The notes below the pieces were generated by a model. The model saw only the letters and a program-made list of their open reading frames with translations, made no database searches and was not told the DNA's origin. Source: Podarcis cretensis (lineage: Eukaryota). From it: a DNA stretch of 64,000 bases. The stretch covers positions 43,524,001 to 43,588,000 of the forward strand of contig OX638158.1 of assembly GCA_951804945.1 (NCBI GenBank), written 5' to 3'. The first letter of the stretch is position 1, and the number at the start of each line of letters is the position of its first letter. Positions 1 to 64,000 of the stretch are shown here, in pieces. Both the position numbers and the translations under genes were made by a program.

Positions 1-59
1 TTCTGGGTCCATTACTGTTACTATTATTGTACACATTTGTACACCACTTTATGGCATAA

Positions 60-645
60 AACCATTGAAGCAACGTATAGGGTAAAATACAGAATAAAAT
101 ACAGAAGCACAATAAAACCAATTCAACAAACTCTTAAAAAACTCATGAAAACAGAGAATTGATCTTTCATAAATAACTGGGTGACACCTCAAGGAAAGCT
201 TTCCTAAACAAAAAAATGTATTCAGTAGGTTCCTAAATATCAGAATGCTATGTGCCTGTCTGATTGTGGCAGAAAAATGAATCCTGAGAGTTGGGGCTAA
301 AAATCCAGTGCAGACTAATGGAACCTCTGTGTCAGACATATGGTATTCTCAGCAGTATCCTATCTGAGGAGCACAGTTGCTGGGCGGGAGTGTCTTGGGC
401 AAGACGATGCCTTAGATATTCTCGCCTCAAGTTTAGGGCACTAAATAGTAAAAACAAGACCTTGAATTGTGCCTGGTAGCATTTTGGCAGCTAGTGCAGC
501 TCCTTCAGCAGAGGATCTGTGATGTTGATGGGGTACCCCAGTCTAGCTGCTGCATTCTGCACCAGCTGCAGCTTCCAGGTTTAGTCCAAATGAAGCCCCA
601 CGTAGAACACATAGCAATAATCCAGTCTTGAGGTTACCAGTGCCA
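60..645 (-). mobile_element. Degenerate L2-clade LINE 3' fragment
   Basis: Reverse strand of ~545-645 reads [34 protein letters not shown], typical of L2-type RT C-termini; boundaries approximate. Confidence 0.65.
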
Positions 646-1888
646 AGGTGAATTCCTTAGAGTATGTGGTCTTTAAAGTAGAAGGAAATGAACTTATACA
701 TACACATTAAAGTTGGTTGCCAACAAAGGAACAATAGAACCCCAGTTAAAATTAAGTTCCTAGTGGGTTTACTCTTTAGGAGATGCTATAAAGTGGGAAG
801 GAATCTTATACTGCAAAGTTCTGGAGAAAGGAATGCAGCTTATATCCGTCTTAGGGTCCTGTTTGCTATGATTGATATCAGCTGCTACATAGTAGTGCAG
901 CCAAACCTTTGGATAAATGTAATGGAATCCTGACATTTTAGATTCCAGTGGTGCCAAGAATGACAAAATAACAGTATATGTCATAAGTAACAGTTCCAAC
1001 CTCATCTTGACCATTATATAATGCCAAATCCTGGAAAAGCAGTATTAAACTCTTGAGGACTCTTAAAGGGATGTGCTAAGTAGTTAAAATTAATGTTGCT
1101 ACCTAAAATGGAGCTACTAGGGTCATGCAGAAGAAGACTTGTAATTGCTGGGTAGGGAATGCACTAAAATGTCCTGATCTGGATTAATCATTAATCTTCT
1201 TTTCCTACATTCCAAGAATGGTTTACTCTAGACAATGGTCACTTAGCTGTGCAGCTTTGCTTTGTAAGATTTTCTGGGTCACTCTCTCCATAACAACTAA
1301 GCTGAACTTGGGTTCAAGCTATCTGAAAAAGCTAATAGAACAGCAATGATTTATAGAAAGGTTCTTTTATTTGTACACTTAAAGGAGTCGGCTGCTGTTG
1401 TTTTTCACTGTTTATCCAAAATCATTAGGAGTTGGGCCAGGTTCACAATGTGACCCAAGCCAACATACACACAGAACTGTGTTAGAGCAACCTTGTCTGC
1501 AAGGCACAGCTCCAGTATTTCCGCTACACAATATGTGTTCTTGAAGCATCAGCGTCAACAGAAGTGGTTGCAGTTGCTATTTCATCTGTGAACTTCTGTC
1601 TTACATTGTCTGGTTTGTCCAAAGGGCTATTTATTGATGGGTGACTCAGCAAAAAGAGCTGTTAGATAAGGATGTGTGGATAGATATCATTATTTTCTGG
1701 TGACTGGAATGCTGTGCCCCTTGAAGCTTTACTAACTGAGAGGTTAATTTGAGAAAAGGCAATTTTAACCAGTTAGTTGTTAAAGTTGTGAAGGACACAA
1801 TGGTGTCATTAACATGATTAAATAAAATAAGATTCGTAATAGAAAATGATATTATAACAGACCTCACAATCAGCTTCAAAATCTAGTA

Positions 1889-2140
1889 CAGTTATACCTT
1901 GGATCCCAAACGCCTTGCAACTTGGAACATTTTGGTTTCCGAATGCCGCAAACCCGGAAGTGAGTGCACTGGTTTGAGAACGTTCTTTGGAACCCGAATG
2001 TCTGACGCAGCTTACACGGCTTCCAATGGAGTGCAGGAAGCTCCTGCAGCCAGTCAGAAGCTGCGCCTTGGTTGTTGAATGTTTTCAGAAGTTCAATAGA
2101 CTTCCAGAACAGATTTGGTTTGACAACCAAGGTATGACTG
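1889..2140. mobile_element. Tc1/mariner (Tigger-like) MITE
   Basis: TA TSD both sides; TIR cagttataccttgg...ccaaggtatgactg; related inverted copy at 26283. Confidence 0.85.
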
Positions 2141-3633
2141 TAGTAAGTGAAATTGAAAAACTTTCCATTCCAAAAATAAGGCCTATGGAAGACAGGCAAA
2201 CAAGATTGCCTTATCAGTGGCTCAGAGGGAGTTTAGCTTCATTGAGTATCAATAGTTTGAGGCCAGGATATCTTGGGGGCAATTGCTGCTTCCAATGTGG
2301 ACTTCACTTGACTTAGACTCTTCTAGTTGTCTTTCTCACCTACTAGACAAATGTTCAGTGGGACAGATGTTTTCTCTGCCCCACATCGCCCCCGCTAAGC
2401 AAGCAGAAACTGTGTTTCAACAGGCATATTACAAGATTTTTAAAAGCACCTTTTATTAGTTTTTCCTTGTTTGTTCTTGGGCTGTGTGTTAAAATGGAAA
2501 ACAAAGGTCACCTTTTCGCCACATAGAGATGTTCCATTTACCAATTTTAAAAGTTTGGATACACCTTTCTAAGCAAATACCCACTCCAGGCAGCTTACAA
2601 TATTTTAAAATATTTGTTTTCCTTTTTACACTTTCTTGTTGTGTGCTAATCCCTACTGGAGGATAGAAACTGGCTTTGTGTTTTTGAGGCATTTCTCTCA
2701 AAACTAATCTGTGTCCTTGGTCAGTAGAGTTTAATAACGTTCCTTGTCCCTTTCCACCCCAAAAATGTATTTTCTTTTGAGCCTTCAGGATCTGCTCATG
2801 GTTCCAGCTTGAATCCTTCTCTCTTCTATGGAAGAGGGGAGTTGTGGAGAGTTTACTGATGTTGGATTAGGGAGACAGCACCAGAGACATTTAGGAGAAT
2901 GAGCCATTTGCTATTGTCCCTTGCACCCCTCCAGTGGGGTATGGTGCTGCACATGTTCACTTCCTCTGCTGATGGGAAAATAGGTGTGAGAGAGAACATG
3001 CACTGGGGCATGCTGTTTCTGGTTCCAGTTGTGTGAATGAGGGTGAGGTTACTCCCCTGCTTTCTGAGCATGATGGAGTTGTCTGGAACAATTGCTGCAC
3101 TCCAGTGGATACTCCCAACTCTGCTTTCATCACATTGCTATAATCATTCTCTTACACGAAGTATCTATGGAATGCTCTTACGATGTTGTAAGAAATCTAT
3201 GCATGACAAATGATTTGTTCCCTTAAACCTAGTATGAAGGCTTTACTGTTTGAGAAATGTATGAAAACTTACCTCAGCCTGCAGTTACTCCAGGCTGTAA
3301 CTCCCAACTCTCTCCCCCGCCTTCCCCCCAGCAGCAAGATATCTATGACAAAAGTGTCTCTCACTAAATGTAAACGAATTGTGAAAAAGACTCTTAGGAA
3401 TTGAAAATGGAGACGATAGACGTACCCTTCCCTGTTCCTTTGTTTTGTAACACACACAAAAATCCTTAATAAAACTTAAAACAAAAACTGATGGGAGTGG
3501 AAGTTGGAGGGAAAAATTAAGATTGTTCTAGAAAAGTTATTGTTATTTTCTACAAATGTTAGCAAAGCTCCTGCTGTGGAAACACAACCTTTACCTTGTT
3601 GCTAATTGCTACCATCTCTTTTGCAGACTCAAA

Positions 3634-3745
3634 ATGCCAAACTGGGGAGGTGGCAACAAGTGTGGGGCCTGTGGCAGAACAGTGTACCATGCAGAAGAAG
3701 TACAATGTGATGGGAGAAGCTTCCACAGATGCTGCTTTCTTTGTA
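3634..3745 (+). CDS. CSRP2: CSRP2 coding exon 1
   Basis: Acceptor ttgcag ending 3626, ATG 3634, [13 protein letters not shown]...CFLC, donor A|gtaagt. Confidence 0.96.
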
Positions 3746-6700
3746 GTAAGTACTCTTTTCAGTTGAAACAGTGAATGGCAGTGCAAGTAGTGAGCGGCAG
3801 GACCATAATTTTTGCTATTCAGATCCAAAGACAGACATCTTATGGCCTCAAGGAACAAAGAGTGTAAAATACCAAGCACTATCTATGCTGCCTTGAGCAA
3901 TCTTGAGTTCCTTTCTTCCCAGGATGACTCGAGAGGACTGTATCTTCACCAGAGGAATGCAGTAGTCTTTGTCAGGAGAGCATTTTCAGACACTGCATGA
4001 CCACCACAGGAAGTGGACCTACTTGCATGTCTCATATAACTGAGCACATGAACAATAAGAAGCGGCTCTAGCTGTTCTTTGGAAGAGAAGTGGACCAGCT
4101 CTGTCTAGTACTGAGAGTATTAAAAGGACTGGAATTAGCGGGATTCAAGACTGAGCTATATCACCATCTTTACAAATGAAAGGCTTAGGTCAGTGGTCGG
4201 CAGGTTATGGTCCTCCAGGTGTGTGGGAGCTGCAACTTCTATTGGCCTCAGCAAGCATGGTCAATGGAGTTGTAGTCTCGGAACATCTGAAGGGCCACAA
4301 GTTCCCCATGCCTGGTTTAGGTTTTCACTTTGCTACACGTTGGTCACTTCAAATCAAACCCACCATTTCAGTTGGCTCTGAGCTGAATTTATATTCTAAG
4401 ATTAAGCATGTTAACAAAATACCAAGTTTAATCCATAAAAATGCCTGTTTCACACTGTAAGTTGTTCCAGCAGTTTACATTTTAAAGATCATTTTGTGAG
4501 AATTCATTAGTTGGCTCTCTTCCTCATCCATACCAAATAAGTTAATTGAATGATCTGGTTGATTTTCTATTTCAGCACAGTGGAGCCAAAATTCTGTTGG
4601 GCTTTGGCACAGGAGGCTGTTGATTGTCTTAAATGAGCAGAGTCTATGCGATTATGTTTCAGGCCAACAGCTTATTGAAGAATTGCATTTTTGTACCAAA
4701 AAGCATGTTCATTAGATACTAAGCAAAGGATTGCATCAAATAACTGCTTTGTGATGCAGCTGCCACAAAGAAGAGCAATATTGTTGTGACATTAAATGTG
4801 GATTGTAGTTTACCCAAGCTCATGTCATGAAATTAGTAAGAGCAACAAGCAATTTGGGTGGGGGAGGCAGGCCAGGAATTTTCAGTAGCTGCACTTCAGG
4901 AAAAGCAGGGCAGTTGATAACAGCTGTCAAACCTCATGGTAGCAAGAAAGTCAATGAGCTAAGCAGCAAAGCTGGGAAGGTAACAGAATAAGCTCAAACT
5001 ATTTGAAGTTTAGGTTCAGGATTGCTTCTTCCTGTTTAGGCTTAGACATGGAAAATATGAAGGAATAAGTTTCTGAGGATGCATAAAGAACTCAGCTGTG
5101 AAGGAATTGGTTATCTCATTTGGCCTCTACAAATCTGGGATTAAAGGCGAGAGCCCTCCTAGTCAGAAGGCATGACAACATTTTTCATGAAACTAAACAG
5201 TGTCTTGTGAGATAATAATGGAACACATTGTACACTACACAATTCGACTACAGGAGTCAAAACCCAAAGTGTGGCACTGCTCTGCTTCAAAAGGAAGCAA
5301 AAATGCACCCAATAGAATCTAGCTCTGCAATCTAGCTTGACTTGCATTTGATGTGGAATAGTGATGAGACATGAGCATAAATGCATTTCTATCTTCGTAA
5401 CCTTTGCAATGCCAGTTAAAAGGTGGGTACTGTATTTTCATTGGGTGTGAGGAATGGCTAGTGCTGGTGTCAAGCCTCTGTGCTGTGATCTTGACTACCA
5501 CTCCCCTGTGGCTGCAGTGTGCAAAAAATTATAGAGTGGAGATGCATTTGTGCACCTATTGTTACGTCACATTTTCTCCTGATACAGACCATTAAATGCA
5601 AAAGCTCTTGCAGTCTTATGGATCAATATATATATATATATATTTCTTACTAGGTGAGTTCTGAACCGCCTGTTTCTGGTGATATGCAAAAATAATACTC
5701 AATTTTGAAGTCGTAGTGGTGTTAACTAAAGCATGTTGCCCTGAAGTAAACTTCTTGAATGTGAATGGTGGAGAGCACATGGACTGTTGTGCTGAGTGCT
5801 CATATAGAACTGCCCATATTTTCTCATTAACAGAGAAATTCTGGCCTCATTCCCAGGAAACAGAACAAGCAACTTAAAGCTGTAAAAGCAGAAATAGGTT
5901 ACTAATGGTATTTCAGGACATGGATTTAAGTTGGGTCAGTATTCCCAGTAAGTCTCAAATGGAGTACCTGTAGAAGGTGCACTAATTATTTTTTTTAGTG
6001 CCTCTAGTTATGGATACTTTGTAAAGTAAAAAATGGGAACTGTTGCATAATTAAACATGCTGTGTGGTTTTAAAAAAGCAGGAGGGAAAATTGCTGACCT
6101 CAGTTCCTGGCTTCTTTTGCAGCCTTGTTAATTAAACTGCATCAAGCTTCCATTCTGTAAATGTCACAATTAAGAATGGGAAGGAGGGACAAGTCCCTCA
6201 GTAGAGCAAAATATAATCCAGCAATTCAAAAACATTCCCCTCTTTTCATTTTCCAGTAGTCCGCTAAGTTTTAACAACTACCAGAGGCACTTTCCCTCCC
6301 TGGCACTTAATGTTCCTTTCTGTTAATAAATAGGCATCCGTTTTTTGAAGAAGCAAATTCTTTCTTTCTTTCTTTTCCAGTGGTGTGCCGGAAAAACTTA
6401 GACAGCACAACAGTAGCCATCCATGACGAAGAGGTCTACTGCAAATCATGCTATGGAAAGAAGTATGGCCCAAAAGGCTATGGCTATGGCCAAGGAGCAG
6501 GCACTCTTAATATGGACAGAGGGGAGAGGCTGGGCATCAAGCATGACAAGTAAGTATAACTTGCATTCTACTTGAGCTACTTGTAACTGCAGCTGGCAGT
6601 GTGACCCTACATAAAACAGCCTGCAGCCATGCTTTTGTCATGTCTGTATTGTGTATTGTCCCTAAGCAATGGTCTGAATGGTAAAGTTCACTCTGATTAT

Positions 6701-9062
6701 ATAACTAAGCCTTCACTATTAGCAGCTGTCCAGGGAACAAACATATCTGGAAATGAGTCAACCCTGGTTTGCTCTCTGTGTGTAATAGTGATTCAGTTTT
6801 CTCAGAAAGCTGTTTATTATGGAAGTGACGCAGCTAGGCTCTGTTGGCAAGTGTTTTATAATTAAGGGTCCACCTCTTAAATCATTTTATGTTACTTTAG
6901 AATCTCATGAATATCCAGCCTAATATATATAATGGGGTAAACCAATGCCTAATTCACATGTGACACCAATGAGAATTGTGATTGCGTGCACTTCCTCTTC
7001 TCTTTATGCACTCAGCTTCAGTTGCTTCCTCTTGAATCCAAACCAGTTCACATTGGCTTGTGCAGCAGCAGCAGCAGCAGCAGCAGCAGTTATGGCTTCC
7101 AGTAAGCCAGGAGCATTGGGGGCGGGTAGTAATTGCGAGCAAGGCTTGGTATTTCATTTGAACAGTCTCAACATGTTGGATGCTGAGCAGTTCCTTCTGT
7201 TCAGATGAAGGCTTCAAAGCCTTGATATTATGCCGCAGATGAATTTATAGTTCTCAAGGCTATAGAGCGCCTTCACTGTAAAATGAAAAGCCATGATGTA
7301 GTCCACCATAACCTCATTGATTTTAGTAGGATTTTCAGGGCCCTCTAAATGGATAAGAATACTTGGCTGGTGAGGGCACCTCCCCAAATGACAGGGGATT
7401 TGTTTTAAAGACAAACAAGCCACAAGGCAAAAAGAAACTCAGATCTGTAGAACGGCTGCATTTTAAAGAATACAGGAAATACTGTGGCAGTCTTCAGACA
7501 CAAATGAGGCTGTATTGATGTGGGCTTTTGATAAAAGTTGTTTTTATAAATTCCAGTAAACTTTAGAGCAAAAATCCTGATGTGAGGCAGTCTTAAATAA
7601 GTACATTTTAAGCTGTGCAATATTTGTAAACCTAGGCATTGTTCAAACTAAGGGATAATTTGCGAACATGGCTGTCTTTAAAAACTTTTCATATTACAGG
7701 TGCGAATTGAGGGAAAATCATTACAACAGCATTGTGAGAGTTCAGTGAATCAGCATAGAGAAGTATAACTATGGGCTAGTATGCATCTAAACCAGGTTAT
7801 TGGTTTGTGGTGTTTCCCCCCTGTTGTTTTTATTATGTATTTTGTGTTTTTATTTTGTATTTTATGTTGTGAACCATCCTTTGATCTATGGATTAAGGGC
7901 AGGACACAAATTTAATAATAATAAATAATGGATTCCACTGAAATTGGATATTCACACTAGGGCACCTTTACTTTATTTTAGTGCACCTTCTCACCGACCT
8001 ACAACAAGTCCAAATACTTCAAAGTTTGCCCAAAAATTTGGAGGAGCAGAGAAATGTTCCAGGTGTGGTGATTCTGTGTATGCAGCAGAGAAAGTAATAG
8101 GAGCTGGAAAGGTAAGGTGGCATATTGTTGCAGAGACCTTGCCAAGCAACACTGACATTTTTCAATTCATTAATTGTAGATAAACTTGGCTTGCTAAGAG
8201 TGGGGTAGCTTGCTCTCTTACAAGAGGTGAGCAAGTAGATCTCTTTGAGGAGGAAGAGATTTGCAGTCTTGAGACAGTGGCCAGCTGAATCCAGTTTCTC
8301 AAACATTTGTACTTAAGTGCTTTTTACTAATAGATCAAGCTCATATGAATAGCAAGATAACTCTAAGAAGACAACTTTTTTTGAAAATAAAGATTCGGAA
8401 TTTTTTTAATGGTGCAATACAGAAGCCTAAAATAAATGTGCTCTCTTTCTATCTAGCCTTGGCACAAAAACTGCTTTCGCTGTGCCAAGTGTGGGAAAAG
8501 TCTTGAATCAACAACTCTGACAGAGAAGGACGGTGAAATCTATTGCAAAGGTAAGAGGTTAAGGCAAAGGGCATAAAAATTGCTTGTTCCGGTGAAGAGT
8601 CGTATGGTTTGATTCCAGGAAGGGGTGGTCAACAGGTCAAAAGAATGTATTCTGCAACTGTTCTTTAAGTGGATAAATATTTTCTCAATTTAAGTGATAT
8701 TTGGAGAATAATGAAGGTATCAGGTTTTCAACTAAGGAAGTAATCTTAAATCATTGCTGTGGATGGTGTAGGGACAACTATTTTACACCAGCCAAAAGGA
8801 TTTGTATAGCAGCTTCCTTCTTTCAGAAGTGACAGCTCTTTAGGTATAAGGAATAGTTTTGCCCTGGAAAACAATAGAAACTCATTTAAAAAAATGTTCT
8901 GTAAATCTGCTTGAGTACCCGATTTTATTATTTCACCAAAACAACTGCTAGAATTGAACTGATAGTCTACTATTTATCCTTGCAGGTTGTTATGCGAAGA
9001 ACTTTGGCCCCAAAGGATTTGGCTATGGGCAGGGAGCTGGTGCTCTGGTTCACGCTCAATGA
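3634..9062 (+). CDS. CSRP2: Cysteine and glycine-rich protein 2, 193 aa; join(3634..3745,6381..6549,7982..8111,8457..8550,8986..9062)
   Basis: Spliced translation [37 protein letters not shown]...[24 protein letters not shown]; two LIM domains plus Gly-rich repeats; all GT-AG; 582 nt; tail-to-tail with ZDHHC17 as in mammals; non-coding exon 1 presumably upstream of the window. Confidence 0.96.
4191..4314. mobile_element. hAT-type short MITE
   Basis: CAG...CTG ends, near-identical 8-bp TSD gcttaggt/gtttaggt; related to copies near 41643, 52093 and 54517. Confidence 0.6.
6381..6549 (+). CDS. CSRP2: CSRP2 coding exon 2
   Basis: ttccag|..[55 protein letters not shown]..|gtaagt. Confidence 0.96.
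7062..7089. repeat. (GCA)9 microsatellite in CSRP2 intron
   Basis: Direct reading. Confidence 0.95.
7982..8111 (+). CDS. CSRP2: CSRP2 coding exon 3
   Basis: ttttag|..[43 protein letters not shown]|gtaagg. Confidence 0.96.
8457..8550 (+). CDS. CSRP2: CSRP2 coding exon 4
   Basis: atctag|[31 protein letters not shown]..|gtaaga. Confidence 0.96.
8986..9062 (+). CDS. CSRP2: CSRP2 last coding exon
   Basis: ttgcag|..[27 protein letters not shown] (9060-9062). Confidence 0.96.
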
Positions 9063-11253
9063 TTCGTTAGTGCCATTGCACTGAAATGGTTCTATAGTTA
9101 CAACTTAAATGCGACTAATTACTGTGAAACGGATAACTAGTGTCCTATGCCGTTGCTTGTCTTAAAGTATTGCATTTTCTCAAGCCTTAAAAGCACACTT
9201 TTTACATGCACTGTCAATTGGGTTCAGTAAATCTTTTTTGCTTATAAGATTAGTGTGTTGAAAGGCCCCCTGGAGAAAATTGTTCTGTTTCTACTGCCTA
9301 CAGATCTGCATCTATATATTGCTTTGGCTGCAACATTTGAAGCATGGTAGGAGTTGCTTGCTGCCTAAACAAGCACTTCATCAGGTAATGGGAAGACTGG
9401 GAGTAAAAAGCATGTTAATCCATTATAGCCAAGTCTGTCATTGTAGATTTGCAGTAGCCCTGCTCAGGCATTAACCTTCCCAATTATGCTCGTTGGTCTT
9501 GCCTACTCCACGTTGGAGAAGTAACTTCTAAAACAGGAACCCGCTCTACTCATGGAGTCCATGATTTAGAATCCTGGTGTTACTCCACTAAGTATAGCAA
9601 GTTCCCTTCTAGGGAATGATTGGATAATGGCTGAGTTAAGGCCAGTAAGGTGACAACCACCCATCCCTTGCTCTGCCTCTTTTGCAGTTTTATAGGGGAT
9701 GAACACCCGAACAGGGCTTGTGCAAATGGCCATCATAGCACTATGTTAACTGTCCATCTCAGTAGTTTCACAGGCAACAGATGTGAGGTACCTTGATCTC
9801 AGAAAGGCAGCAACTTCTAAAAATGCAACTGAGGTATCTTCTGCAGTAGATCTCTGCTCTGGCTATTCTAATTCATGGTACCCTAAAGAGAGATTTGGGG
9901 GGGAAATCATGGCTTGACTCACAAGGAAGTTCCCTTCCCTACTCCCATTTCAGCTGCACATGCCGTTTGGGAAGACGTTGGATGGAGCACAGGGGGAACT
10001 CTATGAACTCAAGTTTACTATAAGATACAAGTCTATGATAAATACTGCAGTTATTAGAACATTAAGAGTCTGGAGTAACTTCTAGAAAGCCTCAAATCTT
10101 GTTATTACTCTTTGAATACTGTTGTTCTGAATTGCTTGTAGAGTTAGCCCTACAACTATTGCTGCTCTATCCATAATTGGCCAGGGTTATGACATTTTGG
10201 AATATACACAGTAACAAAAATGTCATTTGTGATTCAGACTTCTGCAAAGGTACCAGTACTTCCAACCAATTACTAGGGTATCTTCAAGACTGTGGATGAG
10301 GCAGGGGAAGAAGCAGACAGGACAGTATCTAGAAAGCGTAGGGAAACTAAAGTTTCACTTGTTAAACAGTTTATTCTTGTGTTATATAGACAAACCATTG
10401 TCAGATTTTATTCATTTGGTAACTTGTTCCCATATCCCTACTCCATAGTAGACTTCACTACAGAGATTTTAGATATCTAAGTATATATGAACTATGGGCT
10501 TTGCTATTTTTGCAGTATGAACTGGGATAATGGACATTTTATTTCAAGCCAAGATGCTATTTTGCTTTTGTTAATCATGCGAGTTTGCTTGGTATGCTTA
10601 TGTACATGTGGGTCATTTTGAAATTTTTGAAGCAAGGACAAAAGTATGCATGTCTCAACAATAAATGGTTAGGCTGCCAAAGAAATGACTTCATATCTCC
10701 TTTCAACGTCATCTGTGTTCACAGCACAATTCTGAACAAGGATCCCAAATCAGAGTACTAATTATTCTTTAACTGTGTTCCTACAACCATATAATTAACA
10801 AATCGAGGCCAAGGGCATATACAATAAGAGCAAGAAATGCTTATGCAATAAAAACACTTAAAGCTATTTTCACTACTTAACCAGTCATTTTGGCCAAACT
10901 GCATCTACCTGACAAACTAGAGATCTGCTGTTCCCAATCTAAGCACCACGGTAAATGTTACTATTCTTTCATAGCAAAAAGCTCTGTCACCCACCTCAGA
11001 AATTCTTCTTTTGCCTCCCCAGCTTTCAGTTCAGGCTGGGGGTGCAAAAGAAAAGACACGGCTTTAACTTTGAATCACCTCTTCTCCCCGTGATATCAGG
11101 TGGGTGCAGTGCAGGGCCTGAACCAGTTCTTGATTCAACTAGCCCACCCCTCCTGTAGAGCATAATTGCTATTAAAGCCTTCCTGCATGATCTTGGCTCT
11201 CAAAGGCTGGAGGGCAGGTGGGAGAGGGAAAGTACAAAGTTGGTTTAAGAATA

Positions 11254-11573
11254 CAGTGGTGCCCCGCAAGACGAACGTCTCGCAAGACTGAAAACCCGCT
11301 AGACGAAAGGGTTTTCCGTTTTGGAGGCGCTTCGCAAAACGAATTTCCCTATGGGCTTGCTTCGCAAGACGAAAATGTCTTGCGAGTTCCTGCGTGGTTT
11401 TTTCCCACCCCCCCCTTTTCCTAAGCCCTAAGCCGCTTATCAGCTGATCCGCTGATAAGCCGCTAAACCGCTAATAGCGCTAAGCTGTCAATGGGCTTGC
11501 TTCGCAAGATGAAAAAACCGCTATACGAAGAGCCTCACGGAACGGATTAATTTCGTCTTATGAGGCACCACTG
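11254..11573. mobile_element. Tc1/mariner (Tigger-like) MITE between the two 3' ends
   Basis: TA TSD; TIR cagtggtgccccgcaagacgaa...ttcgtcttatgaggcaccactg; close relative at 56530-56842. Confidence 0.9.
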
Positions 11574-11959
11574 TAACTTGCGGATCAGAGCTCCCCAAAC
11601 TGTTTCTCTCAACATGTTAAGTGTGTAGGTGTGCCGCATGAACGCTCCCTGCACTTCTCTAGAGGCTGGAAAACCGAAGGACTGTGTGGTGAAATGATGC
11701 ATGTCTACAAAGTGTCACCAACATGCAAAGTTTAACTCCAATGCTGAAAAAAAATGCTCCGCTAGTCTTACTGAGGTAGCAATGGGCTCTTTGGAGCAAC
11801 CTCCTAATTAGCAGAAAAGGAGCCGATCTCCCAAGAAGGGTAAGTTCCTGAGTGTTCTGAGCAGGAGAACAAGAAACTCTTACTGAAGTAAAGACAAATG
11901 CTAGCATCTAGGAGACAAGTATTTATTTGATTAATAACTTACAAAAAAATGACAATTTT

Positions 11960-14861
11960 AATTTATGTAAGGAGTGCTATTTTTATTAAACATTTTACAG
12001 ATTTTGTTCACCATGTAATACATCAACATTTTGACAGTAGTAAAATAATGCTTGGCACAGTTATAAATAAGGTAAATTAAAAAAATACTCAGTTTTAAAC
12101 AATGATGCTCTTATGCATATTACCTGTTAAAACAACTTAGGAGAGCATTGAGAAACTTAAAACCTGCAAAAAGAAAATAGCTTATCTAGGGCAGAAATTT
12201 TTTTTTCATTTGCTTGTTCTGAATAGATCAATGAATATCTATCCAGTATATTTGGATCGCTTTCATGCAGCCCTCTAGAATGGTGTGGTCTGCTGCAATA
12301 AATAACAGAGTTCTTGGTAGAAAAAAATGCTGCATAGATACTCCCCCCCCAAAAAAAAAAAATCTGCCAGATTTCAGAAAAAACCCGTTCAGTATTTCAG
12401 ACTACTAGAATTATTCTAGCTGCCTCAGGTGTAGAACCTTTTTCTGGGCAATTCTAACTCCATTATATTTTCTTTTTGCAGCATAGAGTTAAGCAAATTT
12501 TACACCCAAGTATTTTGGCTCAACTGAAGTAGGATTTATTTTCACTATCAAGGACACAATTATTTGTACAAGGAATCCATATGGTGCACATTACTGTAAC
12601 TTGCAAAAGAAATATAGATGTTACACAGATTTTCTGGAGCTATGAAATATATTTAGCAAATAGATTACGGAGGGCTTTCAACATCAAATGAGATTCTGCA
12701 GAGCTACACTTTCTCCAAAAGGGAGTCAACTCCATGTAATGTAAAATAAGAAATAGATGGCTCTGCTCAAACATGTTCAGCTTGAAACTAAAGTTTACAA
12801 GTAGTGTTGTAAGAATAATATATTCTTATTATAGTTCTAAGTTGTATCTGACAAAATGGCACAGGCCTCTTTTGCCATCCCTGCACCCAACTTCATTCTC
12901 TTTCCCTCAAAAATAGTGTGTCAAAGACAAGGTTGAATTTTTCCAGTATTAAACATTCAAGTACACTAATGTTGCACTTCTGTAAATCTTGGTATCTGGT
13001 ACTTGCAAACTATGCACACCTGGTGATCAAAGAAACGGCTAGAGGGAAAATGCCTACTTGAAAATGCTGAACATCAACTATTTACAGTTTCACTGCTCCT
13101 CTTACTAAGGCAAGGGGCGGGAATACCACTAGATTGCTTTAATACCTGTAATCTGCATATTACAGGAAATGCTAGTTTTGCCAAGCATCAAACATGCAGT
13201 GAAGTTGCAGGGTACAGTGCCTATTAAAGGCAATATTGATCATTACTAACAAGCCTATTAGATATCTTCCTACATTTTTGGTTGGATAAAATGAAATGAG
13301 CAGCTTTTAAATATACTAACACACACACACACGCACGCACACACACTCACAAAGAGAAAACTATTTGATAAATTATGTATATACAGATAAACATTCTTTA
13401 CACTGGTCTCGATCATCTGTATTAAGGTCCCCTCCCCAAATCCCCCTCACAGGATTCTCGAACCACTATGTTGCTACAGCACTTAAAAAGAGAACTTAAC
13501 CGATTTTTCGAGTCTCTCTGTAAACAATAGTTAAGGAAGCAGTGAATAATTCACAAGGAATATATAAAAATGCTGTAACATAAAATCAGTGCATCACATT
13601 CAACAACATAAAACTCTTCTGGAATGCAACTTCATACCACTCCTTACCTTTCAAATATATCTGGTTCTGGTAACTTTGAGACAAACAAAAGTTAAGGGTG
13701 TTTTCCCACTTGCCATTACCATATTCTTCAAGAAGCCATGTAATGTTTTTTTCCCCACTTAAATCTGCTACAAAGGAATTATAACTTTCTTTAGCTTGAA
13801 TTCCATCATTTTATGTAACGCAAAAGAGTTACTTGTTAATCAGTTTTTACTTCTCCAGCAGCCACATTCAATTTAACTGCAGTCATATCCTTCCCCGCTC
13901 CCCTATTACTGAGAGTTGGCCCTTTCACTCTTTGGTTCCACCTACGTGACTTCGCACATCCTCCAATGACTGTAGACTACATCATGCAGAACTGTACCTA
14001 CTACTTAGGTACCAGCATTTCACTGACTGCATATATTATATGTTTTTATTTAGTTTTTGCAGATTATTATGCTATATTTTGTTTTGTGGTCTAATTTTCA
14101 AAAGTCGTATCATGCACCTAAATAGGGCTTTATACTGGACGAGATGTAATTTTGTGCAACTTCACCCACCCTCCCCAAATATACATCTTCACACAAGGCT
14201 TATTACGAGTAATTCAATATATCGGAAACAAGACAGCTTTAACTGCCAACAGCCATTACATTTACGTAATAGTTTTGTGACTAACATCCTTCTGCGTCCT
14301 GCTTCCAACAACTTCACACTTTATGGTGGATTCCCAATAAGACCACATGATTCTTCAGAGTACTGAATGCACATTTTCAATGCACATAATACTATAGCAA
14401 ATCTGTACAAAAATTCCATTACAGGAAATATAATACATTGATCTCAAAGTCTGGCTGCTTTGTAAAATTTGACTTTAATTCCAATGAAATTGTTCAAATT
14501 ATGAAATAAATATTTCATGTTCAGCACAGCATGACTTTAGTATGTTTGTATTTTAACAATCTCATGCTCCATTGTGAAAGCAGTTAAAAGGAAAGAAAAT
14601 GGCGTGAATATGTCTTTGTGAATCATTCCCACGGTAAGGACAGTTAAAATCCTTTTCTCATCTTCCTCCTCATTGTCAGGATTAGCAGTTTATTCTGTCC
14701 TTTGATTACATCTGTTAATAAAACTGATGTAGAGAAGGTACCATTAGATTCACTGTTAGCTCTATTCATAGCATGCTACTGTTCAAGGGATGTGGATTTG
14801 AGAGAAACAAATTTTCAGGCACCACTCAGATACGATATGCTCACAGGTTTGGAGGTGGGTG
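11960..14861 (-). other. ZDHHC17: ZDHHC17 3' UTR (inferred extent)
   Basis: Lies between TAA stop and AATAAA; contains Pumilio-type and miRNA seed matches. Confidence 0.6.
11982..11987 (-). terminator. Probable ZDHHC17 polyadenylation signal (AATAAA)
   Basis: tttatt on + strand at the distal end of an AT-rich, largely repeat-free 2.9 kb stretch downstream of the ZDHHC17 stop. Confidence 0.6.
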
Positions 14862-15000
14862 TTACACTAGCTGGTAGCCACTTCCAGTTGTTTGGTCATA
14901 TTCTATTGTATACTGCCTTGTCCAGTCCACAATAACAGGACGAAAAAGACCGCAGCATCTGAATTCAAAGAAGTCTATAATGTTTCTTATGCATCCATGG
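14862..15000 (-). CDS. ZDHHC17: ZDHHC17 exon 17
   Basis: [45 protein letters not shown]; AG acceptor. Confidence 0.95.
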
Positions 15001-18000
15001 CTAAAAAATACAAACAAAAATGGTTACATAAATATATGTTAGTCCAGCAAGTGCAACAATGTTAGTCATCATTAAGGAGGACTCCGCCCCCCGCCCCAAT
15101 ACATATAACTGTGCTTGTTGATACTTACAGAAACATTCACTGCTACCGAGGAGTGAAAAGCGTCAGCTATCAACCAAGAAGCCACACAGGGTTGTAAACT
15201 CTCAATAGGAAGCTTTAGGAAAGCTATGATTTCTTGGCTTCAGTTTATCTGCCCCCTTTATAATGGGGATAATACTTCTGACCTAGTGTATTGGGTTTGG
15301 GGAAGGACTGGTTACATAGCACGTGTGAGATATTACAAATACCCATTTAAATTGGCTAGAACTGAGTGAATTCATGGTTCTGATGGAACACAATTCACAT
15401 ATCTAATGTGGTTGCACAGTCTGGCCACTCCCACAAATGAGGGTATGATCACTATTTCATCAGACATTCTATAAGTCTCTGGATGCTGCTTTCAACAGCT
15501 CTGGATATGGTCATGTTCCCCCTAAAACAGCTTTCCAAACTTTTTATGTTGGTGACACACTTTTTAGACATGCATTATTTTGCGGCACAGTAATTCAGTT
15601 TTATTAGCAAACTGGAGGTTAAACTAACCCATTTCCCCAGGAGGAGCGTAGGGAGTGTTTGCATGGCACACTGCAGCTGACACACTAATGGGTCATGACA
15701 CACGGTTTGGAAAGCTCTGCCCTAAAAGTTCAGGTCTGTGGTTTGCGGGTTCTCATGGATCAATTACTATCGCCAGAGACAAAAGTGGTCTCAATGGCTT
15801 GAGTGCCTTTATAGCTTTGTCTGATGGCCCACTCCTTATGGATAATCCGGCTTCAGTGGCTTCCTCCTTGGTAACCTCATTTAGACAACTACTGGAAAAC
15901 TCTTATATGTAGGGCTGCCTTTGAAGACAGTCCAGAAACTGCAGCCTGTGCAACCAGACTGCTGATTAGACTTTTACTTTTTGATGTTATCAAATTGCTG
16001 CTGTTTGATCATACTATTGGTACCCTTAATTCCAAAGGAAGAAAGATACACAAGAGGAAGAATAAGGCAGGGTGAACGGGACAAAGAGGTTTGGGGAAAG
16101 AAGAAAATGTAGGAGTCTTTGTCAATTATTAATGGGGTCGTAGAGAAGAGAAAATGGGACCAAATTAGGGAAAGAGAAAGCAGATGTCAGTGTACTCTGA
16201 AGTATTTTTTTTCTAAGGAAGAATCTTTCATTTATGATAATATTTGTTTTGAAAGTTACTAGGTAGCTAGGATTTTTTGTGCATGTCAGTACTAATGGCG
16301 TATTTGCTTCCAAGAGAATCCAAGTATGTGAACAATATGAAATGGTAAATATTTGCATAGGCATGCATAAGTATGAGGGAGAGAGAAAAAGAACTGTAAG
16401 CTTTTTAGTTTTAGAATTTTGTTTTGTTTTGAATCTAGTGCTAAAAGGGGGGGGGTGCTAAAAGAGAAATGTGTTTCTGCTCACATTCCAGTTATTTGTT
16501 TGAGGACGTTGTCCATATTTCAATTTGTATAAAATTTCCAGAGCAGGTAACTATACAACAAAAAAATACTTTGATACCCTTCAAACAGTTTCCCCAATCA
16601 AGATCACACCCCTAACTCAGCTGCTTTCCTGGGAACATGTGGAAAGAGATTCACATCTTCTGTGGCTACCTTTTAGGGAAGGGGGGAAACAACCCAGCAC
16701 CCATTCACCTGTGCCATTTAAGCTTTCCCTCACTTGTGAATACCACCTGCACGTTTGTATAAACACATTTCCATGTTTCTTTATGTACTTACTTAAATGG
16801 GCTTTCGATAGATGTTGTTGTAACTTTAAAGTGCTTATATCGTCTTGCATTCATCCTTTCATTTGTAGTAATACCTAAACAAGAGATCTGGAAGAAATGG
16901 AGGAGGAGAAATATTCAGAATCTTTGAAGATGTAGTATATAAACCCACTAAAGGAGGCATGGGGAACTTCCAGCCCATAGGTCTTATTAGGCCTGGCACA
17001 GGTCCCAATTTGGTCCACAAAGTGGTTCCACCATGTCCATCTGCCCACATCTGATATCATATATGCATCAGGCGTGGAGGAGGGAGAGATGCAGCTGCCA
17101 ATGTACAATAGGGAGCCTTAAAGCACTTTCCCAAATGCTAATTAGCAAGGGAGACTTATTATCACCACCAATCGACTGTCTCCTGGGATCAGCAGGCCTG
17201 CTGGTATAGACTGTGCTATGCAGCTTCTCATGGGGTACTCCACAGCACAGCAAACTGCCTGTTGAACTCAATAGTGCAGTGAATCCAAATGGCCTTGAAG
17301 TGAGAACCTATCAGCTGACAGGTAGTGACTTAAAGCCCACTGGAATAAGATGCACTATTAAAACTCCTATAGGTAAATCTATAGCATAGGCAATCCCTGC
17401 AGAAAGTGGGGGTTGAAGCCAGAACTGTTCTGCTGTAACTTCAAGACCACCTTTGGCAGCTTAGTACAAAGATGAAACAAGTTAGAGCTAAATGGAATAC
17501 TTTTTCTGTATTGCATGCTAACAGAGTTTGCGGTTAATGCACAAAAAACCTCTCTGATACACGGGATGTATACTGATGGTTGCTCTGAGCCATGATGAAC
17601 TTAATAACAGCTGTGAGTTAACAGGTTCAATGATTTATTTTCAAAAACAGTCAAGCAGTAACTTTGGGCCTGCTAAAGAGAAAGTTTACCATAAGAGACT
17701 CTGTCATGTTAACATTTTCCTATTCCTACCAGACAAAACATTGTTAGTGTTATATTACTTTGCCTATTATTTTGAGACACTGGCACAAATAGGCTGTGCT
17801 TGGATTATCATAGTACATCATAGTAATCCAAGATAAGAAAGAGCTTAGCTCCTCCATTTCTGCAAGTGAGGGAACATGCCAGGACGTCCCAGTTAACAAT
17901 AGTTTCTTTTTGTGTCTTAATTGCTGACCCTCATTATCTAAGCAAACCCTCACCCTCAAACACTAATGGCTACTCGGATCAATTTCTTTAGTGAGACTTT

Positions 18001-21000
18001 GCATGTTCTGAACTTGCCTGGGTAAAGTCTTTATTGACTATGTAAAAACAGTCAATTGCGTTTCAGTGATGCAAATTCCTTGCCAGCAGAACAGCTGCAT
18101 CCAATATGTACTTGACGCCAAGTCTTTTCTACTCTCCTTGTGTGTTTCTGTCACTCATGATCATTTATGATAAAAGATACATGAAAACAGATTTGAAACT
18201 AGCCACTTATTTTTTTCAACATTTTTGTATACCAAACCCAACCAAGTTCCATAGTGCTGGCAATCAAACCTGGTGGCACCCAAAGACTTGGGAAATAAGT
18301 GCATTTCAAGTTTGATGCTTTGCATTAAAGAGAGAAACAGGCAAGGGCTTCAATATGCATTCAGATCCTCACATATGCAATGGAATCAACCCCCGGATTC
18401 TCAGGAAGGTTTCTGTCAGCAGAATGAGGAGGTAAGCACTTTTCAGTGATTTCCCATCTCCTCTGCAGCCCTCCCTCAACTTCAAATCTGCTCTGGAGAA
18501 TCTCCCATCCCTCTGAAGCAGATTTAGGAGGCTGGGTGCAAGGGGAAGGGTGGGGAAAGTTTTCTTGTCCCTATTCAACTGGCCTTACTGCTTTACTGTC
18601 AGTGAGCAACACTGTTGAATGCAACCCTGCTTGTTGGCATATTAAGTGCTTTCTCCTACCTGATACATCTGACACATTAGCAGCACAGCCACCCACATGA
18701 AGTGAAATGCGCTATTCAAAAACATCCAGAACATCCAAGGTGAACAGGTGGCTATTTGTGTAATATATGTCCAAAATCCATCTGCTGTATAAGTAGTGTG
18801 ACAGTGGATTCCCCAGTCTGGAATTAAAAAATACGTATCATTGGATTAGAAAATGATATCATTGGATTAGAAAATGTTTCTAAACATGAGCCTGCAGAAT
18901 ACAGGGCATGTTGCATGGGGAACATTTCCAAAAGCATTTTTTATGAGAAAAGAAAAACCCTACCAGGCAACAATCAAGGTATAGGTCAACGTTCACACAG
19001 AACATTGCAGGCACAGTAGGACTTAAACTAGGCATTAAGAAAATGGTTCAGGAAACAATACTCACAAGAGATACATCCATAAATCATCCAGCAAATCATG
19101 AATAGTAAAAAGAATAGATAGCCCATGAAATAACGATGGTTGCCAGCTCCTGAGAAGAAAGAATGGAAGTAAATGTATTTGTTTTTTATGCCATTTTAAC
19201 AAGAGACCAGAAAGTGTGCTTCTAGTAATATATAAAGCATAACTTTCCCTGCCACAAAACTAGAAGAGTCTAGAAGAGTCTTATTTCAGCATGGCAATGC
19301 AGTTCATCACATGCTTTGCAAATAAAGCACAAGCTCCCCTGGGGAAAGAATTGGGAAGTATTCAAGAAGTAAATGAATAAGTGAGCATAAATATGCAATA
19401 TGCAAATATGCAAATATACAATAAAAAGCTGACCTTCAGCCCAGTAACCTTTTCTCCTCCAAAATAAAACTATTTCATTTGCTTATGAATACTAATATTA
19501 CCCTGAAATTTATATACTTATTTGAATATTTATAAACCACAAACTCAAAAAAATGAAAGTGATACACAATAAAACTATTAATGCATCATAAAATTGTACA
19601 AGAAAAAAAGACCAACACTATATGAAATCAGTTCTCTGAAAATGCTCAGGCAGAGATGAATCCAGTTGGAAGTGCTTCAAATGCAAAGCTTAAAGACTGT
19701 GTCTTAGCTTCACAGTCACTAAGATTTGTGACCATACTTGCTTCAAGATCACCTACCAAACATTCACATGAAAAATCTGCATTCCCACAAAAAACAACAA
19801 CCCTGCTCTCTGCTGTATTCATTTGCTAAACTGCTTTAGCTCCCAGTGACGAAGACCGTTGGAGGTCAAGAGGCTGGGCTGAGCTTGCTTATGCTTCTAA
19901 ACTATAGAATAAAAAATGTCTGGCATCTTCTTGGTCTGATAGCAGTGGTGAATACATGAATACTAAGAAACCGTGCTATGCTAAATGCACATACTATTTG
20001 AGATTGAAAGCTAAACACGATGGAAATTTTCTATTCCTTGTCAGTACTTACCTACGCAGTTACCAACCCAGGGGCAGTGATGATCAAACTTGGCTATACA
20101 TCGATTGCACACACCACAGTGTTTGGACCTCACCGGTTTCCGTATCTGTTCAACAGATTTTTATATGCATACAATGTAACACGCTTTTCATATTATCAAT
20201 CTTTAATATGAATTTTGAACACCATGTTACTATTGTTGTTGCTTCTACTACTCATGCATGTCATGATACCAAGAATGTAACCACGTGGAGCTTGTAGTTC
20301 TAGCTTCACCTAACAAAAATATACCTCCCTTACTTTAACTTTCCTCTAAACAGAAGCTTTGTATTTGTCACCTACACCCACTAGACAAGTCTTATATACT
20401 ATACACAAGTCTTACAGCATTTGCAATCGCCAATCTCAATTAAATTGAAACAAAAAAATTCTCCTTTCCATTGAGAAACAGAATTTCCCACTGTTCTGTT
20501 TACTGCCGACACTGAAACTCTGAATTAGAGATCAAAGAAACTGATGACGATACTGATGGAAAAGCTTGCAGAGTTTGCAAAAGATTAAGTATTTTGGTGA
20601 TTTTTATCGTCTGCAGTTAGATCAGTTACTTATGGGTGGATACATAAATAATTTGTATTCCATATAGAAAAAACTGAGCATAACACTGTTGTAATGCTGT
20701 CGGTGAAAACATTTCATCAAAACAAATGTCAGCGCACAAAAGATATTTTATCTTGAGAATGACACCTACAATATTTAACACTTGCATTTTAAAAATAGTG
20801 TATCTATCAAGTAATAAACAATTTGTCTGAAATACAAAATACTCAGATCTGTAGTCAAGACTATCTTATCAATGTCCCAAAGTAAGAGAACACTTATATT
20901 TCACCAAATCTCAAGTTCTTGAAAGATTTTCATACAGAGCAACAAGTTTTTAAATACCATTATAGTATCAAATAATTTATGCAACATGATATATGGTATT

Positions 21001-23599
21001 TAGTTTTAAAGGTTTTATATTAAAGAGTCCAGAGTTGCATGTATTTAGATTCTGGATAGAAATATAAATGTATCATAACAATCTCATAATTCCTGTATAT
21101 TTTGAGAACATTATTATATAAAGCACATTCTGCTTACTTCATTACAGATGTTTTAGATAAGGTAAAACTTTTAATGAAGTGACAGCTGATTATAACTAAT
21201 GTTGGTATTTACTTTATACACACCACAAACTGAACAACAAAATATCCAGTATAAGATGTGTGTGAATCTAAAATGGCACTGTAAATTTAATCTGAAGTTA
21301 TTAATGGAAATTTTTTCATGGTTTTGCTCTATACTCGGAGATCTATGCACTTGTTTGATTTAGTCACAATCTGAAGTAGTCCTCTTCTATCTCCTATTTT
21401 TAGGATTGTCATTAAGGGTTGTCATTAAGATACATAGGAACAACAATAACTTTAAGAATTACTAGGAACTCTTGTATTGCTCCTGCTAAATACTTTGGTA
21501 GTGGGAAGTCTTACCACAGGGAGTGGCAACAGATACCAAAGCACACCTAGTGTACTAGAACATATATTTTTCTATTTGAACGTCTGGAACAGTCTGCTGC
21601 CCAGATTTCTATACTGACTTAAGAGAGCCACTGTATTTTGATATAAAAACCTGTGAGTGTTTTAAGTTAAGCTTCTACCCAAATCCATCTGAACTTCTGT
21701 CAAGGACATCCCACTGGAATACAGAGTGCTAACTTGGTGGGACAGGGACTCCAGTAAGGAATTTTGATATCCTGCTTTCTTCTGGATCCATCACAACCAC
21801 CCTATGGACTTGCCTTTTCCTATTCCTAGGAAGCGTGGCATTCATATGCCCAAATACTGGCTTAGGATTTTAGTTGGCAGAGGCACACTTATACCCTGTA
21901 TGAATATCGCAAGGTCAAAGAATACACTCATTTTCTAAATAGACATGATGTTAAAATTGGTAATTTAATTACATGTAAGCAAAAAAGCATACTACCAAAC
22001 AGGTACTGCAGAATATACTGAGGTCCAGACTTCCTGTCTCTGCAAGTTCCACTATTGTCTGCAGAAAAGGAAAAATAAGAATATTTAATCATTTAAGAAC
22101 CATATTCATACATGCTTCATAAGTCGACTCTAGTTGACAAACTTATGTCATAAAACAATTTACAGATAGGTAGCCGTGTTGGTCTGCCATAGTCAAAACA
22201 AAATAAAAAAATTCCTTCCAGTAGCACCTTAAAGACCAACTGAGTTAGTTCTTGGTATGAGCTTTCGTGTGCATGCACACTTCTTCAGATACACTGAAAC
22301 AGAAGTCACCAGACCCTTCTATATAGTGAGAAGGTGGGGAGGGGTATTACTCAGGAGGATGGTGGGATGGGTGATTGGCAGATAGCTGTGATGAGCCTGT
22401 TGACGACTCTTAACGACTGCAATAGGTCTTACAGGAAAAAGCAAGGGGTGAGAAGGTGAAAAATGGCTTTATCATGTATAATGAGATAAGAATCCAATGT
22501 CTTTGTTCAGACCAGGTCTCTCCATGGTTTTAAGTTTGGTAATAAGTTGCAATTCAGCAGCTTCTCTTTCCAGTCTATTTCTGAAATTCCGTTGTAATAG
22601 AACAGCTACTTTGAGATCTTGTATAGAATGTCCTGGGAGATTGAAGTGTTCTCCTATTGGTTTCTCTGTCTTGTGGTTCCTGATGTCAGATTTATGTCCG
22701 TTTATTCTTTGGCGTAAGGTTTGGCCTGAATAAACGGCTCATCACAGCTATCTGCCAATCACCCATCCCACCACCCTCCTGAGTAATACCCCTCCCCACC
22801 TTCTCACTATATAGAAGGGTCTGGTGACTTCTGTTTCAGTGTATCTGAAGAAGTGTGCATGCACACGAAAGCTCATACCAAGAACTAACTCAGTTGGTCT
22901 TTAAGGTGCTACTGGAAGGAATTTTTTTATTTTGATAAAACAATTTGTTAGCCTTCAAGGTGCCAGGAGATTCTTGGCTGTTTTTACTGCAAAAGCTACC
23001 CCACTGGAAATCCCAACTTCTATCTATTAACACACTCAGATTAGTTTAACACCATCTCAAGCTTGGACAAAAAGATCTTAAGGCCATTTTATTCACATCA
23101 AAGAAATTCGGCACCATTAGAGCCTATATAAACACACATGTGTAATTGGTTCTGCCCCAATTGCCTCTAAGATACAAGGGGACTCTATCCAGTAGCAAGA
23201 TCATTAGTTTCTGGCTGCTTCTCAAGACTGCACCAGCATTAGGGCTGTTGGGTTACTCCAGTAACAGGCATATCCTTTCCAACCTCAAAAATGTATCCCC
23301 TCGCATTCAGTTTGAAGCCGTTACAACCACCCTATGTTCTGCTGCGGTGACATGAAGAGGATAGCTGGGATACATTAAAATCTCCCAATACACAGAACAC
23401 TATATCGGGAAGGAGAGTCTACAGCCTAGTCTTTTTTCTGGACGTGCTGGTTTCCTTTCAAGGATGACATCTTCACCTTCATTTTCAACTGGACCAAAAC
23501 CAACTACACCATGTGATGAGTAATCTGTCTGGGCTTAGCCTTCAAGGTGCCACAACTCTTTCCACAATTGTTTATTGGAAGTTAAGATGCATACTTGAG

Positions 23600-23646
<47 letters not shown>

Positions 23647-26600
23647 CACACACACACGTACATTTTAAACACCAGAAATATCTGGATGACCTCAGCAGAT
23701 TTCCCAGTAGCAAAGCATTTAGTTTGCTTAGACTACAATTACCTCAGATGTTCTTAAATGGAAGAACTTGGCGAAACAGAGACAGAAACAATTTTCAGCA
23801 ACTCCCTGTCTCCTCTGCAGCCCCCTGTGCCCCTCTGTGGGAGGCTGGGTGGGGGACACTTTCCTGTAATTGCTTTGATTAGAAAACACTTTGAGTGTGT
23901 ACACAGAAAATCTAAACAGCATCTTCAACCATTAACAAGAATGGACTGTTTTGCATTTTACCTTTTTCTTTTGTTCTTCTGTGGCTTTAATTATTCCTGG
24001 GTCTGATTTCCAAGATTTTCCAAAATTGTAGAAAAGTGCAACACTATTAGCAAGAAATGGAAGGTGGATGAACACAAAATTTAGATGTATTAAATGTTAA
24101 GGAATTTGAATATGTTTTCTTTCCTGTTAAAAATAATTATTATCTGAAAATAATAGAATTCTGCAATACACTTTTTTGTTGCTAATTCATTTCACAGGGA
24201 ATGTACTAGATGCATGTCAAGACATCTAATAATTCTTTTTTGTCATTTTATGCTGTTCAAGTGTATCATCTTGCCTTAATTTGTTTGATAGCTCCAAAAT
24301 TAGCAGTGCAACATTATAAATGTTCTCTCAAAAGTCTGAATTCAGTTGAGCTTATTTCCTAGTCAATGTGTTTAGGATTGCAGCTTTTGTATCTCTTTAA
24401 ATCATTTTCTGACAGAAAACATTGAAATGGTCAACGATTTTTTAATATATATTTTTACTGTTTATGCCTATTAATGGCCTGAAATTCCAGCTATATCACA
24501 AAAAAAAACCTCTATAATAAAAGAGATTACCGTATTTTTCGTCCCATAGGACGCTCCGTCCCATAGAACGCACCTAATTTTTTTTTGGGGGGGGGAATTC
24601 CCCCCCCAAAACCAGGTCGGGGAACAGCGGGATGGCGGCGCTGCGCCTCCCCGCTGTCCCCCGAGCTTGTGGGGCTGGCCGATGTCTGCCCGAAGCGTGG
24701 GGCGCTCTGCTTCAGCGCGCCCGCGCTCCGTGCAGCAGGCTGCTATCCGCAGCCTAGGGAGCCCTGCAGGAACTGCCGCAGGGCTCCTCAGGCTGCGGAT
24801 GTCTGCCCGGCGCGCGGGGTGCTCTGCTTCAGGGCATCTTGCGTGCCGGGCAGCAGGCTGCTATCCGCAGCGTGGGGAGCCCTACAGGAACTCCCGTGGG
24901 CTCCCCAGGCTTGCTAATAGCTTCCTGAAGCCTGGAGAACGAGAGGGGTCGGTGCGCACCGACCCCTCTCACTCTCCAAGCTTCAGCGAAAGCCTGTATT
25001 TGCCCCATAGGACGCACACAGATTTCCCCTTCATTTTTGGAGGGGAAAAAGTGCGTCCTATAGGGCGAAAAATACGGTATACAGGGAATGATGAATACAA
25101 TAATAATCTCTTTTGGGGGGATGGATTACATTTATATTAAAGATTCCTCCTCTTCTTCCCCTCTTAATCATTTACTGAAAAAAGGAACATGTGCTTTATC
25201 TGGAAATGAAAGTGTTGGAATAAATTGCAGACCCTTGGATTTTTTCTCCAGTATTTGAATTCCAGCTGCTTCACAATTTGAAATTAACTTTGTTAATACC
25301 TAGGTATCTGTATTTTCTTCACATTAATTTGCACATAGTATAAGCTAATTATATTTTAACAAATATTTTCTACCATGAAATTACAAATGGCCCCAGTAGC
25401 ACCTTTTCTGCTTCAGTGCCTCAGCATTTATACACTCCATTGCCAAGGGAATGGCAAGCTCTAAACACACACACTTAAAACCTATTTAGCTAACATCACA
25501 AATTTCAGTGGTAACCCATCAGTTTCAAGTACAAATATGACACGCTGGAAAATATTTTTAGCATATGTAAAGGGGTTCCATAGCACTGAAATCAATGTGG
25601 GAAAGAGTTCCCTGAAGTTAGAAAGCCTGAAAACCACTGTGTTGCTGCAGATCATCAACAAAATACTGACATCAAGAAAACAATGAGCCTTAAACTTACA
25701 CGCCTGGTTTGCACATTAGTGCTAATACACAGCATGTTGGTGTAACATGGCTGCAACTGTGGGTGCTTCATTCCCTGCTTGTTCCTGCCATGCTGCTAAG
25801 CGTTATGTCCAGATCCAGACTCATGGTCTGTTTCTGAGAGCAATCCCCGCAGAGGCTTGGGAGGGAAGCTGCGCGCCCGCCAACCATATGGTTGGTGGGG
25901 TGCAGCTGGCGGGCGTACAGTGAAAGGGGAGGCCGCTGGCAAAGCCACACAGCTCTTCCACTCGCTGGGGAGTGCCCTGAGAGGCCAGTGCCCTGGCGCA
26001 ACGCACCACTAAGCCCTATAGGAAAGATGGCTCTGAAGAAAACACACTATGTCAAACCATGTGCTTGTTTCTCAGCAGCCTGGTAGGAGGGAGGGGGAGC
26101 ACACTGCATGTACACATTATAAACCATACTTGATTTAATGTGATATGCAAAGAAAACCATGGTCACCATTTAGCCAAGACATAAATTTCAATTGGACTTC
26201 ATCACCTTTGTGTAGAAATATGTCATTATAACAGGGCTTTTGAATCTAAGTCTCAAGTTAAAGTTCCCAAAAGAATATGGTACAGTCGTACCTTGGAAGT
26301 CGAAAGGAATCCGTTCTGGAAGTCCGTTTGACTTCCAAAACGTTTGGAAACCAAAGTGTGGCTTCTGATTGGCTGCAGGAAGCTGCTGCAGCCAACTGGA
26401 AGCTACAGAAGTCCAGTCAGACATTCGGCTTCCAAAACAGTTCGCAAACCAGAAGAGTCACTTCCAGGTTTGCAGCGTTCGGGAGCCAAAACGTTCAAGA
26501 ACTAAGCTGTTTGAAAACCAAGGTACGACTACATGTTTTCCTAAGTACCAGCATTCATTTCAATTACTAAACCACATGTCTAGACCACTAAAAAGAAGCT

Positions 26601-29600
26601 AGCAGAGAAAACTGTATTATGTTCTACTACAAAAAAGCTAGATGTCCTTAATTGTCTGTCTGGCATTAAACCTCTGACAGAGAGATGCTTTCAAAACTGG
26701 ACAGTATGTTCCTGTGACTAAGAAGCAAGAGATAGGTCCAAGCCAAAGGAAAAGATTAGATGGTTCCCCCCTACCCTTGTATGGTCACATTTGCCTGTTT
26801 TTAGTGCTCTACACAATGAGCTAACAGAACTACCTCTGTAGTTGGGCCTCTGAACTTATATAAGTGGGGAAGGTTAAGAAGATGTTGCTACATGAAATGC
26901 AGACATCTTGAAAAGCACTTGCTTTAACAGGAATAGAGGACAACATATCCTTTATCCTAATAATGGTGAGGAAAGTATGTAAGAGTACTGAGGGGGATCG
27001 CATGGTATCACCCAACACCAATTTCTCTCTTTTATAGGTTGTCTTTCCTGCTGTTATAGGCTATTATTGAAGCTAACCAGATTCCCTCTTATGTAAGGTT
27101 TATAAAACAGTATCAAAGCCTGTTTCGATGCAAGGTTAGAAGGCAACCCTAGACAGCACAGAAATAACTAAACAGACCTCAAGAGTCCCAAGTGGAATGC
27201 AGTGAGTAAATACAAAATATTACTTTTCATCATAATTCTAGTGACAAGCTAGATATTTAAATTAATCAATCTGGATGCCCTTTTATTTCTGATCAAAACA
27301 TATTACAGAAGCAGATTTATAAAAGGCTGCCACAGAGACATTTAGTCAGATATCACATTATTCTTCCTACTGAGAAGAAAGAAGGCACTGTTCTCTGATG
27401 CAATTGATTTCATCAAACTGTAAGACATATGAGAATAAATTCTTACCCTGACCACAATTTTTCTACTTCATTCTATAAAACAGAGCACATGTCATATTTT
27501 TTTTCCTAACAAGTTGCAGACAAGCTGACTGACAGCAGAACTTGAATGGCTAGAAGAACTAATAATTGAGGCTGGCAACATTAATCAGTTAAAGTAAACT
27601 GACATGTAGGATTTAGAGGGGACTGTTCTGGCAGCACCCACATCGCAAATGTAGTATCTACTTGTACTCTGCTATAATGTCATTAAATGTTCATAAATAT
27701 TAACTTCAGAAGGAGCCAGTAATCGGGATATGACAATCAGCACAGCTACTGAGAAAGCAAAGTCAACATGAGCAAGAAGGAAACACTTATGTAGAGCCAA
27801 AATAAAAATAAAAATGAAGAGATTGAAAGCAAGGGGGTAGAAGACTAGGACTAAATATTGCTAGGTTTAAGGACTTGTTAAAAAAAATCTTATTTTAACT
27901 TATTTTGCCACAAATCAGTAAAACCTGTGAGCTTGTGTTTTGAGTAATTTAACTAATGGGTATACACACACACAATTAACCATGTTGTCTGGGGATAATG
28001 GGAATCCAACAACGGATTCCCCATCCCTGCCTTATGTAATTAAGTCTGTCCCCTTCAATCTGTATGTCCTACTATCTGCTTTTACTTATTCCATCTGGCC
28101 CAGTCCCCTTTTACTTACTGTCATGCTTCACTACCTCTCGTGTTCGCTTGTCTCCTCCTTCAGCTTCACTCAAGTCCCTTAACCCTTTTCCATGACCTGT
28201 CTGAACCATAAAACTTCCACATCCTCTTGGTTAAACTTCAATTTCTTAAAATTCTAGCCTCTTAATTTTCTGGAATGTGAGCACTGGAATATAACCCACT
28301 AAAATGAAAAAAATTCAAATGCTGAGCACAATATAAAGGATATCGTTCCAAAACCAGAAAAACCATGTCACATACATCCAGAATTTTGTTGCTAGGTAGA
28401 TTCCAAGGGGCAGTGCACTATGCATTGAATGATCAAAGAATGATCTGCGAAACAAAGAACATAATAGGTTATTACATATTCAAAAATGGGTGTGCTAGCT
28501 CATTCACAAACAAGTAAATATAGCCTTATTTTTAAAAAACAAAGAAGCAAACACTAGAGCTTTAAATAACCTGTCCATTTGCTACAAAAGGTTTTAATAA
28601 TCTAAATTACTCAACAACCAGCAAGTATTTTTACACCTCAGAAAGTTGCAAGAGTTCATAATTACTAGGTTCAGAACATGAATCTGTTCAGCTTGTAATG
28701 TTCAAATGAAGAAGATTTTATATATGCATGACCAGAGTTCAGGATGGCCAGGCTGCTTTGTAAGCATGTTCACCAATGTTGTTAACCACTACATTAAATT
28801 ATTAATTTAAATTACGTGACCACCTAAACAGACAGATTTTAATTTTTTGTTTGTTTGTAATTTTTGCTTTTTAGGTCAATTTTCCCAATTGTTACTTGCA
28901 TACATATTATATATCCTGTCCCCTAACCAGGTCTAAAACAGTTTCATACTCCTGCTTGCATGTGTTTTGTTAAAGTAGATTTGGAAATAAAGTTTTCTTC
29001 TAAAGCCACATTTTGACAGCAGTTAAAAATAAGGCTGAACAGCACACTCAGCAAAACTCAAAATGATAGTTATTTTAACAGACTTTGAAGAAAAAGCCAA
29101 ACCCAGAACATGAGCTGTAGTAATATAATCTCTTATACTTACACAAGAGATTCCAGTGTTTAAAATATTTATCTGACATGTGCTATATTACACTGACAAT
29201 AAATAAATTTAAGATTCTCAACCATTCAAACTTTCTTTGTTTAATAATCTTACTACGAATGCATTTCTCTTTGCCATTAAAATTAGAGTCATTAAAATTA
29301 AGAGGCATATACAGGCTATCATTGTGTTGCACAGGGTTTCTGCTCTGAAACCCTGTGCTTGTCAGTGGAGCCCGTGTAAGCCCACCCCACCCCTTTTGTG
29401 ATGTTTTTGGGCTCCTTCCAGGTTCAGAGCCATGCACATATGCACAATCAAGTATCATTCGAACATGCCTAAACTGGGCATTGCCTGTAATAATTCTTGT
29501 CTTTTTTAATCCACTCACTGAATACTAATATCCCTTTTAAAAAATCCAAAAATATCCTCCTTAAAGAAGTCTGCTTATTACAGACCATTACGTTATGGAA

Positions 29601-32600
29601 ATAAAAGAGTAGGGTATTTTCATTTCTATAGAAAATAAGCTAATCATTTTATAGAGGGATTTCAATATTTGGTTTGTGAAAGAGGAAACATTACTGTTGA
29701 GCAGGCAGACACATTTTCATACAACACAACTAGTTGATGATTCATAATGTGACTGATGTGGTATTTAATGTTGTTTTTTTGCTCAGAGATAAAATATGAA
29801 TGCCACTTCAATCTAGCACAGTAAGTCTCCTATAAACTAACTGGAAGGCAGGATAGAAGGGCATCAAAACACAATTTTCTTTACTTATCCTGAACAATCA
29901 TTTAATGGAAAAGTGAATTAGGTAAAACATTTTCCCCCAAGAATGGGGCTTTTATAAACCTGTCAGTATTTTATGTAAAACCAAACTATCTACTCCAACA
30001 TATTCACTAATTAAATACTTACTTGGAAAGAAATTGAACCATAGCCCAAACACCACCATACATTAGTCCTTTAATGAGCCAAGAATCGATATCAAGGTCG
30101 GCTATAAACCCAACCAGCCAAATAACTAGGAAAGGTGTTCCCAGCATCACCTTCTGACGAAATTCCTACATAAAAAGACAAACAACAATTAATTAACCTG
30201 GATATTTATGAACTGTATAAAAAGTTAGTGCTTCATTTTAACACTCAGATACTTCATAACAAGTTTAATATGTACAAAGAGGGGTTTATCTGCAAGACTA
30301 GGAAGGATCCTAGATTCAGAAAAAATGCAAGATGCCTAGGATTGGTCAATCATTTCTCACTGCAGTGAGAGGAGAATGGCAAATTTGGGGATGGGAAAGA
30401 CGCGTAAACCCAAGACTCCCAATACCTCCTGGTACAAACTGTAGTGGGGTGTCATCTAAGCAGGGTCAGAAATTATTTTTAAAAGAGCACATTACATGAG
30501 TCATCACTTAAAGATTCTTCTCACCTTATCAGCCCTCAGCTTTCTGAGAAATGATGGATTGTCATATCCCTTTGCCTGCCTTGCCTCCTGTAGATGGTTT
30601 ATCATCCAAACATTTTTTCTTTGCTTTGCTAAATCAAGTGGTGATTCACCCTGTCAAGAGTATGAAAGATTAACAATTTTAAAAAGGAAAAAAGCACAAC
30701 AATTTCACTTTTAGAAATAGTAACATAAGCATTTAAAACTACTTAATAGTTTTAAAACATGTAATATTACTATGTTGTTCTTATAAAGCATTATTTTAGT
30801 TGCTAATTTATTTTATGCTATGGAGTTACTTTCTTCCAATCTTTTCTCAGTTTAATCAGTTTCATCAAATGAAATAAAATCTTTGCTATTTCTGTGTATT
30901 GCAACAATGAATTCATTCATTATCCTTAGTGTGCATACGTAATAATTAATGGGAGTTTAAAAGTTGCTTAGCTCTCTAGTTTGGAACAATTGGTTCTCTC
31001 TCAAATATTAACAAGCAGCAATATCCATTCATGGAATTTCACAAACAGTGAACAATGCTTATTGCTTAGTTATCAATGCCATGTACATTCAGTTGATACA
31101 GATGTTCAATCTGTACCTCTTGTGGACTGCATGTGTAGGTGTGTATTCGATTGTTGTTCTGATGCACTTACATGCAGTGAAAAATCAAAATTATACTTGC
31201 TTACCCTACTCCTATGAAATTTTCACATTTTGGATTTAACACTTTGATGGGTAGAGTCCCACACACCTAGGTTCTATCAGCATGTTCTATATATCTTTTT
31301 CTGTGTACAGATTATACATCTGTAGGATTCTACGTATGTAAGCCCTAAACCATGTGGTTGTTGGAAGCCTTTGATGGGGACCCAAAGCTAATCAGGATTA
31401 CTCAAATGCAAAGAGAGAGTGTTCCTCTTAAGTTCAGGCATGCTCTCTGGCTTGCTTGAACTCAGCACAGGTAGTCCTGCTGTTTATTTTAGCATTGTTC
31501 CAGATTTAATGATGGTGGGAGATGCTTCAGAGAGAAGGTTGGCAAACCACTCTCTTAGTGCCCCCTCCCTGTTAAACATCATGGAACACTGTAAAAAGCA
31601 GAGTGGGATGTGCTTCAGAGAGTGATTTGCGAAGCATTCTCTAAAGGTCCTCTTGCCCTCCTTTAATCATTGCTCCAGCAAGGGATTTTGACAGGTAGGT
31701 GAGGCAGTCCACCTGTATGCAGACGTAACATCTGCATGCGTGGATCTGACACACACATTAAAAGCACCTGAAAACAGGTAGGTTTCTCACAATTCACTAG
31801 TATTCTAAACAACCACCACTAAAAGTCTAAAAAATGAAACAAACTAATGTACTGATTGCAGATACCTGATTGGCAGCTTGTACTATTCACCGAGCATTCA
31901 GAAGTACCTTTACTAGCCAAGCAATCAATGACTAATTTTTATAATCTCTTCCCCAATTCAGAAGGTTGAACAAAATGTCCTATAATAGGTACCTATCTAC
32001 AGCTATTTTAGGCAAATGTGATTCTCCATTCCCCCCCCCCCCCAGTGCATGTACTGCTAACAATTCATGGTCGCTTCCCTGAGCAAGCCCCACCCACTTT
32101 GCATAAAATAACAATGTCAAAGGACAAAGATATGTGAAGTTATACTCCAATTGCATGAGTTCAGAGCAAGGTAATTCCTTTAGATCACTCTATTGTAGAA
32201 ATCCTCCCCATCTAAAAAGCAAAAGAAAAACCCAAACTGAAAATTGCCTCACAATATATGGGGTTGTACCCTAAATCTATCACAGTGATTTCTTACAGAA
32301 CCGTACTGCTGATTTACACCTCAAGAAAGAAAGAAAAGGTTGTGACTGTTCTTGTAGTATAGAGGAGGCAAAAAACAACCAACTGAAGGTACCTCCAGCT
32401 CCAGTTTTGCACTCCTCCACTCTTCTACTGAAGGTAACTCCCCTCCTAAACAAAGCATTCATGGAGGCTTGAAAAATGGCTGAATCCTCCATCGTTCGGC
32501 CCCCGCCTAAAAAAAAATGAGACAGGTACCAGAAACTGAAAAATCACCCAAGGAAAGGCAAATAGCCTTTGAGACAAGAGTACAATGCCAAAGGAGTACA

Positions 32601-35600
32601 CGTTTGAATTCCATCATCAGTAGAGACTAGACACCTAATCAGAGTTAGGCATTTAATTTCTATTGATAGGATTTGTGCACCAAAACCTTATGGGTGACTT
32701 GGAAATTTAGCCCAGTGATCATCACTGGGGAATTCAAAAGCAGCAAAACCCAGGCAACAATTTATTGGTCTCCAAAGGGGGAGTTTCCTTCCACCTGAAC
32801 AGTGTATTGAAAAAGCTTAGGCCACAAAGATATCAATTTACCAAACAGGACTTTCCCCAGCAGAAGCAAAAGAAATGAGCTCAAAAGCAGCTAATACCCT
32901 GCTAGTCAGTACATCCACTCATTTCCTACATTTGCACAGCTTTGGAAACCATTATCAATGATACAGGGTGAGTCTTTTAAAAGAGGCCCCGTGGAACATG
33001 TGTACTCTGTATCCACAGGGCGTCTTTTAAAGGACTCACCCTGTAGATAGATAGATAGATAGATAGATAGATATAGATAGATGATAGATATAGATAAGAG
33101 AGAGAGACCATACAAATCAACTAACCAAATTTGAGGCTTCTCTCAATAATATGAAGCCATGAATGGGGAACCCTCCAGAGCAGATGGGGGGAGAGGGGCA
33201 GGGAATGGAGGACTGCCGAAAATTCCCTCCCTCCCAGTTCTGCTGACAGAAGCCTTATTGTCAGCTGTGGGAATAGATACAATAGGTGACTCTTAAAAGT
33301 AGAATTACAGGTTACTTTTAGAGGAATAACTAGAGTTGCAAAACCAAAGTTAAACGTAGATGTGTATGCTTTTCTTTCAAATATATGGCAGGAAAAGACC
33401 ACTATATATTAATTATGAATATGTACCATGTTCTATATCATAGCAAATGAGATCTGAATCACCAAAAAGCTTCCTAAAATATGCTTCTAGTGTATATTTG
33501 TATTTTTACCTAGCAAGTTCTTTAAAGCCACTCCTGTAGCACATTCACTATTAGTATGCATACTTTCCTATTATTTTTCCTGGTCCCCCCTCCCCCATAA
33601 TCACAATATCCAAGATAAAAAGAAATAAAATTATATCCATACCCAGGCCCTAAATTAGATCACACCAAGATACCTCTCATATTATTTTTTTTAAAAAAGA
33701 GGTAGCATGCTTTTGCTCACTTCGGTGCCCTGATGTCTAACAAAGGCATAATACTGCCTGTTCAAAAAGAAATTTATGTTACTGAAGTCATGATGAACTT
33801 GCTATCCAATCAAAAAGGCAGGCTTTTATTTTTAAGTGTTAGGTTTAAAAGTGTCTCAGAGGAGATGTTCCAGTAAAAACAAAGAATTCTGCAAGTTAAG
33901 GGCATAATTTATTATAAGACTTATCACGCCTTTCAAGGATCAAGGGGGGGGGGGAATCCTTAAAAGGCTAAAGAATGACAGTAACTTTATCCCTACAATT
34001 TCAGCTGAGTGTCAGAAGGCACAGCCAGAAATAAAGCAACAGTTTAAAAAAAACGTTACTACTCCCCTCAAAGGGTATACCACAATTCAAGGGGAATGAT
34101 CTGCCACTCTGTTGCAGGGCTTAAGATTCTACAGGCCTCCTCTTGTTACAAACAACCAGCAACATGTTTGTATCTCGTACAATTTAGAGAGGGGAAAAGA
34201 GAGAGAAAATACTTAAACCCACCCCGAGGCCCTGGGACAGGCAGAAAGCTAAGATGATACTCATGAAAAAACTGAGATAACCTACAGGGAAGAAGCTTGC
34301 CAAAGTACCCTACTACTCACTTGACTATTTCATTACATACTTCTATTATACACTGGCCAAGGTACCCAGCCATATGCCTAGAAACTCCATGCTAAAACTA
34401 AAAACAGCTATTTGATTTCAACCCAGTCAAACAGAAATGACGTTCCTGACAGCTTAAAAGGCAAATTCAGGCAGAAAGAACATCCAACTTTTCACTCATT
34501 TCTCACCACAGCCTGGGGAAGTTTGCTTTTCTCTGTCAAATCCCTCTGATAACCACATGTAGTGTGAAACACACACAAGAAACCTAACAGTCAATTTTAA
34601 GAAGTTTATTAAGGATGGTGGTAGGAGAACAAAGGGGAAAGGGAGAATGGTGATTTAGGAAATAAAGAAAACCTTTTAGAAAAACAGACTAAGTCTATGA
34701 TCTGTATACTCACAAAGCTAGGGCCTTCATCATAAATAATGCAGCATCTTGGGTGGTCAGAGGGGAGGGTAATGGATGACAGAATGTTGGTAACATTCCA
34801 GTTTTTAGGGTTCTCAACCCAAGTAAGATTTGATTGGCAGACGGCTTAAAACAGCCGATCAGATAAGTGGCACACAGCCAAGAAAGGTCTTACCACCTTT
34901 GGGAAGTTGGGAGATGGGGCTGATACAACCTTAATGACTGCCAGATTTAGCCAACTTCCCTGCTAAATAACAGGCTCTCCTCAGTTTTTGTATTTGGACC
35001 TGGTGTGGAGCTACATGGTATGTCTGCCTCTATGTCAGCAGTGGCAGAGGTGTATGGCGGCAGCACTGGCCATACTGAGTTCTCCCACCACCAAACTCAA
35101 ACACATCTTCACTGCAGCAGCAGTGATGAGTTGCCTCACACCAGAAGCTGGCAGCACAACTACCACTGGGAGCAAGGCCAGTCCTACTACCGGAACCACC
35201 AAGAGTTCTCTTATTGTTAAGCAGGAGGTAAGGCTGTGCCACTGGCTAATACTGGCAAGGTCAGCTTGTAAGGTGTGGAACTTGAGCAGGGTATCCCAGA
35301 GGAGATGTCAGATGCAGTGTATATCTCACCTGTCACCTGGGAGCAGCCAGACTGCCTCAGTGGGATAGATGGGAAGCACGGATCACTCCCAACAACCAGC
35401 TTGATTAATCACCTCCAACTCCTGAACTGTGCTGCTTGGTCGTTTTAAGAACAACTGCTTAAGAATTAATGACTGACTTTGATTTCCCTCCCTCTTCCTT
35501 CCCCTTTTCCTTGTGCACCATATTTTTGTAGATTGCAAGCCTTTAGCCTTCTTTTAATTGATTTCATGTATGCCACTCTAAGGGACGCGGGTGGCGCTGT

Positions 35601-38600
35601 GGGTTAAACCACAGAGCCTAGGACTTGCCGATCAGAAGGTCAGCGGTTCGAATCCCCGCAATGGGGTGAGCTCCCGTTGCTCCGTCCCTGCTCCTGCCAA
35701 CCTAGCAGTTCAAAAGCATGTCAAAGTGCAAGTAGATAAATAGGTACCGCTCTGGCGGGAAGGTAAATGGCGTTTCTGTGCACTGTTGTGGTTCGCCAGA
35801 AGCGGCTTTGTCATGCTGACCACATGACCCGGAAGCTGTACACCAGCTACCTCGGCCAATAAAGCGAGATGAGCGCCGCAACCCCAGAGTCAGTCATGAC
35901 TGGACCTAATGGTCAGGGGTCCCTTTACCTTTTACTATGTCACTCTAGAAGCCTTTTTAGCTGAAAAGCGAGCTACAAATCCTCTTAATAATGATGATGA
36001 TCTTCAGTATCCTTTCCTCAAGAGAGGCAGCAGCATGGCAGTGGTGGGCACTGGGGAGGAAAAGGAACAGCAACAAGCAATTCTCTCTCCTATACTACCA
36101 CCACTCATCCTATGAAAAGCTACCAGCCCATCACACCGAGCACAAGAGATGGGATTACTTTGAGCTGGCAGTGGACCCAAACTATGCCATCTGCCTGCAC
36201 TGCAGGAAACAGCTGAGTAGGAGGAAGGTTCCAAGGCATTGCATCTCCAGCAACTTTATAATGTACTTGCACAGGCAGCACCAGTCCTCTTGATTAGGGA
36301 AAAGGCAGAGCCCAACAAGTCAATCAGGAAGGGCAAGAGGTACACACTGCAGAATGACTCTCAAGCTTCCCCCCGCCCCCACAAACACCCAAAAAAGCAG
36401 CAGCTCAGGCAGTAACAATGCAGGATATGCGGTAGGGAAGTATGGATCCACCAGATGAATGCTTCCAATTCCTATGCCAACCTACTACTCAAATCACTTT
36501 TCTTGCAGCTTTGTGTGCACTGCTACCTGGATGCCCATAAACAAAACCACTAGGAGAAAACTGAATCCCTTCAGCCGCCCCACCCTCAAAAATTCAACTT
36601 TAAAGGCGGCTAGTACAAAAACCTTCTTGTCTACAATTTGGCAGGTTCTAAATTCATAACAATTGCTGACAAAACATTAGGGCAAACAGAGGGAATCTTT
36701 TTCTTTTAGCCATCTCCCAAAAGGCTACCCTTAGCAGGAAGAGTCATCCCCTCAGAAATGAACAAATTTTATCCGATTCTGTTAAAAAAATAATACTGAA
36801 GATTATCTATAAATATAATTTAAAGGAGCGCAGCACTAAATCTCCTGGACCTATTTGCCTGTATTTGCAGGCTTTATCCACTCTGAATAGGCTACAACAC
36901 CTGCAAATTTTACATCCAGTTTTGTCAAAAGGGGGGGAAAGAAAGGTACCATCATTTTTTAAATTTTCCTTTAACAGGAAGGTGGGTTCAGCCTCAGACC
37001 CCGCTCTGAATCAGGCAGACTCTGGAAGCACACACTCAAGTTGGTGTAACATCCTGACAACACTTTCCCAGTCTGGACAAAATGGGGAGCTATGGTTAGT
37101 TAGAGGTTTCCTGATTTGTTTGCTCACACCATAAAGGGAAATTTGAAGTAAAAAGTTCATTCAGATCTGAGATACAATCAAAGATGGTCACTGTGTCACT
37201 TCAACTGAATTACTCTTTTTGAAGACACAATGCCCTGAGAAGTTAAAAGCAGCTCACAACACATAGTTTGCAACAGCTAACAGTTCAAGGAGTCACCTTT
37301 TTTCATATTGCATAAATCCAACTCTGCATTAATATACACCAGTGTTTTATTGAGAGTAGGATTGGTATACTTTTTAGACAGCCTAAAAAAGTAAATCAGC
37401 AACTAGCTCTGCAGGCAACTCAGCCAGGGAAAGGCAATGATGAATCCTTCTCCATTGTCTTTTTTGCTTCTCTTCCCAGCCTTCTTTATACGGCCCAGAG
37501 GGAGAGAGAGGAATAAGGCCACTTTCAAACTTTTGCAACTTCCTTTCTCCTTCCCTCAACCTGGGCCATTTGACGTAACATGGGATGAGTCTTTGTGCAA
37601 GAGTTCTAAAGATTAGGATAGGGAAGAAAAAACGAGTAAAGGTGTATATTCTTTACTCTTGCAACACTTGCTTTGCAATTTCAAGGAGCACAAAGCAAAC
37701 TACAGCAAGAGGTCGCCTCAGGAGTCTGAATTTTGCTGGCTGCAACTAGTATTCGCCTGTACCTTACAGGTAGGCCTGCTGTATGTCTGGAAAATTCATG
37801 ACATACCAGGAAATTGGACGCCTAAAATGGCGTCCCGGGGAAATTTTTTGAATTTTAAGAGATGTCTGAAATTTCCCATATGTATAGAAAACCGGTTTTT
37901 TATTTCTGTTTTCTGTCGTCCGTCCCCCCCCCCCCGAGTAGTAGAAGGAATGTCCCCTCTTATGTGGGAGACCAAAAGCACGCTCGTGCCCCCAGCCTCC
38001 CCCCACACAGCAGCCCCAACTGAGGAGGAGGAGGGGAGCCTGGAGGACAGTGGAAAGAGGGCAAGGGCCCCCAGCACCCACCAACCGTTGGGAGAGGAAA
38101 ATAAAGGTGACTCAATTATCCTGCCCCCACCTTCCTCCCTCAAGAGTTCCTGCGTTACCATCTCGAAGCTGCCATGGCTGCTGCCTCAAGGAAGACAATC
38201 ACTCCCCTTTTCAGGATGCAGAGCAGGAGGCGAGGAGTCTGTCTAAAAGGGAACAGGGCACCTGTGGCTACTTGCTCTGGAGCAGGTCCAAAGGAACTTA
38301 TCTCCTCAGTCCCACTCTCCCAAAGCGGGGAGACGGGGCGGGGGGGGCTCTCAACAAAGAATCTCCCTTTCTTTCCCTGCTAGAAGAAGAATCAGCTCTT
38401 GGAGATGCTGGGGGATGTGTGTTGGGTTTTTTTGGGGGGGGTTGGGGGGGAGGCCGTGCCAGTGACCCTTACCCCTGGTTTTATTCCTTTGAAAGTGTCA
38501 GGAATTTTACTTTTTGAAATATGGCAAGCCTACCTGCTGTCCTAGATGCATTTAGATTACAATAGCTGTATATTCTTAATAGGTGGCGATATTTTGCATC

Positions 38601-41600
38601 AACCCATCAATATTTTTACCAACAGGCAGTGTAGCAGAACCAATGTGTATTGTCCATCGTGCACAGATTAGGGTGTAGAGACAACACAGACATATGTTTA
38701 CTCTACTCTGGGTCTATTAAGGATGAGGAAAAGAGAAAAACAACAAGTAAAAGGAACAAAACAGCATGGACTGGCAAAATATGGCAGAATACCTACGATT
38801 TTGCACAATACTTGAAAACAAAGAGAGAGAGAGAGCTTTTAATCCCCAATACAGAGTCAACAAAAGGCACAAAGATACATAATTTCTTCTACTGTACTGA
38901 GTGGAAGGGAGGGATTATTTAGCTTCCTGGTGCAATCAAGTGTAAGTGGCCTGCTGGTGGCTTCCAAGAGATACTTGCTTCAAATTTTTGAGAAGTATTA
39001 GCCTGCAGCATTTTACTAATATTATGAATAGGACCTTTCAGTTCAAGTATCTGACCACTTTTGTTTATTCTCTCTTCCAAACATTTCAAAAACTAAATAT
39101 TGTCCCTTCAACTCTTATCTGCCAAGATGGAGAAAGATTCCTGAGTTTTCTCTATAACGTATTAATATGGTACTTTATTTATGTATGTGGTTACATTTTT
39201 TTTTACTGTTGTTTCTTTTTATTGGTATCCCATTGCTTCATATGAAAAAGTATGTCTGCAGAAAGGTACCATGGCATACTGCTGCTTGCCATTAACTGAA
39301 GAGAAAACACAAATGTTCCAGACTAGAGGAGCTGTATTTAGGGAGATCTAGAAGTAAACAAAAACATATTGACAGTAGAAAATTTTAAGTGAAAATTGCT
39401 TTGTAGGAAAGCAATGTAATGAACACTGGGTTGTATCCAACTGGATTTAGGTTAGTCATTAATTTAACTTGGTTTATTCTGAGAATAACCATTGTTGGAT
39501 ACAACTGGGGTGGCAGGAAGCTAAGTGGGAAACTGCTCAAGGAGATAAGGGAGTTAAACTAGCCCAATCCAAGTCATGGCAGCTCAAAGGTGGATTACTA
39601 AAACCATGCGTGTGGGTGGGAGGGACGGGAGGGTGTGCATGAAATGTTAGGGACTGAGGGTAGAAAAGCATAGAAGTGAGCATGGGTTTAGAATAATAGA
39701 AAAGAGGGTTCATGGATGTACAGGAGGCAAGGGGGAGAACCTCCCATAGTTGTATGAACAGGAGTACCTGATTTTCACATGGCTCAGAACCAACCAACCG
39801 AACGTGCAGGTTTCTGTTAGAACAAACATAGATTTACCTTGATATTTTGGGCATCAACATTTGCTCCAGCTTCTAGTAGAAGACTAATCACTGTGGTATT
39901 TCCTGCTAGCACTGCCCAATGTAGCGCTGTGTTCTTATGATATTTGTCTCCCAGATTCACTGAAACGTTAAAAGTAAGTAGCAACCGAGTGGGGTCCACA
40001 CTGCAAAATAAAAGCAAAATTAAATCCATAAAAACATGGACTTATCATTATCTTCATATTAATCCCAGGATCAGATCCCCTTGGAGATAATTTATTTGAT
40101 CAATACTAATCAGATTTCTTTCTCCAGTATTAAAAGCACTAATGAGCAGGGGGAGGGGATTTTCTTTCATGGAACTCTATAAAATACTCTATAAAATAAG
40201 AGCTAATGATTAGGGTTGCGTTTTTTACTCTCTGAGGCAGCATTTTATACAGAGGGGCCCAATTCCCAGAAGCGGTAAAAAAAAAAGATCATTAGCAATT
40301 TTAAGACAAGACTAGATATTTGATCTGCATTGCATGAATTAATATTCTTCCCCCTCCTTATCTCAGATGCCCAGGGGTCAATTTCAACAGGAAATCACAA
40401 AAATGACATTTCAGCTTATATCTAGGATATTAACAGAGGGAGGGAGTGAGAACACATAGTTCAGTGGTCCCCAAACCGCTATGTGCTAGATGCCGTATGA
40501 TTCTTAAATGTATTGTATTACTTCTTTTATTTCTTATATTGTATTTTATTTCATTGTATTACAATTTAAATTCCATATAATTAAAATTGTGTGCTCTTCA
40601 CAGCCACAGACCATAGTCTGAAAACCCCCAACCTGGTTTAGACATACAATTGGACCTGCCTTCAAAATGTGATGTGCCTTCTTTCGAAAACAGTATTACT
40701 ATTTAGCCCCTTTTCAAAGGTTTTATTTTTCTTAACACAGACAATACTGGTGACAGTTCAATCTGAAGAATATTTGACTACTCAGAAAACACACAAAAAA
40801 ATAGCCAGCTTCTGCTCAGAGTAGACTACTGAAATTAGCAGGGTTAGGTTAGTCATTTCAAGACTTTTTTTCAGCCAGAGCTCACCAGAACACAGTTCCA
40901 GCACCTTTCAGGTGGGTGCCATTGCCATTGTAAGAGAACAAGGGAGGTGTTCATGGTGAATTACAGTACCTCTTTTTCTAGAAAAATAGAACTGATTATG
41001 TCCATTCATTTCAAAAAGGCTTATTGTGAGTACGTTTAATGTTGGATGTAGTCCAAAGATTTTGACTCTTCTTCTCCATAATAACCTAAAGCTGGGGCAG
41101 AATTTTGAAAATGGGGGAGGTGCGCTGAACCTAGAAAATACCTTGTGTCTGTCTCTGAAGATGATAACTGGAAGGGAAGTGTGTAAAAAATCCACTTTGT
41201 GTAAATGCCACAAAGACAAATATTTTCAACATAAGTCAACAAAACATGCTAGGAATGTTGGTCCCAATGTGACATTCCTGTAATGCTGAATCGGTTTTCC
41301 TGCTCATGAATTCTTAGAAATAAAGCTCCCTTTACTAAAATAACAAAAAAAGATTAATCAGCTCTAAGGTAAAAATATATTACACATTTTGTATAGTTCA
41401 TTATTCTATTTGATTAGTACAAAAAGCTTCAGATTGGTCTAGTTTTGAATGAGCAAATTACCTGTGTGTTCTATAAGCTGCCCACATCAAAGGAGTCATT
41501 CCATTTTGATCCATCATATCTACATCCTGAAGAAAAGAGCAACAGTAATCAGACATGCACATTTATTGAAGTTGAAGAAAAAAATATCAAGGACAAACTT

Positions 41601-44600
41601 CCAGATGTCTAATCTGGAAGGGGTCAATAAATCATTATAAACCAGGGGTAGGAACCTGTGGTCCTTTGGATGTTATTGGACTCCCAAATTACATAAGCCC
41701 CAGTCACAATAGCCAATGGCCCCAGATGAAGTGAACTGTAGTCCAGGAACATCTGGAGGACCACATGTTTCCCATCTCTGTTAAATGGTGTTAAATGGTG
41801 CAGTGATGTAAATAAGCAAATATTTTAAATAGTGAGGTTTTCACACACTGCAAAATGCATAATAAACCACATTGTATGCATGTAATATAAGAGATCAAAC
41901 ATCATAATATATGCTACAGCACCATCTGCTGTTACAACTCTGCCATTTTTGCAAATGAACTACCCAAATAATAATATGTACATCTTCCAATCAGAATTAA
42001 CAATGAAGTAGGAGGAATGAAATAATCACACTGGGCAGGATCCAAAGAAATGTTCGACTGGTTCTGTGGACCCACTACTGTTTCTTGAACAGATGGCTTC
42101 CATGCCATGTTTCAAACAGCTTTCAAAGAGGAGGGAACCTTGTACATCATACATTTTGTGCAATGTAAGAAAGTTAAGAATCAAGAATATTCTACTCTAT
42201 AGGTACAAGACTTTGGCAGTTTGACTAAAGGAATCTTTGGATGTGAACAATAATCTGAAATTCCTCGTGTTTAACAATATCATATTGGTTAAAGTTAATC
42301 TACAGTTCAATCCTTTTAAGTGTCACAGATGCTCAGAAATAATCTGCATATGCAGGGACAAACTCGAAAACCATGAAGATTTGATACAGGTCCATTAGAT
42401 GTAACTTTGAGCCCTGCTTGTCCCATGACAATGAATGCTTTTCAACTTGTGCAGCTCAAGGGCATGGAAAGGATCTTTGGAAATCTGAGACTTACCACAT
42501 CTGTGCCAGATCCCTGCCCTTCCTGGCTCATTAAAGGGCCAGTGGGTCATGGGTTGAGTGGATAAAGGGAGTGATCAATGCCTTGCTTAAAACAAGGCAG
42601 GTTCTCAGCATTTATAAGACCTATACGAATTGAAAAAGCCCTCCCTGAATCCCACCATATTGGATAATTATTGGCAAGTTTCCAATATCCCATTTACTGT
42701 ATGGGCATGGTACTGGAATGTGTGGTGGTATCTCAGCTCCATGGGTTTCTTGATGAGATGGATTATATGGATCCATTTCAATATGGTTTCAGGCCTGGTT
42801 ATGGGAAACAGACAGCTTTGGTCACCTTGATGGATGACTTACAACAGGGAATTGAACTGGGGGAATATCCTTGTTGATTCTGCTAGACCTCAACTCTGAC
42901 TGCTAGACCATGGTGCTGCATCTGCACAGACCTTATATTTCATACATACATTTTATTAAGCAGATGCACTATCTAGAATACAAATGTAAGAAAAATGTAC
43001 AGCAATCAGCAGCAGGAAAAAAATGGTGCTGCATCACGGTCTGTATCTGACCATGTTGTACTCAAAACTGACAATCAGAATAGACCCACTAAAGCTCATT
43101 AATGTCAGTGGGTTTATTCAGAGTATAACTTGGTCAGGCGCAACCCAATGGATTGCATCCAACCAAGTTGCACTTGGAATAAGCCATGTTAACTAACATC
43201 GGATACAATATCATTAACACTTCTGAGGAGAAAATACATTTGAATTATAGCTACCTACCTACACATACCTACCCTTTAGATCTAGGTAAACCAGAGACTT
43301 ACATGAACAATGTACCTTAAGAATGGAACATCCTTAATATTAATTTTTATTTTTTTATTACACATTGAAATTTTACCTAGACATACTCTATTTTCCTTCC
43401 CATTCCTTTTTATTTTTAAGACTGTGCACTTTCAGGCAGGGACTGATTTATCTTTTAATACAAGTGCAACGCTTAAAAAACTTACTGACCTTATAACTGC
43501 TTGTTATCTTATTCTTCATCATCATCAATGAAAAGGAGAACAAATTAGTGTTTAACAGTAGAATGTCTTGGCCAAAAAGTGTAAAAAGAAATTATCTCCA
43601 CCTAATTAAATTCTGTAATAATGCGGACAGGATCCATTCCGGAACTCCAGTCAGATCCCGAGGTTTCCTCAACTGGAGGGACTGCTTCTGCCCATGCGTG
43701 CGGCGCTGTAGAGCACTTCTAAGCATGCATATGCGGCGAAACACTTCCGGGTTTGCCACTTTCACAACCCAAAGTTTACATTACCCAAGGGTAATGTAAG
43801 CCAAGGTGCTACTGTATGTGATCCTTGAATAATGAAGAGCTCAGAGAGAAACATGGAGTAAAATGTGGAGGTCCTACTGCTTAGGTATGGTACAACTGAT
43901 CAAGGGTTTTTATTCAAACAATGCAAAATTGATGGTGCAATCCTAAGCATGATTAATTCAGAAACAACTTTTACTAAGTTAAACAGGATTTGCTGTGAGG
44001 TAAGTGTGCAAAGAATTACAGCTCTAATAGTAGCTTATTAATCTGGAGAACAACCTCATTTTGTGATATATAAGGATGTGTTTTAAAAACCCAGGTAGAC
44101 TGGGTCTTTAGATTCTACCACCACTAAAAACTACAGAAAGTTAAGTACATACATACCTGCCCCTTGGCTATTAAATAAGCAACTATCGAGGTATGTCCAA
44201 ACTGAGCTGCCAAGTGAATACAACTACATCCTTCCCCATCAATTAATGATGGATCTGCACCGTATTTCATTAGCTGTACAACCATTGATAAATGACCCTG
44301 TCTGAAATAATAAGAATATAAGATTGAAAAAGCTTTAGACTGTAGTAAACCACATTAAGAACTTTACATTGACAAACATTAAGGTTCAACAAATCAAGAA
44401 CTCAAAAACAGGGTTTGCAATGTATTTTGAATCCTAGTTAAGCAACACAGGTTTATTTTTATTTTGGTACAAATAAATGCACATATAGAAGGAAGCAAAC
44501 ATGTATCTGATCCCCTGATATCTGGCAGAGTCATCTATCCACTAGACACTTTGTCCTAAGTTAAGGAAGACAACAGGGTTCCACAAGTAGAAAGAAGATG

Positions 44601-47600
44601 CAATGGAAAAAAATAGTGCAAACTCATAAGAGCGAGGTCATTTCGACACCATAAATTAAAAGCAATTTTATACCACTTTAACAGTCATGACTTCATTCTA
44701 AGAACTGAGATCCTGAGAACTGCAGTTTGTTGCGGATGCTGGGAATTGTAGCTCTGGGAGATGCCTCCAAACAACTCTCAGCACTCATAACAAACTACAG
44801 CTCCCAGGAGTTTTGTGGCAGGGCAAGCCATGACTGCGAAAGTGGTATAAGAGTGCTTTAAATGTATGGTGAGGATGTGAACTGAATAAGCCACCCAATG
44901 CAATAGCTGTGTTTGGAGCACATCTGTGCCAGCTGTTTATTCAGTCACACAATCCTGCGTGGATAGCACTCTACTTTGGGGTTTTGTTCCAAGAACTCAA
45001 AAACATCCTCCCACCCCAATTTTTTTAACTGCTCAAGAATAAGCTACTTTAAATATACTTAAGTCAACTTGTCCTGTTGTCAAAACCACACAGAAGATAA
45101 GAATTTTATTTGGGATATTTCTAGTCATTAACAATTTGGACAGCCAAGCACCTGGAAGTTCTATCTTTCTGTAACTAAACCAATCTGTTTTTAAAACTTC
45201 TACGTGGTTTTTATTGTCTGTGCTCATGATATATTTTTAAATATTTTGTTTTGAATAGCAGTATACAAATATATGCATACTATCTATAAACAGACTATCT
45301 ATAAATAAAATCAAGAGAAGGACATGAGTGAAAGTGCCTTTCTGTCACTGTTGTTCCCCAGAAACTCATAATCAGCAGCCCTGGCACCTACCATACAACA
45401 TCACTGGATGACCCAGATTCTAGCATGATGACAGAACAGAAGAACATCTTCATGTTCATTTTCTCCACACCCTGCATAATTTTATTTGCACATATCATCC
45501 CTGCCCCTACCCCTTATCTTCCCCCCCCAACTAAGAAACCTCAAACTTGTAACCTTTCTACATGAGGACATTTCTCCAGCCCCTTGATCATTTTGGGTGC
45601 ATTGGCTGCATCTTTTCCAGCTCTTCAATGTCCTCTCTGAGATGCAGTGATTAATAATTATCAACAAATTTCCTCTGACAAAACTGAAGAGAAAAACGCT
45701 GAAATCTTCCCCACCTTGTTGCCCAGTGAAGTGGTGTGGAGTTCAGGTCCCCTCCTAGCTGGTCAACAATAGCACCTTTTGATATGTAGTACCTGCAGTC
45801 ATAGAACAGGTGCAAATGTAGTAATGTAAGATAGTAATTAAAGACATGGTTATAAAGAGGTGTAACACATCTTAAGAGCAACTATGGAAATGAATATAAT
45901 TTCACAGCTTGCCCAGTAATTATGTTCTCCTTTATAACAGTGGCTTAAGATTAAGGAGAAACCAGGTACTTTTAGTGACTAGAGGTTAAATAACATATTT
46001 ATAATTATCATTTATTTTAACATACAGCAATTAACTAATGAAAAAAGTTTTGACATGGGAGAGTATCCATGCTATCAGCATTACTTTTTGACTGAGGAAA
46101 GAAAATCACACCACACACAAGTCCATATCCACTGTAGAGAGGAAACACTGCAATTTAAAACATCACAATTCAAGGCGCATCCTCAGAAGTCTTACGGGCA
46201 GTGTAAAGCCAGTGTCCAACATCAACCTCCTTGTACACTGAGGTCATCTGCAATGCTTTCTTTTGAGTGCCCCTCACTGATGAGGTGGATGATGACTGGA
46301 GAAAGGATATTTTCAGTTGTGACACACCATTTATGGAATTTCTCCCCCAAGAATGCTTGCCTGATGCCTATGCATCTATCTCTTTGGGACCTTAAAAGCA
46401 ATGTTTTTCATTTGTTGGTTTTTCTACATTTAACTTATTTTTTTAAAAAAATGGTCTCCCTATTCTGCTTTCTTGAGGATTTTTGTTATTTTTCATAGAA
46501 TATATATAATCTTATGAATAAAATCTCAGAAGTTGCATTTCTATAGAGCTCATCAATATGAGCAAACTGATATCTACAGTTCTAGTGAAATCCATAGCTA
46601 CTAGGAGGCTGCATAAGAAGTCTGTTGATGGTCCGCCTCCCCTCCGCACTAAGCAGTGTTCCTGTGATTCTCTGATGACCTGCCTAACAACAGATCCTTT
46701 TCAGATCAGTTAACACATGTAATGGAACATCACTGCACAGGAAAATTGAAATATACTGTTAAAAAAAATGACAACCAAAAGCCATAAGTAATGTTGACTT
46801 CATTTTTGGTATCATCTATATTTATTTATTTAGAAATATTTATAAGCTATTAATCAGAGCAGTATGCATCATAAAATTGTAGTTAAAACACACCTAACAC
46901 CTTCAAAACTATTTAAAAACAATATACATGAAATAATTATCATTACCACACAGATAAAATCAATAGGTAAGGAGTTGCAAAGGACATGTACTGCTACACT
47001 AAAACAGCGACTCCTTGCAAATGCAGAACAAATACTATGTGGCACTTGTAAAAGTGCAAGTTCTACAGATATAAGCAGTCAACTAGGCATGTGTAGGCAA
47101 TGTGATTCTTGAAGTAAACTGGCCCTAAGTTGTTATGGCATTTACATACAATTAGTAAAACCTTGAATTTGGACCAGAAAAAAACTGGCAGCCAGTGCAA
47201 ATCTTTGAGCACATGTATAATATGTTGACAGAATCTCACTCCCATCAGTAATCACGATGCAGAGTTCTGCACTAACTGCAGTTTCCAGATCAGCCACAAG
47301 GCAAGCTCCACATAAAAGTGCATTGTAGTAATGCAACCTTGAAGGAACCAATGTGGCCAAGAAGGGTCACAGTCTTATACCTGCAGAAGTTGGTAGAATG
47401 AAGCTTTGGGGAGTGACACAAAACCATGCAGTATAAAAAGTCATAGCTATTTAAATTACTTTGCTTTAATGCACTCATTTATTCTAATATAGCAGGGTTT
47501 TATTGATGTATGCTTCTAATGATGAATTCATTTTGGTAGCAGAGTACTACTTACTTCACTAAATCTAATCTATTGTTGATTGCAGCCCAGTGAAGAAGTG

Positions 47601-50600
47601 TAACATTTTCTTTATCTGGTTGCCGTACATCGTAGCCCGCTTCCACCAACTCTCGACAACGTTCATAAATTCCATACCTAGACAAAAGATTCCATTATGA
47701 TAATCAGATATTTTGGACTAATAAAGACAAAGCAGATTTGAATCCTAATATCTTATTTTATATATACTGCGTCTGTGATTTTAAAAACAAAGGACACAAT
47801 CTATAAAAAATACCAGTGTGTCCCCATGGAGCTCAGTTACTTTATTTTCCTTCCTCAGATGTTCCTTGATGCAAGCTGTAGTTTATTCACGGTCTACCCT
47901 TCACATACTTCCAAGGTCCCAGATGTCAAGTTGTGCTTGCCCTTCACAATCAATTATTTCAATAAAAACTGAATACATTTTCAGTACTGAAACCAAGGTG
48001 AGGCCAAATTTGTTGGTCATATTAGATTAATCACAGTAAGAATGTATATTTTATGATACTGTTGCAAGCCTTGCATTTTACTGTTTCTAAATACTTAAGC
48101 AAATGGAGCAAGATCTAATTAAGTCATACCTGGAGTAAACCTACTGAAATAAGTGAAAATTTACCTGCCCATTGATTTCAATAGTTCTACTCCAAGTAGG
48201 ACAAACATTGGATATCACCCATGATTAATTACTAAAGCCAAAATTGTGTATTGTCAAAATCCATTTGATTCAATGGCAGGTGGGATTGCCAAAGTTATTT
48301 TCCCCCAAACCCCACCCTCTTTCTTTTCTTTTCTTTTCTTTTCTTTTCTTTTCTTTTCTTTTCTTTCTTTCTTTCTTTCTTTGCTGCTCAGATAACGTTG
48401 AATGTGCACAAGTTAAATGCATGCAAGTTGCAGGCTTACTGTACCACACTTTAAGTATCCTAACTTATTATTACAGTGTCTTGTAAGATTCCATACTACA
48501 GTGGTACCTCGGGTTAAGAACTTAATTCGTTCTGGAGGTCCATTCTTAACCTGAAACTGTTTTTAACATGAAGCACCACTTTAGCTAATGGAGCCTCCCG
48601 CTGCTGCCACATGATTTCTGATCTCATCCTGAAGCAAAGTTCTTAACCCGAGGTACTATTTCTGGGTTAGCAGAGCCTGTAACCGGAAGCATCTTAACCT
48701 GAAGCGTCTGTAACCCGAGGTACCACTGTACTTCCACAGTTTAGACAAAATGGTTTTCAGGTTTACTTTTACACATACAAATGCAAAATTGAGGTTTACT
48801 TTGCATAACTAAAGCAAAAGTAACATAAACCTTCAATCTACTATAAACCATTAATTTTGGGCTTTACTATTAACTAAATGCACAATCTTAGCTTGTTCAG
48901 GGACAGCAGAGAAGAAAATTAGCGTTCAGATATTAAAACACTATTGCTATTTTTAGGCAAAACATTAGATGGTGCTCACTTCCACATTTCTCTTAAGTAT
49001 AAAACAGCTTTTACTAATATCTTACTGTAAAACACTATCATCACCATTTATATTTGCATGAAATCTTTTTCCAGCTGTTATCCAGTTTAACTTACAACCT
49101 GAAACTGGATCTTGGGAACAGAAGGAAGATAATTCATCTTCAATTTTATCTCATTTTGCTCTCTAAGTTATCACATTTGTAAGACAAACACCTTTATTCT
49201 AGTATTACAGCTATGGGAAGAACAATGCACACTCTGCATGACCGTGATTCTATTAAGTAAATCTTAACACTAGACTGTGAAGAGGGGGGAAATATAGAAG
49301 AGATTAAATACAAATTCCTCTTCTCTTGGCACTTCCATTATTAAAACTGCTGTTGGTGGCTCTCTGCATAGGTACCTGCTTGAATGAAGAGCTATGATTT
49401 AAGTTAAGTATAATCATACCTGAGAAATGAGAGAAGGCAGAAAAATAGCTACATCAATCAAGGTGTACTGTTTCCATGGTGTAGTGCAGGGGTCACCAAT
49501 GCATCACCTACAAGCACCAGCGTGTCTGCCAATACTTCCTATGTCTGCAAAAGGTCTCAGTAAATGTCCTCTCAAAACTCCACAATGCACAAGTGACTGT
49601 TTGCTCTTCCTTTGTTTCCACTTGTGCTGGGTTAGTCTCTCCTACACTGAACACAGCCCCTTAAACATGTCCATATTTCAGTGGATACCAGGATTGGACA
49701 CCCACCCTCCCATCTTCCTACTTTCACACTTTAACAGTTGGTAGCAACAGCTGCAGCATTAGGAGAGTAACAGGGCAAAAGCATATATTGTAGTAATGGC
49801 TGCTGTCTTTGCAGTGTTAAGTAGCTGGCAGGAAGAGGGTAGTAGGGCTGGTGAACAGAGGACTGGTGAAATGTAACTGGGTAAAAATATACTCTGTGAC
49901 GCTTTTATTCTAATTATTTTAACACTCACATTATTGGATTCTTAAACTGAAGCTACAGACAAACAAGACTGAAGCGCATTTGCATACGCTTTCTTTCCTC
50001 CACAGACTTTTCAAGAAGTACCAGTCCAAAATTGCTGTTCCGTTCCTCAAAATCTTTATGCAGACATTTTCAGAGGATTGTTTTCCACATGGTGCCAAAA
50101 TAGACAAGCTGTCAAATAAACCCACTTACTGTGTAGCTTTGACGATATCCCATGTGCTATAATCATCAATGTGACTTTTGCGCCCAAGAGATTCACTGTA
50201 TCCATGGGTATAATGTGCTTGGGGCTTGATTTCCTACAAAAAGAAGTTCATCACACTATTAGATTCATTTTAAGATTTCTAAAACAGAAGAAAAACTCTG
50301 CTGCATCAGGCAATTGGTCCATCCATTCCAGCATGCTGTTTCCCCAGAGTGGTTGCAGCAAACCCGCTCTTAACTACAGGCTAATTTATGGTTATTTAAA
50401 GTCTGGCACTTAGAGACTTGGGGAAGTTAAACAAGAAAAAGATTTTGTTTTAGAACAAAATTGGTAAAACATAAAGTGTGCCAGGAGATAGAATTTTATC
50501 AAGAAACAGTTAAACTTATACAGTACTATATATCTTAAATTCAGTGGATGTTACAAGGTGGTATACACACAGTTTCTTCAGCTAATTATATAGGTGTTAC

Positions 50601-53600
50601 AACTTAGCTTCTAATACTTGGGTTCCTAAACAAGGTGGTTCTTTATGTCAGTTTCCCAGTCTTCTTTAAATCACACTCCTGAGGCTTCTCTAGTAGTATA
50701 ACAGACCAAGGGATCACCATACCCCTCCAACTGGTTTGGGATTCTTCTCTTTCTCTATCCCCTTCTTACTGAATGGAGAAAAGCTGATGGATTAGATATC
50801 AGTACAAAATGGTGCCAGTAATTCTCAACTGATTATGCCACATTCTGCTTCCATCTGCCATTACGTTGAGACTGGCTGTGTCACTGCACTACCATTTTGT
50901 GACTGGTGGGCATCAGCAATTTTCAGCCACCTCTAGTGGGCCCCAGACAACCCCTGACTTAAAAGAATTATTTCAACAATTCTGTGTTGATTTCAGTGCA
51001 GTTTATACTATTTAAGGCATTTGTTTCTAAATAGCAACCTGCGCTAATAAATATACTGTCTAACTCTAGATTTTGGAATCTATTCTCATGGACCAACACA
51101 ACTAGCTTTAATTTTTCAATGTAGATTTTAGGAAACCATTTTGGTTTGCTTGAAATAATTGGTATCTAGTTTAAAACACCTACTATTAGGAGGAAGGAGA
51201 TACGCAGATACACAGCAGACACAGAATATCTTCATCTTTTGCATTGTGCCAAAGCTCTCCAAATTTCCAAGCTTTCTATGTAACGGAACCCTTCAACAAA
51301 ATTGGAAACCACAACCAATGCCAGTGATGAATTCACAAAACGGACTGATGGAAAAGATTCTACAGCATTCTATTAGCCACCCCTAATTTAGGCAAAGTTG
51401 TGAACAGTAAAATGGGCCAATCCCTACATATAATGGAGATTTAGTGCGAGCCACTGCTTCCCTTATATGCATGCTTCAGTAAGATAACCCAGCTTCTGCT
51501 GCTGGGTAATTTAGAAGGGTGCCTGGCAGTTGAATTATTTGGCAAGAATCTCTTCATTTCAAACCCAATTATAGATGATAACCAATCCTTCAGGATAAGA
51601 AATCCATCTAATGTCTAGTAACAAATATTCAAATTCAGTTGGGAGAAGCTGCAAAATGTACAGCAGACTGTATACTGCAAGTACTAAAGGAACATCTTGA
51701 TTCCACCTCCTAAGGAAATGGAAAAACACTGCAGTGAGGTGGAATCAAAACTGAAGGTAGTTGCAAGCAAATATGTGGAAAAGTCAGCCAGACTGCAAGC
51801 AGGAAACAGTGGCTCAGTTTGCATGTCATTATGAAATAAAGTTAATCATTTATTAGGAACGCGCTGATTTCACCTGCTTTGCTCCTCCTCACTAGCATGA
51901 CAAACAAACCACAATTTTTGGCTTAGCTTTACATCTGATTCAAAGATTGTGGCTTGTTTTGCTCAAATAATAGTTTCTTGCGTATTTAGTAAAATCCATA
52001 ACACAATTTTAACACAATTACAGTTTAATGTGACATTTGAACAAAGCCAGTAGTTAAGAGTTTTGTTTTAGCTTACAAAGTTAACGTTAAGACAGGCTTG
52101 CACAACCTCGGCCCTCCAGATGTTTTTGGCCTACGACTCCCATGATCCCTAGCTAGCAGGACCAGTTGTCAGGGATGAAGGGAATTGTAGTCTCAAAACA
52201 TTTGGAGGGCGGAGATTGAGGAAGCCTGCGTTAAGACTTTCAAAGACACCCCTTTTAATTATAATTATTTATTTGGGTTTTTTATTGTTAGTCAATGTTC
52301 TGTTGGAAATGTTCTGAGGCCTATTTGGTTATTGGGTGAGATACAAATATAATAGTGCATTGTATCTGCTAGAGAAAGGTCACCACTGGAAAGCACTTCA
52401 GCTTGGGTAAGTCAGGGCACCTGTTTTCCCCCCAATACCCCTTATTAACTGCAGACTACGCTGCACCAGAAAAAGGCTTTTCATAAAAACTGAGACACAC
52501 TCTTCAACAATATGGAATACAGTAGAGAAAGGTGCAGTAGATGTGGCCAGTAGTGGCGGTGGAGGCAGAGAGATCAGTGAAAATTGGATGGCCTGCACTG
52601 CATAAGCAATTTCCACTAGTGCAAAGCCACAATGGATGTAACCCAATTAGCTACAGTTCAGTGGCCAATCACATGCTTTGCAAGCAAAAGATCTCAGGTT
52701 TAATCCCTGGCCTAGAATCTCCATGTAAAGTTGGGAAAATATGCTACAACAGCAGCAAGAATACTTATTGCAAAGTACTGGAAGACACAAGATCTACCCA
52801 CCCGGGAAGAATGGCAGATGAAGGTGATGGACTACATGGAACTGGCGGAAATGACTGGCAGAATCCGAGACCAGGGAGAAGAGTCGGTGGAAGAAGATTG
52901 AAAGAAATTTAAAGATTATCTACAGAAATATTGTAAAATTAAGGAATGTTAGAAAGATGTTGGAATGAAGTTACATGGCTTTAGCAGAAATGTTATAAAG
53001 AATTAAGTATAATAGATTGTAATTGGATTAAAGGAAAAAATAATGTTAGAATTTGTTAAGTTAAATGATAGGACAGAAGTTTGAGGAAGATGGAAAGGAT
53101 TTGCTGAAACAATTAATCGAAGTGGAATACAAAAAAAGGGAGGTGTGAGGAGGTCGCTGAAACAAGTAAAAGAAAGTTAATAACATTGAAAGTATAGGTT
53201 GTGTTTCTTTTTTCTTTTCTTTTTTTAATTGTTTTTGTTTTATTTTTGTTATGTATATGTAATATTTTTGTTTTTGTATTGTACTGTATGGTTTTGTTAT
53301 GTTTAATTCTTTTTCCTTTTCCTTTCTGTAACTTTTAAAACTTTAATAAATATTATTTTTTTTAAAAAAAGTAAAGTTGGGAAAATATTTCCGTCTGATG
53401 GATCAGTGGTCTGACTTGGTATAAGGCAGCTTCTTATATCCCAAACCCAGTATACTCACTCGAACAATGTACTCCAATGCTTTGCTGTGGTTATACACAA
53501 ATTATTACTCCTGCTACCAATTATCTTCGTTTAACTAACAATTGTTTTCAGTTTGATTTCAGTTATTTATTAGTTTACAAACTTGGCCAATTATTTTGAA

Positions 53601-56600
53601 AGATGGAATATGCTATTAAAAAATAACTGACTACATGCATGTAACACGGGCAAAAGGACTTCAGACTGATATTCTGTGAGTGCTAGCTTTGCATAGAAAA
53701 GAGAATATGCTAGAGATAGATCCTTAGGCTGTTTTTTCTGCAGGAAAAAGTTTGTGCCATTATAAATATAAAAACTAAATTGCTAACTGCAGAAACAAGA
53801 AGCACAATGTTTGAAACAATTTGTGAAAGCAAACAGCACTAACAAATTGCATTTTTTCAGATATTCAAAAATAGTTCTCATAAACTAATAGAAAACAACA
53901 GGGGAATTTTATTCAGCAAGAATCAGTCATTTAACTAACTGATTAATCCTGCACATTCTCCAATATGCTTATGCTGTTTTTACATAACAAAGGGATGGAC
54001 AGATGCATGACCAGAGCTTTTAATCCAAACACTGCATTTGGAGGTCAGAAAGATCATGTGATTTCATGCACAGCTGGCATGGAATAAGCTGTCTTTTTTT
54101 TTTTAATGGACCATTCCGATTAGTTAAATTTTACTCATTCAAGCTGAAATACACATGCATTAAAATCAATGGGAGATTTTCCTCTATTGACTTCACCAGT
54201 CCATAGAATCTGCTGTGTCAATCTATGTTTTTTTAAGAAGTATTAAAAGGGTCAAGTATTCTTGTCAAACTGTTCTTCTATACTTACATAACATCTTTAA
54301 ACATTTGTTTACTGAGAACACCTCTTTAACAGCATATGGATTTAGTTAAATTTCTAAGAATAGCATTTGTTCATGTAGCATAAATTTCAATGGGGGAAAT
54401 ATAACAATGACTTTACAAAAAAAACCTGGGTATAATAGAATCTACAGTTAAGCATGCTTAAATCCTGTTGATTTCAGTAAGATTTACACGTGCTCAACTA
54501 TGTAGTGTATTATTACCATCCTCAAACTTGAGTCTTTAGCTACTGTTGAACTACAACTCCCATCATCCCTAGCTAGCAAGACCAGTGGTCAGGGAGAGTG
54601 GAGTGGAGACCCAACTACAAGTGGAGTGAAGATCCAAGTTTGAGAAACGTTGTCCTATTCCATTGCCCCACCAGAACCATCCCAGTCTCTACTGTAGGTC
54701 TTCAGAAATGGGAGGCAGTGGGGTTGGAAAGCGGGAAAAGTTATGAAGCAGCTACACAACTAGAAAAGGAAATTGGGGAACATGGAAGAGACATGTGGAT
54801 AAAACAGCAGGGTTCTTCCATCTCTACATACACCACACAAAATTACAAGCAGTATCAGACAGTCTTTAATATGCCACAGGAAACCCTGTGTTAAACACAA
54901 AGAGCTATGTGAAGAATTAGAACAGCTGCTGGTGCTGTTTCACAGCCATTTGCACACAAAGAGTTCCTGGTACATTCATGCAGGTAAATTATCCAGCAAT
55001 TCTTTTGATTGCACTTGAGCAGCAGCGTGCACACATGGAAAAACCTATTTGGGTTTTAGTTTCACTTTTCTAGTTCAACACACAGGAACAGCTTTGGATC
55101 CAACCCTCTGTTGTTTTCGTTGCAATAGAAAACCTGATTGCTATTCTAGCATTCATCACACTTTCTTTAAATCAGTGCAGCCTATTTTGACATAAAAGCA
55201 ACTGTCCAGCAGGGAACAATGGAAAGGAGACCACTGAAAAACTTTATGGCATGCACCAATGTTTTGTGCACATAGGCTAATGAATGTCTTACAAGCCAAC
55301 TCTTAATAATTTCTGCTTCAGAAAATATACACTAGAGATGAGGCACAGTAACTCTTAACGGAATTAAACAGTACCTTGCAGGGATAGTTCTTACACTGCA
55401 GACATGGGCTGGAGCTACCAAGTTTAGACAGAGGATCTTAGTCACATTTGTTAAATAAATACAGGTGTTTATCAAGACTACTTACTATCTCATGAACCAT
55501 GTTTGAAGTTGTTTGTATAACAAAACAGTATGAATATCATATGTGCTAATGATACTCAGTTCTGTCGTATCTCAGGTGAGGCCTAAACCAGGGTCCAGAT
55601 GCAGAAATGGACTGGATCCTGGCAAGACTATGGGGGGGTGGATTCCAATCCAGGAGCTGGGTGATGAAACCAACCTATTTTAGATGGAAAAAATTCCTTC
55701 CAGTAGCACCTTAAAGACCAACTATTTTAGATGGAGTTGCACTCCCTGCAAAGGACTGTATATGCCATTTGAGAGTACACCGTGACTCTTCTTTGTTCAT
55801 AGGAGTCCAGATGGCTATGGTGATTAGGAGTGCCTTCTACTTGATTTGACTGATATATCAAATGCTCCAAGTCTTGGACCAGGACAGCCTGGCTTCTGTG
55901 ACCTATGCACTGGTGACTTCTAGACTGGATTACTATAATGTCCTCAATGCAAAATTCCCTTTGAGGTTGGTTTGGAAGCTGCAGTTGGTGCAAGATGCTG
56001 CAGTGAGGTTACTTGGTGGAGCATCCTACTGTGCACATACTGTACCACTCATTAAGGAGTTGCAGTAACTGTCAATGAACTACTGGGTCAACTTCAAGGT
56101 TTTGGTTTTAACCTACAAAGCTCTGAAAAATACCTGCAGGAGCCCTACTACCCTGCTTAAGCACTGTGCTCAACTGCAGAGGCCTTCTTTATTTTTTTAG
56201 AAGGCTGCTCAGGATTTATTAGTTTCCATCAGACATGTACAAAACAAGAATTAAGTGTTAATAAGGCTTTGTTGGGTGGGGAGAGAGGGGAGAAGATGCA
56301 GCTGCACTGACAAAAAACAAAGTTGTAGAAAAGGATGGTACAGAAGATTTCTCCCCCCCCCCTTTTGTTGCCATTTTTGCTTCTATAAAAACCTATGTCT
56401 AAGAAGTACTCAAAGCAGTTTGCTCTACTCTACAGGAAGGGGGAGTGGAAAATGGGTTCTGCTTCCTAGTGCTCAAGTCAGAAGCTTCCGGCCAGGGAGT
56501 GTCAGTCTCCTCATGCAGTGGAAACTGTACAGTGGTGCCCCACAAGACGAATGCCTCGCAAGACGGAAAACTCGCTAGACGAAAGAGTTTTCCGTTTTGG

Positions 56601-59600
56601 AGGTGCTTCGCAAAACGAATTTCCTATGGGCTTGCTTCGCAAGACGAAAATGTCTTGCGAGTTCCTGCGGGTTTTTTTCCCTTCCCCCCCCCTTTTTCTA
56701 AGCCGCTAAGCCGCTTATCCGCTAAGCGCCGCTAATAGTGCTAATCCGCTAAGCCGTCAATGGGCTTGCTTCGCAAGACGAAAAAACCGCTAGACGCAGA
56801 GAATCGCGGAACGGATTCTTTTCGTCTTGCGAAGCACCACTGTATTCGGTTTTCTGGGCTCACTGGCGTAGCACTTCCACATCACATCCTGAGCCAGGCC
56901 ACATGTAATCATGCAGTTCACCATCTTTAAAGTTCCTGGGTTCTCTAGGGATTCCAACACAGTTGTCATGACTGGGTGGGTCGTCTTTCCAAAGAAGAAG
57001 CTGGCCCACCAGTGCCCAGGGTCAGACTTGGGGAGACCTGTATGGTGAGGGATGTCTTCCCCATAATCAGCACTTCCACAGGAGCTGTGGCTAGAAGTGG
57101 AACCCACATGCTTTTGGCAGCAGTCGTGGCTTGCCACAAGGGAGCCGCTTGGCGGTACTGCTGCCATGTTTCTTTGTTCTTGTGCAAGTTGTAACCCCTT
57201 TAAGACTTAACGCTGCACTCAGCAAAATCCTAGCTGTTTCAGACCACAGGTGACCTGGCTCGGGGGTGGGGGCTAGGTGATGGAGCCCATTTGCAAAGGA
57301 GATACTAGGAGTACACTCCACGCACACCCAAAAACATCGAGGCATGTATGGATTTCAGAGGCCCTCTTTGTTGTGCCACAATCTTGTTTAGTGACAACTA
57401 GTGTCTGCCATAGCTGCCCACTTCCTATTGAATTACTTCTTTATGGAGCTCCAATAAGCACAAAATGCTAAGGAAATTTCTGTATTTCTTAAAAATACAC
57501 CTGCACACTCAAAGCTCTTGTAATGTTTAATGTCAAGAATTAATTAATGGTGTGGGACTTTTACATTCTAGCTAATCACCATTCATCCACAGCACAGAGT
57601 TAGGGCTTCCATGTTACTGACCCAAAAGTAAGAGTCACTCAATTTTGCACTTTTTAGGGTGTTTAAAAATGTCCAGACTTACGTTTTAATTCTGCATTTA
57701 AGAATGTGTGCATTTATTTTGTGTCAGTTACTACTGAAACAAGTGCTACTACAGTCAATCTTGATCACGTACCACCTGGAGGTTAATAAAAAGTGTTATG
57801 CTGATATCAGCTGAGACCCACTCCTTCCATTAAAACCTCTACTCACAGTTCCATTTACTTGGCAGTCTCACACCATCTCTGTGTCTACAGACCATATGCT
57901 CCATCTCTATAATTACCTCTGAAGTTGTGAGACTGGAACAAAATATTCTTATCTGCCTCTGCCAGGTCTCATACCAGAAAAAGCAATGAAAGAGCCCTGC
58001 TGGATCAAATCAAACACCTAACCAGTCCAACACTTTGTTTTTACAGAGGCCAACTATGGGAAGCCTGCAAGCAAGACCCAAGTGGAGCAGTACTCTCCCC
58101 ACTTGTGATGCCCAGCAAATGGCATCAGGTACAGTGCCTCTGAGTGTAGAACACAGGTAGAACACAGCCATCATGACTAACAGTTACTAATAGATCAATC
58201 CACCATGAATTTGTCTAATCCTTTATTAAATCCATTAAAGTTAATGGCCATCACTTAATCTTTGGGGAGCAAGATCTAGAAGTAAACTATGTGCAGAGTG
58301 AAAAAGTATTTTCTTTTGCTTGTGCTGAATCTTTCAACATTCAACTTTTCTTGGGTGGCCACCAGTAGCATCTCTCCTACATAAAGAAAATACCTTAAGA
58401 AACCATGTTTTGGAAAAAGCTGAGGATATACACTTTAACTTACAGCAGCAATCTAGAGAATGTTAAACATCTCATGAACTCAATCACACTCTTGATCAGT
58501 CTCAACTTAGAACCACACACACGTAGAACCACACACTATAAGAAGACTACTTAAATCAACCATCAGTCTTCCAGTTCTGACATCTCTGTTAAGTTTTAGT
58601 TTGATCTAAAAAAGACCAGGAATTGAGAATGTTTAGATCCAGCCCCTCCTCTCTCCACCTGCTTCCCCATTATCTTAGTTTCCCTTTAACATTTCCTTAT
58701 TACCGTATTTTTCGCCCTATAGGACGCACTTTTTCTCCTCCAAAAATGAAGGGGAAATGTGTGTGCATCCTATGGGGCGAATGCAGGCTTTCGCTGAAGC
58801 CTGGAGAGCGAGAGGGGTCGGTGTGCACCGACCCCTCTCGCTCTCCAGGCTTCAGCGAAAGCCTTGGGAGCCCGGCGGGAGTTCTCACGGAAGGCGCCCA
58901 CTCCGTCTCCGGCAGGGATGCGGCGCGCGGGGAGCCTCCACCTGGGTGGGAGACGAGGCGATGCCGGGGCGTCCGGCCGAGCTCCGCAGCGCCTGCAGCC
59001 GCACTTGCTGCTGCTTCTGGAAAGGCGAGCTGCTCCTGACGCGGGGAGAACCAGGGACATGCAGCCGATACCCCTCCGGCCCCGGCCAGGTGAGCTGGCG
59101 GGCAGGTTGGGCGGCCAAGCAGGGTTGGTTGGGGGAGCAGGCGGGCGCGCAGCACGGGGCCACAGAGCCACCCAACGGGAGAGCCGAGCGCAGCCCCTGC
59201 AGGAGGACAGCGGGGCGCTGCCCATGGAGAGCCCCGCCGCGCTGGAGGACGCACTCCTCGGCTGCCCACCCACCTTGGGGCTGCCTGGCATTGTGCGTCC
59301 GGCTGCCCCTCTTTCCTTGGAAGCGGTGCAGGCTGCGAGGGAAGGGGGGATCCCAGATCTCTGCCCGGTACAGCGGGTCTGAGTCCCGGACGCAGCTGAG
59401 CTGGGGTGGACGGCGGGAGGCACCGGGGAGAGAAGCCGGAGAGGTTCAGGAGGGACCTCCCAACTTATTTTCGGAGCGCTGCGGAGGGAGGGGGACTTGC
59501 GCGCTTAAGGCGGCAAAGAGCTGCTTGCAAAACAACCGCTGATCTTTCGGCACTTCGCATTAGCAGAGGGGGTGGCGAGGGGAAGCATCTGCCCAAGGAG

Positions 59601-62600
59601 CAGCGGGAGGGGAGGCATTGCTTGTTCTTGTTTCGTTAGCCTTCCGGATTTGCCTGCTTCTGGTGGCGCTTTGGGGCTGATCACCATGCGCCTGCTTATC
59701 ACTTGTGGACTTGTTGCTTGGAGACGCCTAGCTCCAGCTGTGCTAACTTTCTCCGCTGAAGTGCAGTGCGCCTGAGTCAGCTTCGAAGCAGACGAAGAGT
59801 TCTGCTTGCCGCCTGTGACTCGCCCGGATGGCTCATTCACGGGCAAGTCACTGCAAAAAAACCAGGGATATGCCTTCTTAGCCCCGCCGGAGTACTTTTT
59901 AAAAGGCAGCGAGCCTTAAGGCTAGAGAGGTAAAGGAAGCAACACTCCAAGTGAACAACTGCAGACTTCTTTGCCTTTGCAAATGCATCATTTGTCAGAC
60001 TTCTGAAATGTCAGTTTATGCATCATTGCTTTGGCTATGGTGCGGACCCCTCCCAAAGTTTTTATAAATAACACAAAACAATTTAAAGTGCTTGGTTTTC
60101 AGGGTCCTGCCTCATTTTCAGGGACTGTCTCTTAATTCTGGACATCACTGCCCCCAAAGGAGCACGATGCCATATTCCCAACTGCTAGGCACTGTAGAGA
60201 CTTCTTAGGATGGAAACCTTATCAGTGCTGGTTGTGTATAAACTTTCTGAGCAGTCAATTATTTGTAGCAAAGCTGTGCTTTGTGGTTGCTTTTTTTAAA
60301 AGGGGGTTAAACTTAAGACTCTGTAAAAGGAAGGTTTTACCTGTGGGTTCTGAGATCTTTTTTCTGAATTTTATTTTCTTTATTTCCCCCCAAAAAACCT
60401 AGGTGTGCCCTATGGGCGTCCTATAGGGCGAAAAATACGGTATATATCCATCATTAAAATGATTTAGCTATCATTAAAAGGTTAATCAACATTCAATGGC
60501 CGGATAGCCTTTAAATGTATCATATGTGGCTTTCTCAACAAAAGACTACTTGTAGTGGAGCATGAAAATAACTACACAGAAAAAGTATTATGGCTTTCAT
60601 TAATTGTAGATACTTAACTACACCATGCATGGACATCGCTGAGAACACAGGCCCAGATACAACAATCAAAAATTGTCTTCTTTTTCCCCTTTTCTTTTTT
60701 GACATTCAGTGAATGTGTTCGGGGATCATGCCAAACCACAGTTTAGCATCATGGGAATGAGCTGCAGTGAGCCTTAGACTCAAGGCAGCAATGCTTCTGA
60801 ATATCAGCTGCTGGAAACCACAAAAGGGGAGAGTGCTCTTGTACTTGAATCCTGATTGCAGGTTTCCCACAGGCAGTCACTATGAGAGCAGGATACTGAA
60901 CTAGATGGGCCATTGGCCTGATCCAGCAGAGTTTTCTTATGTGCTTACATGTTCCATCATTCCCATTCTTCCTCTGGTATAGCTGCATCAAGTTTGGAAG
61001 CTTTTGCTTCTTTTTTTATTTAACCACAGTTTGTTTAGTGTACAAACTAACGAACAGTGATTAATGTTAACTCTTTGTCTGAAACAAGCTAATATCCAAC
61101 ACAGTTCATTGGCTCATTTTCATGTTGGCACTCTCACTGGCAAAGTTCCCAACTAGTGGGTTGTGCTGATGTTTCTAGAGGTGCTGGGCACATATCTGCT
61201 ATTTATATGCCATTTTTAAATTTTCTGATTGTGTTTCACCCACCTGCTTCCAGGGCTGACTATACACAGACTATGGTGGTAATTACACTAGCACAGTGGT
61301 GATCTCCCCAGCTCCCCTCCCCAAATGGAGTATAGGATTGCTATGTAAAATACTCCCAAGTGCATGGCATTTTCTTAGCCATGTCTTGCTACTATTTTAC
61401 TTGTTTTTACCATAAATATTTTATTGTATACCTTCAATTACATTATTTTCACTGATGAAATCAAATGGAAGGAAAAGGATTATCAAATGTAAGATACAGT
61501 CTTAGACAAATCCTCAATAAGTTGACTAAGAAAAATACCATCTGCTCAGTAAAAAAACAAGCCCAAACACCCCCCGATATTTGGCACACCTTTTAATGAC
61601 ATAATATTTCATAATTAATCAAAGCATGTCCTTTATTATACTATGCAGGAAGCAGCTATAAAACTACAAAAATGGCCTTCAATACAATTTCTTGTAGGGC
61701 TGCAGCCCTATAAAATTAGATTTTGAGTACTAGAATATTGACAAGTTAACGTTTCAAAATAAGATGACTACCAAAGGATTTTCTTGGCACAGGTTATCTC
61801 TGCTACTGCTACCACCAGCATCTAAACAGCAAAATATAATATGCCCCTGCTATACTGGACGACTTGTCTTTCTGGGGCAGGAAAGGCTGGATTTTTAAAA
61901 TGCAGAAGACTTATAAATCCTCAAAAGAAAGGTAAGCACAATGGACAGAGAAACAGTTGGAATTTGTTTTTTTGTTTTTAAGTGCACTGGCATTTTTAAG
62001 TACACTGGCAGGTAACTGAGAAACAACTAAGGCACCTATTAATAACATAGAGCACTATTCATTAGGTGCCCATAACACCACTGCAGTCATCTTCCTGATA
62101 GTCACGCTTATGAGAGTAGAAAAGAAATTGGTGTTTCCCAGCAACTGATTGCCTGGTTTGTAACTAATGCAACTTCCAGAAACTCTGTTAATCTGTCAGA
62201 GAGAAAAACATAACTTTGCAACACCTTTAAAAACTAACAAATATACAGGGTGAGTCCTTTAAAAGAGGCACCGTGCATACAGAGTACACATGTTCCATGG
62301 GGCCTCTTTTAAAACACTCACCATGTATTATGTCCTAAAAACCAACAAATACATTACGCCTGTACAAAATTAACAAAAGTTTATCCCATAATAAATATGC
62401 CCATCTTCAGAGAGCTACCACACTCTTTGTTGTTCCCCTAATTTATAGGATCAAGCTGTAAGCCACAATAGGCCCCAAACTCTACAGCGAAAAGGGGGAA
62501 AGGAGATCAATGACCTCACAAGACCAGAAAGTGTATCGCTCTTGTTTAAATCTAGCTCTGAATCCTTTTACCCAAACCAGAAAGCTGCCCTGTGGGCCCC

Positions 62601-63266
62601 TAAATTGTGCAATTGCGCGCTTGGGCCATTAGCAGGTTCAAAAGCCTTTTTCAGCGTTTAACTAGAGGAGTGTGATACTTCTCTCTTGAGGTTTTTGAGT
62701 CTCAGGACCCCCCCCTTTTTTTTCCCCTTCTTTTTTCAAGTAAACTCAAGGCACCTGCAGTTCCTCGCTCCTTTATGTGTGATTAAGGGAAAGCGGTTCA
62801 TTGGTTACGGATTGTCCAGGAGGACACCCCCTCCCCATCCAGTTTCCAGCCCAAATATCCTTGTGAGGGAATCAGAATTAACGAGGGGGACAGGGCAAAG
62901 CCTCGTCCTCTACCTACCCACCCCTGCGGGCACTGGGGAGCTTGCCTGCCCAGCCTGTTCCCTTCCCCTCCCCGCAGCCCAGCCAAGGCGCACCCGCCGC
63001 CGCCGCTTCTCCCTCCCAGACAATCCTGCCCGCGCCTCCGGGCCAACCTCCGCCCCCGCCTGGGAAAGGAGTGCCAAGAGGAGGGCGGAGGCCTCCGCTG
63101 CCGCCGCCACTTTCCGCTCCTCCTCCTCCCTCTCGCCGCCACCCAGCTTCTTCTCCAGGCTGACGGGGTTGCGAGGGAGGCCTTAAAGCCAGCAGGGCCT
63201 CACCTCAGGGTGCAGGATAGGGACGCAGCCCGCTTCTTTCTCGTACTCCTCCAGAGGCGCCGCCAT
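14862..63266 (-). CDS. ZDHHC17: Palmitoyltransferase ZDHHC17 (HIP14), 622 aa, 17 coding exons
   Basis: Exons sum to 1869 nt; N-terminal ankyrin repeats, TM helices, DHHC-CRD ([15 protein letters not shown]), TTNE motif, C-terminus ...GSGYQLV*. Confidence 0.97.
15528..15719. mobile_element. hAT-type MITE
   Basis: 8-bp TSD ccctaaaa; TIR cagctttccaaac...gtttggaaagctctg. Confidence 0.75.
16793..16887 (-). CDS. ZDHHC17: ZDHHC17 exon 16
   Basis: [31 protein letters not shown]; AG/GT. Confidence 0.95.
18660..18817 (-). CDS. ZDHHC17: ZDHHC17 exon 15
   Basis: [52 protein letters not shown]; AG/GT. Confidence 0.95.
19066..19149 (-). CDS. ZDHHC17: ZDHHC17 exon 14
   Basis: [27 protein letters not shown]; AG/GT. 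Confidence 0.95.
20052..20145 (-). CDS. ZDHHC17: ZDHHC17 exon 13 (DHHC motif)
   Basis: [31 protein letters not shown]; AG/GT. Confidence 0.97.
21996..22058 (-). CDS. ZDHHC17: ZDHHC17 exon 12
   Basis: [21 protein letters not shown]; AG/GT. Confidence 0.93.
22255..22292 (-). ncRNA. Minimal hammerhead ribozyme motif in Penelope pLTR (sense in ZDHHC17 pre-mRNA)
   Basis: GUAU-CUGAAGA-A-GUGUGcaugCACAC-GAAA-GC-UC-AUAC: CUGANGA/GAAA core, stem II, 4-bp stem I, palindromic AGCU in place of stem III. Confidence 0.65.
22841..22878 (+). ncRNA. Second copy of the hammerhead motif (inverted pLTR)
   Basis: gtatctgaagaagtgtgcatgcacacgaaagctcatac. Confidence 0.65.
23604..23642. repeat. (TG)n microsatellite
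   Basis: Direct reading. Confidence 0.95.
23962..24086 (-). CDS. ZDHHC17: ZDHHC17 exon 11 (preceded by AC acceptor)
   Basis: [41 protein letters not shown]; upstream TTCCTTAAC...TAC|. Confidence 0.94.
24530..25077. mobile_element. Tc1/mariner (Tc2-like ends) MITE, GC-rich interior
   Basis: TA TSD; TIR ccgtatttttcg...cgaaaaatacgg; same termini as 58703-60440 in opposite orientation; internal ~95-bp tandem duplication and hairpin. Confidence 0.88.
26283..26531. mobile_element. Tigger-like MITE (family of 1889-2140, inverted)
   Basis: TIR cagtcgtaccttgg...ccaaggtacgact; interior matches the reverse complement of 1889-2140. Confidence 0.82.
28344..28444 (-). CDS. ZDHHC17: ZDHHC17 exon 10 (followed by AT donor)
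   Basis: [33 protein letters not shown]|ATATCCTT. Confidence 0.94.
30023..30165 (-). CDS. ZDHHC17: ZDHHC17 exon 9
   Basis: [47 protein letters not shown]; AG/GT. Confidence 0.95.
30525..30650 (-). CDS. ZDHHC17: ZDHHC17 exon 8
   Basis: [42 protein letters not shown]; AG/GT. Confidence 0.95.
32964..33043. mobile_element. 80-bp mariner-type mini-MITE
   Basis: TA TSD; TIR cagggtgagtc...gactcaccctg; second copy at 62246-62325. Confidence 0.85.
33044..33100. repeat. (TAGA)n microsatellite
   Basis: Direct reading; begins at the MITE TA TSD. Confidence 0.9.
35581..35935 (+). mobile_element. Sauria SINE (full length)
   Basis: tRNA-like head gggacgcgggtggcgctgtgggttaaacc...ggttcgaatcc (A/B boxes), ccttta-repeat tail, TSD tatgccactcta/tatgtcactcta. 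Confidence 0.88.
36145..36293 (+). mobile_element. hAT transposase remnant (BED zinc finger)
   Basis: [25 protein letters not shown]...[12 protein letters not shown] follows the zf-BED pattern W.YF...A.C..C...S.....L...H. Confidence 0.6.
37771..38532. mobile_element. Probable hAT (Blackjack/Tip100-like) non-autonomous element with GC-rich interior
   Basis: Inverted ends taggcctgctgtat...atatggcaagccta; no clean TSD. Confidence 0.45.
39838..40000 (-). CDS. ZDHHC17: ZDHHC17 exon 7
   Basis: [54 protein letters not shown]; AG/GT. Confidence 0.95.
41462..41526 (-). CDS. ZDHHC17: ZDHHC17 exon 6
   Basis: [21 protein letters not shown]; AG/GT. Confidence 0.95.
42400..42900 (+). mobile_element. L2-clade LINE RT fragment
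   Basis: [21 protein letters not shown] and [43 protein letters not shown] (RT N-terminal motifs, frameshifted). Confidence 0.8.
43620..43814. mobile_element. Partial Tigger-like MITE
   Basis: Ends ccaaggtgctactg+TA; internal cacttccgggtttgc motif shared with the 1889/26283 family. Confidence 0.55.
44157..44301 (-). CDS. ZDHHC17: ZDHHC17 exon 5
   Basis: [48 protein letters not shown]; AG/GT. Confidence 0.95.
44640..44880. mobile_element. Palindromic MITE-like repeat
   Basis: Long imperfect inverted repeat (ttataccactttaacagtcatg...catgactgcgaaagtggtataa). Confidence 0.55.
45480..45650 (-). mobile_element. CR1-like LINE fragment
   Basis: Reverse strand resembles CR1 ORF2 C-terminal region (gagctggaaaagatgcagcca...aaaatgatcaaggggctggag). 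Confidence 0.55.
45715..45792 (-). CDS. ZDHHC17: ZDHHC17 exon 4
   Basis: [25 protein letters not shown]; AG/GT. Confidence 0.95.
47100..47400 (-). mobile_element. L2-clade LINE fragment
   Basis: [14 protein letters not shown] and [28 protein letters not shown] motifs. Confidence 0.75.
47555..47677 (-). CDS. ZDHHC17: ZDHHC17 exon 3
   Basis: [40 protein letters not shown]; AG/GT. Confidence 0.95.
48320..48382. repeat. (TTTTC)n/(TTTC)n microsatellite
   Basis: Direct reading. Confidence 0.9.
48499..48728. mobile_element. Tigger-like MITE
   Basis: TA TSD; TIR cagtggtacctcgggtta...taacccgaggtaccactg. Confidence 0.9.
50130..50233 (-). CDS. ZDHHC17: ZDHHC17 exon 2
   Basis: [34 protein letters not shown]; AG/GT. 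Confidence 0.95.
52093..52228. mobile_element. hAT-type MITE
   Basis: Perfect 8-bp TSD cgttaaga; TIR caggctt...aagcctg. Confidence 0.85.
52649..53440 (+). mobile_element. Degenerate Squam3-like tRNA SINE split by an L1 insertion
   Basis: Head ...cagtggccaatcacatgctttgc...caggtttaatccctggc and tail gatggatcagtggtctgacttggtataaggcagcttc flank the L1. Confidence 0.6.
52743..53370 (+). mobile_element. 5'-truncated L1-clade LINE 3' end
   Basis: 18-bp TSD gtaaagttgggaaaatat; [38 protein letters not shown]2 C-terminal-like peptide; T-rich 3' UTR, aataaa and A tail. Confidence 0.85.
55520..56190 (+). mobile_element. L2-clade LINE fragment (host of the PPDPF retrocopy)
   Basis: [42 protein letters not shown]; L2-like sequence resumes after 57356. 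Confidence 0.8.
56191..57355 (-). pseudogene. PPDPF: Processed PPDPF retrocopy (ORF 57167-56790 open; original stop at 56511-56513)
   Basis: [15 protein letters not shown]...[11 protein letters not shown]...[18 protein letters not shown]...VMTTVLES...TCGLA matches PPDPF as I recall it; intronless; AATAAA at 56215-56220; poly(A) remnant ~56188-56198; TSD cagaggccttcttt (56177-56190) / cagaggccctcttt (57356-57369). Confidence 0.9.
56530..56842. mobile_element. Tigger-like MITE inserted in the PPDPF retrocopy
   Basis: TA TSD; TIR cagtggtgc...gcaccactg; same family as 11254-11573. Confidence 0.9.
57590..57871 (+). repeat. ~280-bp direct repeat, copy 1 (ZDHHC17 intron 1)
   Basis: Aligns by eye with 63685-63957, including an identical acccactccttccattaaaacctctactcacagttccatttacttggcagtctcac block. 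Confidence 0.85.
57985..58370 (-). mobile_element. CR1-like LINE 3' end
   Basis: aagagccctgctggatca...ccagtccaaca; reverse complement resembles 60780-60945. Confidence 0.6.
58703..60440. mobile_element. 1.74-kb non-autonomous Tc1/mariner (Tc2-like ends) element with captured GC-rich cargo
   Basis: TA TSD; TIR ccgtatttttcgccctataggacgc...gcgtcctatagggcgaaaaatacgg; subterminal regions shared with 24530-25077; no transposase ORF. Confidence 0.85.
60780..60945 (+). mobile_element. CR1-like 3' terminus
   Basis: gatactgaactagatgggccattggcctgatccagcagagttttcttatgt terminal motif. Confidence 0.6.
62246..62325. mobile_element. 80-bp mariner-type mini-MITE (inverted copy of 32964-33043)
   Basis: TA TSD, cagggtgagt TIR, same interior reversed. 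Confidence 0.8.
63204..63266 (-). CDS. ZDHHC17: ZDHHC17 exon 1 (coding part)
   Basis: aagATGG Kozak context; [21 protein letters not shown]|gtgagg. Confidence 0.93.
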
Positions 63267-63294
63267 CTTGGTGCGAACGCGCCTCCCGCTGCAT
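63205..63294 (-). other. Overlapping upstream ORF (29 aa) in ZDHHC17 exon 1
   Basis: ATG at 63294 is 28 nt upstream of the main ATG; [29 protein letters not shown]. Confidence 0.6.
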
Positions 63295-63684
63295 GCCGGG
63301 TAACGCGCTCCCTCGCGACCTCGCTCCTGCTCTCTCGCGCTCTGCGCCGGTGGGAGGGGGGGGCGCGAGAGGGAGAGCGGATGGGCCGCCAGACGGGGAG
63401 AGCCGAGGCGCGAGAGGGGAAGCGAACGCTCTCCAGTAGTAGCCGCTGGGTCCCGCCGCTCACGCCTGTGCTTTTGCTGCGCGCGGATTCCAGATAGGGC
63501 CTTAGTTTTTTTGGGGGGGGGAGGCCGCCTGGGTCCACCCACGTCACCCAAAGCATATGACAGAGGCCCATAAGTAGAGGGGGGAAAGGTAGACTTCAGA
63601 AAAGTACCTTGCGTGGGCCGGTACCCGCGAAGCCAGGATGTCCCACGCACAGGTCATGCAAGCGAGTCAAGCCATGTCAGTGGC

Positions 63685-63957
63685 AGCAAAGAGTCGGGGC
63701 TTCTTCCATCATGCTGTTGACCCGACAGGAAGTTTTTGCACTTTTTAAGGTGTTTAAAAATGTCCGGCCTTACGTTTTAATTCTGTATTTAAAGAATGTG
63801 TGCATTTCAGTGTCAGTGACTACTGACACAAGTGCTGTTACAGTCAATCACGATCGCGTACTGCCTAGGAGTTAATAAGTGTTATCCCGATATCAGATGA
63901 TACCCACTCCTTCCATTAAAACCTCTACTCACAGTTCCATTTACTTGGCAGTCTCAC
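63685..63957 (+). repeat. ~280-bp direct repeat, copy 2 (upstream of ZDHHC17 promoter)
   Basis: Aligns by eye with 57590-57871. Confidence 0.85.
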
Positions 63958-64000
63958 TTGGCAGCTGTAATATGCAGACCTGCTCTGCCACTTTTCTTTT

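What the first reader, a model, noticed from the sequence alone, without database searches (positions are those of the whole stretch)
56177..57369. Complete PPDPF retrocopy in ZDHHC17 intron 1: ORF still open, C-terminus replaced by a MITE
Seen: an intronless PPDPF-like CDS ([13 protein letters not shown]) with ~190 nt 5' UTR, 3' UTR, AATAAA ~16 nt before an A-rich tail, and a 14-bp TSD with one mismatch. It is in the same orientation as ZDHHC17 and inserted into an L2 relic. A TA-flanked MITE landed five codons before the original stop (pre-insertion end ...RKPNTVSTA*, 113 aa), so the frame now reads through the TIR to give 125 aa ending [17 protein letters not shown]. Established: PPDPF is multi-exon in vertebrates. 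Inference: conserved YYRRR became CCQKH, partly CpG-type changes, which points to neutral decay. The unbroken frame and a sense-oriented poly(A) signal inside a transcribed intron still make expression, or premature ZDHHC17 polyadenylation, worth testing.
Basis: partly seen in the sequence, partly recalled or inferred. Interest (0 to 1): 0.72.

Follow-up and report, generated by a model that had tools for sequence, protein, structure and literature searches.

The report
Decaying PPDPF retrocopy in lizard intron
This is a real, full-length, intron-free copy of the PPDPF messenger RNA pasted into the first intron of ZDHHC17 in a lacertid lizard and later hit by a small transposon; its reading frame is still open, but it is mutating like a dead gene and is likely an ordinary pseudogene.

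Summary
Window 56177-57369 (minus strand) joins all five exons of a parent PPDPF on contig C6, starts at the parent's predicted start site, ends in a short A-tail, has a 14-bp TSD, and lies sense in ZDHHC17 intron 1 inside an old LINE relic. A TA-flanked 313-bp MITE gives the 125-aa frame. The copy behaves as neutral: 25 amino-acid and 9 synonymous codon changes in codons 1-108 (neutral simulation 21.5 and 7.9), 14 at conserved positions (14.6 expected), 22 of 35 parent CpGs decayed, S6, Y16 and Y17 lost. Four related organisms carry the same insertion; two lack the MITE and two have a 17-nt frameshift. Two Podarcis gene models are broken earlier in the frame. In the one informative RNA-type run, parent contigs reach depth about 20,000 and the copy's locus 2.6, like flanking intron. 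Against this: chance survival of the frame is only about 1-7%, a Zootoca copy is also open, and the reported Raptor-binding block is nearly untouched. Premature polyadenylation is untested and unlikely (15 sense AATAAA in this intron). The scan had no PPDPF note but noted a similar dead lizard retrocopy before.

The parts
56177..57369 (-). Full-length PPDPF retrocopy with both TSDs
   Evidence: Joins parent exons 1-5, 113 differences in 840 aligned sites
57356..57369 (.). TSD, 5' side of the copy
   Evidence: 13 of 14 match; perfect in organisms B and C
57168..57355 (-). 5' UTR from parent exon 1 and the start of exon 2; begins 34 nt after the start of the parent's TATA box, so the promoter was left behind
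56844..57167 (-). PPDPF codons 1-108, open; 25 amino-acid changes from the parent
56790..56843 (-). Read-through into the MITE terminal repeat: 17 codons and a stop; the first two residues equal the ones displaced
56530..56842 (.). Non-autonomous TA-targeting MITE (Tc1/mariner type, inferred), 313 bp
   Evidence: 2497 first-look candidates, best 96%; 1.3% from the majority of 24 fetched copies; site empty in organisms E and F
56511..56529 (-). Orphaned last five codons and original stop codon
56199..56510 (-). 3' UTR with AATAAA at 56220-56215 and an acceptor-like pyrimidine tract ending at 56430
56191..56198 (-). A-tail remnant
   Evidence: the parent's genomic sequence diverges here
56177..56190 (.). 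TSD, 3' side of the copy
55820..56176 (+). Old LINE relic (L2-like by recalled motif) that received the insertion; continues beyond 57370
50234..63203 (-). ZDHHC17 intron 1 (host)

Best explanation
This is an intron-free copy of the PPDPF messenger RNA, likely pasted in by a LINE's enzymes, that has since been mutating at the neutral expectation and is likely a non-functional pseudogene whose frame stayed open by chance. Shown: loss of four introns, full-length 5' end, A-tail, TSD, position in ZDHHC17 intron 1, the same insertion in four related organisms, and a later MITE insertion (site empty in two of them). Inferred: target-primed reverse transcription by a LINE, probably L1 type, given the poly(A) mRNA and the 14-bp TSD; insertion before the Zootoca-Podarcis split; silencing by methylation because the promoter stayed behind; passive transcription only as part of the ZDHHC17 pre-mRNA, removed with the intron; a poly(A) signal that is weak because the parent's downstream element was not copied.
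For: Codons 1-108: 25 amino-acid and 9 synonymous codon changes against 21.5+/-2.7 and 7.9+/-2.6 in neutral simulations with UTR-derived rates. Pairwise NG86 dN/dS 0.70, and a lower bound for the copy because the parent's protein branch is 0 in the tree. 14 of 25 changes hit positions conserved in 90% or more of 28 orthologues, 14.6 expected. 22 of 35 parent CpGs decayed in the copy against 2 of 11 the other way. All 7 coding differences visible between the window and organisms B, C, E, F are non-synonymous (45 rows of that table were hidden). B and C carry a 17-nt duplication that would end the frame at 100 aa, and G60E. The P. raffonei model leaves PPDPF after residue 52 and runs into the LINE flank of this locus; the P. 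muralis model changes frame near codon 34. Residues reported as functional in the human protein are lost: S6 (PMC9839844), Y16 and Y17 (PMC12775230). RNA: 6 of 6 RNA-type runs hold only 0.10-0.15 of the words, the parent alone shares 0.07; in X15, 8 of 8 listed coding letters are the parent's, at depths of 4,900-24,000, while the contig across the copy's 5' junction has depth 2.6 and a flanking intron contig 5.5. CpG o/e is 0.00-0.11 in the kb upstream of the copy. 22.5% of lepidosaur retrocopies keep an open frame (bioRxiv 10.64898/2026.06.26.734816).
Against: Chance that the frame stays open after 30-36 substitutions: 0.33-0.35 for no stop and ATG kept, 0.01-0.07 once frameshifts are included (crude). 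The Zootoca copy-like protein is also open at 113 aa, and E and F show no coding indel (their stops could not be checked). The breaks in the window and in B and C fall after codon 95, in the least conserved tail. One 84-nt stretch (about codons 43-71) has a single difference from the parent, P 0.02-0.06 post hoc, and holds the reported Raptor-binding segment (PMC8144412). NCBI annotates two of the copies as proteins. The RNA test used contigs of other organisms, of unknown tissue, and 1 of 4 runs laid nothing.
Confidence: 0.85

Rival explanations
1. The copy makes no useful protein but trims ZDHHC17 output: some pre-mRNAs would be cleaved at its poly(A) signal, or would splice from exon 1 into the acceptor-like site at 56430 and end there.
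For: Sense orientation, intact AATAAA with one upstream UGUA; it is a poly(A) signal that worked in the parent; one pyrimidine-rich acceptor candidate in the 3' UTR. Retrogene-linked intronic polyadenylation is known at H13/Mcts2 (PMC13309782, abstract).
Against: The intron holds 15 sense AATAAA and 13 ATTAAA, 7 AATAAA upstream of this one; the copy's downstream region scores 8 GT/TG/TT against 14 in the parent and is in the lower part of the intron's range of 5-18 (a crude score). The insertion sits about 6 kb from both exons, outside the near-exon zones that PMC3088655 describes as hazardous (abstract). H13/Mcts2 needs an active CpG-island promoter, which this copy lacks. If the P. raffonei model is a spliced RNA, it passes over this signal.
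Confidence: 0.07
2. A translated retrogene that lost the N-terminal GTP-binding and phospho-tyrosine sites but kept the Raptor-binding block, acting as a partial or decoy PPDPF.
For: Open frame in the window, Zootoca and probably E and F; first 95 codons open in B and C; low-change block over the motif; a CpG-rich transposon 1.3 kb upstream could in principle supply a promoter.
Against: Neutral pattern overall; the motif itself is hit in B and C (G60E) and absent from the P. raffonei model and disrupted in the P. muralis model; no copy-level RNA above intron background.
Confidence: 0.04
3. The copy was briefly constrained after insertion, or its middle block was overwritten by gene conversion from the parent, and it has decayed since.
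For: Low survival probability of the frame; the low-change block coincides with parent exon 4; L45F is shared by the Zootoca and P. raffonei proteins but the window has the parent's residue.
Against: The changes shared with Zootoca already include S6P, Y16C, R18Q and G85C at conserved positions, so decay began on the stem; the block's P value is marginal and post hoc; the parent's later 18-nt duplication in this exon is not in the copy.
Confidence: 0.04

Closest known systems
Processed pseudogenes (retrocopies) of non-mammalian vertebrates; PMC3136929 (abstract, passages) and bioRxiv 10.64898/2026.06.26.734816 (passages)
   Same: Intron loss, A-tail, TSD, highly expressed parent; an open frame is common (217 of 404 Anolis copies; 22.5% in lepidosaurs).
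   Different: Shared across several lacertids, whereas 90.6% of lepidosaur copies were species-specific in that species sample; C-terminus supplied by a MITE. It fails the Ka/Ks < 0.5 cut-off used in PMC3136929's tables for likely functional copies.
PPDPF / exdpf family (Pfam PF15060)
   Same: Residues 1-108 match the whole profile; the WWASFFF block is intact.
   Different: S6, Y16, Y17 and the basic run after them are changed; 14 conserved positions altered; no promoter, no introns.
Intronic retrogenes that trigger host polyadenylation (H13/Mcts2; PMC13309782, abstract)
   Same: Retrocopy nested in an intron of a host gene.
   Different: No CpG island at the copy's 5' end, no sign of its own transcription, no purifying selection.
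TA-targeting MITEs of Tc1/mariner type (classification recalled, no repeat library on hand)
   Same: Terminal inverted repeats, TA duplication, no coding capacity, thousands of copies.
   Different: Here the terminal repeat happens to extend an open frame by 17 codons.

Membership tests
Processed pseudogene / retrocopy | Parent gene elsewhere, introns precisely removed | tested here: met
   Parent on C6; four junctions joined
Processed pseudogene / retrocopy | A-tail after the poly(A) signal | tested here: met
   8-nt remnant 16 nt after AATAAA; not templated in the parent
Processed pseudogene / retrocopy | Target-site duplication | tested here: met
   13 of 14 here, 14 of 14 in B and C
Processed pseudogene / retrocopy | Neutral sequence evolution | tested here: met
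Processed pseudogene / retrocopy | Disabling stop or frameshift | tested here: not met
   Not in the window's copy (only the last five codons displaced); met in B, C and two Podarcis models. Required by the strict definition of retropseudogene, not of retrocopy.
Functional retrogene | Purifying selection (Ka/Ks against parent < 0.5) | tested here: not met
   0.66-0.70 pairwise, neutral in simulation
Functional retrogene | Own transcript | tested here: inconclusive
   None above intron background in X15; 4 of 6 RNA-type runs laid, other organisms, contigs only
Functional retrogene | Translation | not testable with these tools
   No Ribo-seq or proteomics; exact protein not in the collection
Host-terminating intronic poly(A) site | 3'-end reads at the site | not testable with these tools
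   No raw RNA reads were offered
Tc1/mariner-type MITE | Terminal inverted repeats, TA duplication, high copy number, empty site in relatives | tested here: met
   23 of 24 fetched copies begin with TA
L2 LINE | Match to an L2 consensus or RT phylogeny | tested here: inconclusive
   Dispersed LINE-like relic with weak RVT_1 hit in one relative; clade from a recalled motif

The most novel reading that the evidence does not exclude
A lacertid-specific separation-of-function PPDPF: a retrocopy that shed the GTP-binding serine and JAK2 tyrosines but keeps the Raptor-binding block, is expressed at low level from ZDHHC17 read-through or from the CpG-rich transposon 1.3 kb upstream, and gained a transposon-derived basic tail, while its poly(A) signal also trims ZDHHC17 transcripts.
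Probability: 0.04. Interest if true: 0.55.

Novelty: new member of a known kind. Interest (0 to 1): 0.13.

Why it matters
Modestly. It is a tidy dated series (LINE relic, then retrocopy, then MITE) whose presence/absence steps could serve as clade markers in lacertids, and a warning for annotation: databases list orthologous copies as PPDPF-like proteins in Zootoca and two Podarcis species. If the novel case were true it would be a natural experiment separating PPDPF's reported mTOR and RAS/Wnt functions.

Tried and rejected
The X5 contig that carries parent-type exon 5 and 3' UTR letters and then the copy's flank (record 15) I read as an assembly chimera and did not use as an empty MITE site or as gene conversion. 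MITE presence in B and C rests on contigs reaching only 22-24 nt into the terminal repeat, under the tool's 31-letter rule, so it is probable only. Codons 109-113 were left out of the selection tests because their alignment to the parent is ambiguous. No absolute date: the passages of PMC2719621 gave no Zootoca-Podarcis age. ORFs in the upstream GC-rich stretch hit no Pfam family (5 of 5). No paper on a lizard PPDPF retrocopy appeared in the listings (30 of 349; 20 of 1,662; 12 of 786); the bioRxiv survey has no PPDPF in its main text, and its supplementary tables, which could list this copy, were not available.
Full report
Observation. The 125-aa frame at 57167-56790 is there and matches Pfam PPDFL over residues 1-108. 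A search of the own genome gave 4 matches: the copy and three exons of one gene on contig C6. That parent has five exons with GT-AG introns of 6436, 2712, 1839 and 1044 nt, and the copy joins all of them. The copy begins 34 nt after the start of the parent's TATA box, so it is full length and took no promoter. AATAAA, an 8-nt A-tail remnant and the 14-bp TSD are as described. The host is ZDHHC17; intron 1 spans 63203-50234 on the same strand. The flank is an old LINE-like repeat that continues across the empty site; the name L2 is recalled.

Order of events. Copy and parent differ at 113 of 840 aligned sites. The MITE is 1.3% from the majority of the 24 nearest copies fetched (a set chosen for closeness) in a family with 2497 first-look candidates. 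Contigs of four other organisms, B, C, E and F, bridge the copy's 5' junction and C, E and F also its 3' junction; E and F show the empty MITE site as a 315-nt skip; B and C probably carry the MITE. Three database proteins belong to this copy: a 113-aa Zootoca protein sharing 9 derived residues, an 80-aa P. raffonei protein and a P. muralis model. The window, Zootoca and P. raffonei proteins form one clade at 99/98. The last 29 residues of the P. raffonei protein match the LINE flank at 56033-55947, which places it at this locus, and the tail of the P. muralis model matches the copy's 3' UTR. The Zootoca flank was not tested. The window is therefore from a lacertid (inference), and the insertion likely predates the Zootoca-Podarcis split.

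Selection. The parent protein has branch length 0 over the aligned region, apart from its own in-frame 18-nt duplication, so the amino-acid changes belong to the copy. Codons 1-108 show 25 amino-acid and 9 synonymous codon changes; 1,500 neutral simulations with 36 substitutions and UTR-derived rates gave 21.5+/-2.7 and 7.9+/-2.6. Pairwise dN/dS is 0.70. Fourteen of the 25 changes fall on the 63 positions conserved among 28 orthologues I chose from the hit lists, against 14.6 expected; the Zootoca protein behaves alike, 12 against 11.7. CpG decay is one-sided, 22 of 35 against 2 of 11. S6, reported as a GTP-binding site (PMC9839844, passages), and Y16/Y17, reported as phospho-sites (review PMC12775230, passages; the primary paper was not read), are changed. 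B and C carry a 17-nt duplication that would stop the frame at 100 aa, and G60E; all 7 visible coding differences among relatives are non-synonymous, with 45 table rows hidden.

What speaks against plain neutrality. The frame had about a 1 in 3 chance of keeping its ATG and avoiding stops and, with my rough indel rates, 1-7% overall. The Zootoca copy is open too. An 84-nt block around codons 43-71 has one difference (P 0.02-0.06, noticed after the fact) and covers the human Raptor-binding residues 51-64 (PMC8144412, passages; the one-residue offset is inferred). The finding was picked because the frame is open, and open frames are common among lizard retrocopies: 217 of 404 in Anolis (PMC3136929, passages) and 22.5% in lepidosaurs (bioRxiv 10.64898/2026.06.26.734816, passages). 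The motif is itself hit in sister lineages. I give the residue of doubt about 0.08 in all.

Expression. Of 23 runs listed, 14 DNA-type or unlabelled runs of six organisms hold 0.36-0.88 of 58 words and 6 RNA-type runs hold 0.10-0.15; the parent mRNA alone shares 0.07 of the 31-mers. Four RNA-type runs were laid. In X15 the deep contigs carry the parent's letter at 8 of 8 listed coding sites and the parent's extra 6 nt, at depths of 4,900-25,000. One contig crosses the copy's 5' junction into intron at depth 2.6, beside an intron contig at 5.5: pre-mRNA or DNA background. X17 and X19 gave one parent-like contig each and X16 none. These are contigs from other organisms, tissue unknown, RNA status guessed, so silence in this species is not shown.

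Polyadenylation. Intron 1 has 15 sense AATAAA and 13 ATTAAA; seven AATAAA lie upstream of the copy's, and the parent's GU-rich downstream element was not copied. The copy is about 6 kb from both exons (compare PMC3088655, abstract). The known case, H13/Mcts2, depends on nested transcription from a CpG island (PMC13309782, abstract); CpG o/e upstream of this copy is 0.00-0.11 for 1 kb, then rises in a transposon at 58701-60442. An effect on ZDHHC17 is not excluded but has no support.

Verdict. A real, well-preserved retrocopy with neutral evolution and an incidental MITE-derived tail; a new member of a known kind. The scan's notes hold no PPDPF entry; one note on a dead lizard retrocopy split by a transposon pointed me to PMC3136929. 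Interest 0.13.

Noticed in passing
window 58701-60442; L048 (G000:C4), L049 (G000:C6): A 1,742-bp TA-flanked element with terminal inverted repeats carrying a long GC-rich, CpG-rich interior (GC up to 0.70, CpG o/e 0.62-0.79); the interior has only three matches in the genome, 89-95% alike. Looks like a Pack-TIR capture (PMC8277862, search listing only); source of the interior not found; no Pfam hit in five frames.
   Followed up: partly
L052 (G000:C7:85470630-85470690): A second PPDPF remnant of about 60 nt: 3' end, AATAAA and A-rich tail. It is 83% like the parent and 87% like this copy and shares the copy's interrupted tail; either an independent truncated retrocopy or, less likely, a copy of this copy, which would mean its poly(A) signal was once used.
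   Followed up: partly
L005 (G000:C6:8063362-8063476), parent exon 4: The parent PPDPF carries an in-frame 18-nt tandem duplication (119 aa instead of 113) absent from the copy and from the orthologues aligned.
   Followed up: no
P0089; window 57012 and 56033: The P. raffonei model jumps from copy codon 52 to the antisense LINE flank; a 4-nt microhomology fits a genomic deletion, a nearby GT and AG fit a splice. If spliced, the copy is transcribed in that species.
   Followed up: partly
window 56528-56529: The TA that the MITE used corresponds to CG in the parent (codons 108-109), so CpG decay apparently created the target site.
   Followed up: no
window 11252-11575: A second, more diverged copy (87%) of the same MITE in the window.
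   Followed up: no
run X5, record 15: A contig that carries parent-type exon 5 and 3' UTR and then the copy's flank; probably an assembly chimera through the shared 3' end.
   Followed up: no

What the first reader, a model, noticed from the sequence alone, without database searches (positions are those of the whole stretch)
58703..60440. Pack-TIR candidate: mariner/Tc2-like element carrying ~1.5 kb of promoter/first-exon-like DNA
Seen: the TIRs and subterminal sequences match the 548-bp element at 24530-25077, but the interior (~58865-60330) is unrelated and CpG-rich. On the + strand it has gene-like signals: ATG 59059 followed by CAG|GTGAGC donor (59090), AP-1 TGAGTCA (59773-59779), GC box (59881), TTTTTAAAA (59896-59904), AG|GTAAAG donor (59930) and two TTTTCAG acceptors (60102, 60121). 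Inference: a non-autonomous DNA transposon captured the 5' end or CpG island of another gene and placed it antisense ~2.8 kb inside ZDHHC17. Retained CpGs suggest a young insertion or an unmethylated, active site. Two family members with different GC-rich interiors hint at a family that repeatedly captures sequence.
Basis: partly seen in the sequence, partly recalled or inferred. Interest (0 to 1): 0.7.

Follow-up and report, generated by a model that had tools for sequence, protein, structure and literature searches.

The report
Transposon carrying SULF2 first-exon piece
A small cut-and-paste DNA element in a lizard carries a 1.5-kb copy of the end of the first exon and the start of the first intron of the SULF2 gene and now sits at two other chromosomal sites, a kind of gene-fragment capture seldom reported as mobile copies in vertebrates, though these copies are likely decaying passengers.

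Summary
Capture confirmed. 58703-60440 is a TA-flanked element with perfect 25-nt TIRs. Its 1,475-nt interior has three hits in the genome: this copy, a second TIR-bound copy on another chromosome, and a TIR-free source at the 5' end of SULF2 on a third. An RNA contig shows that 59090|GT is the real SULF2 exon-1 donor. The cargo is the last 205 nt of non-coding exon 1 plus 1,270 nt of intron 1; the start site was not taken. A related species has a clean empty TA site here. An intact DD35D pogo (Passer-type) transposon has the same ends, so the family is not mariner proper. Two first-reader inferences fail: the copy is losing CpGs about 7-fold faster than other bases, and the 548-bp sister has an ordinary family interior, with no second capture shown among 189 sampled members. 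Verdict: a well-documented multicopy interchromosomal Pack-TIR, likely inert. The scan noted similar first-exon captures in other lizard genomes.

The parts
58701..58702 (.). Left TA target-site duplication
   Evidence: single TA at the empty site in run X7, contig 25
58703..58727 (+). Left TIR, 25 nt, perfect match to the right TIR
   Evidence: 2,322 exact ends of this motif in the genome
58703..58885 (+). Left arm of the non-autonomous pogo (Passer-type) element
   Evidence: 94% to member L012 over 1-182; 93% over 153 nt to the autonomous element L262
58785..58864 (.). Perfect 39-bp hairpin; its last 9 bp are an extension private to the SULF2-carrying lineage, ending about 21 nt before the capture junction
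   Evidence: 0 of 47 members with a readable hairpin arm show the extension; the signature has only 2 genome hits, both cargo copies
58886..59090 (+). Captured last 205 nt of SULF2 non-coding exon 1 (5' UTR)
   Evidence: alignment to the source; RNA contig on L003:1217-1704 continues into exon 2
59059..59061 (+). ATG of a 17-codon upstream ORF of the SULF2 5' UTR, not the coding start
   Evidence: the coding ATG lies in exon 2, 15,491 nt downstream at the source
59091..60360 (+). Captured first 1,270 nt of SULF2 intron 1, starting with the true donor GTGAGC
59773..59779 (+). AP-1-like TGAGTCA, made in the cargo lineage from source TGAGTCG by a CpG-type change
   Evidence: G>A at L003:2393 in copy-type contigs of organisms D and G, not in the source-type contig of organism H
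60361..60366 (+). 6-nt filler at the right junction, shared by both copies
   Evidence: the same junction appears as a loose end in run X14
60367..60440 (+). Right arm with right TIR (60416-60440); it carries two AATAAA on the minus (ZDHHC17-sense) strand at 60384 and 60375
60441..60442 (.). Right TA target-site duplication
63204..63266 (-). Coding part of host ZDHHC17 exon 1; the element lies in intron 1
   Evidence: gene name not database-tested
24530..25077 (-). Ordinary 548-bp member of the same family (internal repeats, no captured DNA)

Best explanation
This is a non-autonomous pogo (Passer-type) DNA transposon whose middle has been replaced by a DNA copy of the SULF2 exon 1/intron 1 boundary, likely by template switching during repair of a break inside the element, and which then moved to new TA sites, likely using the family's transposase, and is likely an inert passenger. 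Shown: the source locus, exon-intron content, two TIR-bound copies at unrelated sites, an empty site in a relative, an intact transposase gene with the same ends, and CpG decay. Inferred: the repair route (abortive gap repair after excision, or fork stalling at the hairpin), the enzyme used, methylation, and lack of function.
For: Three full-length hits only, confirmed by a 28-nt pattern at up to 3 mismatches. The C6 hit has no TIR and its CpG island runs on upstream; it splices to an exon whose best named protein hits are SULF2. The cargo keeps the intron, so it was copied as DNA. The C4 copy has the same junctions, both TIRs, TA on each side and different flanks. Run X7 contig 25 joins 58700 to 60441. 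Left junction in organism D and right junction in organism G show that the cargo element exists in lineages besides this one, including D, which lacks this insertion. [quoted passage not shown] Junction signs: an imperfect 2-4 nt overlap on the left, 6-nt filler on the right, and a private fold-back extension of the hairpin. The arms total 257 nt against a median member of about 500 nt, so a large part was lost; Tan et al. expect large gaps from excision repair. CpG decay: 18/228 against 13/1,205 here, 21/228 against 16/1,205 on C4; 72 and 68 of 112 source CpGs kept.
Against: No cargo-free parent with the same left-arm signature survives, so the size of the lost part and the place of capture are unknown; gap repair and FoSTeST cannot be told apart. 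The junction overlaps are short enough to be chance and were not tested against shuffles. The 61 differences shared by both copies are not CpG-biased (13/228 against 48/1,205, p=0.28); some indels are source-lineage changes, so the early history is unresolved. In organisms B and E only TIR sequence is shown at this site, not the cargo. E's flanks look no closer than D's (19/1,460 against 16/1,572, counted by hand), so the insertion may have been polymorphic. Methylation and inactivity are inferred from mutation pattern only.
Confidence: 0.85

Rival explanations
1. The capture is real and the moved piece works at its new site, as an intron-1 enhancer on ZDHHC17 or as an antisense exon spliced from the true SULF2 donor, or the right arm ends some ZDHHC17 transcripts early.
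For: The donor CAG|GTGAGC is intact in both copies. The site is 2.8 kb from the ZDHHC17 CpG island. An AP-1 motif was gained. Two AATAAA lie in host-sense orientation. Tan et al. found many Pack-TIRs transcribed with host genes.
Against: The start site was not captured. CpGs decay about 7-fold faster than other bases. The cargo is antisense to the host. The AATAAA-bearing arm is family sequence. Organism D lacks the insertion.
Confidence: 0.08
2. Transposition-independent gap filling in place: a resident element at one of the two sites broke and was patched with SULF2 DNA, and the other copy arose by duplication or conversion.
For: This is the commonest route for single-copy animal Pack-TIRs. 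The C4 site was not checked in relatives, so capture in place on C4 followed by one jump remains open.
Against: The two copies share no flank and each ends in its own TA. The window site is empty, not occupied by a cargo-free element, in organism D, which has the cargo junction elsewhere.
Confidence: 0.1
3. The interior is just a family or subfamily consensus with no host parent, or an assembly artefact.
For: Ordinary members have varied GC-rich interiors.
Against: A TIR-free source that is spliced into SULF2 mRNA; only 3 hits; junctions seen in independent runs.
Confidence: 0.01
4. This family captures host DNA habitually.
For: One proven capture; eight half-elements and one 151-nt stretch (L057) are unexplained; unchecked scan notes report first-exon captures by other lizard transposons.
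Against: No second capture shown in 189 sampled members; the extra DNA in five of six closed or closable cases was other repeats or a high-copy subfamily. This puts the rate below about 1.6% by the rule of three, though the sample is biased to intact left ends and to contig 1.
Confidence: 0.2

Closest known systems
Multicopy animal Pack-TIRs, e.g. Pack-hAT-N8_XT carrying 291 bp of the CAPSL 5' UTR in Xenopus tropicalis (Tan et al. 2021, PMC8277862; read: abstract, sections 7, 8, 9, 10, 14; 12 supplements term-searched)
   Same: 5' UTR-derived cargo between the two ends of one non-autonomous TIR element; source far from the copies; several copies, each with its own target duplication.
   Different: Pogo/Passer carrier, TA target; cargo 1,475 nt against a median of 224; exon-intron boundary included; squamate host (their one lizard had 0 Pack-TIRs among only 77 annotated DNA elements); a clean empty site in a close relative, which they could not show for their four reference-genome multicopy cases.
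Ssk-FB4 of Drosophila and the FoSTeST model (same paper, section 9)
   Same: Capture by template switching next to a structured, repetitive element end, then repeated transposition.
   Different: Ssk-FB4 took the upstream region and almost the whole gene, from 0.6 Mb away on the same arm, and is expressed; here only a non-coding 5' piece without the start site, and no expression shown.
Passer family of pogo transposons (Gao et al. 2020, PMC7386202; passages read)
   Same: The autonomous partner has DD35D, BrkDBD + HTH_Tnp_Tc5, and POGK-named best hits.
   Different: No tree was built; the paper's passages read do not describe cargo-carrying derivatives.
Rice Pack-MULEs (PMC5861414, search listing and abstract start only; their bias to GC-rich 5' gene ends is recalled)
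   Same: A GC-rich 5' gene fragment carried between TIRs.
   Different: About 3,000 elements in rice against one shown capture, in two copies, in this family.
Cargo-carrying hobo_AC (hAT) elements of Anolis (Novick et al. 2011, PMC3014272; passages read)
   Same: A lizard DNA transposon that incorporates foreign DNA and stays mobile.
   Different: The filler described there is often other transposable elements; here it is a host gene's first exon, and the carrier is pogo.

Membership tests
Pack-TIR (Tan et al. 2021 criteria) | Both ends belong to one TIR element and cover at least 10 bp of its termini | tested here: met
Pack-TIR (Tan et al. 2021 criteria) | Internal sequence 100-5,000 bp, 80-120% of the parent's length | tested here: met
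   1,475 nt against 1,481 nt at the source
Pack-TIR (Tan et al. 2021 criteria) | Unique parental copy at 90% identity or more | tested here: inconclusive
   One TIR-free parent; 89% with gaps, 93.4% over 1,433 ungapped columns: borderline for their BLAT cut-off
Pack-TIR (Tan et al. 2021 criteria) | Parent not flanked by a transposon within 100 bp (not a segmental duplication) | tested here: met
   No family sequence beside the source; nearest members about 25 and 61 kb away. The upstream flank is exon 1. Other repeat families were not screened with a library.
Pack-TIR (Tan et al. 2021 criteria) | Not an intronless retrocopy | tested here: met
   The cargo runs through the exon 1 donor into intron 1
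Multicopy Pack-TIR | Two or more copies, each with its own target duplication and unrelated flanks | tested here: met
   C10 and C4 copies; empty site in organism D
Passer (pogo superfamily) | DD35D catalytic triad in the autonomous partner | tested here: met
   D172, D279, D315; spacing 35
Passer (pogo superfamily) | BrkDBD + HTH_Tnp_Tc5 DNA-binding motifs and DDE_1 | tested here: met
   definition
Passer (pogo superfamily) | Placement in the Passer clade on a transposase tree | not tested
   Only similarity hits named POGK-like
mariner proper (DD34D) | DD34D transposase | tested here: not met
   The partner is DD35D; mariner definition
Transcribed or chimeric Pack-TIR | Copy-specific transcripts | not testable with these tools
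   No RNA holder of this species was listed

The most novel reading that the evidence does not exclude
Lizard cut-and-paste transposons of several superfamilies, this Passer family among them, preferentially pick up open first-exon CpG islands and scatter them, as rice Pack-MULEs do; the SULF2 piece in ZDHHC17 intron 1, filled in some close relatives and empty in another, is then a natural experiment in moving a vertebrate regulatory module and changes ZDHHC17 output.
Probability: 0.12. Interest if true: 0.72.

Novelty: new member of a known kind. Interest (0 to 1): 0.45.

Why it matters
Mobile, multicopy gene-fragment captures by TIR transposons were rare in the one broad animal survey (4 cases in 100 genomes, none in its lizard; PMC8277862). 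This case has every piece in hand: spliced source exon, two transposed copies, junctions shared across related species, an empty site, and an intact partner transposase. That makes the capture route and any effect on ZDHHC17 directly testable by comparing filled and empty alleles. On present evidence it has no function, and the family is not a frequent capturer, which limits its weight.

Tried and rejected
Expression of the copy: no RNA holder was listed for the window stretch; this is no evidence either way. Second donor at 59930: no spliced contig seen; one low-depth RNA-type contig (depth 7.85) reads through the matching source position unspliced, and 26 loose ends were not shown, so it is inconclusive. 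Contig depth in organism D is 50-69 on copy-type contigs against 14-16 on flanks and source-type contigs; this hints at 3-4 copies, but the tool states that depth is no copy number. A PDB search with a SULF2 exon found nothing. The top 30 of 119 DDE_1 hits had other TIRs; the partner came from 20 further hits; 69 hits were not examined. The family members inside SULF2 introns are not the parent: they lack the cargo lineage's left-arm signature. A direct genome-wide listing of long TIR pairs was not obtained, so the family survey is a sample: 189 elements, after dropping 7 duplicate loci (L008, L023, L142, L143, L203-L205). L051 looked unusual but is a high-copy subfamily (230 matches). L234 was a false pairing of two elements. 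Literature searches for a prior report (SULF2 in the supplements of PMC8277862) showed none; the library lacks most subscription papers and Repbase/Dfam entries.
Full report
Observation. The element spans 58703-60440 with perfect 25-nt TIRs and TA on both sides. Its ends match the 548-bp element at 24530-25077 and its interior matches nothing else in the window. It lies in intron 1 of a minus-strand ankyrin/DHHC gene, 2,764 nt from the end of exon 1. The host is a squamate, likely a wall lizard: the family's transposase is 94% identical to a Podarcis protein.

Source of the interior. A search of the own genome with 58865-60380 gave three full-length hits: this copy on C10, one on C4 (95%) and one on C6 (89%). 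A 28-nt pattern at up to 3 mismatches gave the same three. The C6 hit has no TIR, and its CpG island continues upstream. Coding exons of a sulfatase follow on the same strand; the best named hits of the first coding exon are SULF2. In run X17 (guessed RNA, organism H) a 2,250-nt contig lies on L003:1217-1704 and then continues with sequence found right behind an acceptor AG 15,491 nt downstream, in the exon holding the SULF2 start codon. So 59090|GTGAGC is the real donor of non-coding exon 1. The cargo is the last 205 nt of that exon and the first 1,270 nt of intron 1. The expressed exon starts at least 284 nt upstream of the captured part, so the main start site was not taken. ATG 59059 opens a 17-codon upstream ORF at the source.

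Mobility after capture. The C4 copy has the same two junctions, both TIRs, TA on each side and unrelated flanks; a 3.2-kb LINE-like insert splits its right arm. Laid on window 57900-61300, contig 25 of run X7 (organism D) joins 58700 directly to 60441, an empty site with one TA. In runs X5 and X10 (organisms B, E) the flank contigs run into TIR sequence on both sides. Organism D shows the left cargo junction and organism G the right one. The cargo element therefore exists in lineages besides this one, including one without this insertion. E's flanks look no closer to this genome than D's (19/1,460 against 16/1,572 differences, counted by hand); the numbers are small, but the insertion may have been polymorphic.

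The carrier. The TIR motif has 2,322 exact ends in the genome. Among 189 sampled members, 178 could be closed by script, with a median length of about 500 nt; 80 of the 83 closed in the first batch end in TA. Their interiors are GC-rich internal repeats, and the 548-bp sister is fully covered by other members. Of 119 DDE_1 hits I examined 50. L262 is a 2.1-kb element with the same ends (93% over 153 nt, 86% over 65 nt) and an open 425-aa frame. [quoted passage not shown] No tree was built.

How the capture likely happened (inferred). The cargo includes intron, so it was copied as DNA. The arms total 257 nt, about half a median member. The left junction has an imperfect 2-4 nt overlap and the right a 6-nt filler. 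The family's hairpin is extended into a perfect 39-bp stem ending about 21 nt before the left junction; 0 of 47 members show this, and the signature occurs only in the two cargo copies. These features fit template switching by a repair polymerase near the hairpin, during abortive repair of an excision gap or at a stalled fork (FoSTeST). No parent element survives, so the two routes cannot be separated, and the overlaps were not tested against chance.

Is it active? Against the source, changes private to this copy hit 18 of 228 CpG bases and 13 of 1,205 other bases (p=7e-8); on C4, 21 and 16. CpG o/e fell from 0.85 to 0.65 and 0.62. That is the pattern expected of germ-line methylated DNA (inference). 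Ordinary members are just as CpG-rich (0.73). The remaining CpGs therefore reflect origin and youth (non-CpG distance between copies 28/1,196; to the source 51/1,196). The AP-1 motif arose from TGAGTCG and the 60102 acceptor is private. The 61 differences shared by both copies are not CpG-biased (p=0.28); the 27-nt deletion is cargo-derived, whereas two other indels are source-lineage losses. No RNA of this species was available.

Does the family capture repeatedly? Not shown. Of six closed or closable members with extra DNA, five were explained by other repeats or a high-copy subfamily and one 151-nt stretch (L057) is unresolved. Eight half-elements had no matching right end within 6-12 kb. 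The sample favours intact left ends and contig 1.

Comparison. The element meets the Pack-TIR criteria of Tan et al. 2021, except for borderline identity to the parent, and belongs to their rare multicopy, distant-source class (4 cases in 100 genomes). Their lizard had none, but only 77 annotated DNA elements. My paper searches found no report of this element. Unchecked notes of this scan describe first-exon captures in other lizard genomes, by hAT elements where the class is named, and a cargo-carrying hAT element in this genome; these are leads, not support.

Verdict. A new, unusually well-documented member of a known kind; likely a passenger. Interest 0.45.

Noticed in passing
L262:1523-3618 (G000:C2, about 62,881,820-62,883,920): Intact-looking autonomous Passer-type element. 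Its transposase is 79-82% identical to proteins of a caecilian, a bichir, a frog and a tick, a patchy spread that suggests horizontal transfer. L261, L264 and L267 have about 93% identical transposase DNA but different TIRs.
   Followed up: partly
G000:C4:69358128-69363036 (L034, L002): The second cargo copy has lost the 62-nt hairpin between short repeats and carries a 3.2-kb LINE-like insert (RTE/BovB type by recall) between apparent 9-nt repeats in its right arm.
   Followed up: partly
L003:1576-1704 and L038:5732-5805: The SULF2 5' UTR holds four upstream ATGs; one 17-codon ORF spans the exon 1-2 junction and an 18-codon ORF overlaps the coding start out of frame.
   Followed up: no
L057:109-259 of the element (G000:C1, near 23,743,230): A 151-nt GC-rich stretch inside a family member with no match in the roughly 1 Mb held; not searched genome-wide.
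   Followed up: partly
L110-L139; cluster at G000:C2:117.9-119.2 Mb: Dozens of long open DDE_1 (Tigger/TIGD-like) frames share a conserved upstream motif, with a cluster on C2; possibly a second expanded pogo lineage or a domesticated gene array.
   Followed up: no
L094, L109/L199, L218: The same roughly 500-nt LTR-like repeat sits inside or beside several family members.
   Followed up: no
window 63293 and 63266, minus strand: An upstream ATG 28 nt before the likely ZDHHC17 start is out of frame with it (read); in my recollection the human gene has the two in frame.
   Followed up: no
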